This document shows, piece by piece, positions 1-64,000 of a DNA stretch of 64,000 nucleotides. The notes below the pieces were generated by a model, which worked only from the letters and a program-made list of their open reading frames with translations, had not been told where the DNA came from and ran no database searches. This DNA comes from Nitrosopumilus sp. Its GTDB lineage: Archaea; Thermoproteota; Nitrososphaeria; Nitrososphaerales; Nitrosopumilaceae. Location: assembly GCA_965218695.1 (NCBI GenBank), contig OZ244651.1, positions 2,048,001 through 2,112,000 of the forward strand, given 5' to 3'. The translations under genes were made by a program, and so were the position numbers. The first letter of the stretch is position 1. Every line of letters starts with the position of its first letter.

Positions 1-93
1 CTATGTTAACCCTCCCCCGGACTTATCCAGTTTTTGCAACCAGTTTGTCACTTTGGGTATGTTTTTTGCCTTCTTAAGCATTACCTGCAAGCA

Positions 94-1306
94 GGGTGTG
101 TCCTAGTAATAAAAAATGCCATTTCATGTGCCAAGATGCCAAAGACATGATTGGTGCCAGAACCCGTCGACGCCAACAGTGCCGCACCATCGATCCTCCA
201 CAACCCATAAAATCCCCCAAATCCAAGACACGGTGCGGAGGCTCCGCTAGGAAGCGCGTGGTGAAACGCGCCAGCTATGCTGCAAGTGTCGCGATTTGAT
301 CCTGTGTGAGCCTGCCGTCTTTTGCCTGCAATCTGGCCACGAGCTCGATGTTGTAGCACATGACACGGATCGCAGTCTCCCTTGTCCGGTTCTCGTGTTT
401 TCGGCACCTGGTGCTGTCCCCGTACATCTTCTTGAGGGCGGCAAAGACTGCCTCGATGATGCTGCGCTGGTGGTATTCCGAGTCAAACCTGTCCCGTTCA
501 TCCATGTACAGGCTTACCATCTCGCGCCACGACTGGCTTCCCCTGGCGTTGCGTATGGTGTTGGATTTTGGCTTGATGCGGGGCACCATTCCCATCGCAG
601 ATATCATGTTGCACATGAGCCTTGCCAGGTATGCAGAATCCAGGCAAAAGTCGCCGGTGCCCCGGCCTAACCTGCCGAGCATCGCGTACAGCCCGTTTAT
701 GTCTGCCACTGCGCTGTCAGTCACCATGCAGTCGATTATCACCCTGGTGCGGATATCCACGATTGCGTGCAGTTTGACCCATCCCTTTCTGGTACGAAAA
801 CTGTCGGTCCTGACGTCAAACCACCTGACAAACCGCAGGTACGAGTATCCGGTACCGTCTGCTGCCAGGGAGCCTGCCTCCACCTCCCTGATGGCAATCC
901 GGTGTGCCTCTGCCAGGTACCATTCCGGGATCAGGCCGTAGGCGCGTGCTATCGTGCTCTTGGAGGGAATTTTCTCTAGGCCCATCTTGGCTGCCATGGC
1001 GCTATTGTTTCGGAGGATGCCGACCATCTTACGGTAGGTCGTGCGCTGTGCCTCAAGCATGATGCAGACAGCTGCCATGGCGCCAGGCGGGTATGCCGTC
1101 ATGCCGCCCAGGCCGGGCCTGACGGCGTACGGATCCCCAAGATTCTTGATTATTCCCAGCACGGTATTCAGCATGAGGCCCGACAGGTACTGCTGAACCA
1201 AATCGTACTGTCGTTGGTCGCGTTTCTTTGTAGTCATTAGGCGATGCCGTGATCCGCCGATCCATATCTTTTGTCATCCGGGGGTATATGCCTCTAGGAC
1301 ACACCC
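94..1306 (-). mobile_element. IS5-family (DDE_Tnp_1, IS903-like) insertion sequence, intact copy
   Basis: 13-bp TIR GGGTGTGTCCTAG at 94-106, reverse complement at 1294-1306; 9-bp target duplication CTGCAAGCA at 85-93 and 1307-1315. Confidence 0.93.
275..1237 (-). CDS. IS5-family transposase (320 aa)
   Basis: DDE motifs LAADGTG, WVKLHAIVD, FCLDSAY, YHQRSIIEAVF. Confidence 0.92.
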   Translation of the reverse strand: MTTKKRDQRQYDLVQQYLSGLMLNTVLGIIKNLGDPYAVRPGLGGMTAYPPGAMAAVCIMLEAQRTTYRKMVGILRNNSAMAAKMGLEKIPSKSTIARAYGLIPEWYLAEAHRIAIREVEAGSLAADGTGYSYLRFVRWFDVRTDSFRTRKGWVKLHAIVDIRTRVIIDCMVTDSAVADINGLYAMLGRLGRGTGDFCLDSAYLARLMCNMISAMGMVPRIKPKSNTIRNARGSQSWREMVSLYMDERDRFDSEYHQRSIIEAVFAALKKMYGDSTRCRKHENRTRETAIRVMCYNIELVARLQAKDGRLTQDQIATLAA

Positions 1307-1377
1307 CTGCAAGCAGAATCCTGCCCGACCGGCAGAAAATACGGCTTTTTGCCCCGCGGTGTGACACGCATAATCCC

Positions 1378-1409
1378 TTCCGGGGGGTCTGGGGGGCTGG
1401 CCCCCCAGC
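1378..1409. other. GC-rich hairpin adjacent to the IS110 insertion point
   Basis: CTGGGGGGC-TG-GCCCCCCAG inverted repeat preceded by a G-run. Confidence 0.6.
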
Positions 1410-1501
1410 ATTCATGTAGAAACATCCCATAGTTCCCATAATTTGTGCACAGCATCCGCTAGACTCGGCATTGCCTACTGGCACCACCACCGGTTCCACA
1501 C

Positions 1502-2620
1502 CTACTCGTCCTTCATGACTTGTCTGATCTTGGAGCGATACAGCTTTTCGTTTCTGTCCTCGTACAGGGTGTCTTCTGTCAGCATGTGCCAGATGATAGT
1601 CAGCATCTTGTTTGCCACGTGCGTTATGGCGACGTGGTGCTTGTGCCTCTTCATGATGCGCGTGTAGTATTCCTTCACCCTTGCGTCATGGAGCACTGCA
1701 GCAAGCGCGCACTGGACCATGATCCAGTTGACCTTCCTGTTTGAGTCCTTTTTCATCCTGCCGTGGTATGACGTGTCGCCTGACTGGTGAAGCGTCGGGC
1801 ACATGCCGGCCCAGGACACGAACTTTTTTGGGTTCCCAAACCGTTTGATGTCGTCGATCTCTGCTGCCAGCAACGCTGCAGAAAATACGTTCATCCCAGT
1901 CATGCTCAGCAGCAGCTTCGGGTAGTGGGTGTCGCGGACGTATCCCTTGATCTCGACTTCGGTCTTTTTTATCTCGTCGTTGCAGTGCCGTATCTGCGAT
2001 ATGCAGCCGTCCAGCACGAACCTGTCCCGAGAATTCTTCATGTCTGCCTCTTCAAGATACTTTAGGGCCTTTCCCCTCCAGATGTGGCGTCCTCCATCCT
2101 TTGGATTTATGTCGCATTTGTCTGTCAGCGTGTGCACAAAGTTGATCACTTTTGTCCGGTCCTGCACCAGGGTTATCTGGTACCTGAGGATCTGCTTCAT
2201 TCCCCTGGATTCGGCCGAGCCTATGTGGCAGCTCGAAATCAAGTCGGCTCGCAGCAGGTGGGCAAGCATCCTTGCGTCTATGGTGTCGTTTTTTATGCTG
2301 GCCGACGAGATTGCCTTGATCTTGAACGGATTGGCAAGCATCAGCGGGATTCCGGCAGATTCAAATGCATCAGCAGTCTTTATCCAGTGGTTTCCTGTGG
2401 ATTCGCAGACTGCCCTGCACTGACCGTATGTGGCCTTTGCGTATGCGGCAAACTCTGATGAATCCCGGGACGTGTTGCTGTACGATGACTCTTCCAGGAT
2501 TGTCCCTTCATGGCTCATCACGCACGTCACGCATTTTCTCTTTCCTATGTCGATTCCAATACTCTTTTCTATTTCTTTCACCTCCTTTTTTTTGTGTGGC
2601 AGGCCGGAAGCTGCATCCAT
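1502..2620 (-). CDS. IS110-family DEDD recombinase/transposase (true start may be GTG at 2581)
   Basis: IGIDIGK, VCESTG, KNDTIDA (DEDD) and SWAGMCP..HQSG (catalytic Ser loop). Confidence 0.95.
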   Translation of the reverse strand: MDAASGLPHKKKEVKEIEKSIGIDIGKRKCVTCVMSHEGTILEESSYSNTSRDSSEFAAYAKATYGQCRAVCESTGNHWIKTADAFESAGIPLMLANPFKIKAISSASIKNDTIDARMLAHLLRADLISSCHIGSAESRGMKQILRYQITLVQDRTKVINFVHTLTDKCDINPKDGGRHIWRGKALKYLEEADMKNSRDRFVLDGCISQIRHCNDEIKKTEVEIKGYVRDTHYPKLLLSMTGMNVFSAALLAAEIDDIKRFGNPKKFVSWAGMCPTLHQSGDTSYHGRMKKDSNRKVNWIMVQCALAAVLHDARVKEYYTRIMKRHKHHVAITHVANKMLTIIWHMLTEDTLYEDRNEKLYRSKIRQVMKDE

Positions 2621-2745
2621 CTATCAGGGCTCGAAGCCCAGTAACACAGCAGCTCGGATCGCCCCATTCAACAACTAGGTCTTTGTGACCAGGTGAATTT
2701 AGGGGTCAGCCCGCCACAGGTAGTGGGTGGGTGGGGTTATCATGT
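2590..2745 (-). ncRNA. Candidate IS110 bridge/seekRNA in 5' non-coding end
   Basis: Contains GTTGTTGAAT (minus 2675-2666), identical to the junction (minus 2755-2746); GGGCT-TCG-AGCCC hairpin at 2627-2639. Confidence 0.55.
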
Positions 2746-2750
2746 ATTCA

Positions 2751-3277
2751 ACAACACCAACGTGTACGCCAACAAAAACGGGGTGATAATCGGCATATCC
2801 AAGAGCACCGTCGGGTCAGTCGGCGACATCACGCTTCTCAAGGAACGCCCCATGCCGTTTGGAAGATGGGAGGAGGCGATGCACGACCCGGATCTGCCCG
2901 AGGCAGAACGGTGCCACGTCTTTGTCGACCGCGGCTACCGGGGGATCGAAAAACACCTGCCCGGCACGACCCCGGAGATCCCGCACAAGAAGAGCAAGAA
3001 GGCGCCCCTGACGCCGGAGCAAAGGGAGCACAACCACAGGATCCACTCCGAGCGCGTGCTAGTCGAGCACACCATAGGCAGGCTCAAGCGCTACGCGCGT
3101 CTTTCCGACCCGTACGACGGAACCGCGGCGCAGTTCAACCGGGAGTTCAACGTGATCACAGGGCTGGTGAACCTGGACCTTTTGTGGGACTACGTGCAAA
3201 AGGGCCCGCCGCCACCGGGCCGGTGGAGGATGCAGGTAGACTGGGACAAAGCCTGCTCCCGGGAGCCTGCCAAGTAG
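2751..3277 (+). pseudogene. C-terminal fragment of IS5-family DDE_Tnp_4 transposase
   Basis: FVDRGYRG, PHKKSKKAPLT..HNHRIHSERVLVEHTIGRLKRY; N-terminal half absent; similar to protein at 12178-13134. Confidence 0.85.
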
Positions 3278-3746
3278 GATTTTCAGGGCACATCAAGGTG
3301 CTGCAGGACTGCGCACGTCATCTCGGATTTTGTAATAAATTAATTTGCCACGCACTTGGCATGATGAACATTTAACCATGTTTTTCTGATTTTATGGCCC
3401 AAACCGGCAAATGGGGGGGGATTACTCATGAGTTCTAATGGGGGAATGCTTGTCTGCATGGGAATGCTGTTGCTCACCGGTTCGCTTACCATGTTTTCAG
3501 ATTTCTTTAATGACGTCCTCAACCCAGATCCTTCCTTGTCATTCCAAAATTAACAAACAACACCTGTAGAATCTAGAACGCATTCTATGCCATTTGATGC
3601 TGTTGTCTCTCCTACATACCTCTTGGCAAAATATCTCGGTCTTGCACAGGGTGGATCCGCATAGCACCGACTGTTATGCGTGTCCTGCCTGCGGACTAAA
3701 ATCCGGCTAGCAACATTAATTTACGCACCGAGGATCTCTAGAAGAA

Positions 3747-4544
3747 ATGTCTGCCGAAACGCATGAGCTTCCGGAACAAGGCGAGATAGTGCTTGCCACC
3801 GTTACCCGGGTGATGGATCACGGTGCATACGTGACGCTTGACGAATATGACAACATTCAGGGATTCCTGCACATCTCGGAGATCGCACCAGGATGGATCA
3901 GAGCCATAAACAGGTTTGTCCGTGACGGAGACAAAAAGGTACTGCTTGTAAAGAAGGTCAATCCAAAACGGGGCGACATTGACCTGTCCCTAAAGCAGGT
4001 ATCAAACGACCAGAGAAAGCAGAAGCTCAAGGAGGTCAAGAAGTTTGAGAAGGGAAGGACGTTGCTCCAGAATGTGCAGGAGAAGGCGGATCTGACAGAC
4101 GCCCAGATTGAAAGTCTGGAGGACAAGATATACTCAAAGTTTGACTCTGTGTATGATGCCTTTGTAAGGATTGGAAGGAATGGGATAGGGGCAGTCAGCG
4201 ATCTGGACATTACCGAGAGAACCGCAGGCGCCATAGAGGAGATCGCATCCAAGATGAAGCTGCCCTCAGTCGAGATCAGAGGCATCATGGAGATTACCAG
4301 CGAGAGACCCGATGGAGTGGAGATTATAAAAAAGACACTGCTGAATGTGCTGGGACGGGATCCTACCATTCGCATTACCTATCTGGGAGCCCCCAAGTAC
4401 CGACTCTCGATAGTCTCAGAGGACTTCAAATCCGCTGAAAAGTCCTTAAAGCCGATAATAAGCAAGATCCAGACCGGGATAACCAAAAAGAAGGGCCTGT
4501 TTAAGTTTACCCGGGAAGAGTCAAAAAAGACGAGGGAGAATTAG
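3747..4544 (+). CDS. eif2a: Translation initiation factor 2 alpha subunit
   Basis: S1 domain LPEQGEIVLATV..GFLHISEIAPGW; YLGAPKYRL. Confidence 0.97.
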   Translation: MSAETHELPEQGEIVLATVTRVMDHGAYVTLDEYDNIQGFLHISEIAPGWIRAINRFVRDGDKKVLLVKKVNPKRGDIDLSLKQVSNDQRKQKLKEVKKFEKGRTLLQNVQEKADLTDAQIESLEDKIYSKFDSVYDAFVRIGRNGIGAVSDLDITERTAGAIEEIASKMKLPSVEIRGIMEITSERPDGVEIIKKTLLNVLGRDPTIRITYLGAPKYRLSIVSEDFKSAEKSLKPIISKIQTGITKKKGLFKFTREESKKTREN

Positions 4545-4700
4545 ATGCGGTTCCAGATGAGGCGATGTTCTGCATGCAACCGGTACACACTGAAGACAAG
4601 ATGCCAGGCATGTGACTCTGAGACCGTCTCCGTGCATCCTGCCAGGTTCTCGCCTGATGACAAATACATGAGATACAGGCTGCCTGAAAGATACGACTAG
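4545..4700 (+). CDS. nop10: H/ACA RNP protein Nop10 (51 aa; not in ORF track)
   Basis: Manual translation MRFQMRRCSACNRYTLKTRCQAC..HPARFSPDDKY; conserved position after aIF2alpha. Confidence 0.95.
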   Translation: MRFQMRRCSACNRYTLKTRCQACDSETVSVHPARFSPDDKYMRYRLPERYD

Positions 4701-6832
4701 GGACTCTGCCCGTACTCGTCATTGACCTCGTATACAAATACCCCAATTACCGCAGTACCCCGTTTGTCTACAAAACTCTGGGAGGCATAGGCCAGTCTGA
4801 GCGGGCCGTCCCCATCGGCAGGATACTTTATGTTCTCGGCATAAATTGGAATCAATCCATTTACAAACACCGGTGACTGTTGCACAGGATTGTTTGGGTT
4901 GACGTACACTACAGGAGTAAACGGAAACATATTTCCAAGGATAGTCTCATTCCAGAAGTAATCCGTGCCGCTTACGCCGTCTGCATGTAGGTACTTGGCG
5001 ATGTCCTGGCCTGCTATTCGTATAAACCAGTGCCTCTTTGAATCATCACCCCCGTAATTCAAGGTGTACAGCGGCTCTCCGGCGTCCGATGGCAGTCTCT
5101 GCGCTGCCACAAAGACAAGTACATAATCTGCCTCCATCTCCTGCAGGGCGTTCCATGCCTGGTCAGGCGTACTCAGAAACATCTCGGCGATGTTTTCAAT
5201 CACGACGGTGCTTACGGTAAAGTTGTCAGCTATGCTTGCCCTCTCCCCCACTGTAGATATCCAGTATCCGTAGTCCCACCATGATGCAATCACGGCATCC
5301 TCCGGCGTATTGGTTCTTATCCATTCCAGCGCGCCCAGCCAGTCATTGGTGGCAACTGGAAAGTATGACGCACCATTGAGGATTGGGGGCGGCTGACTCG
5401 TGACTGCAAACACCTGTGACTCCTCCCCAGCATACACCATGGGAACGATCAGAAGGATTATGATTCCTGCCACATACGGCAGCCTTATGCGGTTCCCTAT
5501 GGGACTCTCCGTGTTCGATCTCTTCCTGAAGAACTCCCTTGTCAGGACGGACAGCCCGATGGCGGCCAGGGCGATCACTCCCACACCTGCAAAGACCTCT
5601 AGTCTGACAAAGGCGGAGCTGATGTATACTCCTGCCATCCCAAGTATCAGTACGAATGCCAGCATGTCGTGTCTGATCGGCGCCGGATTTTCCGAACCGA
5701 TATTCTTGAGTATGAGCCAGACCCCGATGCCGGCAAATATCATGAGAACCGAATGAAACACGAACGACTGGGTTATTGTGGTGGTTGCATGTTCTGAGAT
5801 CGAATCCACCAAGGCGTTTGTCGTGGTCATGAACGGGTTGACGGCGTTGAGATACCTGAAGCTCGGGTTCGGTATAATCTCTGCCTCTGCATTCACTGCC
5901 AGCATACCTGTCCCGACTATGACAAAGGCGGCCAGCAACAGCAGGCCGTTTCTGGTCTTGTGCCTGCCGCTTCTGGACTGGAGCATGACGCAGGAGACCA
6001 GGAATATAGTCGGAACAATCAGCGCGATTCCCTCCATGGAGACAGGAGACAGTCCCCGTGCGAACCCGACTGAGGCCAGAAACGAGACGGCAGTATATAC
6101 CGGGATGGCCCATACAAGAAACCTGTGATTGTCGCGCACAAACGGCAGCACTAGGATAAAGACCCCCACAGGTATTATGAAGAACTGGTTTCCGCCCCAT
6201 GCTGACATGGCAAACGCCGTGAATATGCCGCCCCCTACGATTCTGGCTATGCCTGACATCCTGTTTCCTGCGCCTATTCCGCTTAGGAGGAGATAGATTC
6301 CCAGGATTCCATAGAACAGTCCCAGGGGTTCAGACTTGAACCATCCTAGGGGGCCCCTGACGATTATGGGTAGTGACACAGAGTAGAGTATGGCAGCAAA
6401 GAGCCCTGCAGTCGTTCCGCCCATGACCCTGATCAGGGCAAACAAAACCACCGCAGTCAGCGAGCCGATGACTGCAGGAAAGACTATCGTAAAGTCGTAA
6501 AGACTAGATCCTCCGCCAAACACTTGGTAAGTTGCAGCCGCCGTCAGATGGAGCATAACCTGGGATGTGTCCGATATGTCCCTGCCCGTGGGATGCCAGC
6601 TCAGGTCATCGTGCCACTCATAGTACTGGACAATTCCATTCTCCACCATGTACTGCGTGGCCCGGTAGTTGTAGAATGGATCAAACTCGTTGAGCTCAAA
6701 ACCAAACTCTGCAGGCTGGGAACGAATAAGCATTGATATGGTAAATGACAGGGCAAGGACGCCGATTATCAGAAGATGACTGTACCTTAGATTAAAAGAG
6801 CCGACGGATATGAGAGAAGGATCTGCTTTCAA
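4697..6832 (-). CDS. aglB: Oligosaccharyltransferase AglB/STT3
   Basis: EFDPFYNYR, many TM helices, SISEH, WWDYG motif. Confidence 0.95.
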   Translation of the reverse strand: MKADPSLISVGSFNLRYSHLLIIGVLALSFTISMLIRSQPAEFGFELNEFDPFYNYRATQYMVENGIVQYYEWHDDLSWHPTGRDISDTSQVMLHLTAAATYQVFGGGSSLYDFTIVFPAVIGSLTAVVLFALIRVMGGTTAGLFAAILYSVSLPIIVRGPLGWFKSEPLGLFYGILGIYLLLSGIGAGNRMSGIARIVGGGIFTAFAMSAWGGNQFFIIPVGVFILVLPFVRDNHRFLVWAIPVYTAVSFLASVGFARGLSPVSMEGIALIVPTIFLVSCVMLQSRSGRHKTRNGLLLLAAFVIVGTGMLAVNAEAEIIPNPSFRYLNAVNPFMTTTNALVDSISEHATTTITQSFVFHSVLMIFAGIGVWLILKNIGSENPAPIRHDMLAFVLILGMAGVYISSAFVRLEVFAGVGVIALAAIGLSVLTREFFRKRSNTESPIGNRIRLPYVAGIIILLIVPMVYAGEESQVFAVTSQPPPILNGASYFPVATNDWLGALEWIRTNTPEDAVIASWWDYGYWISTVGERASIADNFTVSTVVIENIAEMFLSTPDQAWNALQEMEADYVLVFVAAQRLPSDAGEPLYTLNYGGDDSKRHWFIRIAGQDIAKYLHADGVSGTDYFWNETILGNMFPFTPVVYVNPNNPVQQSPVFVNGLIPIYAENIKYPADGDGPLRLAYASQSFVDKRGTAVIGVFVYEVNDEYGQSP

Positions 6833-6869
6833 TTACACTCTTTTTTGCCCTTTGCATATTACTCTTTAT

Positions 6870-7328
6870 CTATCCTGGTGAGTATCTTCCTTTCAGCTTA
6901 GCCTCTGCAATAATGTGACCGTGCATTGCATCCTCGATCTTGGCCTTGGTGGAGTCTTTCCCGCACTCCAGCATGGAATCCAACGCATACAGTTTGAAGA
7001 CATATGTGTGCTCCCTGTCTGGAGGGGCCGGACCGCCATACCCCGTGTTGCCAAAGTCCGTCATGCCCTGAAGGCACCCGGACGGGACAGAGTCCTCCCC
7101 AATTCTGGTGGTGGCAGGATCAATATTCCACACAACCCAGTGCACCCAGACCTTTCCAACTGCACCCATGGCATCCGGGTCGTCCATTATCAGCGCAAGT
7201 GATGCCGTTCCTGCTGGGATCTGACTTATCTCCAGCGGAGGGCTGTGGTTTCCATTCTTGTACCCGTATCTTCTTGGAATGACGCTGCCGTTCTCAAAGG
7301 CAGCACTTCTCAAGGCAAGGTTTCCCAT
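6870..7328 (-). CDS. YbhB/YbcL Raf kinase inhibitor-like (PEBP) protein
   Basis: MDDPDA, WVHWVVWNI, GYGGPAPP..HTYVFKLYALD. Confidence 0.93.
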   Translation of the reverse strand: MGNLALRSAAFENGSVIPRRYGYKNGNHSPPLEISQIPAGTASLALIMDDPDAMGAVGKVWVHWVVWNIDPATTRIGEDSVPSGCLQGMTDFGNTGYGGPAPPDREHTYVFKLYALDSMLECGKDSTKAKIEDAMHGHIIAEAKLKGRYSPG

Positions 7329-7362
7329 GAATGGATTTGTGAATACCCAAAGTTAAATTTTT

Positions 7363-7731
7363 CTAAGATTCTAGGATTATTATATTCCTTGAGAGAGACA
7401 TTACCGTGCCTCCGCGCTCCTTTATCCCTCTCTTCAGACCCGCGTCCATCGTGGCAACAACTCCTCCATGCCCTGAGACATGCCTTAGAATCTCCCTGTC
7501 GGCAAACGTGCCCGTGATGGGGATCGTCTTGAGATTCTTGGCATACTCTAGAGTGTCCAGAGCGTCCCTGCTCTTTGATGGATCTTCTGCCAGCCTGGAC
7601 AGCTCAGTCTTTACCACATGGGGGACGACAAACTCTATATCCCCTATCTCCACATCAAGCCTGTCGATGTTCTTGATGCGCCGGGTCGCAAGATGAATCA
7701 AAAAGCTTGTATCACAGATGACCTCAACCAA
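7363..7731 (-). CDS. PIN-domain protein (Fcf1/Utp24-like)
   Basis: VICDTSFL, VVKTEL, VATMDAGL; conserved position after aIF2gamma. Confidence 0.88.
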   Translation of the reverse strand: MVEVICDTSFLIHLATRRIKNIDRLDVEIGDIEFVVPHVVKTELSRLAEDPSKSRDALDTLEYAKNLKTIPITGTFADREILRHVSGHGGVVATMDAGLKRGIKERGGTVMSLSRNIIILES

Positions 7732-8986
7732 CTATTCCTGCACCAATCAGTCTCCATCTCTCGGCAATCCTTCTGCTGATTGCCACATACCCGCCCTCAA
7801 AGATGCAGGCAGGCCTTCCCAGTTCGACCTCAATGCTGTCTGAAACCATCTTGGAGACCTTGCCTAGCACTGGGGCGGTTCCTATGTTCAACCGGAGCAT
7901 CTCGCCAGACTGTATGGGCTGCACCTTGACATCCTGCGTGGTTCCCACGGCTGAGTCAAACAGGTTTACATTAATCTTTAGAGTTGTGGAGTTCTCCGGA
8001 AGAGTGTCAGGCCTCCCAATGACTGAGCCGATAAAGGAGTCGCTTCTGGTCATGGACGGATCCAGTTTTGTCCCTATGGCGACTAGGCCGCCTGGTTTTA
8101 CCGAATCGACTATTCCTGCTGCAGTTCCAAGCGATGTAATCTCAGTTGTCAGCGGCCGGTATGATTTTTTCTTCTCACTCATGATGCCGGGTTTTATCTC
8201 GATCTCGTCGCCCACGTTAAAGACTCCCTGGGTTAGGCTTCCGCCTACAACCCCGCCCTTGATGTTCTTGAGTTTGGTACTGGGTCTGTTGACATCAAAC
8301 GAGCGCAACACATGCATGACTGCATCCTTCTTCTCGTCCCTTGCAGGCGTCTTTACGGTGGACTCTATGCAACCAATCAGCGCATCAATGTTCAGTCCCG
8401 ACTGAGCCGAGATTGGAACCACAGGTGCCCCTGCCGCATGTGTCCCCTCCACAAACTTTGAGATGTCGCGATAATTGTCCAGCACCTCCTGGTATGAGAG
8501 CAGGTCCACCTTGTTTTGCACCATTACAATCTGCCGTATGTTGAGAGTCTGAAGTGCCAAAAGATGCTCCTTTGTCTGCGGCTTTGGAACCTTCTCGTTT
8601 GCGGCAACCAGTAGCAGTGCACCGTCCATCAATGCAGAGCCGGACAGCATGTTTGCCATCAGGCTCTCGTGTCCGGGACTATCTACAAAACTCACCACCC
8701 TGGATAGCTGGCTCTCCCCTCCGCAGTTGTTGCACTTTGGGACAGTCGAGTATCCCAGGGGTTCCTCACAGCTGCTGCACTTGTAGAATGCCGCATCAGA
8801 ATAACCCACACGGATGGTGATTCCGCGCTTGAGTTCCTGGCTGTGGACGCTGGTCCAGGAACCTGTCAGTGCCTGGATGAGAGTCGTCTTTCCATGATCC
8901 ACATGGCCTGCGGTTCCGATGTTCACGCATGGCTGATACCCATACTTTTCAACGTACCATTCCGGCAGCGTCTCTCTCCAGTGCAT
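7724..8986 (-). CDS. eif2g: Translation initiation factor 2 gamma subunit
   Basis: GHVDHGKT, RGITI, DSPGH, NKVD, zinc knuckle. Confidence 0.97.
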   Translation of the reverse strand: MHWRETLPEWYVEKYGYQPCVNIGTAGHVDHGKTTLIQALTGSWTSVHSQELKRGITIRVGYSDAAFYKCSSCEEPLGYSTVPKCNNCGGESQLSRVVSFVDSPGHESLMANMLSGSALMDGALLLVAANEKVPKPQTKEHLLALQTLNIRQIVMVQNKVDLLSYQEVLDNYRDISKFVEGTHAAGAPVVPISAQSGLNIDALIGCIESTVKTPARDEKKDAVMHVLRSFDVNRPSTKLKNIKGGVVGGSLTQGVFNVGDEIEIKPGIMSEKKKSYRPLTTEITSLGTAAGIVDSVKPGGLVAIGTKLDPSMTRSDSFIGSVIGRPDTLPENSTTLKINVNLFDSAVGTTQDVKVQPIQSGEMLRLNIGTAPVLGKVSKMVSDSIEVELGRPACIFEGGYVAISRRIAERWRLIGAGIVG

Positions 8987-9040
8987 AAAGCAAAGTCTTC
9001 AGCCGGTATATGTTAAGCTATTCCTTTCAGGGTAAGTGGT

Positions 9041-9092
9041 TGGGTTTATGCCTGATTCCACAATATTGCAGACGTCAAACCTAAACAGTTGC
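9041..9092. repeat. Dispersed 52-bp intergenic repeat, copy 1
   Basis: 44/52 identical to 17328-17379. Confidence 0.85.
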
Positions 9093-9096
9093 TCTT

Positions 9097-9471
9097 TCAG
9101 GCGGTTCCTGCATCGGGGGCCTCTGCCGGAAGTTCTCCGTCGAGCCTGCAGTTAATCTGATAAATCTCCTCTGATATGGTGTTTCCACGCATCAGTTTTC
9201 TTACCCTCTGGCCCGACTCTGCATCCTGAAGGCCGACTCCCTTGGAGAGCAGGACATGCTTTCTTGCCGCGCCGTGAATGTCGCTCCGCATCGGAACGCC
9301 TGACTTGTCAGAACCGCCCGTAATCCTCAACCTGCCAGGAAACCCCACAACCGATGCATCCGTCTCGTCTCCCACCTGCAGACCAAGCAGGGGACTAGCA
9401 TCACTGTCCTTGAGCTCCTTTGAGACTGCCTTTCCTTTAGTATCTGATATCGTTATCTTGAAGTTTACCAA
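9097..9471 (-). CDS. rps6e: 30S ribosomal protein S6e
   Basis: ITGGSDKSGVPMR, RKLMRGNTI. Confidence 0.96.
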   Translation of the reverse strand: MVNFKITISDTKGKAVSKELKDSDASPLLGLQVGDETDASVVGFPGRLRITGGSDKSGVPMRSDIHGAARKHVLLSKGVGLQDAESGQRVRKLMRGNTISEEIYQINCRLDGELPAEAPDAGTA

Positions 9472-9767
9472 GCATTCCCAAAAAAAATCGCACGACTAAT
9501 TAATCTTTGGAACATTGGGTTCTCCTGCATCATCGGTTGGTGGCACAAATTCAGGATCTTCTCCAGATTTACTTGCCTGTTTTACGCACCGTTATGCCAT
9601 TCCCCATTAAATCATAATTCCTCTAGGGAGAATCTGCCAGTTGTGATGGATAATCCCAGTCATTGCCATGACATGCATTGATGGGACATCCATCACGCCA
9701 AGGCCAGTCTGGGCTACGTGTGTCGCTGCCGTTGCTACAGCTGCCGTTGCTACTGCTGCTGCTGCGA

Positions 9768-10913
9768 CTACGCTGCTGCTGCAGCAGCTGCTGCATTACT
9801 GATGAGGGTGATCTGCTTGTCCGTTCCAGATATGACGATCCCTGCGGCCTCTGCGGGTGTAATTTTGCCAATGCCGCCATGGGGGCGGAAAAAGTTGTGG
9901 TGGACGATCATCAGCCGCACAAGCGCGGGACTTTCTGTCCCGAACTCGCGGGCGGTCTTGATGCGATCCTTGAATTCGCCGTTAAGCCTCTCGTGCTTGT
10001 TGTTATGACTGAAGCGGTTCTTCAGGTGAATCTCCCGGACGTGGATCAGCCTGAAGCCGTTGCGTCTCCAAAACGCCCTGCGGGCGGCAGGACAAAACGC
10101 CTGCAGGCCGTCTGTTACCAGCACCCACGGGGTGGTTCCGGCCAGATTCCTTGCGGCTGCAAACAGGGGGGCGGGTCTGTAGTTGAGTTTTGTCTCAGAC
10201 ACGTCATGGGACAGTATGAACCTGCTGGCGCCGTCCATGACGGCAAAAAGCCACCGCGCCTGCGCGCGAACCTTGAAATGTATCTCGTCGCAGTGCCACT
10301 TGTAGCTCGTGCGCGGCTGCAGCCGCCTTGAATATTCATCCATCAGCGTCGAATAATGTGCAGTCCACCTGTATATCGTGCTTGAATGCACGGTTGTTCC
10401 GTCCTGTGCCATCACTGCCTGCACCGCAGCGCAGGACAGCCCGTACGCTGCCTCCCTGAGTGCCCGGGATATCGCCTCTGGGCCGGCATGGCGCTTCTTG
10501 AAGCCCGGCCGTCCGGAGAATGTCCGGCCGCACGGCTTACACCGGTACCGCCGGATCGGCCCGTACGCGTTGTGTCGGTGCCCGTTGCGTGCAAACACAG
10601 TCGACTTGCAATGGTGGCATGCAGTCTGAGGCATGCTAATGACAATTGTATTTTGGTTCCTGCACCGGTCCCACATCCGGCCAAGCAACACGTCCACTGC
10701 CCGCACGTGCTTGCACAGGCCGTCACAATTGACGTAATGCTGGCACGCGCATACAAACCCGGCAGAGCCAAGAATCACCAGATACCACAGTCCTGGAATA
10801 GACTGCGATGCCACATTCCATCGTCTGAGACTTGTCATCCTCACCTGCTTTGGGTCGTTGCTGATCACCTGTCCCTGCCTTGCCGCCGTTTTGGCGCGTT
10901 TTGCCCTGTTCAT
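9768..10913 (-). CDS. IS6/IS240-like DDE transposase with N-terminal SWIM and zinc-ribbon motifs
   Basis: CACQH..CKHV (SWIM), CHHC..CKPC, WHCDE, LVTDG, NNKHERLNGEFKDR. Confidence 0.9.
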   Translation of the reverse strand: MNRAKRAKTAARQGQVISNDPKQVRMTSLRRWNVASQSIPGLWYLVILGSAGFVCACQHYVNCDGLCKHVRAVDVLLGRMWDRCRNQNTIVISMPQTACHHCKSTVFARNGHRHNAYGPIRRYRCKPCGRTFSGRPGFKKRHAGPEAISRALREAAYGLSCAAVQAVMAQDGTTVHSSTIYRWTAHYSTLMDEYSRRLQPRTSYKWHCDEIHFKVRAQARWLFAVMDGASRFILSHDVSETKLNYRPAPLFAAARNLAGTTPWVLVTDGLQAFCPAARRAFWRRNGFRLIHVREIHLKNRFSHNNKHERLNGEFKDRIKTAREFGTESPALVRLMIVHHNFFRPHGGIGKITPAEAAGIVISGTDKQITLISNAAAAAAAA

Positions 10914-10984
10914 AAATAAACCAATTGGTATTATTACATAGATCTTTCTACCAGTCTTAAATAACAGGCAGCTAAAAAAAATTC

Positions 10985-11161
10985 ATGACCCAGTGGGCCA
11001 AAGACGCCAAGGAATTTACCGTTTCTGTGATCAAAAACGAGAAGCGTCTGACAAACTACAGCTACATACCAAAACCGATACTTGAAATGCTTGGCAATCC
11101 CGACAAACTAAAGTTTGTCATTTCCGGTGATGACATAATGGTGCGCAGGCCAGACGAGTGA
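10985..11161 (+). CDS. Small AbrB/SpoVT-like protein inside the IS6 element (58 aa; not in ORF track)
   Basis: Manual translation MTQWAKDAKEFTVSVIKNEKRLTNYSYIPKPILEMLGNPDKLKFVISGDDIMVRRPDE; IPKxIxxxLG pattern. Confidence 0.7.
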   Translation: MTQWAKDAKEFTVSVIKNEKRLTNYSYIPKPILEMLGNPDKLKFVISGDDIMVRRPDE

Positions 11162-12026
11162 ATCTGGAGAAGATCCTGATTTTGTGTCACCAACCGATGA
11201 TGCAGGAGAACCGGAACATTGTGGGTGTGCCCTAGAGGCATATGCCCCCGGATGACAAAAGATATGGATCGGCGGATCACGGCATCGCCTAATGACTACA
11301 AAGAAACGCGACCAACGACAGTACGATTTGGTTCAGCAGTACCTGTCGGGCCTCATGCTGAATACCGTGCTGGGAATAATCAAGAATCTTGGGGATCCGT
11401 ACGCCGTCAGGCCCGGCCTGGGCGGCATGACGGCATACCCGCCTGGCGCCATGGCAGCTGTCTGCATCATGCTTGAGGCACAGCGCACGACCTACCGTAA
11501 GATGGTCGGCATCCTCCGAAACAATAGCGCCATGGCAGCCAAGATGGGCCTAGAGAAAATTCCCTCCAAGAGCACGATAGCACGCGCCTACGGCCTGATC
11601 CCGGAATGGTACCTGGCAGAGGCACACCGGATTGCCATCAGGGAGGTGGAGGCAGGCTCCCTGGCAGCAGACGGTACCGGATACTCGTACCTGCGGTTTG
11701 TCAGGTGGTTTGACGTCAGGACCGACAGTTTTCGTACCAGAAAGGGATGGGTCAAACTGCACGCAATCGTGGATATCCGCACCAGGGTGATAATCGACTG
11801 CATGGTGACTGACAGCGCAGTGGCAGACATAAACGGGCTGTACGCGATGCTCGGCAGGTTAGGCCGGGGCACCGGCGACTTTTGCCTGGATTCTGCATAC
11901 CTGGCAAGGCTCATGTGCAACATGATATCTGCGATGGGAATGGTGCCCCGCATCAAGCCAAAATCCAACACCATACGCAACGCCAGGGGAAGCCAGTCGT
12001 GGCGCGAGATGGTAAGCCTGTACATG

Positions 12027-13198
12027 AGACATCATCCGTAATTGGGCATAATCACGAGATTGGACGCATTGCAGGACAAATCTGGCTGACTGCATGGAAT
12101 TGCATGTCAATTCGAACTTGCCCGATGATCAAAACTATACGTCAGCCGTGTTTTATTCTGATTGCCAATGTCAAAGCATGTCATTATACGACAAATTAGC
12201 AAAAAAGCCCAAACTGTTCATCCGGTGCACTGGACTGACAGTCTCCGAATTTAATTTGGTGGCAGGGCGGCTGGCAAAAAAATACCCCAAGGCAGAGCAA
12301 AAGCGACTCGCCAAAAGAAGCAGGGTGCGCGGCATTGGTGCCGGACGCAGGTGGAAACTGGATCTGAAAAACAGGTTTCTTCTGGTCCTGTTTTATTACA
12401 GGACATACGCTACGCAGGATCTTCTTGCCCTGACGTTCCATGTGGGTCAGGCCAGTGTGTCCCGCAGCATGGGGGCACTGGAGCCGTCGATCCGGCAGTG
12501 CGTTCCGCTTCCGTCAAAGATCTACGCCAACATCAAGGCCACCAAGACGCTTGACGATCTTGAGGAGATCATTCCTGGCCTGACTGCTCTGATTGATGCC
12601 TCCGAGCAGCAGATACAGCGTCCCGGACGCAAGGACATGGAACGGTCCCACTACTCGGGCAAGGCACACAGGCACACGTCCAAGGTCCAGTACACGTCGG
12701 CCACGGACGGCCTCATCCTTCACAAGACCCGGCATTCCCCGGGCAGGATCCACGACTTTGCAGTATTCAAGAAGAAACACCCGACATTCCCTGACAACCT
12801 TCCACGCAAGGACGGGAGCAAGGACAAGGAAAGGATCAAAGTCAGAGAGATCCTGGACAACGGATACCAGGGGATCAACAAAGAATTTCCTGACCGGGAT
12901 GCAGTAGTGCCGTACAAGAAGCAAAAAGGCGCAGAATTGTCCCCCGAGCAGAAGGAATTCAACAAAAAGCACTCAAAGGCACGGGTGTATGTGAAGCATG
13001 CCATCCGCAGGGTCAAACGGTTTCGCATAATGAGCGGTGTCTACCGAAACCGCCTGAAAAAATACGACACCGTCAATGACATCGTCTGCGGATTTGCCAA
13101 CCTCAGGGTTCTCCTAGTCCGGGAAGCAACCTGATAGGAGTCAAAAAACCTACACAGTATAGGAAAATATGTACAATTTCTAATTACGGATTATGTCT
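12027..13198 (+). mobile_element. Nested IS5-family (DDE_Tnp_4/ISL2-like) element
   Basis: 17-bp TIR AGACATCATCCGTAATT / AATTACGGATTATGTCT (1 mismatch); 3-bp TSD ATG (12024-12026, 13199-13201). Confidence 0.92.
12178..13134 (+). CDS. DDE_Tnp_4 family transposase
   Basis: LIDASEQQIQRP, HYSGK, HDF, LDNGYQG, RVYVKHAIRRVKRF (K where the catalytic E is expected; may be inactive). Confidence 0.9.
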   Translation: MSLYDKLAKKPKLFIRCTGLTVSEFNLVAGRLAKKYPKAEQKRLAKRSRVRGIGAGRRWKLDLKNRFLLVLFYYRTYATQDLLALTFHVGQASVSRSMGALEPSIRQCVPLPSKIYANIKATKTLDDLEEIIPGLTALIDASEQQIQRPGRKDMERSHYSGKAHRHTSKVQYTSATDGLILHKTRHSPGRIHDFAVFKKKHPTFPDNLPRKDGSKDKERIKVREILDNGYQGINKEFPDRDAVVPYKKQKGAELSPEQKEFNKKHSKARVYVKHAIRRVKRFRIMSGVYRNRLKKYDTVNDIVCGFANLRVLLVREAT

Positions 13199-13635
13199 AT
13201 GGATGAACGGGACAGGTTTGACTCGGAATACCACCAGCGCAGCATATCGAGGCAGTCTTTGCCGCCCTCAAGAAGATGTACGGGGACAGCACCAGGTGCC
13301 GAAAACACGAGAACCGGACAAGGGAGACTGCGATCCGTGTCATGTGCTACAACATCGAGCTCGTGGCCAGATTGCAGGCAAAAGACGGCAGGCTCACACA
13401 GGATCAAATCGCGACACTTGCAGCGTAACCGGCGCGTCTTGACACGCGCCTCCTAGCGGAGCCTCCGCACAGTGTCTTGGATTTGGGGGATTTTATGGGT
13501 TGTGAAAGATTGACGGTGCGGCACTGTTGGCGTCGACGGGTTCTGGCACCAATCATGTCTTTGGCATTCTGGTACATGGGATGGCATTTTTTATTACTAG
13601 GACACACCCGAACATTGTTCCGTACATACTCAGTA

Positions 13636-14971
13636 CAGTAATCCCAGATGTGCCATCTAGCACCTGATGCAAACAGATCAATGGGGGCACGCCCAGACGA
13701 TCCTTATGTACCACCAAAAAGATCGCCTGAGACGCGATATGATGAACAATGGCAAAATATATGAATCTGTTGAGAAGGTGCTGAGAGAAAGCATCGTGCC
13801 GTCCGCCGAGGTCTCCAAAAGGTACAACGCGACATATGGCGCAAGCGACTTTAACGTCGGCATGCTGCATGCCGCGATGCTTGACACTTCGGTCGGCGGA
13901 TGCAGCTTCGCCATGAGAGAAATCACGGCGCAGTCCATCGAGAATCCAAGATATTCACGTCATTCTCCAAGCGACGAGTGGTTTCGCGATATCCTGTCCA
14001 AGACGGACGAGGGTAAGGCGCTTGAGACTTTTAACCAGGCGGTAAGGGCACAGCTGGATGAGCTTTACCTGTTTGGCAGGCTGCCTGATGTGCTTGATGT
14101 GGCCATCGACATGCACCTGATACCGTGCCACAGCAAGAAACTTGGCTCTGACCTGAGAGGCGGAGAGCGCAAGAGCGGCACCAACAGATTCGAGGCGTAC
14201 ATCACGGCGCAGTGCGTCAACTCCAAATCGCGGCTTATCCTTGCGGCCCTATACGTGGACAAGTCCTCATCCGTGCACGAATCCCTGCGTGAAATCCTCA
14301 ATTCGTGCCTAGAAAACGTCTCCGCCGTCGGATCCAGGCTGGGACTGATCCTGGTTGACAGGGGCTTCTTTTCAGTGAACTCAATATCCGAGATTGAGCG
14401 TCTTAGCCTTGAGTACCTGATGCCGTGCACCAGAACCAGTAGGGTGAAAGACTCGCTGCGCAAGTTCGTGGCCAAAACGCTCGGCCCCATCTCAAAATCC
14501 GACATGACGAATTCTGACAAGGCAACGGTTCAGTACCACATGATCATAGCAGAGAAGAAGAGAGTAAGGAAGGAAAGTGAGGGGGCGAAGAACGGGGACA
14601 AGAAGGCAGGTGCGCCGGAAGATCGATACATTGCGTTTGCCACCAATGCCCCGTGGATGGATGTAGAGGAATATTCCAAAAGGTGGACCATCGAGACATG
14701 CTACAGACTGGTAGAGAATGCCAGGGCGAAATCGTTCGGCAGCAGTAGGCCTGCCCGGCTTTTCTGCTTTCTGTACTCGCTGATGCTATTCAATGCGTGG
14801 GTGCTGGTAAACGCGCAGCTGGCCAGCTTTCTGAAGCTGCGTGACGGAGTCCTTCCGGTGACGCAGCTGTATATGAAAATTGTCACGCTAATAGCAATCT
14901 ATCGGAATATTACGATTCAGCCCGAGCCACCGCCAGATCCCGTGGCTCCGTGAGCACATCTGGGATTACTG
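13636..14971 (+). mobile_element. ISH3-family element
   Basis: Perfect 18-bp TIR CAGTAATCCCAGATGTGC (13636-13653, 14954-14971); 5-bp TSD CAGTA. Confidence 0.93.
13667..14953 (+). CDS. ISH3/IS4-like transposase (start uncertain)
   Basis: VAIDMHLIP, LVDRGFFS, YSKRWTIETCYR. Confidence 0.9.
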   Translation: MQTDQWGHAQTILMYHQKDRLRRDMMNNGKIYESVEKVLRESIVPSAEVSKRYNATYGASDFNVGMLHAAMLDTSVGGCSFAMREITAQSIENPRYSRHSPSDEWFRDILSKTDEGKALETFNQAVRAQLDELYLFGRLPDVLDVAIDMHLIPCHSKKLGSDLRGGERKSGTNRFEAYITAQCVNSKSRLILAALYVDKSSSVHESLREILNSCLENVSAVGSRLGLILVDRGFFSVNSISEIERLSLEYLMPCTRTSRVKDSLRKFVAKTLGPISKSDMTNSDKATVQYHMIIAEKKRVRKESEGAKNGDKKAGAPEDRYIAFATNAPWMDVEEYSKRWTIETCYRLVENARAKSFGSSRPARLFCFLYSLMLFNAWVLVNAQLASFLKLRDGVLPVTQLYMKIVTLIAIYRNITIQPEPPPDPVAP

Positions 14972-15199
14972 CAGTACGCGTTCACCTCCCCCCTTGCCAA
15001 TTCCACGTTAGTTGGGATGTCATACATGGGCATGTGATTGACTCCATCATGGAAGCATCCACCAGAAGACACGTCGGTGTGAAAATGCATGGCAATGTCA
15101 TCCTGCAGGCAGGCCTGGGGCTTTTTGTGGCATGATCTGCAACGCATCCTGCCAAGATGGTGCGGCAACGACTAGGATCTGCGGGATGTCGTGGCGCGA

Positions 15200-16999
15200 T
15201 TATTTGAGATTCTGAAATATCGGCGGCGGCGTCCCGGCCTCGAACATGTTCCACGAGTCGCATGCGGTGACCGCGTCGCCTGAGAATATTCCGCGTTTTG
15301 CGCACGTGGCGTGGATCGTCTGGAGCGTGGCAAGGTTGTCTGCGGCGCGCCAGTTCGGAAGTATGCGCTGTATGTTGCGCGGCCTTACGACATACCCGCG
15401 TATGGTCCTCTCGCAGGCGTTGGTGCTGCCTTCCATCCCGGGATGTCCGATGAACGTGAGGAGGTGCGGGATGGCGTTTTCAAGCGTGTCTGCAAACTTG
15501 CGGCTGTCATCATCAGAGACTGCGCCGTTCCGGTATGCATGGGCCACCTTTTGGAGGCGCCTGAGCAGGGCCGACCGGCTTGACTCGACGTGTTCTGCCA
15601 GTCCCGGGACGGTCCTGACGGCGGTGCCGATGTCGCAGGCAGACCGTGCCGGTTCCCCGGCCATCTCGAGCGTCCTGGCAGCTGCTGCCTTGGCGTCATG
15701 GTATATGCGGCGCATCATGACGTACAGGACGTACTCAAACGAGCCGGTGCCGTGACGAATGGCCAGGCCCTCGCTCTTGCGGTTCACGTGCACAAAGCAC
15801 GACTGGAACTCTCTCCCAAAGGCGTTGCCTCCACGGTACATGTCTGCCACAAACGGCCTGCCCAGCACCATCCAAAAGACGCTTTCCATGGTCTTTCTGG
15901 ACTTGTCCTGCCGTATCCGTATGAGGGCGGCATGCTCTGTGTCCAGCACCATGCCCTGCGCCTGCCTGCCCCCGACGTTCTTGCGCGACTCGTCTATCTG
16001 TACGCATGGTGCCATGCTGATCTTTTCTTCTATCTGCCAGAGAAGCGGCTGTGCTGCTGCTGCTGCCGCTGCTGCTGCCGCTGCTATCGTGCCGGACCAG
16101 ACGGCATCCCGGCTCACATCGTACGGCCCGTGGTCTGCAGACGGCGGCAGAAGCAGGAGCGGTGCCTTGGAGACTAACGGTATTTCTGCATGGTCGGGGG
16201 CCGTTTCCGGACGGTTCCCTTTTGCGCGTCCTGCCGTCCCCGACAGGCAGTTGGATATGCATCCTGTAGATAGCGTGACGCCGTGGTTTGATGCCAGGAG
16301 CTTTTGGATGGACCTTACGGATGGCACGACTGCGTGTATGTTGGTAATTATCCTCCTCAGACCGGGCCCGAGCGATGATCCCGCAATGGTGCCTGTCTCG
16401 GGGCGCGTGACGGTGCCGCACCCGATGCAGTATGCCGGCACGGTCTCCTCCACGTGGCAGACTGCCATCCCGTTGCCGCATCGGGGCAAATCAAGCACCA
16501 CTTTCCAGAACGCCCCTTCGGGCTGCGTGTCCGTCCTGCCACAGTTTTTGCACGTGTCTGCCCGATACGTCCTGGTCCCAGTCGGCTTGCAGGCGTGGGA
16601 GACTCCCTTTGTACCGGACTGATGCCCGCGCCGCCTTCCGGCAGGACGGGCGCTGCTGCTGCTGCTGCTGCCGCCTTCTGCCCTGCAGGTTCCGCCGTCT
16701 GCCATTCTCTGGAACTCTTTTCGCTTCTTGGCAAACAGGACCGTCTCCCTGGAGGAATGGTTCCAACTCTCGTGGACCGACAGCATCCTTTTGAGACTGG
16801 CCACCTCTTTTTTCAGGTCGTCATTCTCCATGGTCTTTTGTGCCAGCCTGTCCCTCAACGAATCCACCAATCCCAAACACATCGCGACCACCCCGATCAG
16901 ACAATCCACCACTCCCCATGCGCGGCGCAGTTCCGCCTGCAGGATCAGTTTTTCAGATTTTGGGGGGGTCATGCCTAAAGGGACACCTGCCCGTGGCAT
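15200..16999 (-). CDS. IS66-family transposase (start uncertain)
   Basis: Coiled coil, CKNC..CIGC, QIDES, FQSCFVH, STNACERTIR; poly-Ser and poly-Ala tracts. Confidence 0.88.
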   Translation of the reverse strand: MPRAGVPLGMTPPKSEKLILQAELRRAWGVVDCLIGVVAMCLGLVDSLRDRLAQKTMENDDLKKEVASLKRMLSVHESWNHSSRETVLFAKKRKEFQRMADGGTCRAEGGSSSSSSARPAGRRRGHQSGTKGVSHACKPTGTRTYRADTCKNCGRTDTQPEGAFWKVVLDLPRCGNGMAVCHVEETVPAYCIGCGTVTRPETGTIAGSSLGPGLRRIITNIHAVVPSVRSIQKLLASNHGVTLSTGCISNCLSGTAGRAKGNRPETAPDHAEIPLVSKAPLLLLPPSADHGPYDVSRDAVWSGTIAAAAAAAAAAAQPLLWQIEEKISMAPCVQIDESRKNVGGRQAQGMVLDTEHAALIRIRQDKSRKTMESVFWMVLGRPFVADMYRGGNAFGREFQSCFVHVNRKSEGLAIRHGTGSFEYVLYVMMRRIYHDAKAAAARTLEMAGEPARSACDIGTAVRTVPGLAEHVESSRSALLRRLQKVAHAYRNGAVSDDDSRKFADTLENAIPHLLTFIGHPGMEGSTNACERTIRGYVVRPRNIQRILPNWRAADNLATLQTIHATCAKRGIFSGDAVTACDSWNMFEAGTPPPIFQNLK

Positions 17000-17327
17000 C
17001 CCGTGGATGCCGGATCGGTTTTTTTAAATATTGATTCCGTGCATGGATATTGACGCGCATGTTTCATGTGGATTCATCGTTTACTGAATCATGCGTTGTC
17101 ATTTTAAGCACAGATTTGGAAAAAATTCATTCATTGGTTTGTGTTGTTTGATGCCTGTGCATTAGGATGATTGGCATGGAGTGGGTGCAGTGTCAAGGAG
17201 GGGGGGACGTGAACGCTTACCATACTCAGGTCCCCCTCAAACTCAGGCGTGAATATACGTAAAACAGTACATGTTTACGCCTAGACAATACCGGGACCTG
17301 AGTATGTACATTGTTCCAGCAAATGGC

Positions 17328-17379
17328 TGGGTTTACGCTTGATTCCACAATGTTGTAGGCATCGAACCTGAACAGTTGC
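17328..17379. repeat. Dispersed 52-bp intergenic repeat, copy 2
   Basis: 44/52 identical to 9041-9092. Confidence 0.85.
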
Positions 17380-17409
17380 ATTGTTCTGCACATGGGGTTC
17401 TGCTTGAGC

Positions 17410-17583
17410 CTACAGCCCCGGCCTGTCGGGAATATAGTCTGTGGCCATGTTCACTGCCTGGTCCTTCATGATCTCGATATAGTCGTCATACTCTGCCTCA
17501 AAGTTGCAGTGGGGACAACTTACCTTCGTAATCTCGTCGTCTAGAACCGCGACTTTTTCGCACTCCGGGCACCTTGCATCCAT
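17410..17583 (-). CDS. Small zinc-ribbon protein (57 aa; not in ORF track)
   Basis: Manual translation MDARCPECEKVAVLDDEITKVSCPHCNFEAEYDDYIEIMKDQAVNMATDYIPDRPGL; two CxxC. Confidence 0.8.
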   Translation of the reverse strand: MDARCPECEKVAVLDDEITKVSCPHCNFEAEYDDYIEIMKDQAVNMATDYIPDRPGL

Positions 17584-17635
17584 ATTGTACCATGTTTCCC
17601 AAGATATTTAATCATACTTGACATAGACTCCGCAC

Positions 17636-17709
17636 GCGGAGTTAGTTTAGCCCGGTATGACGTCAGCTTCCCAAGCTGAAGGCCGCGGGTTCAAATCCCG
17701 CACTCCGCA
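17636..17709 (+). tRNA. tRNA-Gly(CCC)
   Basis: Acceptor GCGGAGT/ACTCCGC, anticodon arm TCAGC-TTCCCAA-GCTGA, T arm GGTTCAAATCC. Confidence 0.96.
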
Positions 17710-18663
17710 TTACAACTCCCTGATTGCCTGCTCGATGACTCCTCTGTCTGGTGCGCGCGGAAGATACCTCAGATACCTCTTGAGATCATTCCTTGCCTCT
17801 GGGCCGTTCGCCTGCTGCTGCATCAGATAGGCCCTGTTCTTGTAGATTCTGGCCGATCTCTTCGGGTTGATTCCGATGGCCTTTGTATAGTACGACTCTG
17901 CCTCTCCAAACTGCTTTGTCTTGAGGTAGTAATTTCCAAGACCGTTGCATGCAAGATATGCCCTGTCGTTGATCTCCAGGCACCTCTGATAGAACTTTAC
18001 GCATTCAGACAGGTTCTGCTCGTTCATCATTCCGCCAAGCATCTGTTGTGCAGTCGGATTGTCTGGGTCCTGCCTTGCAGCCTCCTTCAGCGACGTCACT
18101 GCCCCGACGCGATCCCCTAGTATGGACTGCCTCTCTGCTTCCAGGCACAGCCGGTTTGACTTGCTGCCTGACTCGTTTTCGGGCCTTGCACCCGACAGGA
18201 CATCCGGCGGAGCCAACAGAATCAGTAGCCGCCCGTCCTCGGACCACTCCTGTTCAAAGACATCCTGGGGTATTGCGCCCTCCTGCTGCTCTCCCTCTGC
18301 AGTGCCTGTCTGGATGTAATGCAGTATGTTCTCCTCATCATAACCTGTAATTACTGAGGCGTGGTGGGTAATCTCCGGAATTCCCGGCAGGATGACTATC
18401 GGGGGAATTCCCAGATCGATAACCCTCTTCAGTTCCTGTACTGATGAGCGTACCATCATGCATTTAAGGCCGTGCCGTTCTGCCATCTCTATTCCCTCAA
18501 TCAGGACACTTCCGTCAAACCCCTGGTATCTTTTTGCGGTCCTGGCTGCCTCTTCTATGGGCAGGCTGACATTCCAGTATCTTGACACTACGTTGATTGG
18601 CAGCGGAAGGCAGATGTTCTCCCTGTCCACCAGCGGCAGGATGAGCTCGTTGCTGTCTTCCAT
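17710..18663 (-). CDS. Peptidase C39-like domain plus TPR protein
   Basis: NICLP, HASVITGYD; C-terminal TPRs (ACNGLGNYY..AESYYTKAIGINP). Confidence 0.8.
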   Translation of the reverse strand: MEDSNELILPLVDRENICLPLPINVVSRYWNVSLPIEEAARTAKRYQGFDGSVLIEGIEMAERHGLKCMMVRSSVQELKRVIDLGIPPIVILPGIPEITHHASVITGYDEENILHYIQTGTAEGEQQEGAIPQDVFEQEWSEDGRLLILLAPPDVLSGARPENESGSKSNRLCLEAERQSILGDRVGAVTSLKEAARQDPDNPTAQQMLGGMMNEQNLSECVKFYQRCLEINDRAYLACNGLGNYYLKTKQFGEAESYYTKAIGINPKRSARIYKNRAYLMQQQANGPEARNDLKRYLRYLPRAPDRGVIEQAIREL

Positions 18664-18693
18664 GGAACTGGTGAATCATACGAGTTATTAAAA

Positions 18694-19236
18694 TCATAGC
18701 AGACAGAATCTTCTTATGAGATCGCAGCCGTCTGCGCTCATCTCGGGATGGAACTGCGTTCCAAAGATGTTTCTCTCCCGGTGCATGATGATCTCGTACC
18801 TGCCACCGGCAGACTCTGCCACCGGCACCAACGTTCCGGGCAGCTTGGATATCTCATACCTGTGACTCTCATAGACGCTCATGATGCCTTCTGATATGGG
18901 ATTCTCCATCGTGGTCATGACTGTTTGTCTGCCCTTCTGCAGCCTGCCTGTTCTCCTTATGGTTCCGCCCAGAGTCAGTGCCAGAATCTCTGCGCCATAA
19001 CAGATTCCCAGCAGCTTTGCACCGCTCCCCATGGCATGTGTGATAACCCTTGAGTTGATCTCGTTGATGCGCCTCTCGTTTCTCCTCCGTCCTGAGAGGA
19101 TTACCGAGTCAAAATCCCCAAGGGAGTCCTGCCTGAGATCATACGGAGTCTGCCTCTGGAACCGAACCCCTGCATCCTCCAGCAGGCAGGTCAGATTCTC
19201 TGTGTATATGGAGTCGTTGTCGACTACCAGCAGCAA
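18694..19236 (-). CDS. Class I glutamine amidotransferase
   Basis: LGICYG, SH, GTQFHPE. Confidence 0.9.
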   Translation of the reverse strand: MLLVVDNDSIYTENLTCLLEDAGVRFQRQTPYDLRQDSLGDFDSVILSGRRRNERRINEINSRVITHAMGSGAKLLGICYGAEILALTLGGTIRRTGRLQKGRQTVMTTMENPISEGIMSVYESHRYEISKLPGTLVPVAESAGGRYEIIMHRERNIFGTQFHPEMSADGCDLIRRFCLL

Positions 19237-22095
19237 CTAATTGCCTACCTCGATGGTGACAAAGTGCATCTCTGGTACGTCGTCCCTCACTATTATGGTC
19301 CCAACATTGAAGTCGTCGTCGTCGTCCCATACAAAGACGCGCTCGGTGCGTGGCTTGACAAAGTCGTCAATGAAGCCCAGCAGAAGCTCCTCTACATCTT
19401 CACGCTCGTCCTCTGTAAAGAAGAATATCTCTCCTTGGTTGAATGCAAGCGGAACCTGTATTGATGTCGGTTCTGCAACCGTTATCTCGTTCTCCTCGAA
19501 TACGGCCTTTATGATGTCGACTCTGGCGGCCCTGTCAAGCTCTATAAATTCCTCGTTGGCTGCCACTGCAGTAGTAACTCCTGAGACCTTCTTGAGGTAT
19601 GCCTCAAAGGCCTCCTGCTGGGTGTCGCCAAGTCCTACAAAGTATTCGCCGTTGAAGGCCGCGCCCACCGCTGCAATGGTTCCCAGCTGGGCGACCACGC
19701 CTCCGGCCCCCGCCGTATACACCGGAATGAAGTAGATGTCCTGATCGCCTACCCGGTACAGGATGTTGTCACCAATTCTGGGGTTTCTCAGCAGCGTGTT
19801 TAGCTGCGCAAACTCGGGATCCCTGTCAAGTGCCTCCCGGACCGCAGTAGGACCAATTAGCTTGGTGGTGGAGTTGAGCGGGACCTCGTAGAACTGCAGG
19901 TTTCCCAGGTTGGCAAGATCGTTTTCTACCACCATGTATCCTGCAAGGTTCCGGCCCTGCGAGCCCCTCAACTCAAGCGAGAGCAGTCCCAGGAACTCTG
20001 TGCGCTCAAACCCTGGTGGCTTTGCCTCTACATAGTAAGTGTCAAGTCCGCGCGGAATCTCGTAGAACTCGTTTGCTTGGATGAACGTATCGATGCTGGT
20101 CACGTGATAGATGTTGTACATCTCAGTCTTCCAGTTGAAGAGCTCCGCCGGATACCTGATCTGCTCCTCAAGCCATGCAGGCATAAGCTGGAACTGTTCT
20201 TCGTACTGTTCATAGAACATCTCTGTGAAAAAGTCATCACCGGTCTTGAGCAACTGGATGTTGCCATCGTACGAATCCACTAGGGCATATCCCACAAGCC
20301 GCAGATACGGATTGCCTACGGACCAGGGGACATTGTGGGTGTCAAATCCGATTATCAGCGGGATCAGCCAGTATGAGTTTGTTCCATCAGTAACAGGAAG
20401 CGAGTCCAGCTCCGTTCCAAACAGATTGTAAAGGAAGTAAGGGTACAGTATAGACATTCTGTCATTGACGTCCTTGTACCTCATGACATGCACCGCGTCA
20501 GCCGGATACGAAAGCAGGAAGTTTGGCTCAAATATCCAGCTTAGCGGAGGCGGAACATCCAGCCCCCCCCCACCAGAATAGAATGCATTGCCTAGCTCGT
20601 CAGTATTCGTACCGCGGGACGTGGGATATCCTGACCATTTCGTCTCAAACAGCCCGCCTTCTCCATAGTAGATCTCCCTCTGCTGGAAGAACTGACTACT
20701 GTCGACAATCTGACCTTCGGTTGCCTCAAGAGTGAGAAATCCGTTGGGAACGTGGGTGTATACGAGGTGCTCGTTATACCACAGGTTGTCTGCCGCAACT
20801 GATGTGGGTATAATGGGTTTCATCGACGCAGTCCAGTACAGCGTGTTGTTGAATCGAAGAATGTCGTTGTCCTCAAAGTCCACGTACGGGATCAGTCCTA
20901 TCTCCGGCTTTAGCTTGGCAAATGCCGCCTCCCAGTCCCAGACCCGGACGACATCTAGGACATCGCTGTTCTGATCTACGTAGTTGTCTATGTTGTTGGG
21001 CGATACCGACGTAATCTGGACATCGTGGACGTTCTCTTGGATATCGTTTAGTTGGCCAAGATACCTGTTCACCCCTATCTGCTGGGCTGTGTACGGACCA
21101 AGATACTCTATCTTCTTTGCATCTGCTATACTGTCGTTTACTGTAATGATTACGAAGATGGCTATGGCAATTGCAATTATGGTTAGGAATCTGATGTATA
21201 CGTCCCGCTTGAACATATGCGTCAGCACGCGTGCCCGTATTCTGTCAATAATTGAAAAGACGATTAGTGCCGCCCCGATGAGCAGCGTCCCCCCTACGAC
21301 ATACTTTGTGTTGTAATCAATCTGATCTACAAAGAAGGAGTTCATTCCCGCCCAGAGCACGGCAATCCCGGCAATACCCTCGATAGTCGAGACGTAGTTG
21401 AGATACCTTGGCTTTCCATCTACCGAGTCCCTGACATATGATGTAATTACATCGATGATCCTGTGAATCCCGACGTAGAGTACTATGCGCAAGCCGGCTG
21501 CTGCAAGGACTGCCGGAATCAGTATCACTAGGGCCGGAATCATCGGCACCACGTTCTCTACGGCATAACTTGGTTCCGTATCCGGGTTTATAAACGGCAG
21601 CGTGAAGATCGCTGGAACGTTCTCTATTCCAAGCGTGTTGCCCTCAAGGAATGCGACTGCGGCAAACCCGAACATGATGTTTGAAAAGAACGCACCAAAC
21701 AGCAGAATCTTGGTGACCTGCCAGATGCCAAACTGTACAGGCGAGAGCCTGTACTCCTTGAACCTTGCTATGCTTGATGCAAGAGGCTGCTGTCCTCCCT
21801 TACCAAGGTGCCCTATGGTGGTGTTGACTATATACCAGAAGATCGACGCCCTGCCTGCAACATTTACACGTACAAGGGCAACTGCGGAAAGAATGATGGC
21901 GGAGACAAGCGTGTAGTAGAGCGGCTTGCTGAACTGCTCGCCAAACTCTGTAAAGTTCATCGACAGTATGACTGCCTGGTTTCCCACCATTGCAAAGATT
22001 GCAATTGCGATGACTGCTACTATGATCAGCCTGATATACCTGCCAGTATCCGGTGGCGGGTCCTGCTTGTCTGTAGTGGCGCTATACAAAATCAA
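19237..22095 (-). CDS. UPF0182 family membrane protein
   Basis: N-terminal TM helices, VRVWD, NEHLVYTH, IYYGE, QIRYP. Confidence 0.85.
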   Translation of the reverse strand: MILYSATTDKQDPPPDTGRYIRLIIVAVIAIAIFAMVGNQAVILSMNFTEFGEQFSKPLYYTLVSAIILSAVALVRVNVAGRASIFWYIVNTTIGHLGKGGQQPLASSIARFKEYRLSPVQFGIWQVTKILLFGAFFSNIMFGFAAVAFLEGNTLGIENVPAIFTLPFINPDTEPSYAVENVVPMIPALVILIPAVLAAAGLRIVLYVGIHRIIDVITSYVRDSVDGKPRYLNYVSTIEGIAGIAVLWAGMNSFFVDQIDYNTKYVVGGTLLIGAALIVFSIIDRIRARVLTHMFKRDVYIRFLTIIAIAIAIFVIITVNDSIADAKKIEYLGPYTAQQIGVNRYLGQLNDIQENVHDVQITSVSPNNIDNYVDQNSDVLDVVRVWDWEAAFAKLKPEIGLIPYVDFEDNDILRFNNTLYWTASMKPIIPTSVAADNLWYNEHLVYTHVPNGFLTLEATEGQIVDSSQFFQQREIYYGEGGLFETKWSGYPTSRGTNTDELGNAFYSGGGGLDVPPPLSWIFEPNFLLSYPADAVHVMRYKDVNDRMSILYPYFLYNLFGTELDSLPVTDGTNSYWLIPLIIGFDTHNVPWSVGNPYLRLVGYALVDSYDGNIQLLKTGDDFFTEMFYEQYEEQFQLMPAWLEEQIRYPAELFNWKTEMYNIYHVTSIDTFIQANEFYEIPRGLDTYYVEAKPPGFERTEFLGLLSLELRGSQGRNLAGYMVVENDLANLGNLQFYEVPLNSTTKLIGPTAVREALDRDPEFAQLNTLLRNPRIGDNILYRVGDQDIYFIPVYTAGAGGVVAQLGTIAAVGAAFNGEYFVGLGDTQQEAFEAYLKKVSGVTTAVAANEEFIELDRAARVDIIKAVFEENEITVAEPTSIQVPLAFNQGEIFFFTEDEREDVEELLLGFIDDFVKPRTERVFVWDDDDDFNVGTIIVRDDVPEMHFVTIEVGN

Positions 22096-22170
22096 TTTCT
22101 ATTGCCGCATGGTAAATTAATGTCTTACCAGCGTTGTGTAGAATAGTAACATATATGTCCTGCCTGACAT

Positions 22171-23292
22171 TCATCCCACGCTTGCCACTCCCTTGCATAT
22201 CATATATGCTGCAGCGTACATGGGGACACTCACCTTTTCATTGGGGTATGGGCCAAACCATCTGTTGCGCAGCTGGAACCGCACCGGGCAGTCTGCCCGA
22301 ACCTCCGTCGCATCGTCATCAAGAAGGGACGCTGCAGTGTACGGGTTGAACTCTGCCGGATCCCTGCAGCGGATCTTTACAAGCCCGCTCTTGCCGTTGA
22401 TGGAGCCGGGCAGTCTGAAGATCCTGTGGATGTCAGTTGTTACGTTGGGATCTATTCTGACCCCGATCTTGCCTGAGGCATCTTCAAGAACCCTCTGAAA
22501 TAAGATGGGACCGTCTGCAAATAGTCCCTTGATGGTCTTGACCCTTGCAGATTTTGAGCCGATTACGGATCTTGCAAATCTCCCGCGCCATCCCTTCTCG
22601 TCCATGCCTGGAAAATCCTTCTGGGCGGGCTGCTTGTTCCTCATACCAAACGATCTGGGGATCGCCCCCTTGAACATAATATAATCTGCAAGCTCTACTC
22701 GCTCTCTGGATCCTGCCTTCTGAAACTGCGAGCCGTGCACATGGACATGAAACCCCTCGTTTCCAGAAAAATAGATCCGGATGCCATCTCTCTCCACACC
22801 AAGATCGTCTGTCAGGATCCTGGACAGTCTGTCAACCTGTTTCCCTGCCCCCCCAATACACTTTCTGCACGACAGGGATTTTGACTTCAGCCTCTTGGAA
22901 CCGCATGCAGTGCAGCTCTGCCCCTGCCCGGCCCTGCCACACTCTGTGCATACTGATACTGTATGCTCCTTCCTGCACGGCAGGCCGAGATCCTTGGCAT
23001 CGATGTCAAAGATAAGCTCTGCCTCCTTCCAGATCTTCTCGGACATGGGCAGGTTGGGAAAGTGGTAGTATGCATTTGAGCAGTAAACGTCTGACGGCAC
23101 GTTCTGCAGGAGCAGGAGGCGCAGCTCCCCGTCGTTCCTTACTGATATGTGGCGGATCATGCCAGAATCAAACTTCTGATACCCAAACTCCCTTTCAGGC
23201 GCACGCTCCGGCGTCTCAACCAGTCCTGAGTGCTCAAAGTAGTATCTCTTGAAGGCCCTCTTCAGGATCTCCATGTCTGCCTCGTGCATCAT
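22171..23292 (-). CDS. priS: DNA primase small subunit
   Basis: REFGY, LIFDIDAKDL, FSGNEGFHVH, DIHRIFRLPGS. Confidence 0.95.
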   Translation of the reverse strand: MMHEADMEILKRAFKRYYFEHSGLVETPERAPEREFGYQKFDSGMIRHISVRNDGELRLLLLQNVPSDVYCSNAYYHFPNLPMSEKIWKEAELIFDIDAKDLGLPCRKEHTVSVCTECGRAGQGQSCTACGSKRLKSKSLSCRKCIGGAGKQVDRLSRILTDDLGVERDGIRIYFSGNEGFHVHVHGSQFQKAGSRERVELADYIMFKGAIPRSFGMRNKQPAQKDFPGMDEKGWRGRFARSVIGSKSARVKTIKGLFADGPILFQRVLEDASGKIGVRIDPNVTTDIHRIFRLPGSINGKSGLVKIRCRDPAEFNPYTAASLLDDDATEVRADCPVRFQLRNRWFGPYPNEKVSVPMYAAAYMICKGVASVG

Positions 23293-25133
23293 CTTCTCTT
23301 ACCAAACTGCATGGGGTTGATGATGTTGTTGCACTCGGGTGTGGCAAAGCATAGATCCTGCGTCCTGATCTTGTCACATGACGGACAGGCGTACTGCGTG
23401 CCGCTGCTTCCTGCAAGGTGGTTCAGTTGGTATGCTGTTATCTTCTCGTTGTAGTCCGGGGCGTTCTTGAACAGCGGTGCGATCTGCTTGACTGACTGGC
23501 CCCTTGCCAGCAGGAACGTGGCCAGCATGAAGCGTCCCGAGTGTGGAAGATTATCCCCCTTCTCCAGCACATCTATTGCATGTTTTATACACGGAGGATA
23601 CTCCCCGGCATCGACTGTGGGAACCACAAACTGCCTTGAGATCTCGACCAACCTCCCCTTGTATCCTTCAAAACCCGGAATCATCTCTGGAGTCTTGGCC
23701 TCTGTGATCTTTGTGGTGATGTGCTGTACCAGCTCGTGCCTGATCAACCTCGCTGTCTCATGGGAGGTAATATGGACTCCGCCGTCCCAGACCTGCCTGT
23801 TGATAAGCTTCCACTCCCTTTCATGAAAATGAACCGAATACCGTATGTAGTCTGATACGGGAATTACATAGTAGTTGTCCTCTCTTCTGATCTGGATTGA
23901 GAAGAGCTCGTAGAGTATTCTTGTTGCCAGTCTCTGCCTTGAATCATCCGTGCCGGCCAGATCGCCTTCAAGATACTTTTCTGCGCGTCTTGCCTCTCCC
24001 AGCGCAAACCTCCTGACCATGCTCTGGTTGCCGCACAGCTTTAGCATGATGATTGCCAGAAGGAACGAAAAGACCTCAGTCGGCAGTGCCGCCTCGTCTG
24101 ACAGATTCTCTGACCTGTAGACTCCGCCCCCGATGCCGGTCCTGACCCTCTCAAAAGACTTCTTCATTATGTGTGCAAGATCTGGATCTGTGCCAAACTC
24201 CTCAGGCGTGAACTTCTTGTCCCTGAGGTATTGTCCGGCGTCTGCCAGAAACGGATACTTGGCCATCTCTTTCTCCCCCAATGCATGCATGCCTGTCTGC
24301 ACCACGCCATCCGTGCTGTTCTGAGGACCGATCCCTCTTCTGACAAACCTGATGATCTGACTGATGGCGCCGTCTCCGTAGTCCCTCATTATACCCTGAT
24401 TCCTAAACGATCCAGGATCGAGCGCTCCTGCAGAATCCGTCTCCAACCTCTCAAGTAGCCCGTCCTGCAGCCTCTCACACATCTCGCGTGTCGTCTTACC
24501 GGAGGCTGCCCGCTTTTGGAGCTCTAGGCCTGCCTGGTCAGGCCCGCTGTTGTGGACCAGCATGTATCGCAGGCATCTTATTGCCTCAGTCGTCTCTTCA
24601 TCCAGTATGCGTGCAGTTCTGTCCTTCCCTACCGCAAGCCATATGTTTGTGATGAATCCGGCAATGTCGTCGCCTGCCTTTGCCCTCTTTGCGTCATCGG
24701 CAAACGGGAGCAGGGCTGACAGCTCCGTGTCTGCCCGCATCCTTAGCAACTCTCTGGACAGGCTCTTGCGTCTCTGGTCTTCGGTGCTGTACGCAGCATC
24801 CTGTGCAGGGATCGGCCTGCCTGACGGATCAGCCTTCTGCGTTGTGCCTGCCTGCCTGCACTCCAAGACATCTCCGGTAAGAACAGTCACCCACTGTGTC
24901 CACATCAGTGCCATCTCAGTGGCCTTCTCCTCAGCCCTGCCCATGGTCGTGATGCCATCTGCACTCCCCAGCGTGATCCTAAACCCAGTAATACTGCGCG
25001 GCTCCTCCTCGTCCCTGACAAACTCAATAATATCGTCGTCTGCAATGTCATCAGTAGTGATCCTCCCAGACAGATCAAATGCAGTCTCCCATGTCTCTGG
25101 CATCACGTCCGCTGTACTGTGAGGTTCTGGCAT
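23289..25133 (-). CDS. priL: DNA primase large subunit with 281-aa N-terminal extension (PriL core from ATG at 24290)
   Basis: AKYPFL, YPPCI, LPHSGRF, PDYNEKITAYQL, CPSCDK..LC..C (Fe-S domain); no stop between extension and core. Confidence 0.9.
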   Translation of the reverse strand: MPEPHSTADVMPETWETAFDLSGRITTDDIADDDIIEFVRDEEEPRSITGFRITLGSADGITTMGRAEEKATEMALMWTQWVTVLTGDVLECRQAGTTQKADPSGRPIPAQDAAYSTEDQRRKSLSRELLRMRADTELSALLPFADDAKRAKAGDDIAGFITNIWLAVGKDRTARILDEETTEAIRCLRYMLVHNSGPDQAGLELQKRAASGKTTREMCERLQDGLLERLETDSAGALDPGSFRNQGIMRDYGDGAISQIIRFVRRGIGPQNSTDGVVQTGMHALGEKEMAKYPFLADAGQYLRDKKFTPEEFGTDPDLAHIMKKSFERVRTGIGGGVYRSENLSDEAALPTEVFSFLLAIIMLKLCGNQSMVRRFALGEARRAEKYLEGDLAGTDDSRQRLATRILYELFSIQIRREDNYYVIPVSDYIRYSVHFHEREWKLINRQVWDGGVHITSHETARLIRHELVQHITTKITEAKTPEMIPGFEGYKGRLVEISRQFVVPTVDAGEYPPCIKHAIDVLEKGDNLPHSGRFMLATFLLARGQSVKQIAPLFKNAPDYNEKITAYQLNHLAGSSGTQYACPSCDKIRTQDLCFATPECNNIINPMQFGKRR

Positions 25134-25269
25134 CTACCCTACATTGGAATTATCATCTAAAAGAAGTATCTCTTCTGAAGGTGTGGTTCCGCACCGATCA
25201 GACTGAACCTACTGGATGTGGGCACGCTCTGGATACGGGTTTAAATTATGTTCAAGGCAGTCTGAAGAC

Positions 25270-26109
25270 ATGCAGGTAGGATGCCATGTCTCAATATCTG
25301 GTTCCATTGACATGGCAGTAGACAACGCAGTCCAGAGGGAGTGCTCTGCCTTTCAGATATTTACCCGAAACCCGAGGGGCTGGCACGCAAAGCCCCTGAC
25401 GGATCAGGACATTTCTAAATTCAGGTCAAAAATGGAGGCAAGCCGGATAGACAGGTTTGCGACATGCGCGCACATGCCGTACCTGCCAAATCTTGCAACC
25501 CCCAAGGACGACGGCTTTGAAAAGTCAGTAAAGACCCTGATCGGAGAGGCCGGGCGGTGCGCACAGCTTGGAATACCGTACCTTGTAACGCACCTTGGAA
25601 GCCATCTGGGCACAGGCGAGGAAGCCGGGATGCGGAGGCTGGCAAGCGGCCTGAGCGAGGCCGGACGCACTGACCATGATGTCATGATACTCCTAGAGAA
25701 CACCGCAGGCCAGAAGAACTCGGTGGGGTCTGACTTTGAACAGCTCGGGGAGCTCTTCGGACATCTGAAACCTACTGAAAGGTTCGGGGTATGCCTTGAT
25801 ACGTGTCATGCATTTGTGGCAGGTTATGACCTTCGGACAGAAGAGAATGTAGAGAAGACCTTTGAAGAGTTTGATCGGCATGTGGGATTGGAGCACCTGA
25901 AGATTATCCACCTGAACGATGCCAAGGGAGAGATAGGATGCAATCTTGACAGGCACTACCATCTGGGCCTGGGCGGCATCGGGGAGGATGGGATATCTGC
26001 CGTGGTACGGCTTGCCAACAGGAGAAAAATCCCGATTATCCTGGAGACGCCCATTGACGATGTCCGGGACGACTTTGCAAACATTAGAAAAGCAAAGGAG
26101 CTTGCGTAG
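25270..26109 (+). CDS. nfo: Endonuclease IV
   Basis: GCHVS, HMPYLPNL, LENTAG, CLDTCH, HLND, DRH, ILETP. Confidence 0.95.
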   Translation: MQVGCHVSISGSIDMAVDNAVQRECSAFQIFTRNPRGWHAKPLTDQDISKFRSKMEASRIDRFATCAHMPYLPNLATPKDDGFEKSVKTLIGEAGRCAQLGIPYLVTHLGSHLGTGEEAGMRRLASGLSEAGRTDHDVMILLENTAGQKNSVGSDFEQLGELFGHLKPTERFGVCLDTCHAFVAGYDLRTEENVEKTFEEFDRHVGLEHLKIIHLNDAKGEIGCNLDRHYHLGLGGIGEDGISAVVRLANRRKIPIILETPIDDVRDDFANIRKAKELA

Positions 26110-26139
26110 GAATTTATTCAACGGCAAAGCCCCCAAGAC

Positions 26140-27597
26140 ATGAATTACGACGCAGTCATGAAGCTGGCCCTTGAGCGCGGGTTCTACTTTCCAAGCTGCG
26201 AGGTGTACGGGGACGCGCCTGCCGGATTCTGGGAGTATGGCCCTTCCGGCGTCGGCCTGAAGAACAAATTTCTCGAACTGTGGAGGAGAGAGCTTGTCAG
26301 GAGAGACGGAATGCTCGAGATTGACGGATCCCAGATAATGTCAAGGTCAGTCTTTGAGGCATCAGGGCACCTTGGAAACTTTGCCGATCCCATAACACGA
26401 TGCACCGGGTGCGGCTCCACGTTCAGGGCAGACAAGATGATTGCAGATGCTGCACAGATTGAGATTCCCGAGAGTGCAGACCTTGAGGAGTTTGACGGGG
26501 CGATACTGCAAAACAACATAACGTGCCCAAGATGCAAGGGCGCACTTGCCAAGACAAGAAACTTTAACATGATGTTCAGGGTGGGCATTGGCCCTGACGC
26601 CGAGGAGGCATACCTGAGGCCTGAGACGTGCCAGTCAATCTTTGTTGATTTTCCCAGACTCTACAAGACCATGAGGGGAAAGCTGCCGCTGGGAGTGGCG
26701 CAGGTGGGAAAGAGTTTCAGAAACGAGATAGCCCCAAGACAGAGCCTGCTCCGTCTTCGGGAGTTCTATCAGGCAGAGATCGAGGTGTTCTGCAATCCGT
26801 CGAGACTTGATGACGTGGACGGATTCGGCCAAGTACAGGACACCATGCTCCGGATTCAGACCGATTCTGAGCCGGTCTCTATGACATGCCGGGAGGCAGT
26901 AGACTCGGGAATGATTCCAAACAGGTTTGTCGCATACTATCTGGTATTGTTGACCGAGTTCTATGAGAAGACAGGCATCGACATCAAAAGAAGCAGGTTC
27001 AGAAGGCTGGGTCCAAAGGAGAAGGCGTTCTATGCAGAGGCGGCATTTGACTTTGAGGTGGAGACTGCAACGGGGTGGCTGGAGCTGGTGGCATGCAACT
27101 ACAGATCCGACTACGACCTGTCATGTCATGCCAAAAAGAGCAAGGAGAAGTTTGAGGTGATGGATGGCGCCGAGAAGGTGCTGCCGCACGTCTTTGAGAT
27201 ATCCATGGGAATCGACAGAAGCCTGTACACCATACTGGAGCACAGCCTCAACGAGGATGCAGAACACGAAAGGACGGTCCTGTCACTGCGACCGTACTTG
27301 TCCCCGGTACATGTGGGGGTTCTGTCCCTTGTCAAGAAGGACGGGCTAAAAGAGAAGACAGACGAGATCTATCTTCAAATCAAGAGGAGGTGTGATGCGT
27401 TTCTGGATCACTCCGGGGCGATAGGCAGAAGGTACAGGCGCCTTGACGAGGTAGGTTCCCCGTTTGCCATAACCGTTGATCATCAGACACTGGAGGATGA
27501 CACAGTTACAATCAGGGAGAGGGACAGCATGCAGCAGAAAAGAATCGGCCTTCAGGAACTTGATGCAGTCATTGCAGACTCCATAGCATACCCATAA
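26140..27597 (+). CDS. glyS: Glycyl-tRNA synthetase
   Basis: LRPETCQ, FRNEIAP..LREFYQAEIE, EISMGIDR, AIGRRYRR. Confidence 0.96.
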   Translation: MNYDAVMKLALERGFYFPSCEVYGDAPAGFWEYGPSGVGLKNKFLELWRRELVRRDGMLEIDGSQIMSRSVFEASGHLGNFADPITRCTGCGSTFRADKMIADAAQIEIPESADLEEFDGAILQNNITCPRCKGALAKTRNFNMMFRVGIGPDAEEAYLRPETCQSIFVDFPRLYKTMRGKLPLGVAQVGKSFRNEIAPRQSLLRLREFYQAEIEVFCNPSRLDDVDGFGQVQDTMLRIQTDSEPVSMTCREAVDSGMIPNRFVAYYLVLLTEFYEKTGIDIKRSRFRRLGPKEKAFYAEAAFDFEVETATGWLELVACNYRSDYDLSCHAKKSKEKFEVMDGAEKVLPHVFEISMGIDRSLYTILEHSLNEDAEHERTVLSLRPYLSPVHVGVLSLVKKDGLKEKTDEIYLQIKRRCDAFLDHSGAIGRRYRRLDEVGSPFAITVDHQTLEDDTVTIRERDSMQQKRIGLQELDAVIADSIAYP

Positions 27598-27666
27598 CCG
27601 TATGTGCCAGAACCGTCTATCTTCATGGAATGCCCTTCCTCCTCCTGTGAGAATGCATGGTTCGGC

Positions 27667-29601
27667 TCAGGCCGTCTTCTGATACGCCTCAGACTCCCCA
27701 TAACCGATATCCTTGATCTGGCTCTTTCCTGCAGGAAGCACGCGCACAAAGTCGTCAATGCTGATACCCCTTGTAATGTCCTCTTCCAGTCTGGTAAACT
27801 CGATCCTGATCCTCTTTGCTGCCTCGGCCATCTCTTGACCGTGCGGCTCGATTATTGCATAGCAGACTGAATACCTTTTGATTGGCTCCGGCGGGCCGCA
27901 CGTCAGGGCGTGGCCGTCCCCCTGTGAGATTATCCCTACTGCCAGCCTGAGGGTCTGCGGCTTGATAAAGTTCCTCTGCCCCTCGATGGTAAAGGATCCC
28001 CTTGGCAGAAACTGTCCGGTGGGCGCCGACTTCTTTACCTGGTGCGGCATCACCCAGTATGCGCTCATCCCGTACATGCCTTCCCTCCAGGCCCTGCTGA
28101 AGCAGACTGTTGCATGTGCGACCTCGTTCATGCTGTCTGCCGGGGTGCCTGCTGCATCCTTTAGTATGAAAAATGGGGATCCGTTTACCTCTGCATGAAA
28201 TATCCTGTCATTGTTCTGCATCTGTTTTCTTACCACCGCAGAGTTTGAGGCAGCATCCCTTCCGCCCACTGCAAGCAGTCCGTCTGATGTGGGAAACCAC
28301 CTGTAACGCTCATACCAGCTCTTTCTTCTGATCTCCGAGGCCGTGACTGCACCCTTTTCTGACTCGCTTCTGTTCTGAAGCCTGTCGATCTTCTGTCTTG
28401 TCTTGACCATGATCCTCTCTATCGACGGAACGGCTCTTGACTGGTGCTTTGCCTCGTCAAACAGGACAGACGCAATTGAGTGCAGCGGTGATTCGGGGTT
28501 TATCCTGATCTTCTGGCCTGCAACTACCATCTGTGGGATCCCCTTCTCGCTTCCAACCTCTGCATTATTCCCTGATAGGATCTGCCGGGCCCTGTCATCC
28601 CGGATTGCGGTGATCCCCTGCGAGATTATTCCGAGTATGGAGTTTGCCACCGCCGTTATCGTCTTGGATCTCTCCTTTACGGTGTCGACTGCCTTCTCCT
28701 GCTCTTCAAGCTGTGCCTGCAGCTCCCTGATCTTCTTTTCGGAGCCGCCTGACTGGATAGTTCTTCCCTCCCTTAGAAGCGACTCTGTAAAGACGGCATC
28801 AATTCCCCCGATGAAGTCATCGACTGGTTTGTATGACTCGCCCGGGAGGTCCAGTGTGACTGGGAGGACCTCTACCTGCTCGTCTCCCACTATTACGGGG
28901 TTGTGTCTTCCGGAGATCACGTCTGAGACAACCCCCTTGGTTGTCTCAAACACGCCCCTGATCTGCTCCGGGCTTAACTTGGTGCCTGCAACCTTTGGGT
29001 TGATCTTGGCAATGCCGAATATGCCTTCTACATACCTTCTTGGAAGCCCCAGTGTCCTTCCAAGCCATTTTGCAGCACCGAGTTCGGTCGTTCCAAGCCC
29101 GTCAAAGTCGGACTCTGTAATGTTGAATATGTCCAGACTGTTCTGCGGAGGTGGAACATACTCTAGCCCCACGCCAAGCTTCCTGTGCCTGACGTCGATG
29201 GAGTGCTGCAGCGCAAGAATCTTCATCTGGCTGTTGCAGAGTATGATGTTGCCGTCGCCGAAGAACTCGCCTACCAGAACGAACTCCCTTTCAAATCCCT
29301 CAAAGACAAGATAGGCCACCCTCTCTGAGCCGATCTGCCGTATCTGCTTGAGCTTGAGCCTCAGCAGATCGCTGCGCAGCCTCCTTTGCAGCCTGTTCTC
29401 TGCAATCTGCCCTATTCTTACCGAGGTCAGCCAGATGCCCGACGTGGAGATCATCATGAATATATCACTCTTCTCCGTGTGGTGCATCTTGAAGAGTATA
29501 CTGTCCCGGTTTATTCCATAAATATTACTGACGTAGTAGTCCCTAACCTCTTCGGATATCCTGTCCACAAGATACCGCAGTTCAATTCCAGCCAGAGCCA
29601 T
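27667..29601 (-). CDS. NFACT/Rqc2-like ribosome quality-control protein
   Basis: EFFGDGNIIL, WYERYRWF, GGRDAASN, FHAEVNGSP. Confidence 0.9.
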   Translation of the reverse strand: MALAGIELRYLVDRISEEVRDYYVSNIYGINRDSILFKMHHTEKSDIFMMISTSGIWLTSVRIGQIAENRLQRRLRSDLLRLKLKQIRQIGSERVAYLVFEGFEREFVLVGEFFGDGNIILCNSQMKILALQHSIDVRHRKLGVGLEYVPPPQNSLDIFNITESDFDGLGTTELGAAKWLGRTLGLPRRYVEGIFGIAKINPKVAGTKLSPEQIRGVFETTKGVVSDVISGRHNPVIVGDEQVEVLPVTLDLPGESYKPVDDFIGGIDAVFTESLLREGRTIQSGGSEKKIRELQAQLEEQEKAVDTVKERSKTITAVANSILGIISQGITAIRDDRARQILSGNNAEVGSEKGIPQMVVAGQKIRINPESPLHSIASVLFDEAKHQSRAVPSIERIMVKTRQKIDRLQNRSESEKGAVTASEIRRKSWYERYRWFPTSDGLLAVGGRDAASNSAVVRKQMQNNDRIFHAEVNGSPFFILKDAAGTPADSMNEVAHATVCFSRAWREGMYGMSAYWVMPHQVKKSAPTGQFLPRGSFTIEGQRNFIKPQTLRLAVGIISQGDGHALTCGPPEPIKRYSVCYAIIEPHGQEMAEAAKRIRIEFTRLEEDITRGISIDDFVRVLPAGKSQIKDIGYGESEAYQKTA

Positions 29602-29809
29602 CGGGTTGTCACTGGGTATCCGGGTTTATACTTTTACTGTTTGTTGCATTTATCTGGAGTCATGAACCCTCGTCACCCGGATACGCATCTGGAGTATGGG
29701 ATTGAATTCTGGAAATTATATGCATGAATTTATCCCGACAACCTCCCCAATCCTTTCATAAGCAAGGCTTTTATTCCAGAGGAAAAGTTGCAAATCTAGT
29801 GAATAATTA

Positions 29810-30055
29810 GTGGCCCAACCGAATAGCTCAAAAAGACCCCTAACAACTCTTCAAAAAAGTACGAAAAAGAGGGTAACAGTAAGACTCAAGAATGAAGTCG
29901 AATACAAGGGGAAGATGGACAATGTTGATTCATATATGAATTTGATTATGACTGATGCAGAGGAACTTCACGACGGGAGAACCATTGCAAATTATGGCAG
30001 AGTGATTGTCAGAGGCAATAATGTCCTGTTTATCAAACTAGAAAATGAACTCTAG
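29810..30055 (+). CDS. Sm/Lsm-like protein
   Basis: VTVRLKN..DSYMNL..IVRGNNV. Confidence 0.93.
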   Translation: MAQPNSSKRPLTTLQKSTKKRVTVRLKNEVEYKGKMDNVDSYMNLIMTDAEELHDGRTIANYGRVIVRGNNVLFIKLENEL

Positions 30056-30067
30056 TTAGGCGATCTT

Positions 30068-31234
30068 ATGACCAACGGTTTTCTATTTACATCCGAATCC
30101 GTAACAGAGGGGCATCCAGACAAGCTGTGCGACAACATCTCTGATGCATTCTTGGACGAGTATCTCAAACAGGATAGGGACTCGCGGGTGGCAGTCGAGA
30201 CGATGGTGACTACTGATTTTGTGGCAGTCTCCGGCGAGGTAACATCCAAGGCTGACCTTGACAGGAAGGCACAGGAGGATCTGATACGAAAGACGATCAA
30301 GGAGATAGGATACGACAACAAGGATCTGATGTTTGATGCCGACACATGCCAGGTAAACCTGAGGTTGCACTCGCAAAGTCCGGATATTAGCCAGGGCGTG
30401 ACTGCCACTCAGGACAGGGAACAGGGCGCAGGTGATCAGGGATTGATGTTTGGTTATGCAACAGACGAGACTGAGGAGATGATGCCCATGCCTATTCTGC
30501 TTGCGCACAGGCTGACTCAGAGGCTCTCTGAGGTCAGAAGGAATGGAACCCTGCCATGGATCAGGCCAGACGGCAAGTCGCAGGTATCGGTACGATACGA
30601 GGATGACATGCCTGCCGAGATTGAGACGGTTGTGATTTCAACCCAGCACAGCCCGGAGATGTCCCATGATGTGATTACTTCTGAGATCACAGAGAAGGTA
30701 ATCCGGCCTGTTCTAGGCGCGCGCTGGCATGACGGAATTAAGATCCATATCAACCCTACCGGAAAGTTTGTAATCGGAGGACCCCACGGTGACGCCGGAC
30801 TGACCGGAAGAAAGATCATCGTTGATACGTATGGCGGATTCGGCAGGCACGGCGGTGGAGCCTTTTCCGGGAAGGATCCCTCCAAAGTGGACAGATCCGC
30901 CTGCTACATGTGCAGGTATATAGCAAAGAATCTTGTTGCTGCAGGACTGGCCAGTCGGTGCGAGGTGCAGCTTGCATATGCAATCGGGGTGGCAGAACCG
31001 GTATCCCTGTATGTAAACACGTTTGGAACGAACAAAATTCCTGAAAAACAGATTGAGAGTTTGGTCAGGGAGAACTTTGACATGAAGCCGTCGGGAATAA
31101 TCTCGGAGCTGGATCTGAAGAGGCCTATATATAAAAAGACGGCATCATACGGGCATTTTGGAAGAGACGAGCCGGAGTTCTCATGGGAGAGAACCAACAA
31201 AGCCGAAACCCTAAGAAGGTCTGCTGGACTGTAG
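30068..31234 (+). CDS. metK: S-adenosylmethionine synthetase (bacterial type)
   Basis: [25 protein letters not shown]. Confidence 0.97.
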
Positions 31235-32068
31235 AGCCCCAGTCACCGATCGGAACCTCATCTTGGATATCCTTTGCAGTCTAGAATGGTTCCCACGGAA
31301 GCCGCCTGCCAGTATGCCCAGATCGTCAACCCCAAAATACGTTCTCGGGTTAACTATTGCGGTGTGGTATGCCTCCTCCATACTTGTCCTCTTGATCCTC
31401 GTATGGATTCCTGCAAGGAATCTGGCATACTGCTCAAGGGTAACTGATTCGGAGCCTACGAGATCAAGTATCCTGTTTCTGAATCCAGGATATGTGACGG
31501 ATCGAAGTATCACCTCTGAGACATCATCTATGTGAACCGGCTGTATGACACATCTGTCCGATCCGGGAATCTCAATTGTTCCATTTCCCATCTGCCTTCT
31601 GAAATGTCTTGTAAGGGAATCTCCTCTTCCCACTATGTACGATGGCCGGAAGATGGTATGGTCCAGTCCTGACCCTGCAACAATCCTTTCGGCCTTGAAT
31701 TTTGAGATAAAGTATGCCAGAGGCGTGCCTGCAGAGGCGCCCAAACCGCTGACGTAAATGATCTTTTTAATTCGAGCACTCCTGCACAGATCCACGGCAT
31801 TTTGCGCTGACTCGACGTTTACTGCATCATAACCTGTCCTGACAGACTGCCTGCCGATCCCTACAAGATGAACCAGTGCATCTGCATCGGCAGCCTCTGA
31901 GATTACACGTCTTTTGGCATAGTCTCCTGACACAACCCCGGTCTCGCCATGGAATGTCTTGATGCTGTCCCTTGATATTGAGACCAGCCGGTTGTCTCCT
32001 GCAAGATACCTTCTGAGATTCCGCGCAACATAGCCGCTTGCCCCGGTAACCACCAGCTTCAGACCCAT
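31211..32068 (-). CDS. NAD-dependent epimerase/dehydratase (SDR)
   Basis: [21 protein letters not shown]. Confidence 0.85.
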
Positions 32069-32130
32069 GGAGATACCGAGTCTCTTCTGACTTTAAGTCT
32101 ATTTGGGGTAAAACCGTTCCCGGTGCCTGC

Positions 32131-32730
32131 TCATTCCGGCTTGGTAGCTGACACTATTGTTACCGGATTCCGTGCAAGCATCATGGTGCCAGTGCTGGTC
32201 CTTCTACTCTTGGAGATTGTAACCTGTGTGATATCGACAGAATCAAACTCCAGCGCATCAAGCACCTGCAGTACGGCATAAAGCGTCTCGATCAGTATGG
32301 TCCCGATGACGATTCTTCCCCCGCCCTTGAGCCTCCTGTGGCACAGCTCCACGATAGCAACAGTATCTCCGCCGGTTCCGCCTATGAATACTACATCTGC
32401 AGTATCCATGCCCGGAATCCTCTCCTTGGCATCCCCGTGAATCTGCAGGACGTTTGAGAGTCCGAACCTGCTGACATTCCTTCCTGTCAGTTCTATTGCG
32501 TTGATGTCGCGATCCACTGCAAGCACCCTGCCTGACTCCCCTATCTGGATTGCAGCCTCGACTGAGATTGAACCGCTTCCGCAACCTATGTCATAGACTG
32601 TCTGTCCGGGACGGAGTCTGGCCTTACTGATCTGGATTACCCTTACCTCCTCCTTTGTTATCGGAACCTTCTCGGTGCGCTCAAACATCCCGTCTGGAAT
32701 CCCGGGAGTCCTAAAGTCCCACATGATCAC
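32131..32730 (-). CDS. cbiT: Precorrin-6B C15-methyltransferase
   Basis: PITKEEVR, DIGCGSGS, FIGG, ARNPV. Confidence 0.92.
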   Translation of the reverse strand: MIMWDFRTPGIPDGMFERTEKVPITKEEVRVIQISKARLRPGQTVYDIGCGSGSISVEAAIQIGESGRVLAVDRDINAIELTGRNVSRFGLSNVLQIHGDAKERIPGMDTADVVFIGGTGGDTVAIVELCHRRLKGGGRIVIGTILIETLYAVLQVLDALEFDSVDITQVTISKSRRTSTGTMMLARNPVTIVSATKPE

Positions 32731-32738
32731 TCTTCAGA

Positions 32739-33230
32739 CTAGACGTTGATCCCACTGGAAACGCTTCCCGCATTGACTAATGTATGGGTGACTATCCATG
32801 TAAACAGATACAAAAAGACATAGCTTCCGATTGCCTGTGTGACTACCTTCTTCCTGTCAGACGAGGCCAGCTGCATCTTCATGTTCTTTGCAACCACTAT
32901 CGTTGCAAGAAATATGATGATCATGAATCCGATTGAGGCCCACCTCTTGTCCTCACCTTCTATATCCTCAAAGATGAATGTCGCAACAACCCCTGCAATT
33001 ACGGCAAGGCTTACCCGCAACCAGTAGAGAAGGTTGAGTTTTCTGGCGTTCTCGCTTCTCCCGATCCTTTCTATTCCGGGGTCACCTGAAGGTGCCGACG
33101 GCAGGGAGGTCCCGGAATCCTCTGCATTCGGGGGGGCATCCCCAGGCCTCTCCTTGGACGCATCGGATGGCACCTTCTTACTGCCGGGATCAGACGTTGG
33201 TTGGGATCTCTTTTTTTTGAATCGTGCCAA
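32739..33230 (-). CDS. Hypothetical membrane protein
   Basis: Low-complexity N-terminus, three TM segments. Confidence 0.75.
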   Translation of the reverse strand: MARFKKKRSQPTSDPGSKKVPSDASKERPGDAPPNAEDSGTSLPSAPSGDPGIERIGRSENARKLNLLYWLRVSLAVIAGVVATFIFEDIEGEDKRWASIGFMIIIFLATIVVAKNMKMQLASSDRKKVVTQAIGSYVFLYLFTWIVTHTLVNAGSVSSGINV

Positions 33231-33478
33231 GTAAATTTCTAGCGTGTCTTCATCAAACCTTGTTTAAAATCTTTGGTAATTTTTAGTCACAATGTGGAAT
33301 ACGAAAAGTAGTTCCTCCCTTACTCCACATGATACTCCTCCCCTGTCTGCTCGTCTATTACTATAGTACCCGTCATAAATATCCGGAATGGTGACGGGGA
33401 TTTTGGCACGTCACGCGTCCGGCATCGCACTACCGGGACAGCAGAAACGTTTAGATCATTCCACTCCCAGACCATGCC

Positions 33479-33766
33479 GTGACCGGAGAAAAACACCCGG
33501 ACGACAAGGTGCCCAAGGGGGACAAATTCATGGAGGGCATATCTGCCAATGACATCCGGGCAGTACACGGGATGGACAGGTATGCCTGGAGCAGTTTTCC
33601 GCTACTCATTTGCCTACGGCGCAAGGAAGGTGACGGGTGCTCGGAGATTGCAGACATGTTTTACATGTCACCCGATACAGTCGAGGACTGGCTGTGCCGG
33701 ATGCACCACGGCGGGCTAGATGCGCGGCACGAGTGTCGTGATCCATACTCGAAGGATCGGGCCTGA
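33479..33766 (+). CDS. HTH-only paralogue of IS630 transposase N-terminus
   Basis: VPKGDKFMEG..LLICLRRKEG..IA..TVEDWLCRMHHGGLDA aligns with IPKGDAFMAG..LLACMWRREG..IA..TIYDRLHRMHLGGLDA. Confidence 0.7.
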   Translation: MTGEKHPDDKVPKGDKFMEGISANDIRAVHGMDRYAWSSFPLLICLRRKEGDGCSEIADMFYMSPDTVEDWLCRMHHGGLDARHECRDPYSKDRA

Positions 33767-33800
33767 CTCCCACAGGTACGCGCACCTCGCCCCCAAGTCG

Positions 33801-34901
33801 TCAGGCAGCAGCAGTCGCCTTGGCGCGCCTGATTGCATCTGTCGCGTATTCTGGCAGTTGGGGCAGACTTACCGTGCCTGACTGAATCATCTCGTCCATG
33901 GCTCCCGTCATGTCCTCCACACGCCGGTACAGGCCGTTGGCGACGTACCTCTTGAGTTCTTTCCAGACCATCTCGACTGGGTTGAGATCCGGCGAATATG
34001 TCGGCTGGTAGGCAATCCTGACGTCCCCATCGTACTTTTTCAACTCTGCCATCAGCTTTTTGGATTTGTGGATGGATGCATTGTCCATCACCAAGAGTAC
34101 CTTCCCGTAGGCATCGTGCAGGCCATTGACAAAATCAATCATCGAATCGGTGTTGCCGCAGTCATAGTACCTGTGGTGTAGCAGACCGTCCAATCCCAGT
34201 GCCCCAAAGCACGTGTAGCTCCTGCCAAACGGCTTGATCACCTGCGGTATTGACAGGCCACGCGCAAGCCAGGTCATGCCGCGGATCGTTTTTGTGGTAA
34301 AATGGGACTCGTCCATCCAGAAGAGGCGGTGTCCATCCACGGTATTGCTAAAAATCTCCTTTGCCAGGCCGCGCTTAAATTCTGCCTTTACCTCGTCAGA
34401 AGGCGAGCGGCCGTGGCGCGGCCTTCCGGGTTTTCTGTATGTCTTGTTCAGCCTGTGCATCGTCCTGTATGCCGTACTGGGAGAGACGTTGTCAATGGAG
34501 AACAGACTGGAGATCATGATCAGAATCAGCCTTCCGGTCCAGACGTTGGATTTTATCCCACATCCGCCCGGCTGCCTGTCGATGGACTCGGATATCTTTG
34601 AATGGATTTCTGGCTGGATCTTTCTTGGCCTTCCGGGCTTGGTCTTGTCAGGACATGCATCAAGACCGCCCAAGTGCATGCGGTGCAGCCGGTCGTAAAT
34701 GGTACTGACCGGCACGTGCAGCTTGCCTGCGATCCATACCCCGTCTTCTCCCTCACGCCTCCACATGCAGGCAAGCAGTATGTTGACTGCTTTGCCGTTC
34801 TTCTCTTTTTTGAGGGCCTCTTGGATCTCCCTCATGGATGTGCCTGCCATGAACGCGTCTCCCTTGGGTATGTTTTCGTTTCGGCGTTTTGTACCAGCCA
34901 T
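33801..34901 (-). CDS. IS630-family transposase
   Basis: PGRP, FWMDES, VMDNASIH, YSPDLNPVEMVW. Confidence 0.95.
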   Translation of the reverse strand: MAGTKRRNENIPKGDAFMAGTSMREIQEALKKEKNGKAVNILLACMWRREGEDGVWIAGKLHVPVSTIYDRLHRMHLGGLDACPDKTKPGRPRKIQPEIHSKISESIDRQPGGCGIKSNVWTGRLILIMISSLFSIDNVSPSTAYRTMHRLNKTYRKPGRPRHGRSPSDEVKAEFKRGLAKEIFSNTVDGHRLFWMDESHFTTKTIRGMTWLARGLSIPQVIKPFGRSYTCFGALGLDGLLHHRYYDCGNTDSMIDFVNGLHDAYGKVLLVMDNASIHKSKKLMAELKKYDGDVRIAYQPTYSPDLNPVEMVWKELKRYVANGLYRRVEDMTGAMDEMIQSGTVSLPQLPEYATDAIRRAKATAAA

Positions 34902-36227
34902 GATTAAGCGCGGAGGTATCGCTGATCTTAAGGTTTTGATTATTCAGGCAGTACCGGAACCAAAACTGGGTTTACCGTTCCGGATCTTTATGATGGGCAC
35001 TATATCTCTCCTTTGGGTGGCATCTTGCGCACAAACGCCTGGGCTGGCGTCTCCTCCCCGTCTAGGCCAAGTGACATGTGCGGTCTGTCGTAATTGTACC
35101 ACTGCATGAAGAGGTCCACCGGGTCGCTCTTGCGCATCATTATCGCCTCAAATTCGGGCAGCTTCCGCTGGATCTCCTCGTGCAGCCTCTCCAGCTTGCC
35201 GTTGGTCTGCGGGTGCCTCACGCCTGCCAGAATCTGCTTGATGCCAAGCTCTGCCAGCCTCTTTTCGAACTCGGATGCACCCTTTTTCTTTGCCTCTGAT
35301 GCGGTGGCGTAGAACTGGGATCCGCGGTCAGTCATTATGGATGCAGGCTTGCCGTGGTTTCTTATCGCCTCGTCCAATACTGACAGGGCGTTTTCTGCCG
35401 TTGCGCGCTCAAACGTGCCGTACGCAGTCACGAACCGCGAGGCGTCGTCCTCGTAACACAGGAACCACCTGCCGTCGTCAAGCAGCTTGTAGTCGGTGTG
35501 CCACATCGAGTTGGAGTAGGTGCGCTCAAAGCGGATCCACTTGCGGCGCTTGCTCTTGTTGGGCTGTCTGGCAGCCAGATCCTCGTCACGCAATACCATG
35601 TGTATGCGGTTGTATGGAATATTTATTCCGGTGACGTCCCTTATGCGCCCGTGCAGGCGTACGGCCCCGACGTGGTCATTGCCCTTGGCGCACAGTACCG
35701 CAGAGTGTTCCTTCCGGCCGGGAAGGCCGCATGCGGGCCTGCCCATGTGCATCGGATATGCCACGCTGCTGCGTTCCTGTCCCTTGTACCTGGAATACGG
35801 CTTCCTTATCCACCGCGGCGACACACCCATGGTCTTGGAGATGCATGAATTGGTGGATCCCTTGTCCTTCTCCGAAAGTATCCACCTTACCTTCGATTCG
35901 TCCAGCTTTTTCATGATGCGTACTCTCCGGGTTCCCATATGCCGCCACCGATTGGAGTACATCGTTCTTGCCCACACACCCTTGCTTCCACTCAACACCA
36001 GGCTGATCTTGCTTCCAAACACGCCGGCTCCATTGGCTAGGGGAGGAACTACTTTTTGTACAACGTAAATTTTTAGTCACAAACCATATCATATATCCCA
36101 CACGGCATGATCCGGGTGTCGCATAGGTGGTCAATGTCTTTCGTGCAACGGCCCTGCAATGCCGTCTGAATGTGTTTCAGACATGAATACCTGTACCGTT
36201 TAAATCATTAGACATACTTTCCAGAGC

Positions 36228-36446
36228 GTGCCTGGCATACCTGACAGAAGACTGCTCAAAAAGGGCTCACTTGTTGCAATAGAGACAAAGAGGAATCAGA
36301 AGACAGGAAATCTGACGTATGGTGTAATAGAATCCATTCTGACTTCAAGCAGATTCCACCCGCACGGGATAAAAGTCAGACTGCAGAACGGGCAGGTCGG
36401 ACGCGTCAAACAGATGATTGGTTCCATGCCTGGGGCTCCGGACTGA
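36228..36446 (+). CDS. YwbE family protein
   Basis: K.NQKTG.LT.G....ILTSS..HPHGIKVRLQNGQVGRV. Confidence 0.88.
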   Translation: MPGIPDRRLLKKGSLVAIETKRNQKTGNLTYGVIESILTSSRFHPHGIKVRLQNGQVGRVKQMIGSMPGAPD

Positions 36447-36618
36447 TCAGGTTCCATGGGTGTAATCTGATGGCAGGCCTCTGAACCTCCATTACTGCAT
36501 CTCCAACGTCCTTTGTTACCCGCACGGCCATAATGCATGCCACACCAAGAAATGTTCACCTTTCCAGCTTCGCCGTGACAGAAACCCTAAATTTTCTGCA
36601 CGTGTTCTGATAGTTGGA

Positions 36619-37269
36619 TTGATTCCCACCGGCCTCCAAAAGATTGACAGGTTTCTGTCCGGTGGAATCCCAGACGGCGTAATTACCGACGTCTTTGGGG
36701 AGAACGGGACAGGCAAGACGCAGCTTCTGCTCCAGCTTGCAGCCGGCTCGATCATGGGCGGGGGGCGCGTTCTATACCTGGATACAACAGGAGGATTCAG
36801 ACCCGAGCGTATCTTAAACATCCGGAATATTCGGGACTCGGTTCCGGATGTTCTTGACAGGATTACCGTGTCCCGCATAATCAACACATCCGAGCAGGTA
36901 AGGGCGGTCCAAAACCTAAGGGGCGACACATTCTCACTGATCGTAATTGACAACATTACTGATCTCTTCTCCTACGAGTACAAGGAGAAGGTACATGAGA
37001 AGAACGTCCTGTTCATGAGGCACATGCATGAACTGTCCCGGTTTTCCACAGAATCCAGAATTCCGGTGGTTGTTACAAACATGATCAGAATGTTTCAAGA
37101 TCGAGAGGTTGAAAACATGAAGGCCGCCATTGATCCATTCACGCACATCAAGATTCATCTGAGCAGAGCCCAATCGGGTTTCCGGGGAAGGATCTGGTGG
37201 GCCATGGCAGGCATGGACTTCTCCTACATGATTCATGCGTCAGGCATATCCGAGGACTGTTCTGTATGA
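36619..37269 (+). CDS. RecA/RadB-like recombinase paralogue
   Basis: IPTG..IDRFL.GG, GENGTGKT, YLDT, FRPER, LIVIDN. Confidence 0.88.
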   Translation: MIPTGLQKIDRFLSGGIPDGVITDVFGENGTGKTQLLLQLAAGSIMGGGRVLYLDTTGGFRPERILNIRNIRDSVPDVLDRITVSRIINTSEQVRAVQNLRGDTFSLIVIDNITDLFSYEYKEKVHEKNVLFMRHMHELSRFSTESRIPVVVTNMIRMFQDREVENMKAAIDPFTHIKIHLSRAQSGFRGRIWWAMAGMDFSYMIHASGISEDCSV

Positions 37270-37411
37270 CATGGCAAAACCAAACGATTGTCCAAAAGCC
37301 ATTCTCGCTAGATATTTAACAGTTGGAGTCATAGTCTATGAATGGCAGGAATATTTGACTCAATCCCAATAATCACTGTAGCCATGTTTATCATCGGCTT
37401 GGTTGGCGTAG

Positions 37412-40153
37412 TTGCTTATGAAAGAACACGATCAAACACGGCAGACAAACAAGACTCTTAGATCCCTGTTTGAAAAATTTGGTTTTTCCAGCCTGACTGA
37501 GATTCAGAAAAAGGCATCCCCGACAGTCCTGCAGAAGCGAGACTGTCTGATCATTGCCCCGACAGGCTCGGGCAAGACCGAGTGCTCTGCAATCCCGATC
37601 TTCTCCCTTCTAAAGAGCTGCCGGGCAGACGGGCGAATCAAGGCACTCTACATAACCCCGCTTCGCGCGCTGAATCGCGACGTATTCCGAAGAATCACAA
37701 GATATGCCAATGAATCAGGCCTGTCCATAGCGATCAGGCACGGCGACACCTCCCAGAGGGACAGGAAGCGAATCACCGAGAACCCGCCTGACATCCTCAT
37801 CACAACACCTGAGACACTAGTTATTCTTCTGACACAGCCAAAGGTGCTTGACGCACTATCCGAACTGGAATGGGTCATAGTCGACGAGGTTCATGAACTG
37901 CTTGCAAGCGAGAGAGGTGCCCAACTCTCGCTGAGTATGGAGCGGCTGGAATTCAACTCCCGGCACTCCCTTACGAGGGTGGGACTGTCTGCCACAGTGG
38001 GTAACCCCATGCATGCTGCAAAGTTTCTGGTGGGCACCAAGCGAAAGTGCCGGGTAGTAAGGGACACATCGGTAAGGCGGTACGATGTGGAGATAAAATA
38101 TGTGGAAGGCACCATCACTGACGTCTCAGAGGAGATCATACGGTACATCCAGAAGATGGAACTTGACTCGCCGATACTCCTCTTTACCAACACACGGGGC
38201 GAGGCGGAGTTTCTGGCCTCAATTCTCAAGGAGAAATCCTCGCTGAGGATAGATCTGCACCACGGTTCCCTGTCCCGGGAGGTTCGGGAGGATACTGAAG
38301 AGTCCCTTCGCCAGGGAGGGCACCACATCGTGGTGTGTACCTCGTCACTGGAACTGGGACTGGACATAGGCTCAGTCGAACTGGTAGTCCATTACGGTTC
38401 CCCAAGACAGGTATCAAAGTTTGTCCAAAGGATAGGACGCAGCAGACACAACAGGGCAGAGTCGGCTCAGGGCCTGATAATTACAAACAATCCCGACGAC
38501 GAGTTTGAGGCAAGGGCCATACTTGAGCGCATACAGGAGGGTTCAATCGAGGAACAGAAGATTCACTCAGACTCCCTTGACGTCCTGGCACACCATCTAG
38601 TCGGGCTTGCCATGCAGCTTGGTGAGGTCACCGTGGAACAAGCATACATGCTGGTTACAAAGGCCTACCCGTTCCGGAACCTGCATCTGAGTGATCTGGG
38701 AGGCGTGCTTGATCTGCTTGACTCCAACTTCATCCTTCTCTTTGACCGGAACCGCATGTCCTTTAGGAAGAAGGGTGGCTCCTTCCGGTACTACTTTGAG
38801 AACCTCTCGACCATCCCGGACATCCTAAAGTTCAAGGTCTTTGACAGCGTGGGCAAGAGAATCATAGGCTCGCTGGACCAGAGGTTTGTAGGCGACTTTG
38901 GAGACACGGGCAACATCTTTGTGCTCAAGGGGTCGCAGTGGAAGATACTCAACGTGGATGAAAAGTCGTTTTCTGTTAACGTCGAACCGTTTCGGGGCGG
39001 CGGGATCACCGTCCCATACTGGGAGGGCGAGAACATTCCAATAGATTACAGGACGGCAGAAAAGGTGGCAGGATTCCGCACCCGGGTCAGGCATGGTTCT
39101 GCCAAGCTCTCAAGCAGGGTGATCCGGGATCTGGACTTTGAGATGCCTGAAGGCAACCACCTTACAGTAGAATCAAACAGGATCCAGGGATCCATAGTGA
39201 TTCACTCCTGCCTTGGAACAAGAATCAACTCGACCCTGTCTACACTCCTCTCCTCCATGCTCTCTGCAGTGCTGGGCTCCACAGTCGACTCCCGTTCAGA
39301 CGGCTACAGGATAGCCCTGTCGTCCCGATCCAGAATATCCCGGGATGTGTTCCTTGGCGTTCTGAATGACGACTATGACCTTTACTCCGTGGTGGGGGCG
39401 TCTTTGACTGGAACACACAACGTCAACTGGAGGACATGGTGCGTTGCCAAAAAATTTGGAATAGTGGGACGCGGAGCCATCTATGAGCGCAAGTCTGCCA
39501 GATTCCTCTACGAGCGGTACTCCAAGACCGTGCTTGTCGACGAGGCGCTCCGCGAACTGTTCCATGACAAGTACGACTTGGATGGAACAGAAGAGATCCT
39601 CAAGGGGATCCGCCGGGGGGAGATGCAGGTGGAGTGGCTTGAAGTCGACAAATTCTCCAAGCTGGCAGAGCCCATTCTGGACCACACCTCAAAGTACTAT
39701 GCCTCGCCTGCGAGCCTTGACAAGGGAATAATTGATCTTGTCAAGGCAAGGCTGGACAAGACAAGGCACCGGCTGCTCTGTGCGCGATGCGGAAGATGGG
39801 AGAAGGTCGTCGAGACCCGTCAGGTGAACGGCCCCTTGGCATGCCCATACTGCAAGTGCAGGCAGATCACCACCACATTCTACTCTGACTATGACCTGCA
39901 AAAGATCATCCAAAAGAAACACGAGGGAAAAAAACTGTCTGCGCAAGAGCAGCACAAGTTTGAGCGCGCCTGGAAGGTCTCCTCGCTGGTGGAGAACTTT
40001 GGCAAGACTGCAATCGTTGTAATGTCCGGGTACGGGGTGGGTGCAGACACTGCGGCTAGGATTCTGAGGAACATGGTGGATGAGGAACACCTCTTCAAAC
40101 AGATCTACGAGGCAGAAAGACAGTATGTCGTGACCCGGGGATTCTGGGACTAG
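37412..40153 (+). CDS. lhr: Lhr-like DEAD/DEAH helicase
   Basis: APTGSGKT, TPLRAL, DEVH, SAT, HHGSL, LELGLD, QRIGR, C-terminal zinc finger. Confidence 0.92.
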   Translation: MLMKEHDQTRQTNKTLRSLFEKFGFSSLTEIQKKASPTVLQKRDCLIIAPTGSGKTECSAIPIFSLLKSCRADGRIKALYITPLRALNRDVFRRITRYANESGLSIAIRHGDTSQRDRKRITENPPDILITTPETLVILLTQPKVLDALSELEWVIVDEVHELLASERGAQLSLSMERLEFNSRHSLTRVGLSATVGNPMHAAKFLVGTKRKCRVVRDTSVRRYDVEIKYVEGTITDVSEEIIRYIQKMELDSPILLFTNTRGEAEFLASILKEKSSLRIDLHHGSLSREVREDTEESLRQGGHHIVVCTSSLELGLDIGSVELVVHYGSPRQVSKFVQRIGRSRHNRAESAQGLIITNNPDDEFEARAILERIQEGSIEEQKIHSDSLDVLAHHLVGLAMQLGEVTVEQAYMLVTKAYPFRNLHLSDLGGVLDLLDSNFILLFDRNRMSFRKKGGSFRYYFENLSTIPDILKFKVFDSVGKRIIGSLDQRFVGDFGDTGNIFVLKGSQWKILNVDEKSFSVNVEPFRGGGITVPYWEGENIPIDYRTAEKVAGFRTRVRHGSAKLSSRVIRDLDFEMPEGNHLTVESNRIQGSIVIHSCLGTRINSTLSTLLSSMLSAVLGSTVDSRSDGYRIALSSRSRISRDVFLGVLNDDYDLYSVVGASLTGTHNVNWRTWCVAKKFGIVGRGAIYERKSARFLYERYSKTVLVDEALRELFHDKYDLDGTEEILKGIRRGEMQVEWLEVDKFSKLAEPILDHTSKYYASPASLDKGIIDLVKARLDKTRHRLLCARCGRWEKVVETRQVNGPLACPYCKCRQITTTFYSDYDLQKIIQKKHEGKKLSAQEQHKFERAWKVSSLVENFGKTAIVVMSGYGVGADTAARILRNMVDEEHLFKQIYEAERQYVVTRGFWD

Positions 40154-41571
40154 TCTTGCTGAAGTTTGTCCTTGGGCTGGTTCTTCTTCTTTATCTTGGA
40201 AAATGCAGTCAGGGACAGCTCGACACTTCCCTCAAAGCCCGCCCTTGCATTGACTCCGGTGATATACATGATGTCCCCAAGCTGGCATCCGTCAAGGAGT
40301 GCTGCCTGATCCCTCCATCCCTTCACTGAGATGGGACCTGTATCATCCTCCACATACATCTCCGAGAGTGCGACTAGATCTCCGGACTTTGTCTGGATTT
40401 CGCGCCTCTCGCCGACCTTTAGGACTATGGCCTCGATACAGTAGACCCTGTCAGGCTTTATCTGGTTTATCTTTGTCCTGACTTCTGACAGCGACGGGAT
40501 GGCGCCGTCATCATCCATCTTTCTTACAAACGAGTTATTGTCAAGCGTTACAGAGCTGCCATACACCTTTGAGGGCATAAACTCCACCACATCACCCTCG
40601 ACACACGTGCCTGTCATGTTTGAGGAATCCGTTATGCTGTATATGGTCCTGCCCGAATCCGTCCCGAGTATCAGGTTTCTGCCTCTCTCGGTCCTGTTTA
40701 TGGACAGGATTCTTACGGCCACGGGCTTTATGTCCCCGCCCTTGATCTCAATTACTGTTGCATCATCGCCATGGATCTCCATTCCCTGGTTTCCATTCTT
40801 GACCCTTATTCCGAGCAGCCTTGCCTCCGAAGACTCTTCGATCATGTCTGGAATGCTGGATTCGTCCTTTCCCCAGAGGACTACCGGCATTGCAGCTCCG
40901 CCCTTTCCCCTGAGCCTCATCTTGAGTGCCTTGCCTGGCTGGCCCCTAGAGTTGGTAAACTCCATGCCAAACACCCTTCCTTCAATGACTCCCCTTACCA
41001 CCACATCCTTCTGTCCCTCCTGCAGTTCGCCTACATCCTTTGTAATGGAGTCTATGGACGGAATTGTGCTTTGTGTGTCTGCCGGTTCAATACTGGAACC
41101 TGACCCTACATTGATTGTAGGGGCGCCTGTCATGTCCGATTTTACGTATGCCTTTATTATCCTGACCAAATCACCTGGTCTGAGATCCTCAATTCCTGGA
41201 AGCATTGCCTTTTCATCCCACATCTTTACGCTTGCCGTTGCGTCTGCATCATACACTGTCATGGTTCTGAGGTGGAACGGCGAGCCGTCCTTTCTTGAAA
41301 ACTGCTTTGCCGGCGAGATGTTCAGAACCTTTGCCTCAAGCGTAATCTCCTTTGCACCCGCATACAGATCCTTCAACTCCATCTCTATCTTTTGCGGCGT
41401 TGCAAGATCCAGTCCCATCTCAGATGCAATCAGAAACAGTGCCCCACTGTCAGTCAGGTATCCTGCACCAATCTTGTCCTTCTTTATCCTTATCCTGTCC
41501 CTGATGTCATCTGCTGTCAGTTCAGGTTTGAGCTCAAGCAACTTGCTGAGAAGATCATCATACTCTGTCAA
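40150..41571 (-). CDS. Replication protein A / multi-OB-fold ssDNA-binding protein
   Basis: Repeated OB folds (FSRKDG..D..ASVKMWD; DDTGPISVKGW). Confidence 0.85.
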   Translation of the reverse strand: MTEYDDLLSKLLELKPELTADDIRDRIRIKKDKIGAGYLTDSGALFLIASEMGLDLATPQKIEMELKDLYAGAKEITLEAKVLNISPAKQFSRKDGSPFHLRTMTVYDADATASVKMWDEKAMLPGIEDLRPGDLVRIIKAYVKSDMTGAPTINVGSGSSIEPADTQSTIPSIDSITKDVGELQEGQKDVVVRGVIEGRVFGMEFTNSRGQPGKALKMRLRGKGGAAMPVVLWGKDESSIPDMIEESSEARLLGIRVKNGNQGMEIHGDDATVIEIKGGDIKPVAVRILSINRTERGRNLILGTDSGRTIYSITDSSNMTGTCVEGDVVEFMPSKVYGSSVTLDNNSFVRKMDDDGAIPSLSEVRTKINQIKPDRVYCIEAIVLKVGERREIQTKSGDLVALSEMYVEDDTGPISVKGWRDQAALLDGCQLGDIMYITGVNARAGFEGSVELSLTAFSKIKKKNQPKDKLQQD

Positions 41572-41775
41572 GCATTACGTGGTAACCCAGTTTCATTAAT
41601 AAGAATTTCATTATGGCCGGTCCGGGTCTGGATATGGCAATCTGCACATGCACATGCAGGAGATGCAACCGGCGCTGCAGGCCGGTCATATGTTGCACCA
41701 TCATATCCCAAGGCACGCACAACCTGCCGTGGCTGCAAGAATTGACTAAATAAGCGGCAGCATGATGATCCCTTC

Positions 41776-42714
41776 ATGATGTCCATTGATGTAAGACACC
41801 TCTCAAAGTCGTACGGCTCAGTCAGGGCAGTGGACGACATTACACTTTCAGTCAGACAGGGTCAGGTGTTTGGATTTTTGGGACCCAACGGGGCAGGAAA
41901 GTCAACCTCCATCAAGCTTCTCACTACCCTCATTCCCCCCTCAAGTGGCTCGCTTTCCATACTGGGTGTGGATGCAATAAGGGATCCCCTCAAGGTGCGT
42001 CACAGGATAGGAGTTGTGCTACAACAACCAAGCTACGAGTCGACGCTCTCCGTTGAGAAGGCCCTTGACAAGTACGGAATGATGTGGAACGTGTCAAGGA
42101 GAGAGCGCCGGATCAGGACAGAACAACTGTTGAAGGATTTTGATCTTGTAGCGATCAGAAAGAAACGAAACGAGGATCTCTCCATAGGACAACGGAGAAG
42201 GGTTCAGGTGGCCCGCGAGTTCATGCACGACATGGATCTTCTGTTTCTGGACGAGCCTACTGCCGGACTGGATCCCGGCGCCAGGCGAAACCTGTTGGAC
42301 TACCTAAAGGACAGGGTGCGCGACGGACTTACAATATTCTACACCACACACATACTGACTGAGGCCGAGTATCTCTGTGACGAGATTGCAATAATCGATC
42401 ATGGGAGGATACTTACTGTTGACACTCCTGATGCGCTAAAGAACAGATTTGGCAAGGAGAAGACCATCAAGATCCATCTCTCAAAGAGGATGCCGGAGGT
42501 ATCCCCACTGCTCTCTAGAATACCGGACTGCAGAATTAGTCTTGAGAGTGGGACTGACATCATAATATATTCAGTACAGTCGGAACTGGTGCTGCAGCAG
42601 GTATTGAAGATACTCAGTGACAACCATATTACAGTAGATGATCTCTCGGCGGTTCCGACAAACCTTGAGGAGATATTTCTAAAGATGGTGGGGAAGAATG
42701 CACCCGATAATTAG
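41776..42714 (+). CDS. ABC transporter ATP-binding protein
   Basis: GPNGAGKS, LSIGQ, FLDEPT. Confidence 0.95.
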   Translation: MMSIDVRHLSKSYGSVRAVDDITLSVRQGQVFGFLGPNGAGKSTSIKLLTTLIPPSSGSLSILGVDAIRDPLKVRHRIGVVLQQPSYESTLSVEKALDKYGMMWNVSRRERRIRTEQLLKDFDLVAIRKKRNEDLSIGQRRRVQVAREFMHDMDLLFLDEPTAGLDPGARRNLLDYLKDRVRDGLTIFYTTHILTEAEYLCDEIAIIDHGRILTVDTPDALKNRFGKEKTIKIHLSKRMPEVSPLLSRIPDCRISLESGTDIIIYSVQSELVLQQVLKILSDNHITVDDLSAVPTNLEEIFLKMVGKNAPDN

Positions 42715-43459
42715 ACTTGTCAACCGAAACCTCACGGTATCCCTCAATCCAGGGTTCTTGATATGGCAGGTCATATTCCCGTTGATCTACATCTTTATTG
42801 CAGGATTTGCCTATGCCCAGCTGATCCCCGAGGTTCAGTTCGGCTCAAAGGGTCTGAGCTATCCGGCGTTTCTGGCATCAGGAATGATCGGGTTTAACAT
42901 CATGAATAGCACGCTCATATCCGGCATACTCATCTGGAACGACAGACGGAACGGGATGTTTGAGCAGATAATGTCCGGACCGTTCACCAGAAGCCACTAC
43001 ATACTTGGCAACATATGCACGATAGGCATAATCGGCCTGATTAGTGCAGCCATGATAGCCTTGGTCGGGTTCCCCGTATTCGTCGGGTCCATAGAGTTCT
43101 CACTGATTACCATCCCACTGATAGTGTTTGGTGCGGTTGCAGGCTCCGTGCTGTTTGGATCGCTGGCATCGATAATCTCTACAAGAATGCGCTCAAGCGA
43201 GGGGTTTAACGTGATAATCAACACCGTCTTTCTGTTCTTTGCGTTTGTCAGCACGGCGTTTTATCCTGCAGAGGGGGTACCCGAGCCGCTGCGTACGGCA
43301 TTCTACCTGAACCCACTGACCTATCTTGTAGACGTGATCAGGGCCGGAATCTTTGGAACCTTTACCGAGTTTGTCATTGTTGAGATTGCAGTTCTTGCTG
43401 GTCTGGCATCTGTGCTGTTCATAGTTGCATCCAGACTCCTCACAAGACTGGACTTTTAA
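42698..43459 (+). CDS. ABC-2 type permease
   Basis: About six TM segments, STAFYP, LNPLTY. Confidence 0.92.
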   Translation: MHPIIRLVNRNLTVSLNPGFLIWQVIFPLIYIFIAGFAYAQLIPEVQFGSKGLSYPAFLASGMIGFNIMNSTLISGILIWNDRRNGMFEQIMSGPFTRSHYILGNICTIGIIGLISAAMIALVGFPVFVGSIEFSLITIPLIVFGAVAGSVLFGSLASIISTRMRSSEGFNVIINTVFLFFAFVSTAFYPAEGVPEPLRTAFYLNPLTYLVDVIRAGIFGTFTEFVIVEIAVLAGLASVLFIVASRLLTRLDF

Positions 43460-43622
43460 TATCCTGCAGGCCTCCGGTACAACCAGTTTGTGCATCAGGT
43501 ACTGTCATGACATCCATGGATGCCAGACCATGTTTTAGAGCAGTGCACCGCCCCGGCATGTCGGTTTTAAGTCATTGAACTTTAGAAGTTTTTGGATGCA
43601 AGGGACTGCAACCTCAGGTGTA

Positions 43623-43695
43623 TAGCCCGGCCCAGATTCGAACTGGGGTCGAGGGCTCCAAAGGCCCCCATGCTTGACCACTACACTACCGGGCT
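43623..43695 (-). tRNA. tRNA-Gln(TTG)
   Basis: Minus strand AGCCCGG..CCGGGCT, anticodon arm GGGGC-CTTTGGA-GCCCT, TTCGAAT loop. Confidence 0.96.
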
Positions 43696-43790
43696 GCAAG
43701 ATCGAGCACGTTTGTTCCCTTAATGAACTTTCTATGTGGCGTATTGTCCAGAAAGCAGCACACCCCCTCTCCCGGAAATGCGCAGGATCC

Positions 43791-45082
43791 CAGTTAAGTC
43801 AAATGTGCACCAAATGAACCCGATTAGGCTGGAACCGAAACAGATCTATGAAAGTGCGTTCCAGATGACATATTGCGACCAAACAAACGCCACCTGAAAC
43901 GCAACATTGGACACAATGTTTCCATATATTCACGTATCTACGTGGCCATGCTGGGGGGCCTGTCGTGCATCAGTTTTTCGGACAGGTACAACACCGTCTA
44001 CGATCCCGAAATATTCCACAAGATGATGATAAAGGCGGTGATGACCGGCTCCAACCTGACGTCGGTCGTAACAGCCATCCGGGAGTCGAGGATGGCGACT
44101 TCTGCACGGAACCCCCGCATGCCGACTGCAGAGTGGTTCAGGCAACGCACAAAGAACGTAGAGACTGGTCTCGCGGAAGGATGCATCGGCACGATCATAT
44201 CCGGGCAGGTCGCCTCGATCAGGGCAGCAGGAAGGTTCCCAAAAAGACCCGTCGTGGCAATAGACAAGCACCTCATACCGCGGTACGACAAAAAATGGGA
44301 GAACAAGCTGGTGCGCAGCAAGCGCAAGGGTGGCACGAACGTGTTTGAGACGTACATCACGGCCCAATGCGTCAACGCGGGCTCGCGGCTGAACCTTGCG
44401 GTCCTGAACATGACGCAGCACTCCTTGAATGCAGTTTTCGTGCGTAAAATCATCGAACAAGTCAGGCATGCAGGCGTAAACCCCAGACTGTTCTTGCTTG
44501 ACCGCGAGTTTTACTCCACGGACGTGATCAGGACGCTTGACTCCACGGGAGTGCGGTACCTGATTCCGTGCATCAACACAGGTCCCATCAAGAAGGCTCT
44601 GGCACACCATGCATCCACCGGATCCAAAAAGGTATCCAAGATGAGCATCTCCAACCCCGACAAGATCAGCGCGTCATACTATGGAATCATCGTCCCAAGA
44701 AAGAGAATCAGCAAAAAGAAGAAAGAAAAGAAGGATCTAAAGCCTGAAGAAAAATTCATCATGTTTGCCACGAACGCCCCCTGGCTTGACGTTGAAAAGT
44801 ACGCCATGCGCTGGGGGATAGAGACCGGATACCGGATGATCGAAAATACCCGGATAAAGACCTCGAGCGCCGGCGTGGCCCCCAGGACGATTTACTTTGC
44901 GTACGCGCTGCTCATGTACAACATGTGGGTGTGCGCAAACGTCGAGTTGGCACAATCCCGATGGGACGGCGAGCCAGTCATTGCACAGATCACATTTTTG
45001 GAGACCTTGATGATGGCCATGTTCGAGATCAAACCGGAGCCTGAACCGCCTCCGTAGTTGGGGCGCACATTTGACTTAACTG
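43791..45082 (+). mobile_element. ISH3-family element
   Basis: Perfect 18-bp TIR CAGTTAAGTCAAATGTGC; 5-bp TSD GATCC (43786-43790, 45083-45087). Confidence 0.94.
43873..45057 (+). CDS. ISH3/IS4-like transposase (start uncertain)
   Basis: VAIDKHLIP, LLDREFYS, RWGIETGYR; homologous to 13667-14953. Confidence 0.92.
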   Translation: MRPNKRHLKRNIGHNVSIYSRIYVAMLGGLSCISFSDRYNTVYDPEIFHKMMIKAVMTGSNLTSVVTAIRESRMATSARNPRMPTAEWFRQRTKNVETGLAEGCIGTIISGQVASIRAAGRFPKRPVVAIDKHLIPRYDKKWENKLVRSKRKGGTNVFETYITAQCVNAGSRLNLAVLNMTQHSLNAVFVRKIIEQVRHAGVNPRLFLLDREFYSTDVIRTLDSTGVRYLIPCINTGPIKKALAHHASTGSKKVSKMSISNPDKISASYYGIIVPRKRISKKKKEKKDLKPEEKFIMFATNAPWLDVEKYAMRWGIETGYRMIENTRIKTSSAGVAPRTIYFAYALLMYNMWVCANVELAQSRWDGEPVIAQITFLETLMMAMFEIKPEPEPPP

Positions 45083-45226
45083 GATCCTGGTTTATTCCTT
45101 AATTGTCTGTCTGTACGTCCAAAGAACGCGTATACCCGGGAGCAGAAGTGCTGACCTGCGTACTCAAATCCTGCATTATACGAGTTTGTTCAATAAGTTT
45201 TTTTGTTCTATCATGTTTGTACTTGC

Positions 45227-46366
45227 ATGGGGATAGCCAAGGTAGTGGTGTATGGTCTCAGTACGGAAGGATATGCTATTGCATGTCAGATGGCGATCAG
45301 GGGCGCAAATGTCTGCATAATAGACGAGTCCACCACCTCTGCAATCCAGATCTCAGCAGAGATTGCAAGAACCTATCCTGATGTATCCTCCTTCAAGGAG
45401 GACGAACCCATACTGCCGATGGAACCTATCAATACGGCCATCTCACGTGCACAATACCTCTTCTTTACCCCACTGATCCGGCAGACTGGCCAGGACATCA
45501 GAATCGAGATCAGTTCCAAATTCAAGGATGCAACTACCCCGCTGAAGAGGAACAGTTCGGTGGTATTTTCGCTCCCAACTAGACTTGGTGGCAACAGCGA
45601 AACCATTACACTGCTTGAGCATGTGACGGGCTTTGAGGTGGGAAAGAGCATCTCATACTTTTATTATCCACTGAACGACCAGAGCAGGCAGCCCAGATTT
45701 ATTGGCTCCTTCAACGGAAAGAATGACGAGATTCTGTCCGGCCTGCTTGCAAGCGGCAAGAAGGAGAAAAAGTTTGTCACAATCACATCATCTGAGAACT
45801 TTCATGCAATTGACGTCCTGACAGGATTCTCGAATCTCTGCAGTATTCTGGAGACTTGCAGACACGTACCTGACGAGACCACGAGGAACAACATGGCGTC
45901 TGACGGTTTTGAGGATATGTTTCTAGACGGGATGGTCAGTGGCCTGTTTGATCTCAAGATACTGACCTCGTCCCTTGAGAGGACAAACACGCTGATGTAT
46001 CTGATTAACGGAGGCGTCAAGGGCATTGACGGTTACATTAAGCGATTGACTGATGAGATTCGTGCTATACTAAAGAAGAACGAGATCAAGGCAAGCCGGA
46101 CCAAGGTGGTGCTGTGCTGGGCACTTGACCGGTATGCAATGCGCGGAGACAAGATTGAGATACGTCACATGCTGGCATCCCGACTCAGGGACTATATAGG
46201 CGATGTTGAGATGCATGGAGAACATGACTTTGACATGTACCACACAGACAAGACCACCATCTTTGTAGTGTGTACCAAGTCTGATCTTGAAAACACCCGC
46301 AAGATCGGAGGTGACTTGGCCCTGATGATTGTAAAGGCCAATCCGATGTGCGATGTAATTCAATAA
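45227..46366 (+). CDS. Divergent nucleotide-sugar dehydrogenase-like protein
   Basis: Rossmann-like KVVVYGLSTEG; overall resemblance only. Confidence 0.6.
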   Translation: MGIAKVVVYGLSTEGYAIACQMAIRGANVCIIDESTTSAIQISAEIARTYPDVSSFKEDEPILPMEPINTAISRAQYLFFTPLIRQTGQDIRIEISSKFKDATTPLKRNSSVVFSLPTRLGGNSETITLLEHVTGFEVGKSISYFYYPLNDQSRQPRFIGSFNGKNDEILSGLLASGKKEKKFVTITSSENFHAIDVLTGFSNLCSILETCRHVPDETTRNNMASDGFEDMFLDGMVSGLFDLKILTSSLERTNTLMYLINGGVKGIDGYIKRLTDEIRAILKKNEIKASRTKVVLCWALDRYAMRGDKIEIRHMLASRLRDYIGDVEMHGEHDFDMYHTDKTTIFVVCTKSDLENTRKIGGDLALMIVKANPMCDVIQ

Positions 46367-46397
46367 GCGTATAAATTAGATTGGTCGGCATTCTGAA

Positions 46398-46979
46398 TTG
46401 ATATTGTCCAAAACCAATCCAGACGAAATTCCCGCAGACGAGCCACCCGGGGAGCCATTTGACGAGCCACCCGGGGAGCCATTTGACGAGCCACCCGGGG
46501 AGCCATTTGAGAATGTGGCAGAGCCTGAACCCGATATGCTGGATCGGGAGAGAGCCAAAACTGCCGAGTATGAGGAGAAGCTGAAGCGGGCACTTGCAGA
46601 CTATGAGAACCTGTCCAGAAAGATGCAGTCTGACATAGAGGGCGGCATTCGTGCAAAGATAGACGAGTTCGTACTGGATCTTCTCAAGATACATGACGAC
46701 TTTGTCAGGGCCATCACCGTCTTTGCAGAAAACGGGGTCAAGACAGACGGTCTTGACTCCATCCTGAAAAACATGGACTCGATGCTCAAAAAGTACGACG
46801 TATCTCCGATCGATGCACTCGGGGAGATCTTTGATCCAAATCTTCACGAGGCAGTGTCCGTGGTGGATGATCCCGATCTGGATGATGGCACCATCGTCAG
46901 AGAGATTCGGAAAGGATATATTTCTCACAACTTAGCAGTAAGACCGTCGCTAGTGGAAATTTCAAAAAGGAGTGTGTAA
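46398..46979 (+). CDS. grpE: Nucleotide exchange factor GrpE
   Basis: [25 protein letters not shown]. Confidence 0.95.
46437..46510 (+). repeat. 3 x 24-bp perfect tandem repeat (DEPPGEPF) in grpE
   Basis: GACGAGCCACCCGGGGAGCCATTT x3. Confidence 0.95.
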
Positions 46980-46980
46980 A

Positions 46981-48906
46981 ATGGCTAAAATAATCGGTAT
47001 TGATCTAGGAACCAGTAACTCTGCTGCTTCTGTTGTAATGGGTGGAAAACCCACAATCATACCTGCAGCCGAGGGTGTGACTGTCGGAGGAAAGGCATTT
47101 CCATCCGTTGTGGCGTTTTCCAAGACCGGCGATCTGCTGATAGGAGAGCCTGCAAGAAGACAGGCTGTGACAAACCCGGACTCCACCATAGTTGCAGCCA
47201 AGAGAAAGATGGGGTCTGATCACACGTTTCGGATTCTGGACAAAGAGTACAAACCCCAACAGATCTCCGCATTCATTCTGCAAAAGATAAAAAAAGACGC
47301 CGAGGCGTTCATCGGGGAACCAGTAGAGAAGGCTGTGATTACAGTTCCTGCGTACTTTGATGACAACCAGCGCCAAGCAACCAAGGATGCCGGAACGATT
47401 GCCGGCCTTGACGTAGTCCGGATTATTAATGAGCCGACTGCAGCATCCCTGGCCTTTGGACTGGACAAGGCAGAGGAGGACATGAAGATTCTTGTGTTTG
47501 ACTTTGGAGGGGGCACGCTAGATGTTACTGTAATGGAGATGGGCGGCGGTGTCTTTGAGGTGATGAGCACGTCCGGGGATACCCAGCTTGGTGGCACCGA
47601 CATGGATCAGTCCATAATTAATTACATTGTAGACGAGTTCAAAAAGAAGGAGGGCATTGATCTGTCTCCAGACACGACTGCAATGACCCGAATCCGGGAG
47701 GCTTCTGAGAAGGCCAAGATTGAACTGTCGACTGTAATGGAAACTGACATCAACCTGCCGTTCATCTCACACGACCCCTCATCAGGGGCCAAGAACCTTG
47801 AACTGAGGGTTACTCGGGCCAAGCTTGATGATCTCATCTCCCCAATTGTAGAGCGGTGCAAGCCGTCGATACTCAAGGCGCTTGAAGATGCAAAACTTAC
47901 CGCCTCTGACATAAACAAGATTGTCATGGTAGGCGGCCCCACAAGAATGCCTATAGTAAGGCGGTTTGTCAGCGATGTAATCGGAAAGGATGCAGAATCA
48001 GGCGTTGACCCAATGGAGGCAGTAGCAATGGGCGCTGCAATCCAGGCAGGAATAATCGCAGGCGACGTTACCAGCGATATAGTCCTTCTTGATGTTACCC
48101 CTTTGACACTGGGAATTGAAACCCTTGGGGGAGTCAGGGAGCCACTAATTGAGAGAAACACCACCATTCCAACATCCAAAAGCAAGGTGTTTACCACTGC
48201 AGCAGACAACCAGACAGCCGTGACCATCCATGTGGTTCAGGGCGAACGCCCAATGGCAACTGATAACGTTTCGCTGGGAAGCTTCAACCTGACTGATCTT
48301 CCACCAGCTCCAAGGGGAGTACCGCAGATTGAAGTCAAGTTTGATATCGACGCAAACGGAATAATCAACGTCACTGCAAAGGATCTTGGAACGCAAAAGG
48401 AGGCCAAGATCACCATTGAGTCTTCCTCAAAACTCTCCAAGGATGATATTGAGAAGCTAAAGAAGGATGCAGAGAAGTTCTCCGAGGAGGACAAGAAGAA
48501 GAAAGAGAGCATTGATCTCAAAAATGAGGCGGAGAGCTACATCTACACCACTGAGAAGCTGATCAACCACGATCTCAAGGACAAGATTACCCAGGAACAG
48601 GGAATTAAGATTACTGATGCTGTCAGAGAGGTCAAGGAGGCCCTGAACAAGGATGCCTCGGAACTAAAGCCCAAACTTGATGCATTGCAGGCACTTGTTA
48701 CCGAAGTGACAGTAGAACTTTACAAGAATGCAGCCCCTCCAGGTGGCGGGGAGGGGGCAGGTCCCGGAGACCAGGGCACATCAGGACCAAACCCTGAGGA
48801 CTTTGGCACGTCAGAACCAAACTCTGGAGACCAAGGCACGTCAGAACCAAACTCTGGAGACCAAAATACCGGAGACTCGCATGAATCTGACACTACAAAA
48901 TCCTAA
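46981..48906 (+). CDS. dnaK: Chaperone DnaK
   Basis: [28 protein letters not shown]. Confidence 0.98.
48775..48864 (+). repeat. 3 x 30-bp tandem repeat ([10 protein letters not shown]-like) in dnaK tail
   Basis: GGCACGTCAGAACCAAACTCTGGAGACCAA x2 plus one degenerate unit. Confidence 0.9.
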
Positions 48907-48952
48907 ACTGCAAAACTCTAAAATTTATACTGAATTACTAAAATGATGAGTC

Positions 48953-50032
48953 ATGGCTGCAAAACGCGATTACTATGAGGTTCTGGGGATCTCAAAGGAA
49001 ACCACCCCAGACGAGATTAAAAAACAGTACAGAAAACTCGCATTAAAGTTTCATCCGGATCGCAACAAATCCTCGGAGGCAGTAGAACACTTCAAGGAGA
49101 TCTCCGAGGCATACGCAGTCCTGTCTGATGCCGAAAAGAGGCAGATTTATGATCAACACGGTCACGCAGGAGTGGACGGACGATACAGCAGCGAGGATAT
49201 CTTCCAGGGTGCACGCGGCAACTTTAGTGATGTCTTTGGCAGCAGCGGTGGTGGGTTCAATTCCATCTTCGAGTCCCTCTTTGGAGGCGGCCGATCCGGT
49301 TTTGGTAGGCACAAGGGATCGGATCTCCTCTACGAGACCTCAGTTACATTAGAGGATGTCCTTAATGGCAAGGAGGTCAGGATTGATCTGCAAAAGCAGA
49401 TTCAGTGTGGCAGCTGCAAGGGTTCTGGATGCAAACCTGGTACTTCCAGAAAGCAGTGTGTGAGTTGTGGCGGCCACGGACAGGTGCGCCAGACCCGCAA
49501 CGTCGGGTTTGCCTCGTTTGTCACAGCCATGCCATGTAACACATGCAGGGGCAGGGGCTCGATAATCCAGACCCCATGCAGCCAGTGCAAGGGACAGGGA
49601 AAGAGCCGCGGCAAAAAAGAGGTCAAGTTTACAATTCCCCCCGGAATCGAATCCGGCGATTACAACGTGTCCGGAGAGGGAGACGAGATTCCCGACGGTC
49701 CCAACGGCGATCTGATAGTCCGGATCCGGGTACAGCCGCACCCCCACTTTAAGCGCGACGGCAGAGAGATCTATTACGATCAGGATGTCTCGATGGTTGA
49801 TTCAGCACTCGGGTGCGAGATAATAGTCCCAACATTGCAAGGCACCGAGAGGATCAAGGTCGACTCGGGCAGTCAACCAAACACCATAATCAGGTTGCGG
49901 GGCAAGGGCGTGCCGCACATAGGATCCAGAGGAAGAGGGGATCAACACGTCCGTATCGTGGTAAACATACCCAAAAAACTCAACAAACACCAGAAGAATC
50001 TTCTGCGCGAGTTCAAGCAGACCGGTGATTGA
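48953..50032 (+). CDS. dnaJ: Chaperone DnaJ
   Basis: HPD J-domain, four CxxCxGxG. Confidence 0.98.
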
Positions 50033-50039
50033 TGGGTAA

Positions 50040-50585
50040 ATGAGGATTGCACTGGATTTAGACGGCGTGCTTGCCGACGTGATACTGCCGTGGATAGCCT
50101 ACAACAACACAATCAGACTCCCAATAACAAAACACGACATAACTGACTGGATGTTCTGGAAGAGACTGAAGATTAAACCCGAGCAGTTTTATGCAGAGCT
50201 TGGAATGTGCTGGAAGGACTGGAGATCTATCCCTGTAACCGAGGAAGGCCTGTCAGATACTACAAGGCGCCTCTCCGAACTGGGGCAGGTGGATATTGTC
50301 ACTGCACGGGAGCCATTCACCGACTCTTTTGTGAGGGAATGGCTGGCCCATCACAGGATAGCGTATGACGGGTACGTATCTGTGGCTACGGGGACGATGA
50401 AGGCTGGTCTGAATTATGATGTCTTCATTGACGACTCTCCTCTGAATGCACAGGAGTTCGTCCGGCGCGGCAGATCCGTCATACTGTATGCCCAGCCGTG
50501 GAACAGCCACATCCAGGAAGGGATCCCCCGGGTTGCAGACCTGAAAGAGGCTGTCCGGAGAGTCAGTCTTTTGAAAACTTCCTGA
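50040..50585 (+). CDS. HAD-family 5'(3')-nucleotidase (NT5C-like)
   Basis: DLDGV, VTAR, FIDDS, PWN. Confidence 0.85.
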   Translation: MRIALDLDGVLADVILPWIAYNNTIRLPITKHDITDWMFWKRLKIKPEQFYAELGMCWKDWRSIPVTEEGLSDTTRRLSELGQVDIVTAREPFTDSFVREWLAHHRIAYDGYVSVATGTMKAGLNYDVFIDDSPLNAQEFVRRGRSVILYAQPWNSHIQEGIPRVADLKEAVRRVSLLKTS

Positions 50586-50727
50586 TGTTTATCCTGTGGC
50601 CTTCCCTGACGTGTATGGAGTGAGACGCCTTTAACACTTCCCCAATCTTGTCATCATTGTAAAACTTGATGTTGTAGCGTCCCAATATCTTCTTGCAGCT
50701 GGTGCAGTAGATCTCCCTGAACTCCAT
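50563..50727 (-). CDS. Small CxxC/His protein (54 aa; not in ORF track)
   Basis: Manual translation MEFREIYCTSCKKILGRYNIKFYNDDKIGEVLKASHSIHVREGHRINIRKFSKD; TATA-like sequence upstream. Confidence 0.7.
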   Translation of the reverse strand: MEFREIYCTSCKKILGRYNIKFYNDDKIGEVLKASHSIHVREGHRINIRKFSKD

Positions 50728-50790
50728 CTGCCATCCTGACGCGTCTGTCGTATAATAAAGAACTTATTCAGGATATCAGAAAACCATGTT

Positions 50791-50878
50791 GCGGGAGTCG
50801 CCCAGCCTGGTCAACGGCGTAAGGTTCAGGTCCTTATCTCTCAGGAGTTCGTGGGTTCAAATCCCATCTCCCGCACCA
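50791..50878 (+). tRNA. tRNA-Leu(CAG), CCA encoded
   Basis: GCGGGAG/CTCCCGC, anticodon arm TAAGG-TTCAGGT-CCTTA, long variable arm. Confidence 0.96.
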
Positions 50879-51198
50879 TTTCATGCATCACTTCTAGATT
50901 CATATAGTTTCAAACTGAATGAGATCTGTTGGAGACGCATCGAAAACTTATGGTACTTGGAGCCGTCCTGCTGGCCGGAACCCTGATACTGAACCATTAC
51001 GACTATGAGATTCCCGGAATACAGGTCAGCTATGCGTATGTGACCGGATTTGGGATGCTTGCGTGTTTTGCAGGCAGCCTGGTCATGTTTACAAAAGATA
51101 AGATATGACACAAAGATCCTTGTGCATGTACTCCCATGAATGGAGCAAGACTGCAGTGCTTGAGTGAAGGTTATAAGCAATTACTTGATCTTGCGATC

Positions 51199-51564
51199 AT
51201 GCCAGACAATGAGATCGCGGTTCCCAAGGAGATAAGGGAGTTTATGCCTGAAGGCGCAGAGGAGACCGTCTTGGGCCAGAAGAACGGAGCACGTAGGCAG
51301 TACCGGTACGGCAACCTGCACATAAGAGAGTATGATGACAAGTTTCTGGTTCACACCGACAGGGTTGATCCCAGGATAGATCCCATTGGACATCTGGTGA
51401 CTGATGCCCCGGAGGTTCTGGCAGGTCTGGCATGTGCAATATTTTCCGGTTCCCTGACTGCGGGAAGCAGGAAGCCGTCCCTTGCCTCAAGACTGGCACT
51501 GTCTGCTGTTTCGGGGTATCTGGGATATGTTGCAGCCAAAAAAATCAAGGATCGCATGGGGTAG
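51199..51564 (+). CDS. Hypothetical protein
   Basis: QYRYGNLHIREYDDKFLVHTDRVDP..PIGHL, hydrophobic C-terminus. Confidence 0.75.
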   Translation: MPDNEIAVPKEIREFMPEGAEETVLGQKNGARRQYRYGNLHIREYDDKFLVHTDRVDPRIDPIGHLVTDAPEVLAGLACAIFSGSLTAGSRKPSLASRLALSAVSGYLGYVAAKKIKDRMG

Positions 51565-51569
51565 ATGCC

Positions 51570-53114
51570 ATGTCCACGCTCAGAACCGTCCGGGTACTAG
51601 TCAAACTTCTTCCCTCAATCATCGCGTTGCGCAGGGACAGAAAGAGATGGGTCAAAAAGGAAGACAGGGTTGATCAAGCAAAGTTTCAAAGGCATGCCCG
51701 AAAGATGCTTGATACGTTCATCTCGCTTGGACCTGTATACATAAAACTGGGACAGTGGCTCTCATCGAGAGCAGACATACTGCCCCAACCGTATCTTGTG
51801 GAGCTTGCAAAACTGCAGGACAGCGTCCCTGCAGCCCCGTTTGATCTGGTAAGGCCGGTAATCGAGAGGGATCTGGGATCCATATCCGAGAGATTCGACG
51901 AGATAGATACCAACCCAATATCCGGCGCATCGCTGGGCCAGGTCTATCTGGGAACATCCGCCGGCAGGCAGATGGCCATCAAGGTAAAGAGGCCCGGCAT
52001 TGAGAAAGTCGTGGCCCTGGACATAAAGGTCCTGAAGAAGGTGCTTCCGCTGGCACTTAGGTTTGTAGATCCGGCCCTGCGGTATTCTGCAAAGGCCATG
52101 CTGGCCCAGTTCATAGAGACCATTTACGAGGAGATGGACTACGCCCACGAGTCGGCCAACCTTAAGAGGATCAAACACGACATGAGGGGGAACAAAAAGG
52201 TCGTGGTCCCGTCCGTATACGACGATCTCTCCTCAAAGAACGTCCTTACGATGGAGTATGTCCCCGGAATCAAGATAACGAACATTGAATCACTCGAAGA
52301 GAAGGGAATCGACAGGAAGGCACTGGTCATTGATGTCCACAAGGTCTTCTTTACGATGCTTTTACGGTACTCTGTCTTTCATGCAGACCCCCACCCGGGA
52401 AACATCTCGGTGACTGATGATGGCAGGTTGATTCTGTACGACTATGGGATGGTGGGAAGGCTTGACAACGAGACCCGGCTCAGGCTGGTCCGGCTGTACC
52501 TTGCCCTGGTGGAGAAGGATCCTGCAAGAACCGTCAATGCGATGGACGATCTTGGCATGCTGACTCCGGACTCCAACAGGATGGTAATAGAGAAGGGAAT
52601 CGGGATGACCATTGGCGCAATGCATGGCAAAAAGCCTGATGATATGGAGGTGGAGAGTCTGATGGAACTTGCAAACAGGACCATGAGCAAGTTTCCATTC
52701 GTATTGCCAAAGAACTTGGCCCTGTACATGAGGATGGCGTCGATCATTGAGGGAATCTACAAGACGCACAAGGTTGACTTTAAATTTGTAAGGGTGGTCC
52801 GGGAGATACTCCGGGAGGAGAGACTGATCAAGGACGCATACATAGAGGAGCTCAAGTACTCCTTTGAGAGGCTTGCAAAGTCCATTGACGCCACCATATC
52901 TGTCGCACCCGAACTCAAGAGGTTTTTGGACGAGAACCGGTCATTACAGTACGGCCCAAGATCCCGAACCGACAGACTGGTTCCAGGCAGCATACTCTCG
53001 GCTGCAATATTTCTCGGCTCGGCTGTAATATACACGACTGATGCCACGATTGGTGCTGCCGGCATGATATCATCGCTGATACTGATGGGCGTATTCGTAG
53101 CGTTTAGAAGGTAG
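51570..53114 (+). CDS. AarF/ABC1/UbiB family kinase
   Basis: LGPVYIKLGQ, ASLGQV, KVKRP, FHADPHPGN, DYGMVG. Confidence 0.94.
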   Translation: MSTLRTVRVLVKLLPSIIALRRDRKRWVKKEDRVDQAKFQRHARKMLDTFISLGPVYIKLGQWLSSRADILPQPYLVELAKLQDSVPAAPFDLVRPVIERDLGSISERFDEIDTNPISGASLGQVYLGTSAGRQMAIKVKRPGIEKVVALDIKVLKKVLPLALRFVDPALRYSAKAMLAQFIETIYEEMDYAHESANLKRIKHDMRGNKKVVVPSVYDDLSSKNVLTMEYVPGIKITNIESLEEKGIDRKALVIDVHKVFFTMLLRYSVFHADPHPGNISVTDDGRLILYDYGMVGRLDNETRLRLVRLYLALVEKDPARTVNAMDDLGMLTPDSNRMVIEKGIGMTIGAMHGKKPDDMEVESLMELANRTMSKFPFVLPKNLALYMRMASIIEGIYKTHKVDFKFVRVVREILREERLIKDAYIEELKYSFERLAKSIDATISVAPELKRFLDENRSLQYGPRSRTDRLVPGSILSAAIFLGSAVIYTTDATIGAAGMISSLILMGVFVAFRR

Positions 53115-53495
53115 CTACTCTATGGTGATGTCGGTTCCGTCCTTCCGGATGGGAATTGTAACTGTCAGGATCCCGTCTGCGTATCTTGCAGACGTGACTG
53201 CCTCCTCTGCCGGGTGAACCGGCAGTCTAACCCTCTTGTCAATTATCTCCGGCCGCTGATTGCAGATCATATCGTGTTCCTTTTTTGCATCCCTGCTGGC
53301 CTTGATGCCAAGAATCCTTCCCCTCAATGACAGCTTGATGTCCTTCTTTTCGAATCCCGGCATGTCTGCCTGCAGCACCAACACGTCCCCGTCCAGATGC
53401 ATGTCTACCGGTGGCAGGACAAACTCGTAAAACTCCCTTGATTTGTTTTCAATCTCCCTCATCATCTCCCTTGCCATCGATCCGGCCAATCCCAT
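53115..53495 (-). CDS. Small heat-shock protein Hsp20
   Basis: ADMPG, ARYADGILTVTIP. Confidence 0.92.
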   Translation of the reverse strand: MGLAGSMAREMMREIENKSREFYEFVLPPVDMHLDGDVLVLQADMPGFEKKDIKLSLRGRILGIKASRDAKKEHDMICNQRPEIIDKRVRLPVHPAEEAVTSARYADGILTVTIPIRKDGTDITIE

Positions 53496-53543
53496 TTTCT
53501 ATTGTATCTGATTTTTACTTATAAAGATTGATGGATCCAAAAC

Positions 53544-55088
53544 GTATGAATTCACCTGCCCCTTATATCAGTCGACCAACTTCTTCGGCCACGCTCTTGC
53601 CATGTGCCCTCCACGTGAGGACGCACGTGACAAAATCTGCAAGGCGCTTCATGGCCTTGGAGCCGCCCTTGGTCTGCCCGCTTATCTTGCGGAACACCAC
53701 CAGGTAGCGCAGCGCCCTCTCGCTGGCGTTGTTTGTAGGCTCGACGCCGGGATGCTCCAGGAACGCAAACATGCGGTGCAGGTGCCTCTCGAGCTTGTCC
53801 AGCACCTTTTGCATGTCGTCATCGTCACCACCACCACCGGCATCGCGGTACCGGTCAAGCACGTCCTGCATGGTGCGGTTCATCGTATGCCGCAGCTGTG
53901 GCGAGCGCGCCTCCTGCGCGGCCAGCAGTTTTGCCCTCTCAAACACCCACTTGTGGTCCTCGTGGAGCTGCTGCTGCCGCCGCCGGACACGTTTGGTCTC
54001 GGGAGGCACGGCGCAGTATTTTTCTGCCAGGTGCCTTGTCTGCCGGAGGTCGTGCGCCCAGCACGACTGGTGCATGCCGTCCTTGTCAAACCTGTCATAT
54101 CCGTTGTACCCGTCAGTTATCGCCACCCCGTCAAATTTGTCCATGGCATCGAGCATGAGCGTGGCCCTGCTCTGGCTGATGTTTATTGCGATGTTTTTGC
54201 CCGACTGTGCCACGTTTGCGTGTACCTTCTGGCCGTCGTTTCGCCAGCTGGTTTCGTCAAACCCGGCACAGTCAGAAGCCTCCACTTCCCCGAGGATCCT
54301 GCCTGCCTCGTGGCCCGAGGCGTCCCCGACGCGTGCCATGATGTTGTTGACGGTGGATCCTGCAAGCATAATGCCCGTTATGGAGCGCACCGCGACCGAG
54401 ATTCCCTTGAGCGGCACCCGTGCCGCGCGCAGTTCTGAGACGAGTCCGACCATGCCCTTGCCGAAGTTGCCCCGCCGCGGCAGGTCGTTTGGAGCATCTT
54501 CCCTGCGGCCGCATGAGCCGCATACTGCAGTCTCCACGCGGTGCCGCGTCTCGCACGCAGTCACCCTGATGTCCGTGATGTCCCGCACGCGCGGACTGCC
54601 AATCGCCATCCGGCCGCCGCCGCCGCCGCACCCGCATTCCGGGAGCACCGGCACCCGCCTCCTGCCCGACTTCCTGCGCCCGAACCTGTGGGATACGGTC
54701 CTTTCCGGGTCGTGGGGGCGCGACGCCCCCGCGTGTCCCTTTCTTCCCCCGCGCTTGGATTTGCCCTCCTTTTCCTGTTTTTTTGCCCGCTCCCTCTTCT
54801 GGGCCTTCCATTCCAGGGATTCAGATGAGGGCGGCGTGTTGGGGTTTGTATAGTATGTCATGAGGCGTTCGCTGTACCCCAAGGCCCTTTCAAGACGTTC
54901 TATCCTGCCAAGTGCCTTCTCAAGATCGGATTTGAGGGTGGCAATCTCCCGGTTCCGTGCTAGGAGTTCCTCTTTTAGCTGGTCCCTGCTCATGTGCCGT
55001 GAATTTACCATGTAAAGTGATGTGTATTGCCAGCATATGGATCAGTATGATCATTTTTTTGTGACAGGAAGGACAGGTGAATTCATAC
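53544..55088 (-). mobile_element. IS66-family element (single ORF)
   Basis: TIR GTATGAATTCACCTG; 8-bp TSD TCCAAAAC (53536-53543, 55089-55096). Confidence 0.93.
53563..55011 (-). CDS. IS66 transposase
   Basis: NTPPS, FDETSW, TDGYNGY, QSCWAH, TNNASERALR. Confidence 0.93.
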   Translation of the reverse strand: MVNSRHMSRDQLKEELLARNREIATLKSDLEKALGRIERLERALGYSERLMTYYTNPNTPPSSESLEWKAQKRERAKKQEKEGKSKRGGRKGHAGASRPHDPERTVSHRFGRRKSGRRRVPVLPECGCGGGGGRMAIGSPRVRDITDIRVTACETRHRVETAVCGSCGRREDAPNDLPRRGNFGKGMVGLVSELRAARVPLKGISVAVRSITGIMLAGSTVNNIMARVGDASGHEAGRILGEVEASDCAGFDETSWRNDGQKVHANVAQSGKNIAINISQSRATLMLDAMDKFDGVAITDGYNGYDRFDKDGMHQSCWAHDLRQTRHLAEKYCAVPPETKRVRRRQQQLHEDHKWVFERAKLLAAQEARSPQLRHTMNRTMQDVLDRYRDAGGGGDDDDMQKVLDKLERHLHRMFAFLEHPGVEPTNNASERALRYLVVFRKISGQTKGGSKAMKRLADFVTCVLTWRAHGKSVAEEVGRLI

Positions 55089-55100
55089 TCCAAAACTAGG

Positions 55101-56532
55101 TGTATAGTCCCGAAAGTTGTTCACCCCCCACATGAGGCTCCGGCCCGGGGTGGACATGCCCAATGAAGGACATTATCCGCGGCATGGCATCGCGTGCAAG
55201 ATTACTGGGAAATGCAGTCAGCCTGTCCCTTACCAGAAACGACGGTGTGTGGGTTTCCCGTCGGTGGAGACGCTCGGCCGTGTGGCGTCATATAGGAAGA
55301 CGGAGAGTGCGAGTGATGAAAAAGCTTGACCAGTCCAAAGTCGAATGGATCATACAAGAAAAGCGCAAGAATTCCCGCAACAAAGAGATTGCAGCAAGCA
55401 TGGGAGTGTCGGTCCGCTGGGTCCAAAAGCTGTGGAAGAGGTACAGGGACAAGGATCGGATCGCGTATCCTGCTCCCATGGGCAGGCCCAAAAAGTGCGC
55501 GCCCGGGAGGCGGGATCATTCGGCGGTTTTATCGGCTGCGTCCACTGCAGTCCACGGGGCAGCGTCCCTGGAGCGCATCATAAAGTCGCTTACAGGAATA
55601 CATATCCCACACAACGTCCTGCACAGGATATTGAAGGATGCCGATTTTGCAGACACCCAGCCAAGGAAGAGCCAGCGCCGCAAGTGGATCCGCTACGAGC
55701 GCGAGCACTCCAACTCGATGTGGCACACAGACTACAAACAGCTTGACGACGGCAGGTGGTTCCTGTGCTATGAAGACGACGCCTCGCGCTTCGTGACCGG
55801 ATTTGGGGTATTTGAGGAGGCGACAACCGAAAACGCCCTGAAGGTGCTCGACGAGGCCATAAAAAATTACGGCAAGCCCGCATCGATCCTGACTGACCGC
55901 GGCGCCCAGTTCTATGCCACGGAATCCGAGGTCAAGAAGAAGGGAGCCTCCAGGTTCGAGCAGAGGCTAGTCGAGCTTGGAATCAGGCACATACTGGCGC
56001 GCGTGCGGCACCCCCAAACCAACGGCAAGCTGGAGCGCCTGCACGGGGAGATGCAGCGCAAGCTGCGCCGGTTCGAGGCGGCATCTTCTGCCAAGACCAG
56101 GCGCGGCGCCTCAGGGGATTCCCACGTTGGAGGGCCGTTTTGCACCGCGCCAGCAAAGGATCCCGTGGAGCGGTTCATGGAGTGGTACAACCACGACCGG
56201 CCGCACATGTCCCTTGACTGGGACAACCTCGAGACCCCGGCGCAGGCATTCGAAAGAAAGATGCCCCCTGCAGGAGAGATGGTAGTGGACGGCCAGACCG
56301 GTGAGGAATACCGCGCAGAATAGCTGTCCGGCACGACGTCACAACCGCGCCCCATCCTGGGGGATGTTGCGCACAATTTTTTGAAAGTCGTCATGCGTGG
56401 AGTGGAAATGACAAAAATTCATGATTCCGGACGCAGGATCCAACACAAGACAATTATGCAACAGCCGGCAACATCAAACATGGAAGTACCTCCAAGTCTT
56501 GGAGGGGGGCGAACTACTTTCGGGATCCCACA
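55101..56532 (+). mobile_element. IS481-family element
   Basis: TGT..ACA ends, TIR core TCCCGAAAGT(T/A)GTTC; 15-bp TSD GGATCCAAAACTAGG (56533-56547; left copy split by IS66). Confidence 0.9.
55163..56323 (+). CDS. IS481 transposase (HTH + rve integrase core)
   Basis: WHTDY, DDASR, TDRGAQF, PQTNGKLER, YNHDRPH. Confidence 0.94.
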   Translation: MKDIIRGMASRARLLGNAVSLSLTRNDGVWVSRRWRRSAVWRHIGRRRVRVMKKLDQSKVEWIIQEKRKNSRNKEIAASMGVSVRWVQKLWKRYRDKDRIAYPAPMGRPKKCAPGRRDHSAVLSAASTAVHGAASLERIIKSLTGIHIPHNVLHRILKDADFADTQPRKSQRRKWIRYEREHSNSMWHTDYKQLDDGRWFLCYEDDASRFVTGFGVFEEATTENALKVLDEAIKNYGKPASILTDRGAQFYATESEVKKKGASRFEQRLVELGIRHILARVRHPQTNGKLERLHGEMQRKLRRFEAASSAKTRRGASGDSHVGGPFCTAPAKDPVERFMEWYNHDRPHMSLDWDNLETPAQAFERKMPPAGEMVVDGQTGEEYRAE

Positions 56533-56605
56533 GGATCCAAAACTAGGCCACCCCCAAAACCAGACGGGGGATTAATTAATACGGGATTGACTACCGTCTA
56601 TACTC

Positions 56606-57187
56606 ATGATTATTGTAATCGAGGGTGGGGATCAGGCAGGCAAGATGACCCAGTCTGCCATGCTCAAGCAGACCCTTGCTGCGCGTGGAGATAAAGTCCA
56701 ACAGTTTGACTTTCCGGATTATACCACCCCGATAGGACATGAGATCAGGCGATACTTGGAGAGGAAACAAGAGTACGCGCCACAGGTAATCCACTGTCTT
56801 CTAGCTGCAAACCGGTGGGAGAAGCTTCATGACATTGAGGAGGCCCAGAGGAACAACGACTTTTTGATAATGAACAGGTACTACCACTCCAATATAGTGT
56901 ACGGTACTACCAACGGAGTGGACCGCCGGTGGCTTGAGAATCTTGATTCCGGACTGCCCAAGGCAGACATCGTCATTCTGCTGGATATTGCAGCAGAGGA
57001 GTCGTTCCGCAGGAAGAGCCTTGATCGTGACCGGTTTGAAGGAAATGTGGAGTTTGTCAGGCATGTGCGGGATGCATATCGTGATGCCGCTGCAGGGAAT
57101 AGCCACTGGCATGTGATCGATGCATTAAAGCCCAAAAAGGATATTCATGAAGAGATTCTTCAGATATTAGAGCAGGCCGGCAAATGA
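56606..57187 (+). CDS. tmk: dTMP kinase
   Basis: IEGGDQAGK, FPDY, ANRWE, NRYYHS. Confidence 0.93.
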   Translation: MIIVIEGGDQAGKMTQSAMLKQTLAARGDKVQQFDFPDYTTPIGHEIRRYLERKQEYAPQVIHCLLAANRWEKLHDIEEAQRNNDFLIMNRYYHSNIVYGTTNGVDRRWLENLDSGLPKADIVILLDIAAEESFRRKSLDRDRFEGNVEFVRHVRDAYRDAAAGNSHWHVIDALKPKKDIHEEILQILEQAGK

Positions 57188-58413
57188 AAAAGTATCTAGA
57201 CATTATTGATCCGATCCATGACTTTGTCCAAGTCTCCAAGTCCGAACTGGCACTGGTTGACAGTCCGCTCTTTCAGAGACTTAGGCGGATAAAGCAGCTC
57301 TCCTGTGCATTTACCGTGTATCCCACGGCGCTTCACACGCGGTTTGAACACTCCCTAGGAGTCATGTATATTGCAGGCCAGGCAGGCCAGGCACTGTACG
57401 AAAAGGAGGCAATAAAGTCAGACGAGATCGACGTTCTCCGGCTGGCAGGACTGCTCCATGATATAGGACACGGGCCGTTCTCACACATCTTTGAGGAGGT
57501 AAGCGGGACAGGGAAACCCACGCACGAGGACTTTGGGAGTAGACTCATTTTAGAGTCCGATATTGGCGACTCCCTGCAGAGCAGTGGTTTTGAGAAGAGG
57601 CTCATAGCCGATGTCGCATTTGACCGATCCCGGTTCAGGTACCTCAACGAGATAATCTCAGGCAGCCTCAGCGCCGATCTTATGGACTATCTGCTCAGGG
57701 ACAGCTATTTCACAGGCACCGAACATGCACGGATCGACTACAAGAGAATCACGCACTCCCTTGACGTACACCAGGGGCATCTGGCACTGGACCAGTCAGC
57801 ACTGTACTCCTTTGAATCCATGGTGTACTCCAGATACCAGATGTTCAAGGCAGTATACTTTCACAAGACCGTAAGGGCAGCTGAAGTCATGCTGGTCGAG
57901 GCACTGAAACTCTCTGATGACGAGTTCGGATTCACCACGTTTGGCCCCGATGAGTTCCTTGACCTGACTGACGAGCAGGCACTGATCATGATTGCATCCT
58001 CCAAATCCCCAAATCTTAGCCGTGCACGGAGAATTGTTGAGGACTATAAAAACAGAAGGCTGATCAAGTGCGTATTTGAGAGGATCCACACAGGCAGCAC
58101 AGACACGGAGATGAACACCGATGACGTCCGTGCAGAGATCTCTAAGAGAACACACGTAGACGAGGATGAGATCTTTGTTGACAGCGCGGCTGCCTCCTCG
58201 CTGCCCACCATGCCCTCAAACAGCATGCACCAGTCGATCCTGCTGATGACGCGCCGGGGAGAGCAATCCTCCGGACGGGAGGTGCTGGTCTCAGACATGC
58301 CGATAGTCTCGGCCATCTCCGGCTACATGAACATACTCCGGGTCTATACATATCCCCAAAACAGAAAAAAAGTTGAAATTGCAGCAGGCTCAATACTTGG
58401 GGATCTGAAATGA
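57184..58413 (+). CDS. HD-domain phosphohydrolase (dNTPase-like)
   Basis: [37 protein letters not shown]. Confidence 0.93.
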
Positions 58414-59090
58414 AGAGGGTTGTAATCAAGCTGTCAGGACGAGTATTTGGCATGGACAACGTAAAGGTGCTGGCCGATTATGCCGAGTTCCTGGCAAGGG
58501 TGAGCAAGGTATGCCAGCCCATCGTGGTTGCCGGAGGAGGAACCATTGCGCGCCACTACATATCCCACGCCAGATACTCCGGCGCAGACGAATCCAGTCT
58601 TGACGAGTTGGGCATTGAGATCTCGCGGCTCAATGCCAAGCTGTTGATATACGCCCTCAAGAACAGGGCTTATCTGCACCCGCCTGTCACCCTACAGGAG
58701 ATTCGTCATGCAGTGGACGGGGGACTGATAGTGGTCACGGGTGGACTACACCCGGGCCAGAGCACCAACGGGACTGCAGCACTGATCGCAGAGAAGGTTC
58801 AGGCCGAGCAGTTTCTCAACGCAACTGACGTAGACGGGGTGTACGACATGGATCCCAAAAAATTCAAGAACGCAAAAAAGTTCAGGCGCATCGAGCTGAA
58901 GAATCTCAAGGCCATGCTGGTTCACGAGGACTCTGTCGCAGGAGGATACGATCTGATGGACATTCTTGCCCTGAAGGTAATAGAGCGCTCCAGAGTCAAG
59001 ACGAGAATAATAAAGGCGGATCCGAAGATCATTGAAAGCGCCATTAATGGTGCCGACGTGGGAACCGAGATTACCCTGCCCTCATTCTGA
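58410..59090 (+). CDS. pyrH: Uridylate kinase
   Basis: [23 protein letters not shown]. Confidence 0.95.
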
Positions 59091-59453
59091 ATCGTTCTGG
59101 ACGGTACGTTTTGTCTCAGTCCAGATGCGGATCTCGCTTTTAGGATACTCTGGTATTCCGGTCTGGCGCAGCTTCCCAAAGACTGACACGGCCTCGTCTC
59201 TTCCCGTCGTCTTTGACTGCGCCTTTGTAAAGCCGTCACCGTCTACGATAATTGCCACGTAGCCGCCCTCAGATTCAATCACTGCCGTATACTCCTCCTC
59301 CCCTACGGGCTCAAAACTCTGGCCGTTCTTCTTGGTGGTAAGTGTCAGCATGCCAAATCCGGCTGCCTTGAACATCTTCATCTGCGATCTGTTTGCCCTC
59401 TGCCTTCCCTTCTGAACCGCCTGAAAGTACTGCATTACATCCTTTTGCTCCAA
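59082..59453 (-). CDS. Hypothetical protein (start TTG 59453 or ATG 59435)
   Basis: C-terminal part of ORF 59082-59738; the upstream part overlaps the opposite gene. Confidence 0.7.
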
Positions 59454-59484
59454 TGGTATAATAATCATCTTAACACAGTACACA

Positions 59485-60036
59485 GTGATGGTCAATCCCA
59501 AGATCTTTGTGGGGGCAGCAGCTGCCGTACTTGCAGTCATACTCGGCGGCATTCTTCTGACAGGATCGTCACTAATAGAGGCCCCCGGTACGGGCGGGTC
59601 CCAGACACTACAGATACAGCCCCTCCAGGTCGAACTTGACGAGATCTCCGTGGCCAAGATCTCAGAGCGGACCGCCACAATTGACGTGGTATTTACAATC
59701 TCCAATCCCAACCCGCGTGCAGTACTAGTCCAGACCATGGACTATCAGCTCTATGAGACAGGCTACTCCGAATCCGAGCAGCTCTCAGGCGGCCAGATAG
59801 GAAGCAGGCCTGAGGGAATAGTGGAGTTTGGCTCCAACTACTATACCCTTCTTGGCGACAACATGATCGTCTTAAAGGACACCATCACACTGAGAAACTC
59901 TGGCAACACGCCGCAGCTATGGGCCAATCTGCAGGACGATTCGGCCTCTTGGAGGATTACCGGCACGGTATTTTACAATCTAAGCTCCATGACCAGCGGA
60001 CAGGAGAACGAGGTCCACTTTGAGTTTGTCCGATAG
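59485..60036 (+). CDS. Membrane-anchored LEA_2/WHy-like protein
   Basis: N-terminal TM, FTISNPN motif. Confidence 0.7.
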   Translation: MMVNPKIFVGAAAAVLAVILGGILLTGSSLIEAPGTGGSQTLQIQPLQVELDEISVAKISERTATIDVVFTISNPNPRAVLVQTMDYQLYETGYSESEQLSGGQIGSRPEGIVEFGSNYYTLLGDNMIVLKDTITLRNSGNTPQLWANLQDDSASWRITGTVFYNLSSMTSGQENEVHFEFVR

Positions 60037-60126
60037 GTATCATAGAATGATAAAATTATGATACTTTGTTTTTAAAAAAAATAAATTGGAAAAGTTATAA
60101 AAGCTCGTTAAGCGTTTTTTCATTAA

Positions 60127-60237
60127 ATGGCAGAAGCAGGTATGGCCGCCTTTGGCGCGGCAGCAGGAGTCGCAATTGCACTAGCAGTAGTGTGTTTTGC
60201 TCTTCGTGGCAAGGGACATCCCGAACCACTGGATTAA
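60127..60237 (+). CDS. Small single-TM peptide (36 aa; not in ORF track)
   Basis: MAEAGMAAFGAAAGVAIALAVVCFALRGKGHPEPLD; TATA-like TTATAAA upstream, T-rich tract downstream. Confidence 0.7.
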   Translation: MAEAGMAAFGAAAGVAIALAVVCFALRGKGHPEPLD

Positions 60238-60362
60238 ACAAAGGAACGCATCCTTTACAATATTTTTCATTTATCAAGAATTCAGTCTGTGGTGGGTCTC
60301 TCACGGGCACGAACCTGCACGGGAATCATACGGGTTAGGATGCACACCATCTGCGGTCCGGG

Positions 60363-61010
60363 CTAGTTCTTGTCGCCCAATCCAAGCATCTCTGCGAGGG
60401 ATATCTGCTTGGTGTTCTTTCTCTTTGTAAAGCACCGCTCATAGTACTGGCATTCTGCACATCTGGCCGACGGCTCCAGAACCGGCACCTTCTGCTCCTT
60501 GAGGAGGCTGGCCAGCACGCGAACCCTTCTGACGGTCTCCTCAAACATCTTTTTATTGCGCGTCAGCGAGAATGTGGTCTCCCTTCTGTCCCCGGTGATG
60601 TAGACTATGATGCCGTCGTACTTGTCGTATATCCACATGCATGCATTAATGTACAGCATGTCGTCTGCCGCAGGATTCTCCGGCTCGACTGCTGCTGACC
60701 TGAACAGCAGTATGGCATCATCTGCTATCATGTCTGCATGCCCCCTCAGCTTGAGATCGTCTATTGCAAAATCCTTGGGCTCGCTGCCGTACTGGAACTT
60801 CTTGAGCAGCCCTGAGACCAGCTCGTTGAATCCCCTAATCTCGATATCCAGAGAATCCACCCTGTCATAGTACGAGCGCCTCAGACACTGGACTGCCTCC
60901 TTGAGGTGGATGGTCTTGATGTCCTTGGAGTCTATGCTGACCTCCAATTCCTTGCTTATGGATCCAATCGCACCGCGTATTGTGGTCTGAAAATCCCTGT
61001 CACCCATCAT
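60363..61010 (-). CDS. Solo Cas4-like PD-(D/E)XK protein
   Basis: QCLRRSYY, LRGHAD, C-terminal C..C.....C Fe-S staple. Confidence 0.8.
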   Translation of the reverse strand: MMGDRDFQTTIRGAIGSISKELEVSIDSKDIKTIHLKEAVQCLRRSYYDRVDSLDIEIRGFNELVSGLLKKFQYGSEPKDFAIDDLKLRGHADMIADDAILLFRSAAVEPENPAADDMLYINACMWIYDKYDGIIVYITGDRRETTFSLTRNKKMFEETVRRVRVLASLLKEQKVPVLEPSARCAECQYYERCFTKRKNTKQISLAEMLGLGDKN

Positions 61011-61042
61011 GATGTATTACCCGCCCGAGTATTCCTTATAAC

Positions 61043-61276
61043 CTAGCTTACTATTCTGGCCACTGCCCTTGAAATTCTGTCTGAGAATGCCAAGGTTGCA
61101 AAATGGACTCCGAATCCGGCCACCGCCCCGACTACCAGCTGGCCCGTCCCAAGATATATTCCCAGAAATATTCCAAGCGGCGGGAGTGCAAATATCATCG
61201 CCATGAATGAGCTGCCCCAGATTGTACTGATCAGGGTCTCTGCGGTAGGACCGGCTCCTCTCTTCAGGCCCGACAT
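61043..61276 (-). CDS. Small hypothetical membrane protein
   Basis: Two hydrophobic segments. Confidence 0.7.
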   Translation of the reverse strand: MSGLKRGAGPTAETLISTIWGSSFMAMIFALPPLGIFLGIYLGTGQLVVGAVAGFGVHFATLAFSDRISRAVARIVS

Positions 61277-61280
61277 CCCA

Positions 61281-62318
61281 TCACTCCTCCTCTAGGATCA
61301 GTTTTGACATCGTAGTTGCAGTTGGAATCTTCTGTTCCACTGCAAAGGCAACGGCTGCAAGGTTTCTTACCTCAAATGCCGTCAGTCTGGTGATCCCCAC
61401 TATGGTTGCAAAACTGAACATCTTTGTGAATGATCTCAGGCTGGTGCGGTAAATCTCCATCTCAAAGGCTCTCTCAAACGCCGCTATCAGGTCCAGATCG
61501 CCTTCAGTCTGCGGAACAAGTCCCTTGTACTTGGTGCCTGACAGCTCACCTAACGCATCCCTGATAGTCGCAGCTCCCATCATCCTGCCAAGCAGATCCC
61601 TTGCATGCGGGCTGGTGGGGATTATCAGATCCTGGATCTGCTCTTCCTGCAATTCCCAGAACTTCCCCCTTATCACGCTCTGTATGTTGTAAAAATCAAT
61701 GTCCATTGCAACCAGCTTTGTTGCCTCCTTGTCTGAGTAGTTCTTCATTGCACCTGCCAGATACTGGTACAGCATCTTGTCAAAGTACGTGTCAAATATC
61801 TGGATGTCTCCCTTCTCGTTGTACAGCGTTGCAGCCTTTCCGATCTCCTCGCCAAACTGTGCCTGGTTTAGGCCTGCCACGGCCTCATCTACATCCTTTG
61901 CAGTCAGTGCCTTCACTATCACATCCCTCTGTTTGATAAGTTCCTCTGCATGAAGGTTGACATGTCGTTCAATCTCCCTCTGAGGCTTTCCTAGGACTTT
62001 CCCCTTGAGGATCACCTTCAGGTTTGATATGATAAATTTCATATAGTATGCATCCAAGACGCCCGAGTCCCCTGACGTCTTTGCAATGGAGTGGTGGGTG
62101 TCGGCAAGCCTGCTTCTGAGGGCCGACTCGATGGCAATCGACGTGTACGGCTTTTGAAGGCCCGCAACCGCACCGGCATAGACTGTATTCTTGATTCTGG
62201 TAATCAACTCCTCCAGGTTTCTTGATTCTGCAAGAACCTGAAAGTCGGCCCTTGTCAGAAGCTTGCCCTTCTTGCTGTATGCCTTTACAGATGCATAGAC
62301 GTTCTTTGAGGAGCCCAT
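61281..62318 (-). CDS. atpC: A/V-type ATP synthase subunit C
   Basis: YASVKAYSKKGKLL, NLKVILKGK, DIDFYNI, EVRNL. Confidence 0.9.
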   Translation of the reverse strand: MGSSKNVYASVKAYSKKGKLLTRADFQVLAESRNLEELITRIKNTVYAGAVAGLQKPYTSIAIESALRSRLADTHHSIAKTSGDSGVLDAYYMKFIISNLKVILKGKVLGKPQREIERHVNLHAEELIKQRDVIVKALTAKDVDEAVAGLNQAQFGEEIGKAATLYNEKGDIQIFDTYFDKMLYQYLAGAMKNYSDKEATKLVAMDIDFYNIQSVIRGKFWELQEEQIQDLIIPTSPHARDLLGRMMGAATIRDALGELSGTKYKGLVPQTEGDLDLIAAFERAFEMEIYRTSLRSFTKMFSFATIVGITRLTAFEVRNLAAVAFAVEQKIPTATTMSKLILEEE

Positions 62319-62483
62319 TTCGATGAAACCTTTCTGAACTGCGGATTTTAATGTTTGGCGTTGGAATGGTACCATCCTATCATGCAGCAGGGAATACGGA
62401 TCGCATCCTGCAGAGACGATCCCAGTCTAGGCACCATCCTGGGCCCGGGCTTGTGGAGCCGCGCATGTGGCATTCTGCCGGAA

Positions 62484-63149
62484 TCATGTAATCTTGTCCA
62501 GAAACCTGATGGCATCCCTCTTCTCCTGTCTTGAGAGTCGCAGGAATGCTGACAGCATCTCCTTTTGGATCGTCAGCGAGTCATCTGAGATCTCCCTCAG
62601 TCTTGTCAGATCAAAGGGCAGCAGATCCTCGATCTCCCCGTTGCAAAACGCCCTGACATACATCTCGATTATCGAGTATGTAAAGCTGGGACTGACTCCC
62701 AGCATGCTGCGTATGATTCCCTCAAACTCCCTCTCTTCGGGCTCTGCCCCGGCAAAGAACTCTGTCAGGAGCTTCTCCCTGCTGCCGATCTCCCTTATTG
62801 CCACTGCTGCCAGAATTCCCCTTCTGGTCAGATGATAGTATGGAATTCCCTTCTCCTGAAGTACTCTGGGCCCCCTGCTCAATGGAAGCCTGCCGTCCTC
62901 CTCTGCCATCCCCACAGGCAGCAGAACCTCATCAAGATCGCGAAATATCCCCGAATAGATGTTCTTTGATGCAATCCCGTGTCTCCTTGCGATGTTCTGG
63001 GAGATTCCCGTCCTAGTCCTCTCCGTGGGATTTGGATTCTCTGCAAGAATCGCAATAATGGCCCGCTGCCTGTCTGCCTCCCCTGTCCTGACGCCCCTCT
63101 TGGTCTTGAACGTGTTGAAGATCGCTAATCTTGTGCCTGATGCTGCCAT
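62484..63149 (-). CDS. Putative winged-helix regulator divergent from amt
   Basis: HTH-like segment and YYHLTRRG wing. Confidence 0.6.
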   Translation of the reverse strand: MAASGTRLAIFNTFKTKRGVRTGEADRQRAIIAILAENPNPTERTRTGISQNIARRHGIASKNIYSGIFRDLDEVLLPVGMAEEDGRLPLSRGPRVLQEKGIPYYHLTRRGILAAVAIREIGSREKLLTEFFAGAEPEEREFEGIIRSMLGVSPSFTYSIIEMYVRAFCNGEIEDLLPFDLTRLREISDDSLTIQKEMLSAFLRLSRQEKRDAIRFLDKIT

Positions 63150-63185
63150 CGTCTGCTCACAGTGATTTAATTTTCATTTTCTATG

Positions 63186-63256
63186 TTAGTATCAAGATAT
63201 ACTAAAATATAACAATTTACTTTTTTCCAACTTTTCAAGTCTTGAATCTTTAAATA
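63186..63256 (+). promoter_or_regulatory. Divergent promoter with two inverted repeats and a TATA box
   Basis: TTAGTAT-N6-ATACTAA (63186-63205); TTCAAG-T-CTTGAA (63234-63246); TTTAAATA (63249-63256). Confidence 0.55.
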
Positions 63257-63278
63257 ATTTTCATCGCTGGATAGTTTA

Positions 63279-64000
63279 ATGAATTCTAAGAACCACAAGT
63301 ATGCTCTATTACTTGTGGCCGCAGTAGCCATGACAGCAACTGGCGCATTGTCTCAGGCATATGCCCAGAATGTTGAAGATGGTATGGACGGATATGTCAA
63401 GGGGACCAGTGGTATCTACACTGGAAACCCCAACGAATGCTGGTATGACGACGGCGAAGGAGGTATGCTCCCATGTCTTATTGACACGGGTGATACTGCC
63501 TGGATGCTGACGGCAACATCACTGGTACTCTTCATGTCTCCGGGAGTCGGTTTCTTCTATGGCGGTCTTGCCAGATCGAAGAACATCGTCAACGTACTTG
63601 GTATGACCCTGATAGTTATGGGCCTCATGTCAGTGCAATGGATTCTATGGGGGTATTCGCTGGCATTCGGCGCAATTGATTCGGACGCAAACATGTACAT
63701 GGGTAATCTGGACTACGCAGGGTTTAACTTGGTATCGCCGTACGCACCGTTAGGTGAAGTCGGGCCATGTCAGGACACGTGGGCCGCAGCCTATCAGATG
63801 AATGAGTTCAAGGACGGGGACTATTGTAGCGTAAGTTGGCCGGGGACTATTCCTCACCAGCTCTTTGCAATGTTCCAGGGAACCTTCGCAATCATCACAC
63901 CAGTTCTCATAATTGGTGGTCTGATTGACAGAATCAAGTTCAGCGCAATAATCATATTCATGCTCCTGTGGGGAACCTTCGTCTATGACCCAATAGCACA
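63279..64000 (+). CDS. amt: Ammonium transporter (partial, runs off window)
   Basis: Manual translation: signal-like N-terminus, DTGDTAWML..LFMSPGVGFFYGGLARSKN, FQGTFAIITP. Confidence 0.95.
   Translation, partial: MNSKNHKYALLLVAAVAMTATGALSQAYAQNVEDGMDGYVKGTSGIYTGNPNECWYDDGEGGMLPCLIDTGDTAWMLTATSLVLFMSPGVGFFYGGLARSKNIVNVLGMTLIVMGLMSVQWILWGYSLAFGAIDSDANMYMGNLDYAGFNLVSPYAPLGEVGPCQDTWAAAYQMNEFKDGDYCSVSWPGTIPHQLFAMFQGTFAIITPVLIIGGLIDRIKFSAIIIFMLLWGTFVYDPIA

Follow-up and report, generated by a model that had tools for sequence, protein, structure and literature searches.

An insertion sequence of the IS110/IS1111 superfamily in an ammonia-oxidising archaeon, with a predicted two-loop guide RNA upstream of its recombinase gene

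Results

The start of the window (the whole stretch of DNA analysed, 64,000 nt) is a small "IS graveyard" which, for annotation purposes, resolves into three nested elements. The middle one, on the minus strand, runs from window position 2748 to a point 3 nt beyond the left edge of the window and is a copy of an element of the IS110/IS1111 superfamily. The element has a size of ~1.53 kb; the window copy measures 2751 bp because its 3' non-coding region later received an IS5-like element of 1211 bp. The features of the locus, with the basis on which each was placed, are as follows:

1..94, minus: right end and distal 3' non-coding part of the element (homology to uninterrupted paralogues, sequence read)
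95..1305, minus: secondary insertion, the 1211-bp IS5-like element, with a transposase ORF at 275..1237, minus (Pfam DDE_Tnp_1 and DUF772)
1306..1501, minus: proximal 3' non-coding part, highly conserved among subfamilies (alignment of 7 copies)
1502..2581, minus: DEDD recombinase gene, 359 codons (PF01548, E 3.4e-24; PF02371, E 1.4e-22)
2594..2718, minus: core of the predicted guide (bridge/seek) RNA (fold, covariation, covariance model R1)
2729..2748, minus: left end, AATAC followed by the left subterminal inverted repeat ATGATAACCC(CACCC), the repeat at 2743-2734(2729) (compared with the right end)
2749..2755, minus: left target GTTGT and TG core at the left junction (empty sites in paralogous host-IS copies)
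2749..3300, plus: disrupted host element, 3' part of an IS5-like transposase gene of the DDE_Tnp_4 type (PF13359, E 4.5e-14)

Paralogues and empty sites set the junctions at GGTGTTGT[TG]|AATACATG and CATAGA[TG]|GTGAAC. The insertion target, GGTGTTGT-TG-GTGAAC, lies inside the transposase gene of the host IS, ~20 codons before the second D of its DDE_Tnp_4 product; the 5' part of this gene continues left of the window, beyond the right end of the element, and paralogues read through the site uninterrupted. Insertion is site-specific and without a long target duplication: filled sites and empty sites (the latter in host-IS paralogues at C1:2369371/2 and C1:1020813/4) overlap by 2 nt, TG, the dinucleotide common to the target and the element ends. 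Contigs from four of four public sequencing runs skip exactly 2751 nt with 2 shared letters (L001, joint 118->2870), and contigs also skip 1222 nt with 11 shared letters at the IS5-like insertion. The latter element is flanked by an 11-bp target duplication, CTGCTTGCAGG, one copy of which is window 84-94; another 27 loci of the genome match it at 90-100% identity (100% at 14 of these). Lying within the 3' non-coding region, which it cuts in two, it stands outside the guide-RNA system.

The last 3 nt of the element (the ATG of ...CATAGATG, TG core included) fall just left of the window, at G000:C1:2047998-2048000, and the right subterminal inverted repeat GGGTTAACAT occupies window 12-3. The two repeats of the window copy match over 10 bp with 1 mismatch, or over 15 bp with 3. 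With the core counted on the left, the ends read TGAATAC + ATGATAACCC ... GGGTTAACAT + AGA, that is, with a 7-nt left and a 3-nt right extension; in the relatives L036, L099, L107 and L113 the subterminal repeats span 12-15 bp in a like arrangement.

An earlier, sequence-only reading of this DNA had placed the right junction at 1410, on the strength of a TGAAT at minus 1414-1410. The motif is present, and it is internal to the element: in a BLAST search of the same genome every copy that reaches this point is homologous through 1410 to 1306, uninterrupted copies run 86 nt further, and the true end is 3 nt left of the window. Because the copies stay homologous past 1410, both sites reconstructed from that junction are wrong, GTTGTTGAAT|GCTGGGG as target and CTACATGAAT|ACATGATA as circle junction. 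The notion that the right flank is a separate repeat which the element always targets was rejected, as 1409-1306 never stands alone in the genome and the left and right limits are sharp. The 3' non-coding region totals 281 nt and is conserved, its 1306..1501 part holding a CUGGGGGG/CCCCCCAG hairpin; the upstream RNA region is 164 nt long.

Two copies of the element are 100% identical over 1417 bp and occupy the same site in two paralogues of the host IS, with flanks that diverge by 1.6% and 7.6%, a pattern which suggests recent activity; the window copy and its identical twin have both been interrupted by other ISs. Beyond this genome, a metagenomic scan for close relatives returned only proteins of at most 43% identity.

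The recombinase carries PF01548 followed by PF02371, both above the curated cut-offs of Pfam, and its ORF is intact in 6 of the 8 copies examined. We count its residues from an in-frame GTG at 2581, a tentative start codon; an ATG at 2620 is not kept in frame in other subfamilies. When aligned by phmmer to IS621 (8wt6; residue numbering from PMC11208158), D11, E60, D102, D105 and S241 all fall on identical residues, within the motifs IGID, cE(S/A)TG, DT(I/V)DAR and (Q/E)SG. The genome also encodes amoA, which marks its owner as an ammonia-oxidising archaeon.

Immediately upstream of the recombinase gene, the 5' non-coding region is predicted to encode a structured guide RNA of ~125-160 nt, in which a long-range helix closes around two modules, each made of a stem, an internal loop and a hairpin. 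Its parts, all on the minus strand, are:

2692..2700, minus: target loop 5' strand, AAAUUCACC, which complements the top strand on the right-hand side of the TG core
2678..2690, minus: target-module hairpin, GGUC-ACAAA-GACC (2 of 4 pairs change on both sides)
2666..2675, minus: target loop 3' strand, GUUGU-UG-AAU, reading as 5 nt of the left target (top strand), the TG core and the 3 nt with which the element begins
2643..2648, minus: donor loop 5' strand, UGUGUU, predicted to pair with AATACA, the first 6 nt of the left end, with one G:T
2627..2639, minus: donor-module hairpin, GGGCU-UCG-AGCCC (at pair 85/93, 5 sequences have GC and 4 have AU)
2615..2624, minus: donor loop 3' strand, AUAGA-UG-GAU, equal to the right end ATAGA, the TG core and 3 further nt

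The core folds with a minimum free energy of -55.1 kcal/mol (z -3.47). In the alignment 31 pairs are 97.5% paired and 7 of them have changed on both sides, values which none of 500 shuffles reaches; when the partners are slid by 1-3 columns, pairing drops to 34-50%, with 0-1 compensatory pairs. A search with Rfam models (cmscan of window 1-6000, E up to 1) gave no match in 1306-2755, and two unrelated sub-threshold matches elsewhere. The sequence-only reading had proposed a bridge RNA at this place and a fold of the 5' non-coding minus strand as a check, and both the fold and the compensatory pairs support its proposal of a structured RNA, here with two loops whose strands covary with target and ends. 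The hairpin it had picked out, GGGCT-TCG-AGCCC, is there at 2639-2627, within the donor module.

The target loop is where the fit between RNA and DNA is most readily followed. As had been noticed, GTTGTTGAAT stands both at minus 2755-2746, across the left junction, and at minus 2675-2666, and the internal copy is the putative guide: to the left of the core its strand reads like the top strand and would pair with the bottom one. The 3 nt by which it runs into the element's first bases may represent a handshake-like extension. Were the window copy the only one to go by, a small local duplication could account for a single 10-mer match at so short a range (within 80 nt), and one might suppose that the identity arose by chance or as a by-product of insertion (a duplicated flank) and has no function. 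To this we give next to no probability, for the covariation counts already refute it. Where 0.14 occurrences of the 10-mer would be expected in the window there are 3, a number that did not come up in any of 100 shuffles. The five variable nucleotides agree with the element's own flank in 29 distinct guide/flank pairs across the family, at 114 of 145 positions, whereas 200,000 shuffles averaged 47 and none exceeded 74; within this genome, 12 distinct pairs give 52/60, a count that none of 100,000 shuffles equalled. The same behaviour is seen in the other three guide strands. The check that had been suggested for a guide, covariation with the target over other copies and empty sites, comes out in its favour on the left and also on the right, where 16 distinct pairs give 81/112 and not one of 200,000 shuffles comes up to that.

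An unbiased scan for words of at least 7 nt common to target and element interior peaks at element positions 48-51, in 7 of 8 copies, the only other position to track its own flank being 74 (2 of 8 copies). Further target matches in the 3' region, ATTATGCA (~1373) and GATCTGGC (1407; both element positions), are conserved across subfamilies and so are no guides. Other subfamilies in the same genome have quite different targets, and a metagenomic relative (L036, 41% identical) combines the target TATCCA-TG-AAAGGC with the guides AUCCA-UG and GCCUUU-CA. Not every fit is good: the left flank is matched at 1/5 in L110 and at 2/5 in each of L023, L102, L092 and L112, and the right flank at 2/7 in L104. 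In the window copy itself, the right-target strand matches at 2/7 in register versus 8/9 over the 9-nt strand (6/7 over those 7 nt) when shifted by 1 nt, and its core-pairing dinucleotide is CC, as against CA in other subfamilies.

The donor loop follows the element's own ends. Its 5' strand pairs with the left end at 91 Watson-Crick and 6 wobble positions of 114, in 19 distinct pairs (maximum of the shuffles 86; 0 of 200,000 as high as 91). On the 3' side, the right-end 7-mer varies along with the donor strand among relatives (ATAGATG, ATAGGTG, ATGGATG), a single exact candidate was present wherever a right end was found, and the first of its 3 extra nt equals the first base of the right target. 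The segment TAGATGGAT, which had been read as a donor guide on a 7/9 match to TACATGAAT, is indeed present and lies in the donor loop; its position is 2623-2615, one base off the 2624-2616 first given, and it resembles TACATGAAT by chance; its 7/7 match is to the true right end, ATAGATG. In both loops one strand is complementary to its DNA partner and the other has the same sense.

Could the target-like and end-like segments instead act as DNA, as recombinase-binding or synapsis sites, with the fold incidental? They are indeed confined to the 170 nt next to the left end, a stretch often bound by transposases. Yet DNA sites have no need of stems that stay paired by compensatory changes (7 pairs, as against 0-1 in the slid controls), the complementary and same-sense strands of both loops reproduce the RNA-DNA scheme solved for IS621, and in the sister clade of recombinases the homologous module follows the gene, at a long distance from the left end. 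We consider this explanation highly improbable, and return to a guide RNA as the better account: that the 5' non-coding region encodes a structured two-loop guide RNA is supported by fold and covariation, and the way in which its loop strands track flanks and ends supports a form of natural reprogramming.

Discussion

Our preferred reading, to which we assign a probability of about 85%, is that of an insertion sequence with a DEDD/Ser recombinase and an upstream guide RNA which reads both the target and the element's own ends, as laid out above. Sequence comparison establishes, by computation, the limits of the element and its target, a fold for the RNA, covariation of four guide strands and the catalytic residues. 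A guide-RNA mechanism has been established for IS621, ISEc11 and ISEc21 (Durrant et al. 2024, PMC11208160; Hiraizumi et al. 2024, PMC11208158; Siddiquee et al. 2024, PMC11187229), and by analogy the most likely course is the following: the element would excise as a circle; the donor loop would read the abutted right and left ends in the manner of the target loop; in a complex of RNA and recombinase, one loop would pair with the circle junction and the other with the genomic site; and strand exchange would then take place at the TG dinucleotide. The circle junction would read ...AACATAGA-TG-AATACATG... Among 23 public runs listed, none is recorded as RNA. Contigs of the four public runs contain no such right-left joint, a result which is uninformative as contigs drop rare forms.

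Where such an element belongs within the superfamily is a separate matter. The sequence-only reading had called it an archaeal IS110, and an IS110-family (DEDD) element in an ammonia-oxidising archaeon it is, by Pfam and amoA; the "IS110-type" label does not hold, since the features are of the IS1111 type as described in PMC11187229. Siddiquee et al. 2024 (PMC11187229) give for that type subterminal inverted repeats that are usually 11-13 bp long and carry extensions of 7 nt on the left and 3 nt on the right, and a non-coding region bearing the RNA that usually lies downstream, with listed exceptions. Guide order, subterminal repeats and extensions all point to the IS1111 type, though the downstream placement usual for that group is not what we find: the RNA lies upstream of the recombinase gene, and the covariance model detected none in the 3' region of L021 or L022. 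The competing view is that of a canonical, IS621-like bridge-RNA element of the IS110 group, with the left-target guide on the 5' side and the right-target guide on the 3' side of the loop. The upstream location of the RNA is the usual one in that group (PMC11208160 and PMC11187229), and IS621 was the only solved relative found (E 8.5e-13). However, the group is marked by that guide order and by absent or very short subterminal repeats, whereas here the complement of the top strand comes first and the match to the bottom strand second, which is the order of IS1111 seekRNAs and the reverse of that reported for IS621 and ISEc21, and the inverted repeats extend over 10-15 bp with their 7-nt and 3-nt extensions. 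The alignment to IS621 is weak and partial, in two local stretches (residues 7-178 and 202-295), while IS5075 and IS4321, which a reference title in PMC11208160 assigns to the IS1111 family, align in one piece over residues 8-346 (94% of the protein), at only 22.7% identity (E 7e-13). We judge the IS110-group assignment improbable.

With the IS1111-type seekRNA elements ISEc11, ISPa11, ISKpn4 and ISPst6, as described in PMC11187229, our element shares the DEDD recombinase, the subterminal repeats with 7/3-nt extensions, a dinucleotide present in target and ends, and natural reprogramming among relatives. It differs from them in its upstream RNA, its conserved 281-nt 3' region and its archaeal host. 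Model R1 gave no significant match to the non-coding regions of IS5075 (Klebsiella plasmid) or of elements on a Haloarcula and a Neorhizobium plasmid; the best hit, at E 0.075, was partial and took in the helix only. The resemblance to IS621, as described in PMC11208160 and PMC11208158, lies in an RNA upstream in the left end, two modules of stem, guide, stem-loop and guide, strands that read top and bottom DNA with the core included, a handshake-like extension and the D, E, D, D, Ser set. Set against IS621 as there described, the guide order within each loop is reversed, the core is TG and not CT, the subterminal repeats are long, and a long-range helix closes both modules where in IS621 a 5' stem-loop precedes the two modules, set one after the other. 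Published IS1111 exceptions named in PMC11187229 are ISMtsp17, with an upstream non-coding region, and ISHvo10 and ISAcp5, with long regions on both sides; by these descriptions, the 164-nt upstream and 281-nt downstream regions resemble them. ISEc21, an IS110-family element said in that source to target a conserved stretch in IS3-family transposase genes, likewise uses a fixed site in the DDE transposase gene of another IS; unlike ISEc21, the host IS here is IS5-like and other subfamilies of the element in the genome use different targets.

An RNA-guided mechanism is what one would expect of the IS110/IS1111 family; for this lineage, that of ammonia-oxidising archaea, there is no earlier description in the sources consulted, and the supplementary tables of the key papers may list related archaeal elements. 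We could speculate further that this is a distinct archaeal lineage of RNA-guided recombinases, in which an IS1111-type RNA moved to the 5' leader, the near-invariant 281-nt 3' region serves as a second module (for example a BRE/TATA promoter reading across the right-left junction in the circle alone), and the guide register is flexible, such that the window copy would work with a 1-nt slip. This extended version we regard as conceivable and on balance doubtful. Were it true, it would offer a compact programmable recombinase whose native setting is the eukaryote-like transcription of archaea, and whose rules could be learnt from 20 or more natural guide variants.

On the preferred reading, RNA-guided recombination would be extended to ammonia-oxidising archaea, with sequence-level evidence for four guide strands, and the element and its relatives would constitute a natural data set for IS1111-type pairing rules: 5 guide variants with their cognate targets in one genome, and 29 across relatives. 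The two sister clades of recombinases would also furnish a concrete case in which one homologous RNA module precedes the gene in the first clade and follows it in the second. Covariance model R1 finds the RNA at 18 places in the genome studied here, and among 150 genomes sampled from the same archaeal family 26 hold a match to the RNA model, one of the 26 being unpublished.

The element, its ends and its target

The open reading frame between the features picked out by an earlier sequence-only reading of this DNA matches both IS110-family recombinase domains (PF01548 and PF02371), and its residues are identical to those of IS621 at the positions aligned with the catalytic D, E, D, D and Ser named in PMC11208158. 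Its closest relatives (83%, 81% and 64% identity) are in Nitrosopumilus sp. records, and the genome is archaeal; it encodes one archaeal AmoA match at 386 bits, with none in 14 control genomes. An SD-like GGAGGTG includes an in-frame candidate start GTG, and relatives have an ATG 6-10 nt downstream; the full frame is kept in six of the eight own-genome copies examined, four of them uninterrupted. The genes adjoining the element (window 3747-6832) look archaeal by reading of their translations.

Features of the window
95-1305: IS5-like element, 1211 bp
275..1237: IS5-like transposase ORF, with DDE_Tnp_1 and DUF772 matches
2718-2707 with 2606-2595, minus strand: closing helix of the guide RNA
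3747-4544: putative S1-domain aIF2-alpha-like ORF
4545-4700: putative small Nop10-like zinc-ribbon ORF
4697-6832, minus strand: putative 711-aa membrane protein, oligosaccharyl transferase-like

Searched by BLAST with window 900-3300, the own genome yields roughly nine copies, some of them partial, at identities of 78-100%. All start at 2750-2755, in agreement with the left end proposed earlier; none stops at 1410, the proposed right end, and copies reaching that part continue to 1306, where the window sequence changes over to another repeat. In uninterrupted copies homology runs 86 nt further, to the terminus ...GGGTTAACATAGATG, and the remaining 3' region of the window copy lies at 94-1, its final three bases just beyond the window edge. 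The window copy is thus 2751 bp long; four copies are uninterrupted and have an intact frame, three of them 1516-1526 bp long and the fourth 1517 bp. Contigs of all four public runs compared carry a form skipping exactly 2751 nt with two shared letters, and those of two of the four a form skipping 1222 nt with 11 shared letters; as these were compared at 90% likeness and may derive from paralogues, they can be taken to confirm the boundaries, not excision.

The interrupting repeat is an IS5-like element whose insertion duplicated 11 bp (CTGCTTGCAGG); the window copy keeps its RNA and frame and carries the insertion in its 3' region. The IS5-like element looks recently active, since 27 further genome places match it at 90-100% identity and 14 of these at 100%. 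It was also noted at window ~11223-11629 (C1:2059223-2059629), and it struck a palindromic CTGC(A/T)TGCAGG at the same place of the 3' region in two copies, that of the window and C1:192790-195544, whose sequences within the element agree at only 88%.

The sequence on the left side (2749-3300) comes from the DDE_Tnp_4 transposase gene of another insertion sequence, the host IS; it holds the 3' part of that gene, and the 5' part lies beyond the true right end. Uninterrupted host-IS paralogues read GGTGTTATTG|GTGAATTTC, giving a target GGTGTTGT-TG-GTGAAC with TG as the shared dinucleotide, and junctions ...GTTGT-TG-AATACATG... and ...CATAGA-TG-GTGAAC...; the right and left ends abutted would read ...AACATAGA-TG-AATACATG.... 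With these boundaries and paralogues, the target, circle junction and right end given by the sequence-only reading are wrong. The motifs it started from do exist: GTTGTTGAAT on the minus strand at 2755-2746 and again at 2675-2666, TGAAT at minus 1414-1410, a GGGCT-TCG-AGCCC hairpin (minus 2639-2627) and TAGATGGAT, which lies at minus 2623-2615, one base from where it had been placed. Within the 64-kb window GTTGTTGAAT occurs three times against 0.14 expected (0 of 100 shuffles gave three); the third (20845-20854, plus strand) is followed by AAT instead of GTGAA, and so is not a full target site.

Guide strands vary in step with targets

The stretch separating the left end from the gene (164 nt) has a fold z-score of -3.47, and a structure built from ten sequences of three genomes comprises the closing helix, a target module (stem CCCC/GGGG, hairpin GGUC/GACC) and a donor module (stem GAGCUGC/GCAGCUU, hairpin GGGC/GCCC). 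Its 31 pairs are formed in 97.5% of cells, against 34-50% when partners are slid by 1-3 columns, a control which flatters the fold somewhat because the sequences are related and the structure was chosen from the same set; the compensatory changes, with seven pairs changed on both sides against 0-1 in the control, are the stronger point in its favour.

Own-genome subfamilies, 10-22% different from one another, sit in different targets, and the loop strands change along with the target.

Targets and target-loop strands of own-genome copies (c-numbers denote copies)
Window: target GTTGT-TG-GTGAAC; 3' strand GUUGU-UG-AAU; 5' strand AAAUUCACC
c192, c213: target GTTGG-TG-CGTAATT; 3' strand GUUGU-UG-AAU; 5' strand AAUUACG-CA
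c778, c243, c239, c1622: target CC(C/T)GT-TG-CATAATT; 3' strand C(C/U)UGU-UG-AAU; 5' strand (A/G)AUUAUG-CA
c2257: target TTTGG-TG-ATCTG; 3' strand UUUAG-UG-AAU; 5' strand CAGAU-CA
c912, c376: target GTTCG-TG-...; 3' strand GUUCG-UG-AAU

In an unbiased scan of each copy's interior for matches of at least 7 nt to its target, the peak lies at element positions 48-51, in seven of eight copies, and position 74 is found in two of eight; other recurrent matches at fixed places were rejected as guides, being sequences conserved in all subfamilies. The comparison was then widened to 33 RNAs collected with a covariance model, R1 (window, own genome, 19 further genomes of the family, two MAGs and a single metagenome contig), with guide and flank segments read by eye from printed alignments and flanks rather than extracted blind. 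On the left side, leaving out three exact duplicate pairs (L007, L013, L097) and one locus with a cut flank (L106), target and guide match at 114 of 145 positions in 29 distinct pairs (eleven at 5/5, eleven at 4/5, two at 3/5, four at 2/5 and one at 1/5); shuffles average 47 and peak at 74, and none of 200,000 reaches 114. For the right side, 16 of the 33 stretches gave one exact candidate for the right end; two of these are duplicates, and the window copy and c192 were added; right target and guide match at 81 of 112 positions in 16 pairs, and no shuffle scores as high. The donor loop follows the element's own ends: its 3' strand equals the right end plus core, changing together with it (ATAGATG, ATAGGTG, ATGGATG), and bases 1-6 of its 5' strand are paired with bases 1-6 of the left end at 91 Watson-Crick and 6 wobble positions of 114 (19 distinct pairs), the 91 standing against a shuffle maximum of 86.

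Given these matches of loop strands to targets and ends, the internal 10-mer is best read as a 5-nt target guide pairing with the bottom strand, the 2-nt core, and 3 nt more that repeat the element's first bases, an extension that resembles the handshake guides of IS621 (PMC11208158). The central proposal of the sequence-only reading, that the guide matches the element's own insertion site, is thus right; the finding is real, the mechanism being presumably the one expected for the family and the arrangement uncommon. In the right-target strand of the window copy, CC stands in place of the core-pairing CA of other subfamilies, and this strand fits only one base out of register (8/9 in its own flank, 9/9 at paralogous sites). 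Pattern matching returned 2, 3 and 10 empty candidate sites for three guide types, and none for two others.

A second copy, 100% identical to that of the window over 1417 bp, occupies the same site of another host-IS paralogue; with flanks diverging by 1.6% and 7.6% between the two copies, this suggests two recent, independent, site-specific insertions; gene conversion could instead lie behind the identity. At G000:C1:393597-394852 (own-genome coordinates) this twin is broken by an insertion of ~1255 bp, which follows element position 28, just upstream of the RNA closing helix.

A probable IS1111-type element with an upstream RNA

In IS621 each loop runs from a left guide pairing with the bottom strand, through a stem-loop, to a right guide pairing with the top strand (PMC11208158), whilst the IS1111 seekRNAs of Siddiquee et al. 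have the reverse order, top-strand complement first and bottom-strand match second (PMC11187229). Both loops of the element share the IS1111 order, and its ends (TGAATAC-ATGATAACCC ... GGGTTAACAT-AGA) fit the subterminal inverted repeats with 7-nt left and 3-nt right extensions described for that group (PMC11187229). However, its RNA lies upstream of the gene, as in the IS110 type, and not downstream as is usual in IS1111, for which a few exceptions are reported: ISMtsp17, with an upstream non-coding region, and ISHvo10 and ISAcp5, which have long regions on either side (PMC11187229). We provisionally file it as IS1111-type with an upstream RNA.

Applied to recombinase relatives (L-numbers) from genome and metagenome collections, R1 places the RNA upstream in the element's clade (window, L021, L036) and in a second clade (L042, L039), whereas a well-supported clade of 18 rows has it downstream, with matches in 10 of the rows; an upstream match at L038 was set aside as belonging to a neighbouring element. 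The tree is midpoint-rooted, so this split gives no direction for the RNA's move. Alignment with IS5075 and IS4321 covers 94% of the recombinase protein at only 22.7% identity, and R1 has no match in their non-coding region.

The 281-nt 3' non-coding region (window 1306-1501 and 1-94) is the most conserved part of the element and hardly varies between subfamilies that are 10-22% different elsewhere. It contains a CUGGGGGG/CCCCCCAG hairpin, and relatives at 41-51% protein identity have only ~60-85 nt in its place. The right end of such relatives is similar to window 1422-1409 (TTTCTACATGAATG), which could be what is left of an earlier and shorter right end.

Distribution and derivatives

The own genome has 18 places that match R1. 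Among 150 other sampled genomes from the family, 26 have matches (25 of 149 without G077, an unpublished genome), as many as 21 in one genome; these fall in 11 of 27 genera, with the own genus and genome counted. In the literature searched on bridge RNA, IS110 and IS1111 in archaea, we found no paper tying IS110 or IS1111 guide RNAs to Thaumarchaeota or Nitrosopumilus. Durrant et al. (PMC11208160) gave bridge-RNA predictions for most of the IS110 and IS1111 entries in ISfinder, the count of archaeal IS110 recombinases by Vaysset et al. stands at 662, and a 2026 preprint (10.64898/2026.10.21.760802) clustered 181,180 bacterial and archaeal intergenic sequences adjacent to IS110; the supplements of these three may already include the element's RNA.

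Elsewhere in the own genome, two intact inverted copies (G000:C1:239028-240550, plus, and 241662-243194, minus) surround ~1.1 kb in a composite-transposon-like arrangement, and at G000:C1:629835-630446 a host-IS copy carries the first 73 nt of the element, breaking off 1 nt before the internal GTTGTTGAAT into unrelated sequence. At G000:C1:2266382-2266648 lie two solo right-end fragments (117 and 100 nt), inverted, ~50 nt apart and with termini outward, which could be a MITE-like derivative or a product of half-site recombination; both are flanked by TGGATCT, and L022, from another genome, has a matching right flank (TGGATCC).

Follow-up and report, generated by a model that had tools for sequence, protein, structure and literature searches.

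A HEPN-like module fused to the large subunit of the replicative primase in a small clade of Nitrosopumilus-type archaea

The large subunit of the replicative primase, PriL, is a core and essential subunit of the replisome, and its architecture is, to our knowledge, very stable across archaea and eukaryotes. In the stretch of 64,000 nucleotides of a Nitrosopumilus sp. genome analyzed here (the window), the protein takes an unusual form: the sole PriL match in the genome is a single open reading frame of 614 codons on the reverse strand (23289..25133), within which an in-frame ATG at position 24290 is preceded by 281 codons. A first-pass annotation of the DNA had read these 281 residues as a HEPN-like domain, derived from a gene that inserted between nfo and priL, and had suggested that they tie an RNase to priming as a guard or an addiction module; a recent loss of a stop codon, after which translation would continue to begin at the internal ATG, was put forward as an equally possible origin. 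The locus raises the question of whether the long frame is genuine, where its N-terminal part comes from and what this part may do on a primase.

The frame itself is well supported. Logan contigs from runs X1 and X2 each cover the entire stretch, and two Logan contigs from run X4 cover it jointly, all of them letter for letter and free of gaps; X1, X2 and X4 are three samples of one study, which may be the assembly's own source. X5, from a second study, contributes a contig over positions 23523–25300, with 96 substitutions and 0 gaps. No RNA run was among those listed for the stretch. Since gap-free contigs were recovered from separate samples, the 614-aa frame is no assembly error, and both the uninterrupted frame and its continuity near the junction, where the first-pass annotation had proposed to inspect the reads, are borne out. 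In alignments, the ATG at 24290 coincides with the codon at which the 344-aa PriL of relatives starts (MLALGQDEIAKYPF vs. MHALGEKEMAKYPF), which agrees with the view that the PriL core begins there after 281 additional residues. The features of the locus are collected in Table I.

Table I. Coordinates of the features of the fused primase locus, numbered from the first letter of the window
Feature	Positions	Strand	Support or remark
PriS, primase catalytic subunit	22171..23292	-	PF01896 match; same gene order in relatives
Canonical PriL core including the Cys-rich C-terminal domain	23289..24290	-	PF04104 and NCBIfam PriL models
Ancestral PriL start, now internal (M282)	24288..24290	-	Aligns with the 344-aa PriL start of relatives
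Flexible linker, residues 269–281, between the extension module and the former PriL start	24291..24329	-	pLDDT <50 at 272–279
Helical HEPN-like subdomain, residues 125–268	24330..24761	-	Models, pLDDT 85.6 and 86.6
R-x4-H motif RYMLVH (R189...H194)	24552..24569	-	C-terminal end of helix 179–194
N-terminal alpha/beta subdomain, residues 14–99, family motif ITGF	24837..25094	-	AlphaFold2, pLDDT about 90
Start codon of the fused frame, M1 (MPEP...)	25131..25133	-	ATGCCAGAACC kept in G000, G002 and G018
AT-rich TATA-like box ATACTTCTTTTAGATGATAATT, 15–36 nt upstream of the long-frame ATG	25148..25169	-	Conserved in G000, G002 and G018
nfo, endonuclease-IV-type AP endonuclease, divergent, upstream of priL	25216..26109	+	PF01261, E 3.2e-43

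Residues 282–614 match canonical archaeal PriL (PF04104, about 330–400 aa) along its entire length and share 64–66% identity with the 344-aa form found in the genus; the canonical proteins differ in lacking the 281 extra N-terminal residues. PF04104 is matched over residues 421–592 with 79.1 bits (cut-off 22.4), and the NCBIfam PriL models align over residues 285–613 with an E-value of 2.2e-64, under their equivalog cut-offs. Five cysteines (C515, C583, C586, C595 and C601) are invariant among fused and unfused PriL, and four of them presumably bind the Fe-S cluster. The usual priL-priS operon is also retained, the start of priS overlapping the stop of priL by 4 nt (ATGA). A PriL match is present in 37 of 41 related genomes, with open frames of 329–401 aa save for the three fused ones. 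Two further fused proteins, P0134 and P0161, begin with MPEP as does the window protein. For the neighboring nfo gene, the more likely start, judged by conservation, is at 25270 (MQVGCHVS), where relatives start. Insertion sequences are abundant in the genome.

The extension aligns end to end with stand-alone proteins of 240–257 aa from the same genus, and a profile search recovers 131 family representatives at E≤1e-3, mostly of 235–270 aa. The extension is thus homologous over its full length to a stand-alone family of about 240 aa that has no name; none of the 26 clusters inspected for source names carries one, and no Pfam model matches above threshold. The stand-alone family is patchy (13 of the 401 genomes of the order), and its copies at times adjoin transposase fragments and at times are pseudogenised. 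Reading the ORF lists around nine stand-alone copies revealed no conserved neighbor or antitoxin-like partner. Structure prediction divides the extension into two subdomains and a linker. Residues 14–99 are modelled as three strands, one long helix and one strand, a portion that aligns with the stand-alone relatives; in the search with the full model it gave weak matches only, to a designed ferredoxin-like protein (Z 6.4) and to viral L proteins. This subdomain appears to be missing from fused protein P0135, as judged from the protein sequence alone, where a frameshift could give the same picture. The stand-alone relatives terminate at about residue 268, and the linker that follows in the fused form, probably a remnant of the former spacer, is variable, with 12 additional residues in P0162. 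The extension and the PriL part have nearly the same proportion of G and C at third codon positions (0.63 and 0.64, respectively), as expected after amelioration.

The sequence hallmark of the helical subdomain is the R-x4-H motif, encoded where the first-pass annotation had placed it. In an alignment of 67 family members, picked for near-full length, R189 and H194 are the sole invariant columns, and the stand-alone consensus around them reads K-Y-x-x-L-R-[N/H/D]-A-L-S-H; among the first 70 representatives the motif is missing from seven, each of them either a fragment or a sequence whose match is confined to the region ahead of it. A survey of the HEPN superfamily places R-x4-H where a core helix ends and the next loop begins (PMC3710099), and this placement is reproduced in the model, where the helix is predicted to end at H194 and to be followed by a loop at 195–197. 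The R-x4-6-H spacing of HEPN proteins is likewise found (R189-Y-M-L-V-H194). Two other HEPN features are absent from the window protein: the polar N, D or H after the arginine, where it has Y190 (H in G002 and G018, N/H/D in stand-alone relatives), and the acidic residue of the preceding helix, position 163 being N in the three fused rows aligned and E in 52% of the stand-alone rows.

Structural comparison points the same way in part. In VIA-align searches, HEPN chains occupy ranks 1 and 2 in both all-against-all runs, with 2hsb at Z 7.2 (rmsd 2.5, 89 residues aligned) and 7ae2 at Z 7.0 for the full model, and Z 7.0 and 6.9, respectively, for the domain model, a Z range that is common for helical bundles; values of about 7 are equalled by designed bundles and CTLH-CRA domains. 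Of the 50 rows listed in each wide structure search, at least 10 are HEPN, Csm6 or Csx1 chains. Foldseek against the PDB gave no match at E≤0.001 for either model (best E 0.077 and 0.36; 2hsb at E 2), so that the VIA-align ranking is at most suggestive of the expected HEPN fold, and Foldseek lends it no support. At the level of sequence, no match at threshold was obtained for the extension or the family members in Pfam, NCBIfam, PADLOC or PHROG, profile searches against PDB sequences gave chance matches only (E≥0.055), and the ESM Atlas held no usable match for the extension; the model HEPN pEK499_p136 is matched below threshold by one of the 67 family rows. From the invariant motif, its predicted position at a helix end and the HEPN chains that lead the structure search, albeit with modest scores, we read the extension as HEPN-derived, outside existing Pfam membership, in line with the HEPN-like character first proposed for it.

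The more specific proposal, of a MauJ- or ApeA-like protein, was not supported. MauJ (PF17419, cut-off 28 bits), which the first-pass annotation counts among HEPN proteins, gives no hit at all to the window protein or to its genome and appears below threshold in two of 109 representatives, over the helical domain (P0123, 22.8 bits, E 1.8e-4; P0075, 17.6 bits, E 7.5e-3). With no PF17419 match above 28 bits, membership of MauJ is not supported. The HEPN_Apea model (PF18739) has no match anywhere in the genome at E≤10. ApeA-type proteins resemble the family in combining a non-catalytic N-terminal domain with a C-terminal HEPN domain carrying R-x4-H (PMC3710099) and in being single genes of patchy distribution (PMC3710099; preprint 10.64898/2026.01.26.701840). 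The N-terminal domain of ApeA, however, is described there as about 300 aa long and mostly beta (PMC3710099), whereas that of the extension has about 90 aa and is modelled as alpha/beta; moreover, the present module is fused to PriL, and its dyad decays in sister lineages. Given the missing PF18739 match and the short alpha/beta N-terminal subdomain, membership of ApeA is not supported either.

The best structural matches of the helical subdomain are HepT/HEPN-MNT toxins and minimal HEPN proteins (2hsb, 7ae2, 5yep, 1ylm and 1wol; Z 7.2–6.2, 89–101 residues aligned, rmsd 2.5–4.7), with which it has an R-x4-H type motif in common. They differ from the extension in that the identity is 9–12% with no sequence-profile match, in the additional helices of the extension (198–242) and, for HEPN-MNT, in an adjacent MNT-type antitoxin gene, of which none was seen in the ORF lists around the copies. 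A further parallel lies in HEPN domains that have been inactivated or recruited to other roles. According to the 2013 survey, Swt1 and nucleotidyltransferase-fused HEPNs are inactive or motif-less and belong to larger proteins (PMC3710099); there, as in the fused clade, the domain is kept in a housekeeping protein while R-x4-H is lost in part or entirely, the partner in the present case being a replicative primase subunit. No HEPN-primase architecture is listed in the passages of the survey consulted, and the word primase occurs only in its reference list. Among the papers listed by title and abstract in literature searches, nothing relevant was found linking HEPN with PriL, the primase large subunit or MauJ, or such a fusion with Nitrosopumilus or sponge symbionts.

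The conservation of the region upstream of the long frame suggests from where the gene is expressed. Two islands of the nfo-priL spacer are conserved among G000, G002 and G018, and the TATA-like box is one of them; it lies at about −29, the same distance as AT-rich boxes before other genes in the window. It scores 7/8, compared with 5 and 4 ahead of the two internal ATGs, neither of which is preceded by an AT-rich box; the comparison is a simple AT-box score and hence weak evidence. The box is likely the promoter for a priL-priS transcript with a short leader or none, which would be translated into the full-length 614-aa product, and the GTG of G018 or the ATGs of the window genome could allow some internal initiation.

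In relatives, nfo and priL are direct neighbors with only about 80 bp between them, and the same genus also has proteins that correspond to the extension alone, which supports the proposal that a separate gene inserted between the two and became fused in frame. In an 18-row tree of the PriL core, the seven lineages that share the fusion group as a single clade with 100/100 support; the fusion is thus conserved in relatives, a point that the first-pass annotation had proposed to check. The fused clade is of single origin and old: the identity of the N-terminal part to the window protein drops to 42% within the fused set. The extension is under purifying selection, with a dN/dS of 0.30 (bootstrap 0.21–0.42, maximum 0.53 in 2000 replicates) at a dS of about 0.9, compared with 0.19 for the PriL part, and its three internal indels are all in frame. 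The ancestral PriL methionine has been replaced by V (GTG, as in G018), I or S in three of the seven fused lineages, the second methionine is absent from five of them, and P0161 and P0162 have no methionine near the junction. Scanning metagenome contigs with the fused N-termini found no relative, and scanning genome contigs for fused loci returned only the two genomes already known. Because of the single clade, the purifying selection, the in-frame indels, the promoter-like box and the loss of the methionine, we consider the fusion neither recent nor accidental, contrary to the suggestion of a recent stop-codon loss.

Comparison of the putative catalytic residues gives a less uniform picture. 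R and H are both kept in the window genome, G002 and G018, and the dyad is broken in the remaining four fused lineages (RxxxxY in P0134, RxxxxL in P0135, QxxxxH in P0161 and QxxxxQ in P0162), compared with none of 64 stand-alone rows; these four are metagenomic proteins of one or two member sequences each, known from protein alone. The family-conserved K184, Y185 and S193 are replaced by A/G, I and V, respectively, in all seven fused forms, whereas D239, S242 and N245 are retained. With the dyad broken in four of seven lineages, RNase activity seems dispensable in the fused clade. The guard or addiction module envisaged at the outset rests on an active RNase and is accordingly weakened by the dyad loss and by the replacement of K184, Y185, S193 and E163 around it. 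Since the window genome, G002 and G018 keep R and H, the term non-catalytic applies with evidence to the sister lineages only.

The reading that we consider probable, though by no means assured, is that of an obligate fusion, in which a HEPN-derived module is kept by selection as a non-catalytic appendage of the primase and is expressed from the long-start promoter in an operon with priS. Each part of it has to be weighed against another account. That the helical domain is an unrelated bundle, in which R and H bind a ligand or metal or have some other role, could draw on the Foldseek result, on the tie at Z about 7 and on the absence of any HEPN Pfam model at threshold; we regard it as very unlikely in view of the invariant R-x4-H with N/H/D after the arginine, a published hallmark, and of the helix-end motif before a loop and the upstream acidic residue of stand-alone members (E163), which the survey also counts as hallmarks (PMC3710099). 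The share of HEPN, Csm6 and Csx1 chains in the structure searches, the first two ranks included, and the sub-threshold matches to MauJ and HEPN pEK499_p136 speak against it too. Still less probable is a neutral read-through, in which a functionless, decaying extension stays open by chance and PriL is made from the ATG at 24290 or 24266. Both internal ATGs are indeed present in the window genome, the second behind a GGGGGAG stretch, one fused protein, P0135, appears to lack the alpha/beta subdomain, catalytic residues decay in sister lineages and the wealth of insertion sequences suggests relaxed selection. A dN/dS that stays at or below 0.53 in the bootstrap, indels that are in frame three times out of three, a frame open in seven lineages down to 42% identity and a fold still predicted with high confidence are nevertheless difficult to reconcile with decay, and internal starts fit poorly with the lost ancestral methionine, the junctions of P0161 and P0162 and the absence of an AT-rich box.

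The alternative that touches function most directly is an active RNase tethered to the primase in the lineages that keep R...H, the window genome included, held at the replisome and triggered by disturbed priming or replication (e.g., by a virus) or processing RNA primers. The intact R189 and H194 in the window genome, G002 and G018 and the retained D239, S242 and N245 argue for it, and so does the stand-alone family, which with its patchiness, transposase fragments and pseudogenes resembles a single-gene accessory or defence-type element and whose build, with a HEPN domain at the C-terminus behind an N-terminal domain, is reminiscent of Abi-type and ApeA-type proteins (PMC3710099; 10.64898/2026.01.26.701840). 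We hold this to be unlikely, though, for four different substitutions break the dyad in four of the seven fused lineages with the domain retained, Y follows R in place of the usual N/D/H, and K184, Y185, S193 and E163 are replaced; a toxin constitutively tethered to an essential protein would be costly, and neither a partner antitoxin nor a conserved neighbor was seen in the ORF lists around the nine stand-alone copies. That the large subunit of the R/H-keeping lineages carries a working HEPN RNase and that the broken dyads of their sisters are secondary losses we rate as quite improbable. If true, such an RNase could trim or destroy RNA primers, or could serve as a switch for suicide or antiviral defence that is coupled to replication and is thrown when priming is hijacked.

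Under the preferred reading of a selected, non-catalytic appendage, the ancestor of a small Nitrosopumilus-type clade would have acquired, between nfo and priL, a stand-alone accessory gene of about 240 codons for an N-terminal alpha/beta domain and a helical domain of HEPN type whose active site was R-x4-H. By losing its stop codon this gene would have become the N-terminus of PriL, and one 614-aa protein would now be translated from the promoter upstream of the ATG at 25133, in an operon with priS. Residues 282–614 would perform ordinary PriL work, pairing with PriS, and the Cys-rich domain, which is the Fe-S domain in other PriLs, would bind the initiating nucleotide and the primer. The accreted module would be under selection for something other than RNA cleavage, and would most likely bind RNA, nucleotides or another protein. 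Since R and H survive in the window genome, weak residual RNase activity is possible.

In this small clade of ammonia-oxidising archaea, the sole copy of PriL thus carries a domain that appears to stem from a toxin- or defence-type RNase family and whose catalytic residues are eroding. The family to which this domain belongs would, if our reading is true, be a previously unnamed HEPN-like family of 131 representatives. Candidate roles for a HEPN-shaped module on a primase are the handling of RNA primers, dimerisation and the recruitment of partners, and the lineages that keep R and H are natural comparators for those that have lost them. If true, the fusion would represent a clean natural case of a domain from a conflict system that was domesticated into the replication machinery.

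The PriL gene of the window, the only match to the primase large subunit in its genome (n = 1), encodes a protein composed of two parts (see the table). Residues 285–613 are aligned by the NCBIfam PriL models, Pfam recognises PF04104 (primase large subunit) at residues 421–592 (79.1 bits; cut-off 22.4), and the internal ATG aligns exactly with the PriL start of relatives (MLALGQDEIAKYPF... versus MHALGEKEMAKYPF...); residues 282–614 form an ordinary PriL. No model of Pfam, NCBIfam or PADLOC matched the first 280 residues, which belong to the extension (residues 1–281). The entire stretch is covered by contigs from sequencing run X1, likewise from X2, and jointly by two contigs from X4, in all cases with zero differences and zero gaps; the samples of these runs come from one study, on which the assembly itself may be based. 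In data from a second study, one contig spans 23523–25300 with 96 substitutions and 0 gaps. The 614-residue frame is not an assembly slip. The first-pass annotation had described this uninterrupted frame, a PriL core beginning at the internal ATG and the RYMLVH motif, and it was right on all three counts, as judged from the ORF and the contigs of X1, X2 and X4, from the NCBIfam models and the alignment with the relatives' protein, and from the coordinates of the motif.

Features of the fused priL locus, of the extension and of the remaining window
Feature	Position	Strand	Remarks
Fused priL ORF	23289..25133	-	614 aa, no interruption
Internal ATG	24290	-	in frame, 281 codons past start; start of the relatives' 344-aa PriL
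RYMLVH (R189...H194)	24569-24552	-	R-x4-H motif
AT-rich box (spacer island 2)	15-36 nt before long ORF start		conserved in G000, G002, G018
priS	3' of priL		PF01896; 4-nt ATGA overlap with priL
Endonuclease-IV-type gene (nfo)	upstream, divergent		PF01261
Alpha/beta subdomain	residues 14-99		AlphaFold2
Poorly predicted stretch	residues 100-124		AlphaFold2
Helical subdomain	residues 125-268		AlphaFold2
Disordered tail	residues 272-279		AlphaFold2
DDE_Tnp_1 ORF, copy 1	275-1237	-	320 aa
DDE_Tnp_1 ORF, copy 2	11292-12041	+	249 aa, shorter
S-adenosylmethionine synthetase	30068-31234	+	Pfam S-AdoMet_synt_N/M/C; C-terminal domain E 1.8e-70

The full-length protein would be the working PriL, its promoter and product size being deduced from sequence, because several features converge with the lack of a second PriL match. 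Between the window genome (G000) and G018, one of two other genomes with a fused gene, the extension has a dN/dS of 0.30 (bootstrap 95% interval 0.21–0.42, maximum 0.53 in 2000 replicates; dS about 0.9); the PriL part, priS and nfo give 0.19, 0.18 and 0.11, respectively. None of the three indels inside the extension breaks the frame. The spacer 5' of ATG 25133 holds two islands conserved across both genomes and the third, G002; one is also kept beside nfo in unfused relatives, and the other is an AT-rich box of a kind also found at about −29 to −33 before several other window genes. The box scores 7 of 8 before 25133, against 5 before ATG 24290 and 4 before ATG 24266, which is typical background. 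Moreover, the ancestral start methionine is replaced by V (GTG) in G018, by I in P0161 and by S in P0162 (the latter two being fused proteins from the protein collection), and the second methionine, at ATG 24266, occurs only in G000 and G002. The alternative raised earlier, a recent loss of the stop codon with the internal ATG still in use, is disfavoured by the dN/dS value, by these methionine losses, by the low box score and by the single clade of fused lineages described below.

PriL was matched in 37 of 41 related genomes, with the long form (open frames of 614–627 residues) in three, namely G000, G002 (94% identity) and G018 (70%); all remaining full matches lie in open frames of 329–401 residues. 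With the extension as sole query, 3 of the 151 genomes searched within the genus showed the fusion, and weak matches in two others (G159 and G146) correspond to stand-alone genes, 240 and 257 residues long, that align end to end with the extension and have in common with it ITGF, L-R-x-x-L-x-H and D..S..N. A profile built from these five sequences and searched against 1.84 billion representatives yielded 131 proteins with E≤1e-3, of which 63 reach 1e-10, mostly of 235–270 residues; the 26 clusters in the named collection are all unnamed or 'hypothetical protein' and have no precomputed Pfam domains. In an alignment of 67 rows, hand-picked for near-full length (3 fused N-termini and 64 stand-alone proteins), only R189 and H194 are invariant, the stand-alone consensus around them being K-Y-x-x-L-R-[N/H/D]-A-L-S-H. 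R-x4-H is absent in 7 of the first 70 representatives, all outside this alignment and either fragments or matching only the part before the motif. The stand-alone family occurs sporadically within the order (13 of 401 genomes, 3 of 82 genera), no conserved neighbour of the stand-alone copies was seen, and one copy adjoins a transposase-like ORF, identified by reading its sequence. Stop-broken or fragmentary copies occur at G499:C39:1204-1908, G499:C55:51-777, G076:C64:3623-3964 and G145:C1:1096215-1096520, which fits a dispensable accessory gene. A 314-residue member in genome G069 (L022:1480-2424, minus strand) carries an additional N-terminal Cys-rich CPGC...CGH segment resembling a zinc ribbon, and the representatives P0032, P0042 and P0053 are among those with N-terminal extensions of 80–100 residues.

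The AlphaFold2 model of the extension, computed from the 67-row alignment (pLDDT 85.6, pTM 0.82), gave no significant Foldseek match in the PDB, nor did a second model of residues 122–272 alone (11 rows, pLDDT 86.6), for which 2hsb appears at rank 21 with E 2. In VIA-align all-against-all comparison HEPN proteins take the first three ranks for the full model, namely 2hsb with Z 7.2 (rmsd 2.5, 89 aligned), 7ae2 with Z 7.0 and 5yep with Z 6.6, and the shorter model yields 2hsb at Z 7.0 and 7ae2 at Z 6.9, values below 8 being common among helical bundles. HEPN is named in the title of 6 of the 50 VIA-align rows listed, further rows are Csm6/Csx1 families, and 5yep, although its title does not state so, is a HEPN toxin. 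Two other entries among the rows, 1ylm and 1wwp, are HEPN proteins according to passages of the 2013 HEPN survey (PMC3710099). The survey locates the HEPN motif where a core helix finishes and the next loop begins; N, D or H directly behind the R and an acidic residue one helix earlier are further published hallmarks. In the model R189–H194 closes helix 179–194; position 163 in the preceding helix is E in 52% of the stand-alone rows, and N, H or D follows the R in the stand-alone family. Sub-threshold Pfam matches comprise MauJ, over the helical domain, in 2 of 109 representatives and HEPN pEK499_p136 in 1 of 67 rows. The HEPN-like domain proposed at first is thus upheld by R-x4-H at a helix end and not by sequence models or Foldseek; it is the motif and its placement that tip the balance, and we read the extension as a predicted member of a new, unnamed HEPN-type family. 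Its proposed affiliation to MauJ or ApeA is not supported, since PF17419 (MauJ) and PF18739 (ApeA HEPN) match nothing in the window genome at E≤10.

In unfused relatives glyS-nfo and priL-priS occupy opposite strands, and about 80 bp separate nfo from priL. This arrangement, together with the patchy stand-alone family, points to an accessory gene that would have been inserted between nfo and priL in the orientation of priL and would then have lost its stop codon, a route already envisaged in the first-pass annotation and now supported by the unfused spacer and the stand-alone homologues. The latter end at about residue 268, and the disordered, variable linker of residues 269–281 probably derives from the former spacer. 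GC3 is 0.63 in the extension and 0.64 in the PriL part. A search of a 5.8-billion-protein collection for further fused forms returned clusters matching G002 and G018 (P0132 and P0133) as well as P0134 (603 residues), P0161 (607), P0162 (624) and P0135 (478), with N-terminal identity to the window protein down to 42% (P0162). All seven fused proteins group in a single clade (100/100 support) in an 18-row tree of the PriL core; the fusion therefore arose once. As called, P0135 starts at the onset of the helical subdomain, so that no alpha/beta subdomain is present; a contig end is an unlikely cause because the contig measures 19.8 kb, and true loss, a frameshift or an error in gene calling may each account for it. 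Another type of long PriL is found in P0159 and P0160 (585 residues, related archaea), which carry two tandem copies of the PriL N-terminal domain, with KYPFL...QYLEEHGFTLEQ recurring after about 245 residues, ahead of a normal Cys-rich C-terminal domain; these form their own branch (100/100 support).

Transposase ORFs crowd positions 275–16999 and 33801–35962 of the window, at least nine being assigned by Pfam to transposases or integrases (DDE_Tnp_1 three times, IS110, DDE_Tnp_4, IS66, DDE_3 and rve twice). Genomes of this genus are small and streamlined and do not usually show such crowding, which fits a lineage under relaxed selection with frequent insertions. The 70-nt sequences upstream of two DDE_Tnp_1 ORFs differ at 3 positions, and these ORFs are therefore copies of one insertion sequence. 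The window also encodes an S-adenosylmethionine synthetase, whereas many archaea rely on a distinct enzyme of archaeal type.

An active RNase tethered to PriL, or a guard, is a reading to which we give little credence. In its favour, R and H survive in the window genome (RYMLVH, with an unusual Y directly after R), where residual RNase activity is possible judging from these residues, and the dyad is likewise intact in G002 and G018 (both RHMLVH). Against it, the dyad is broken in the other four of the seven fused lineages, by four different substitutions (RDMLVY in P0134, RHMLVL in P0135, QHMLVH in P0161, QQMLVQ in P0162), and all seven carry A/G, I and V instead of K184, Y185 and S193, respectively; the three fused rows in the family alignment have N instead of E163. 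D239 is retained in six of seven fused forms (V in P0162), as are S242 and N245 (P0134 having L at 242). Both R and H are kept in 64 of 64 stand-alone rows, and the contrast with the broken fused dyads thus suggests that the domain is kept by selection while its catalytic centre has been released from it. These observations are best explained if the extension represents a domesticated, catalytically dispensable HEPN-derived module, which may serve the primase otherwise, for instance by binding RNA or nucleotides, by dimerising or by docking a partner.

The ancestry of the extension probably lies among single-gene HEPN proteins like those of the Abi or ApeA type, in which an N-terminal sensor-like domain precedes a C-terminal HEPN domain and which it would resemble in its working, although it matches neither the ApeA nor the MauJ family model. 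The nearest precedent for its fate lies in HEPN domains sitting inactive within larger proteins, such as that of Swt1 in passages of the 2013 survey (PMC3710099). Those passages list no fusion of HEPN to a primase subunit, and the supplements of the survey may list more; a full-text literature search found none. The fusion is real, old and shared across the clade, and it added a domain to a replisome subunit that is essential; its descendants provide a natural series of fused forms with intact and with dead active sites.
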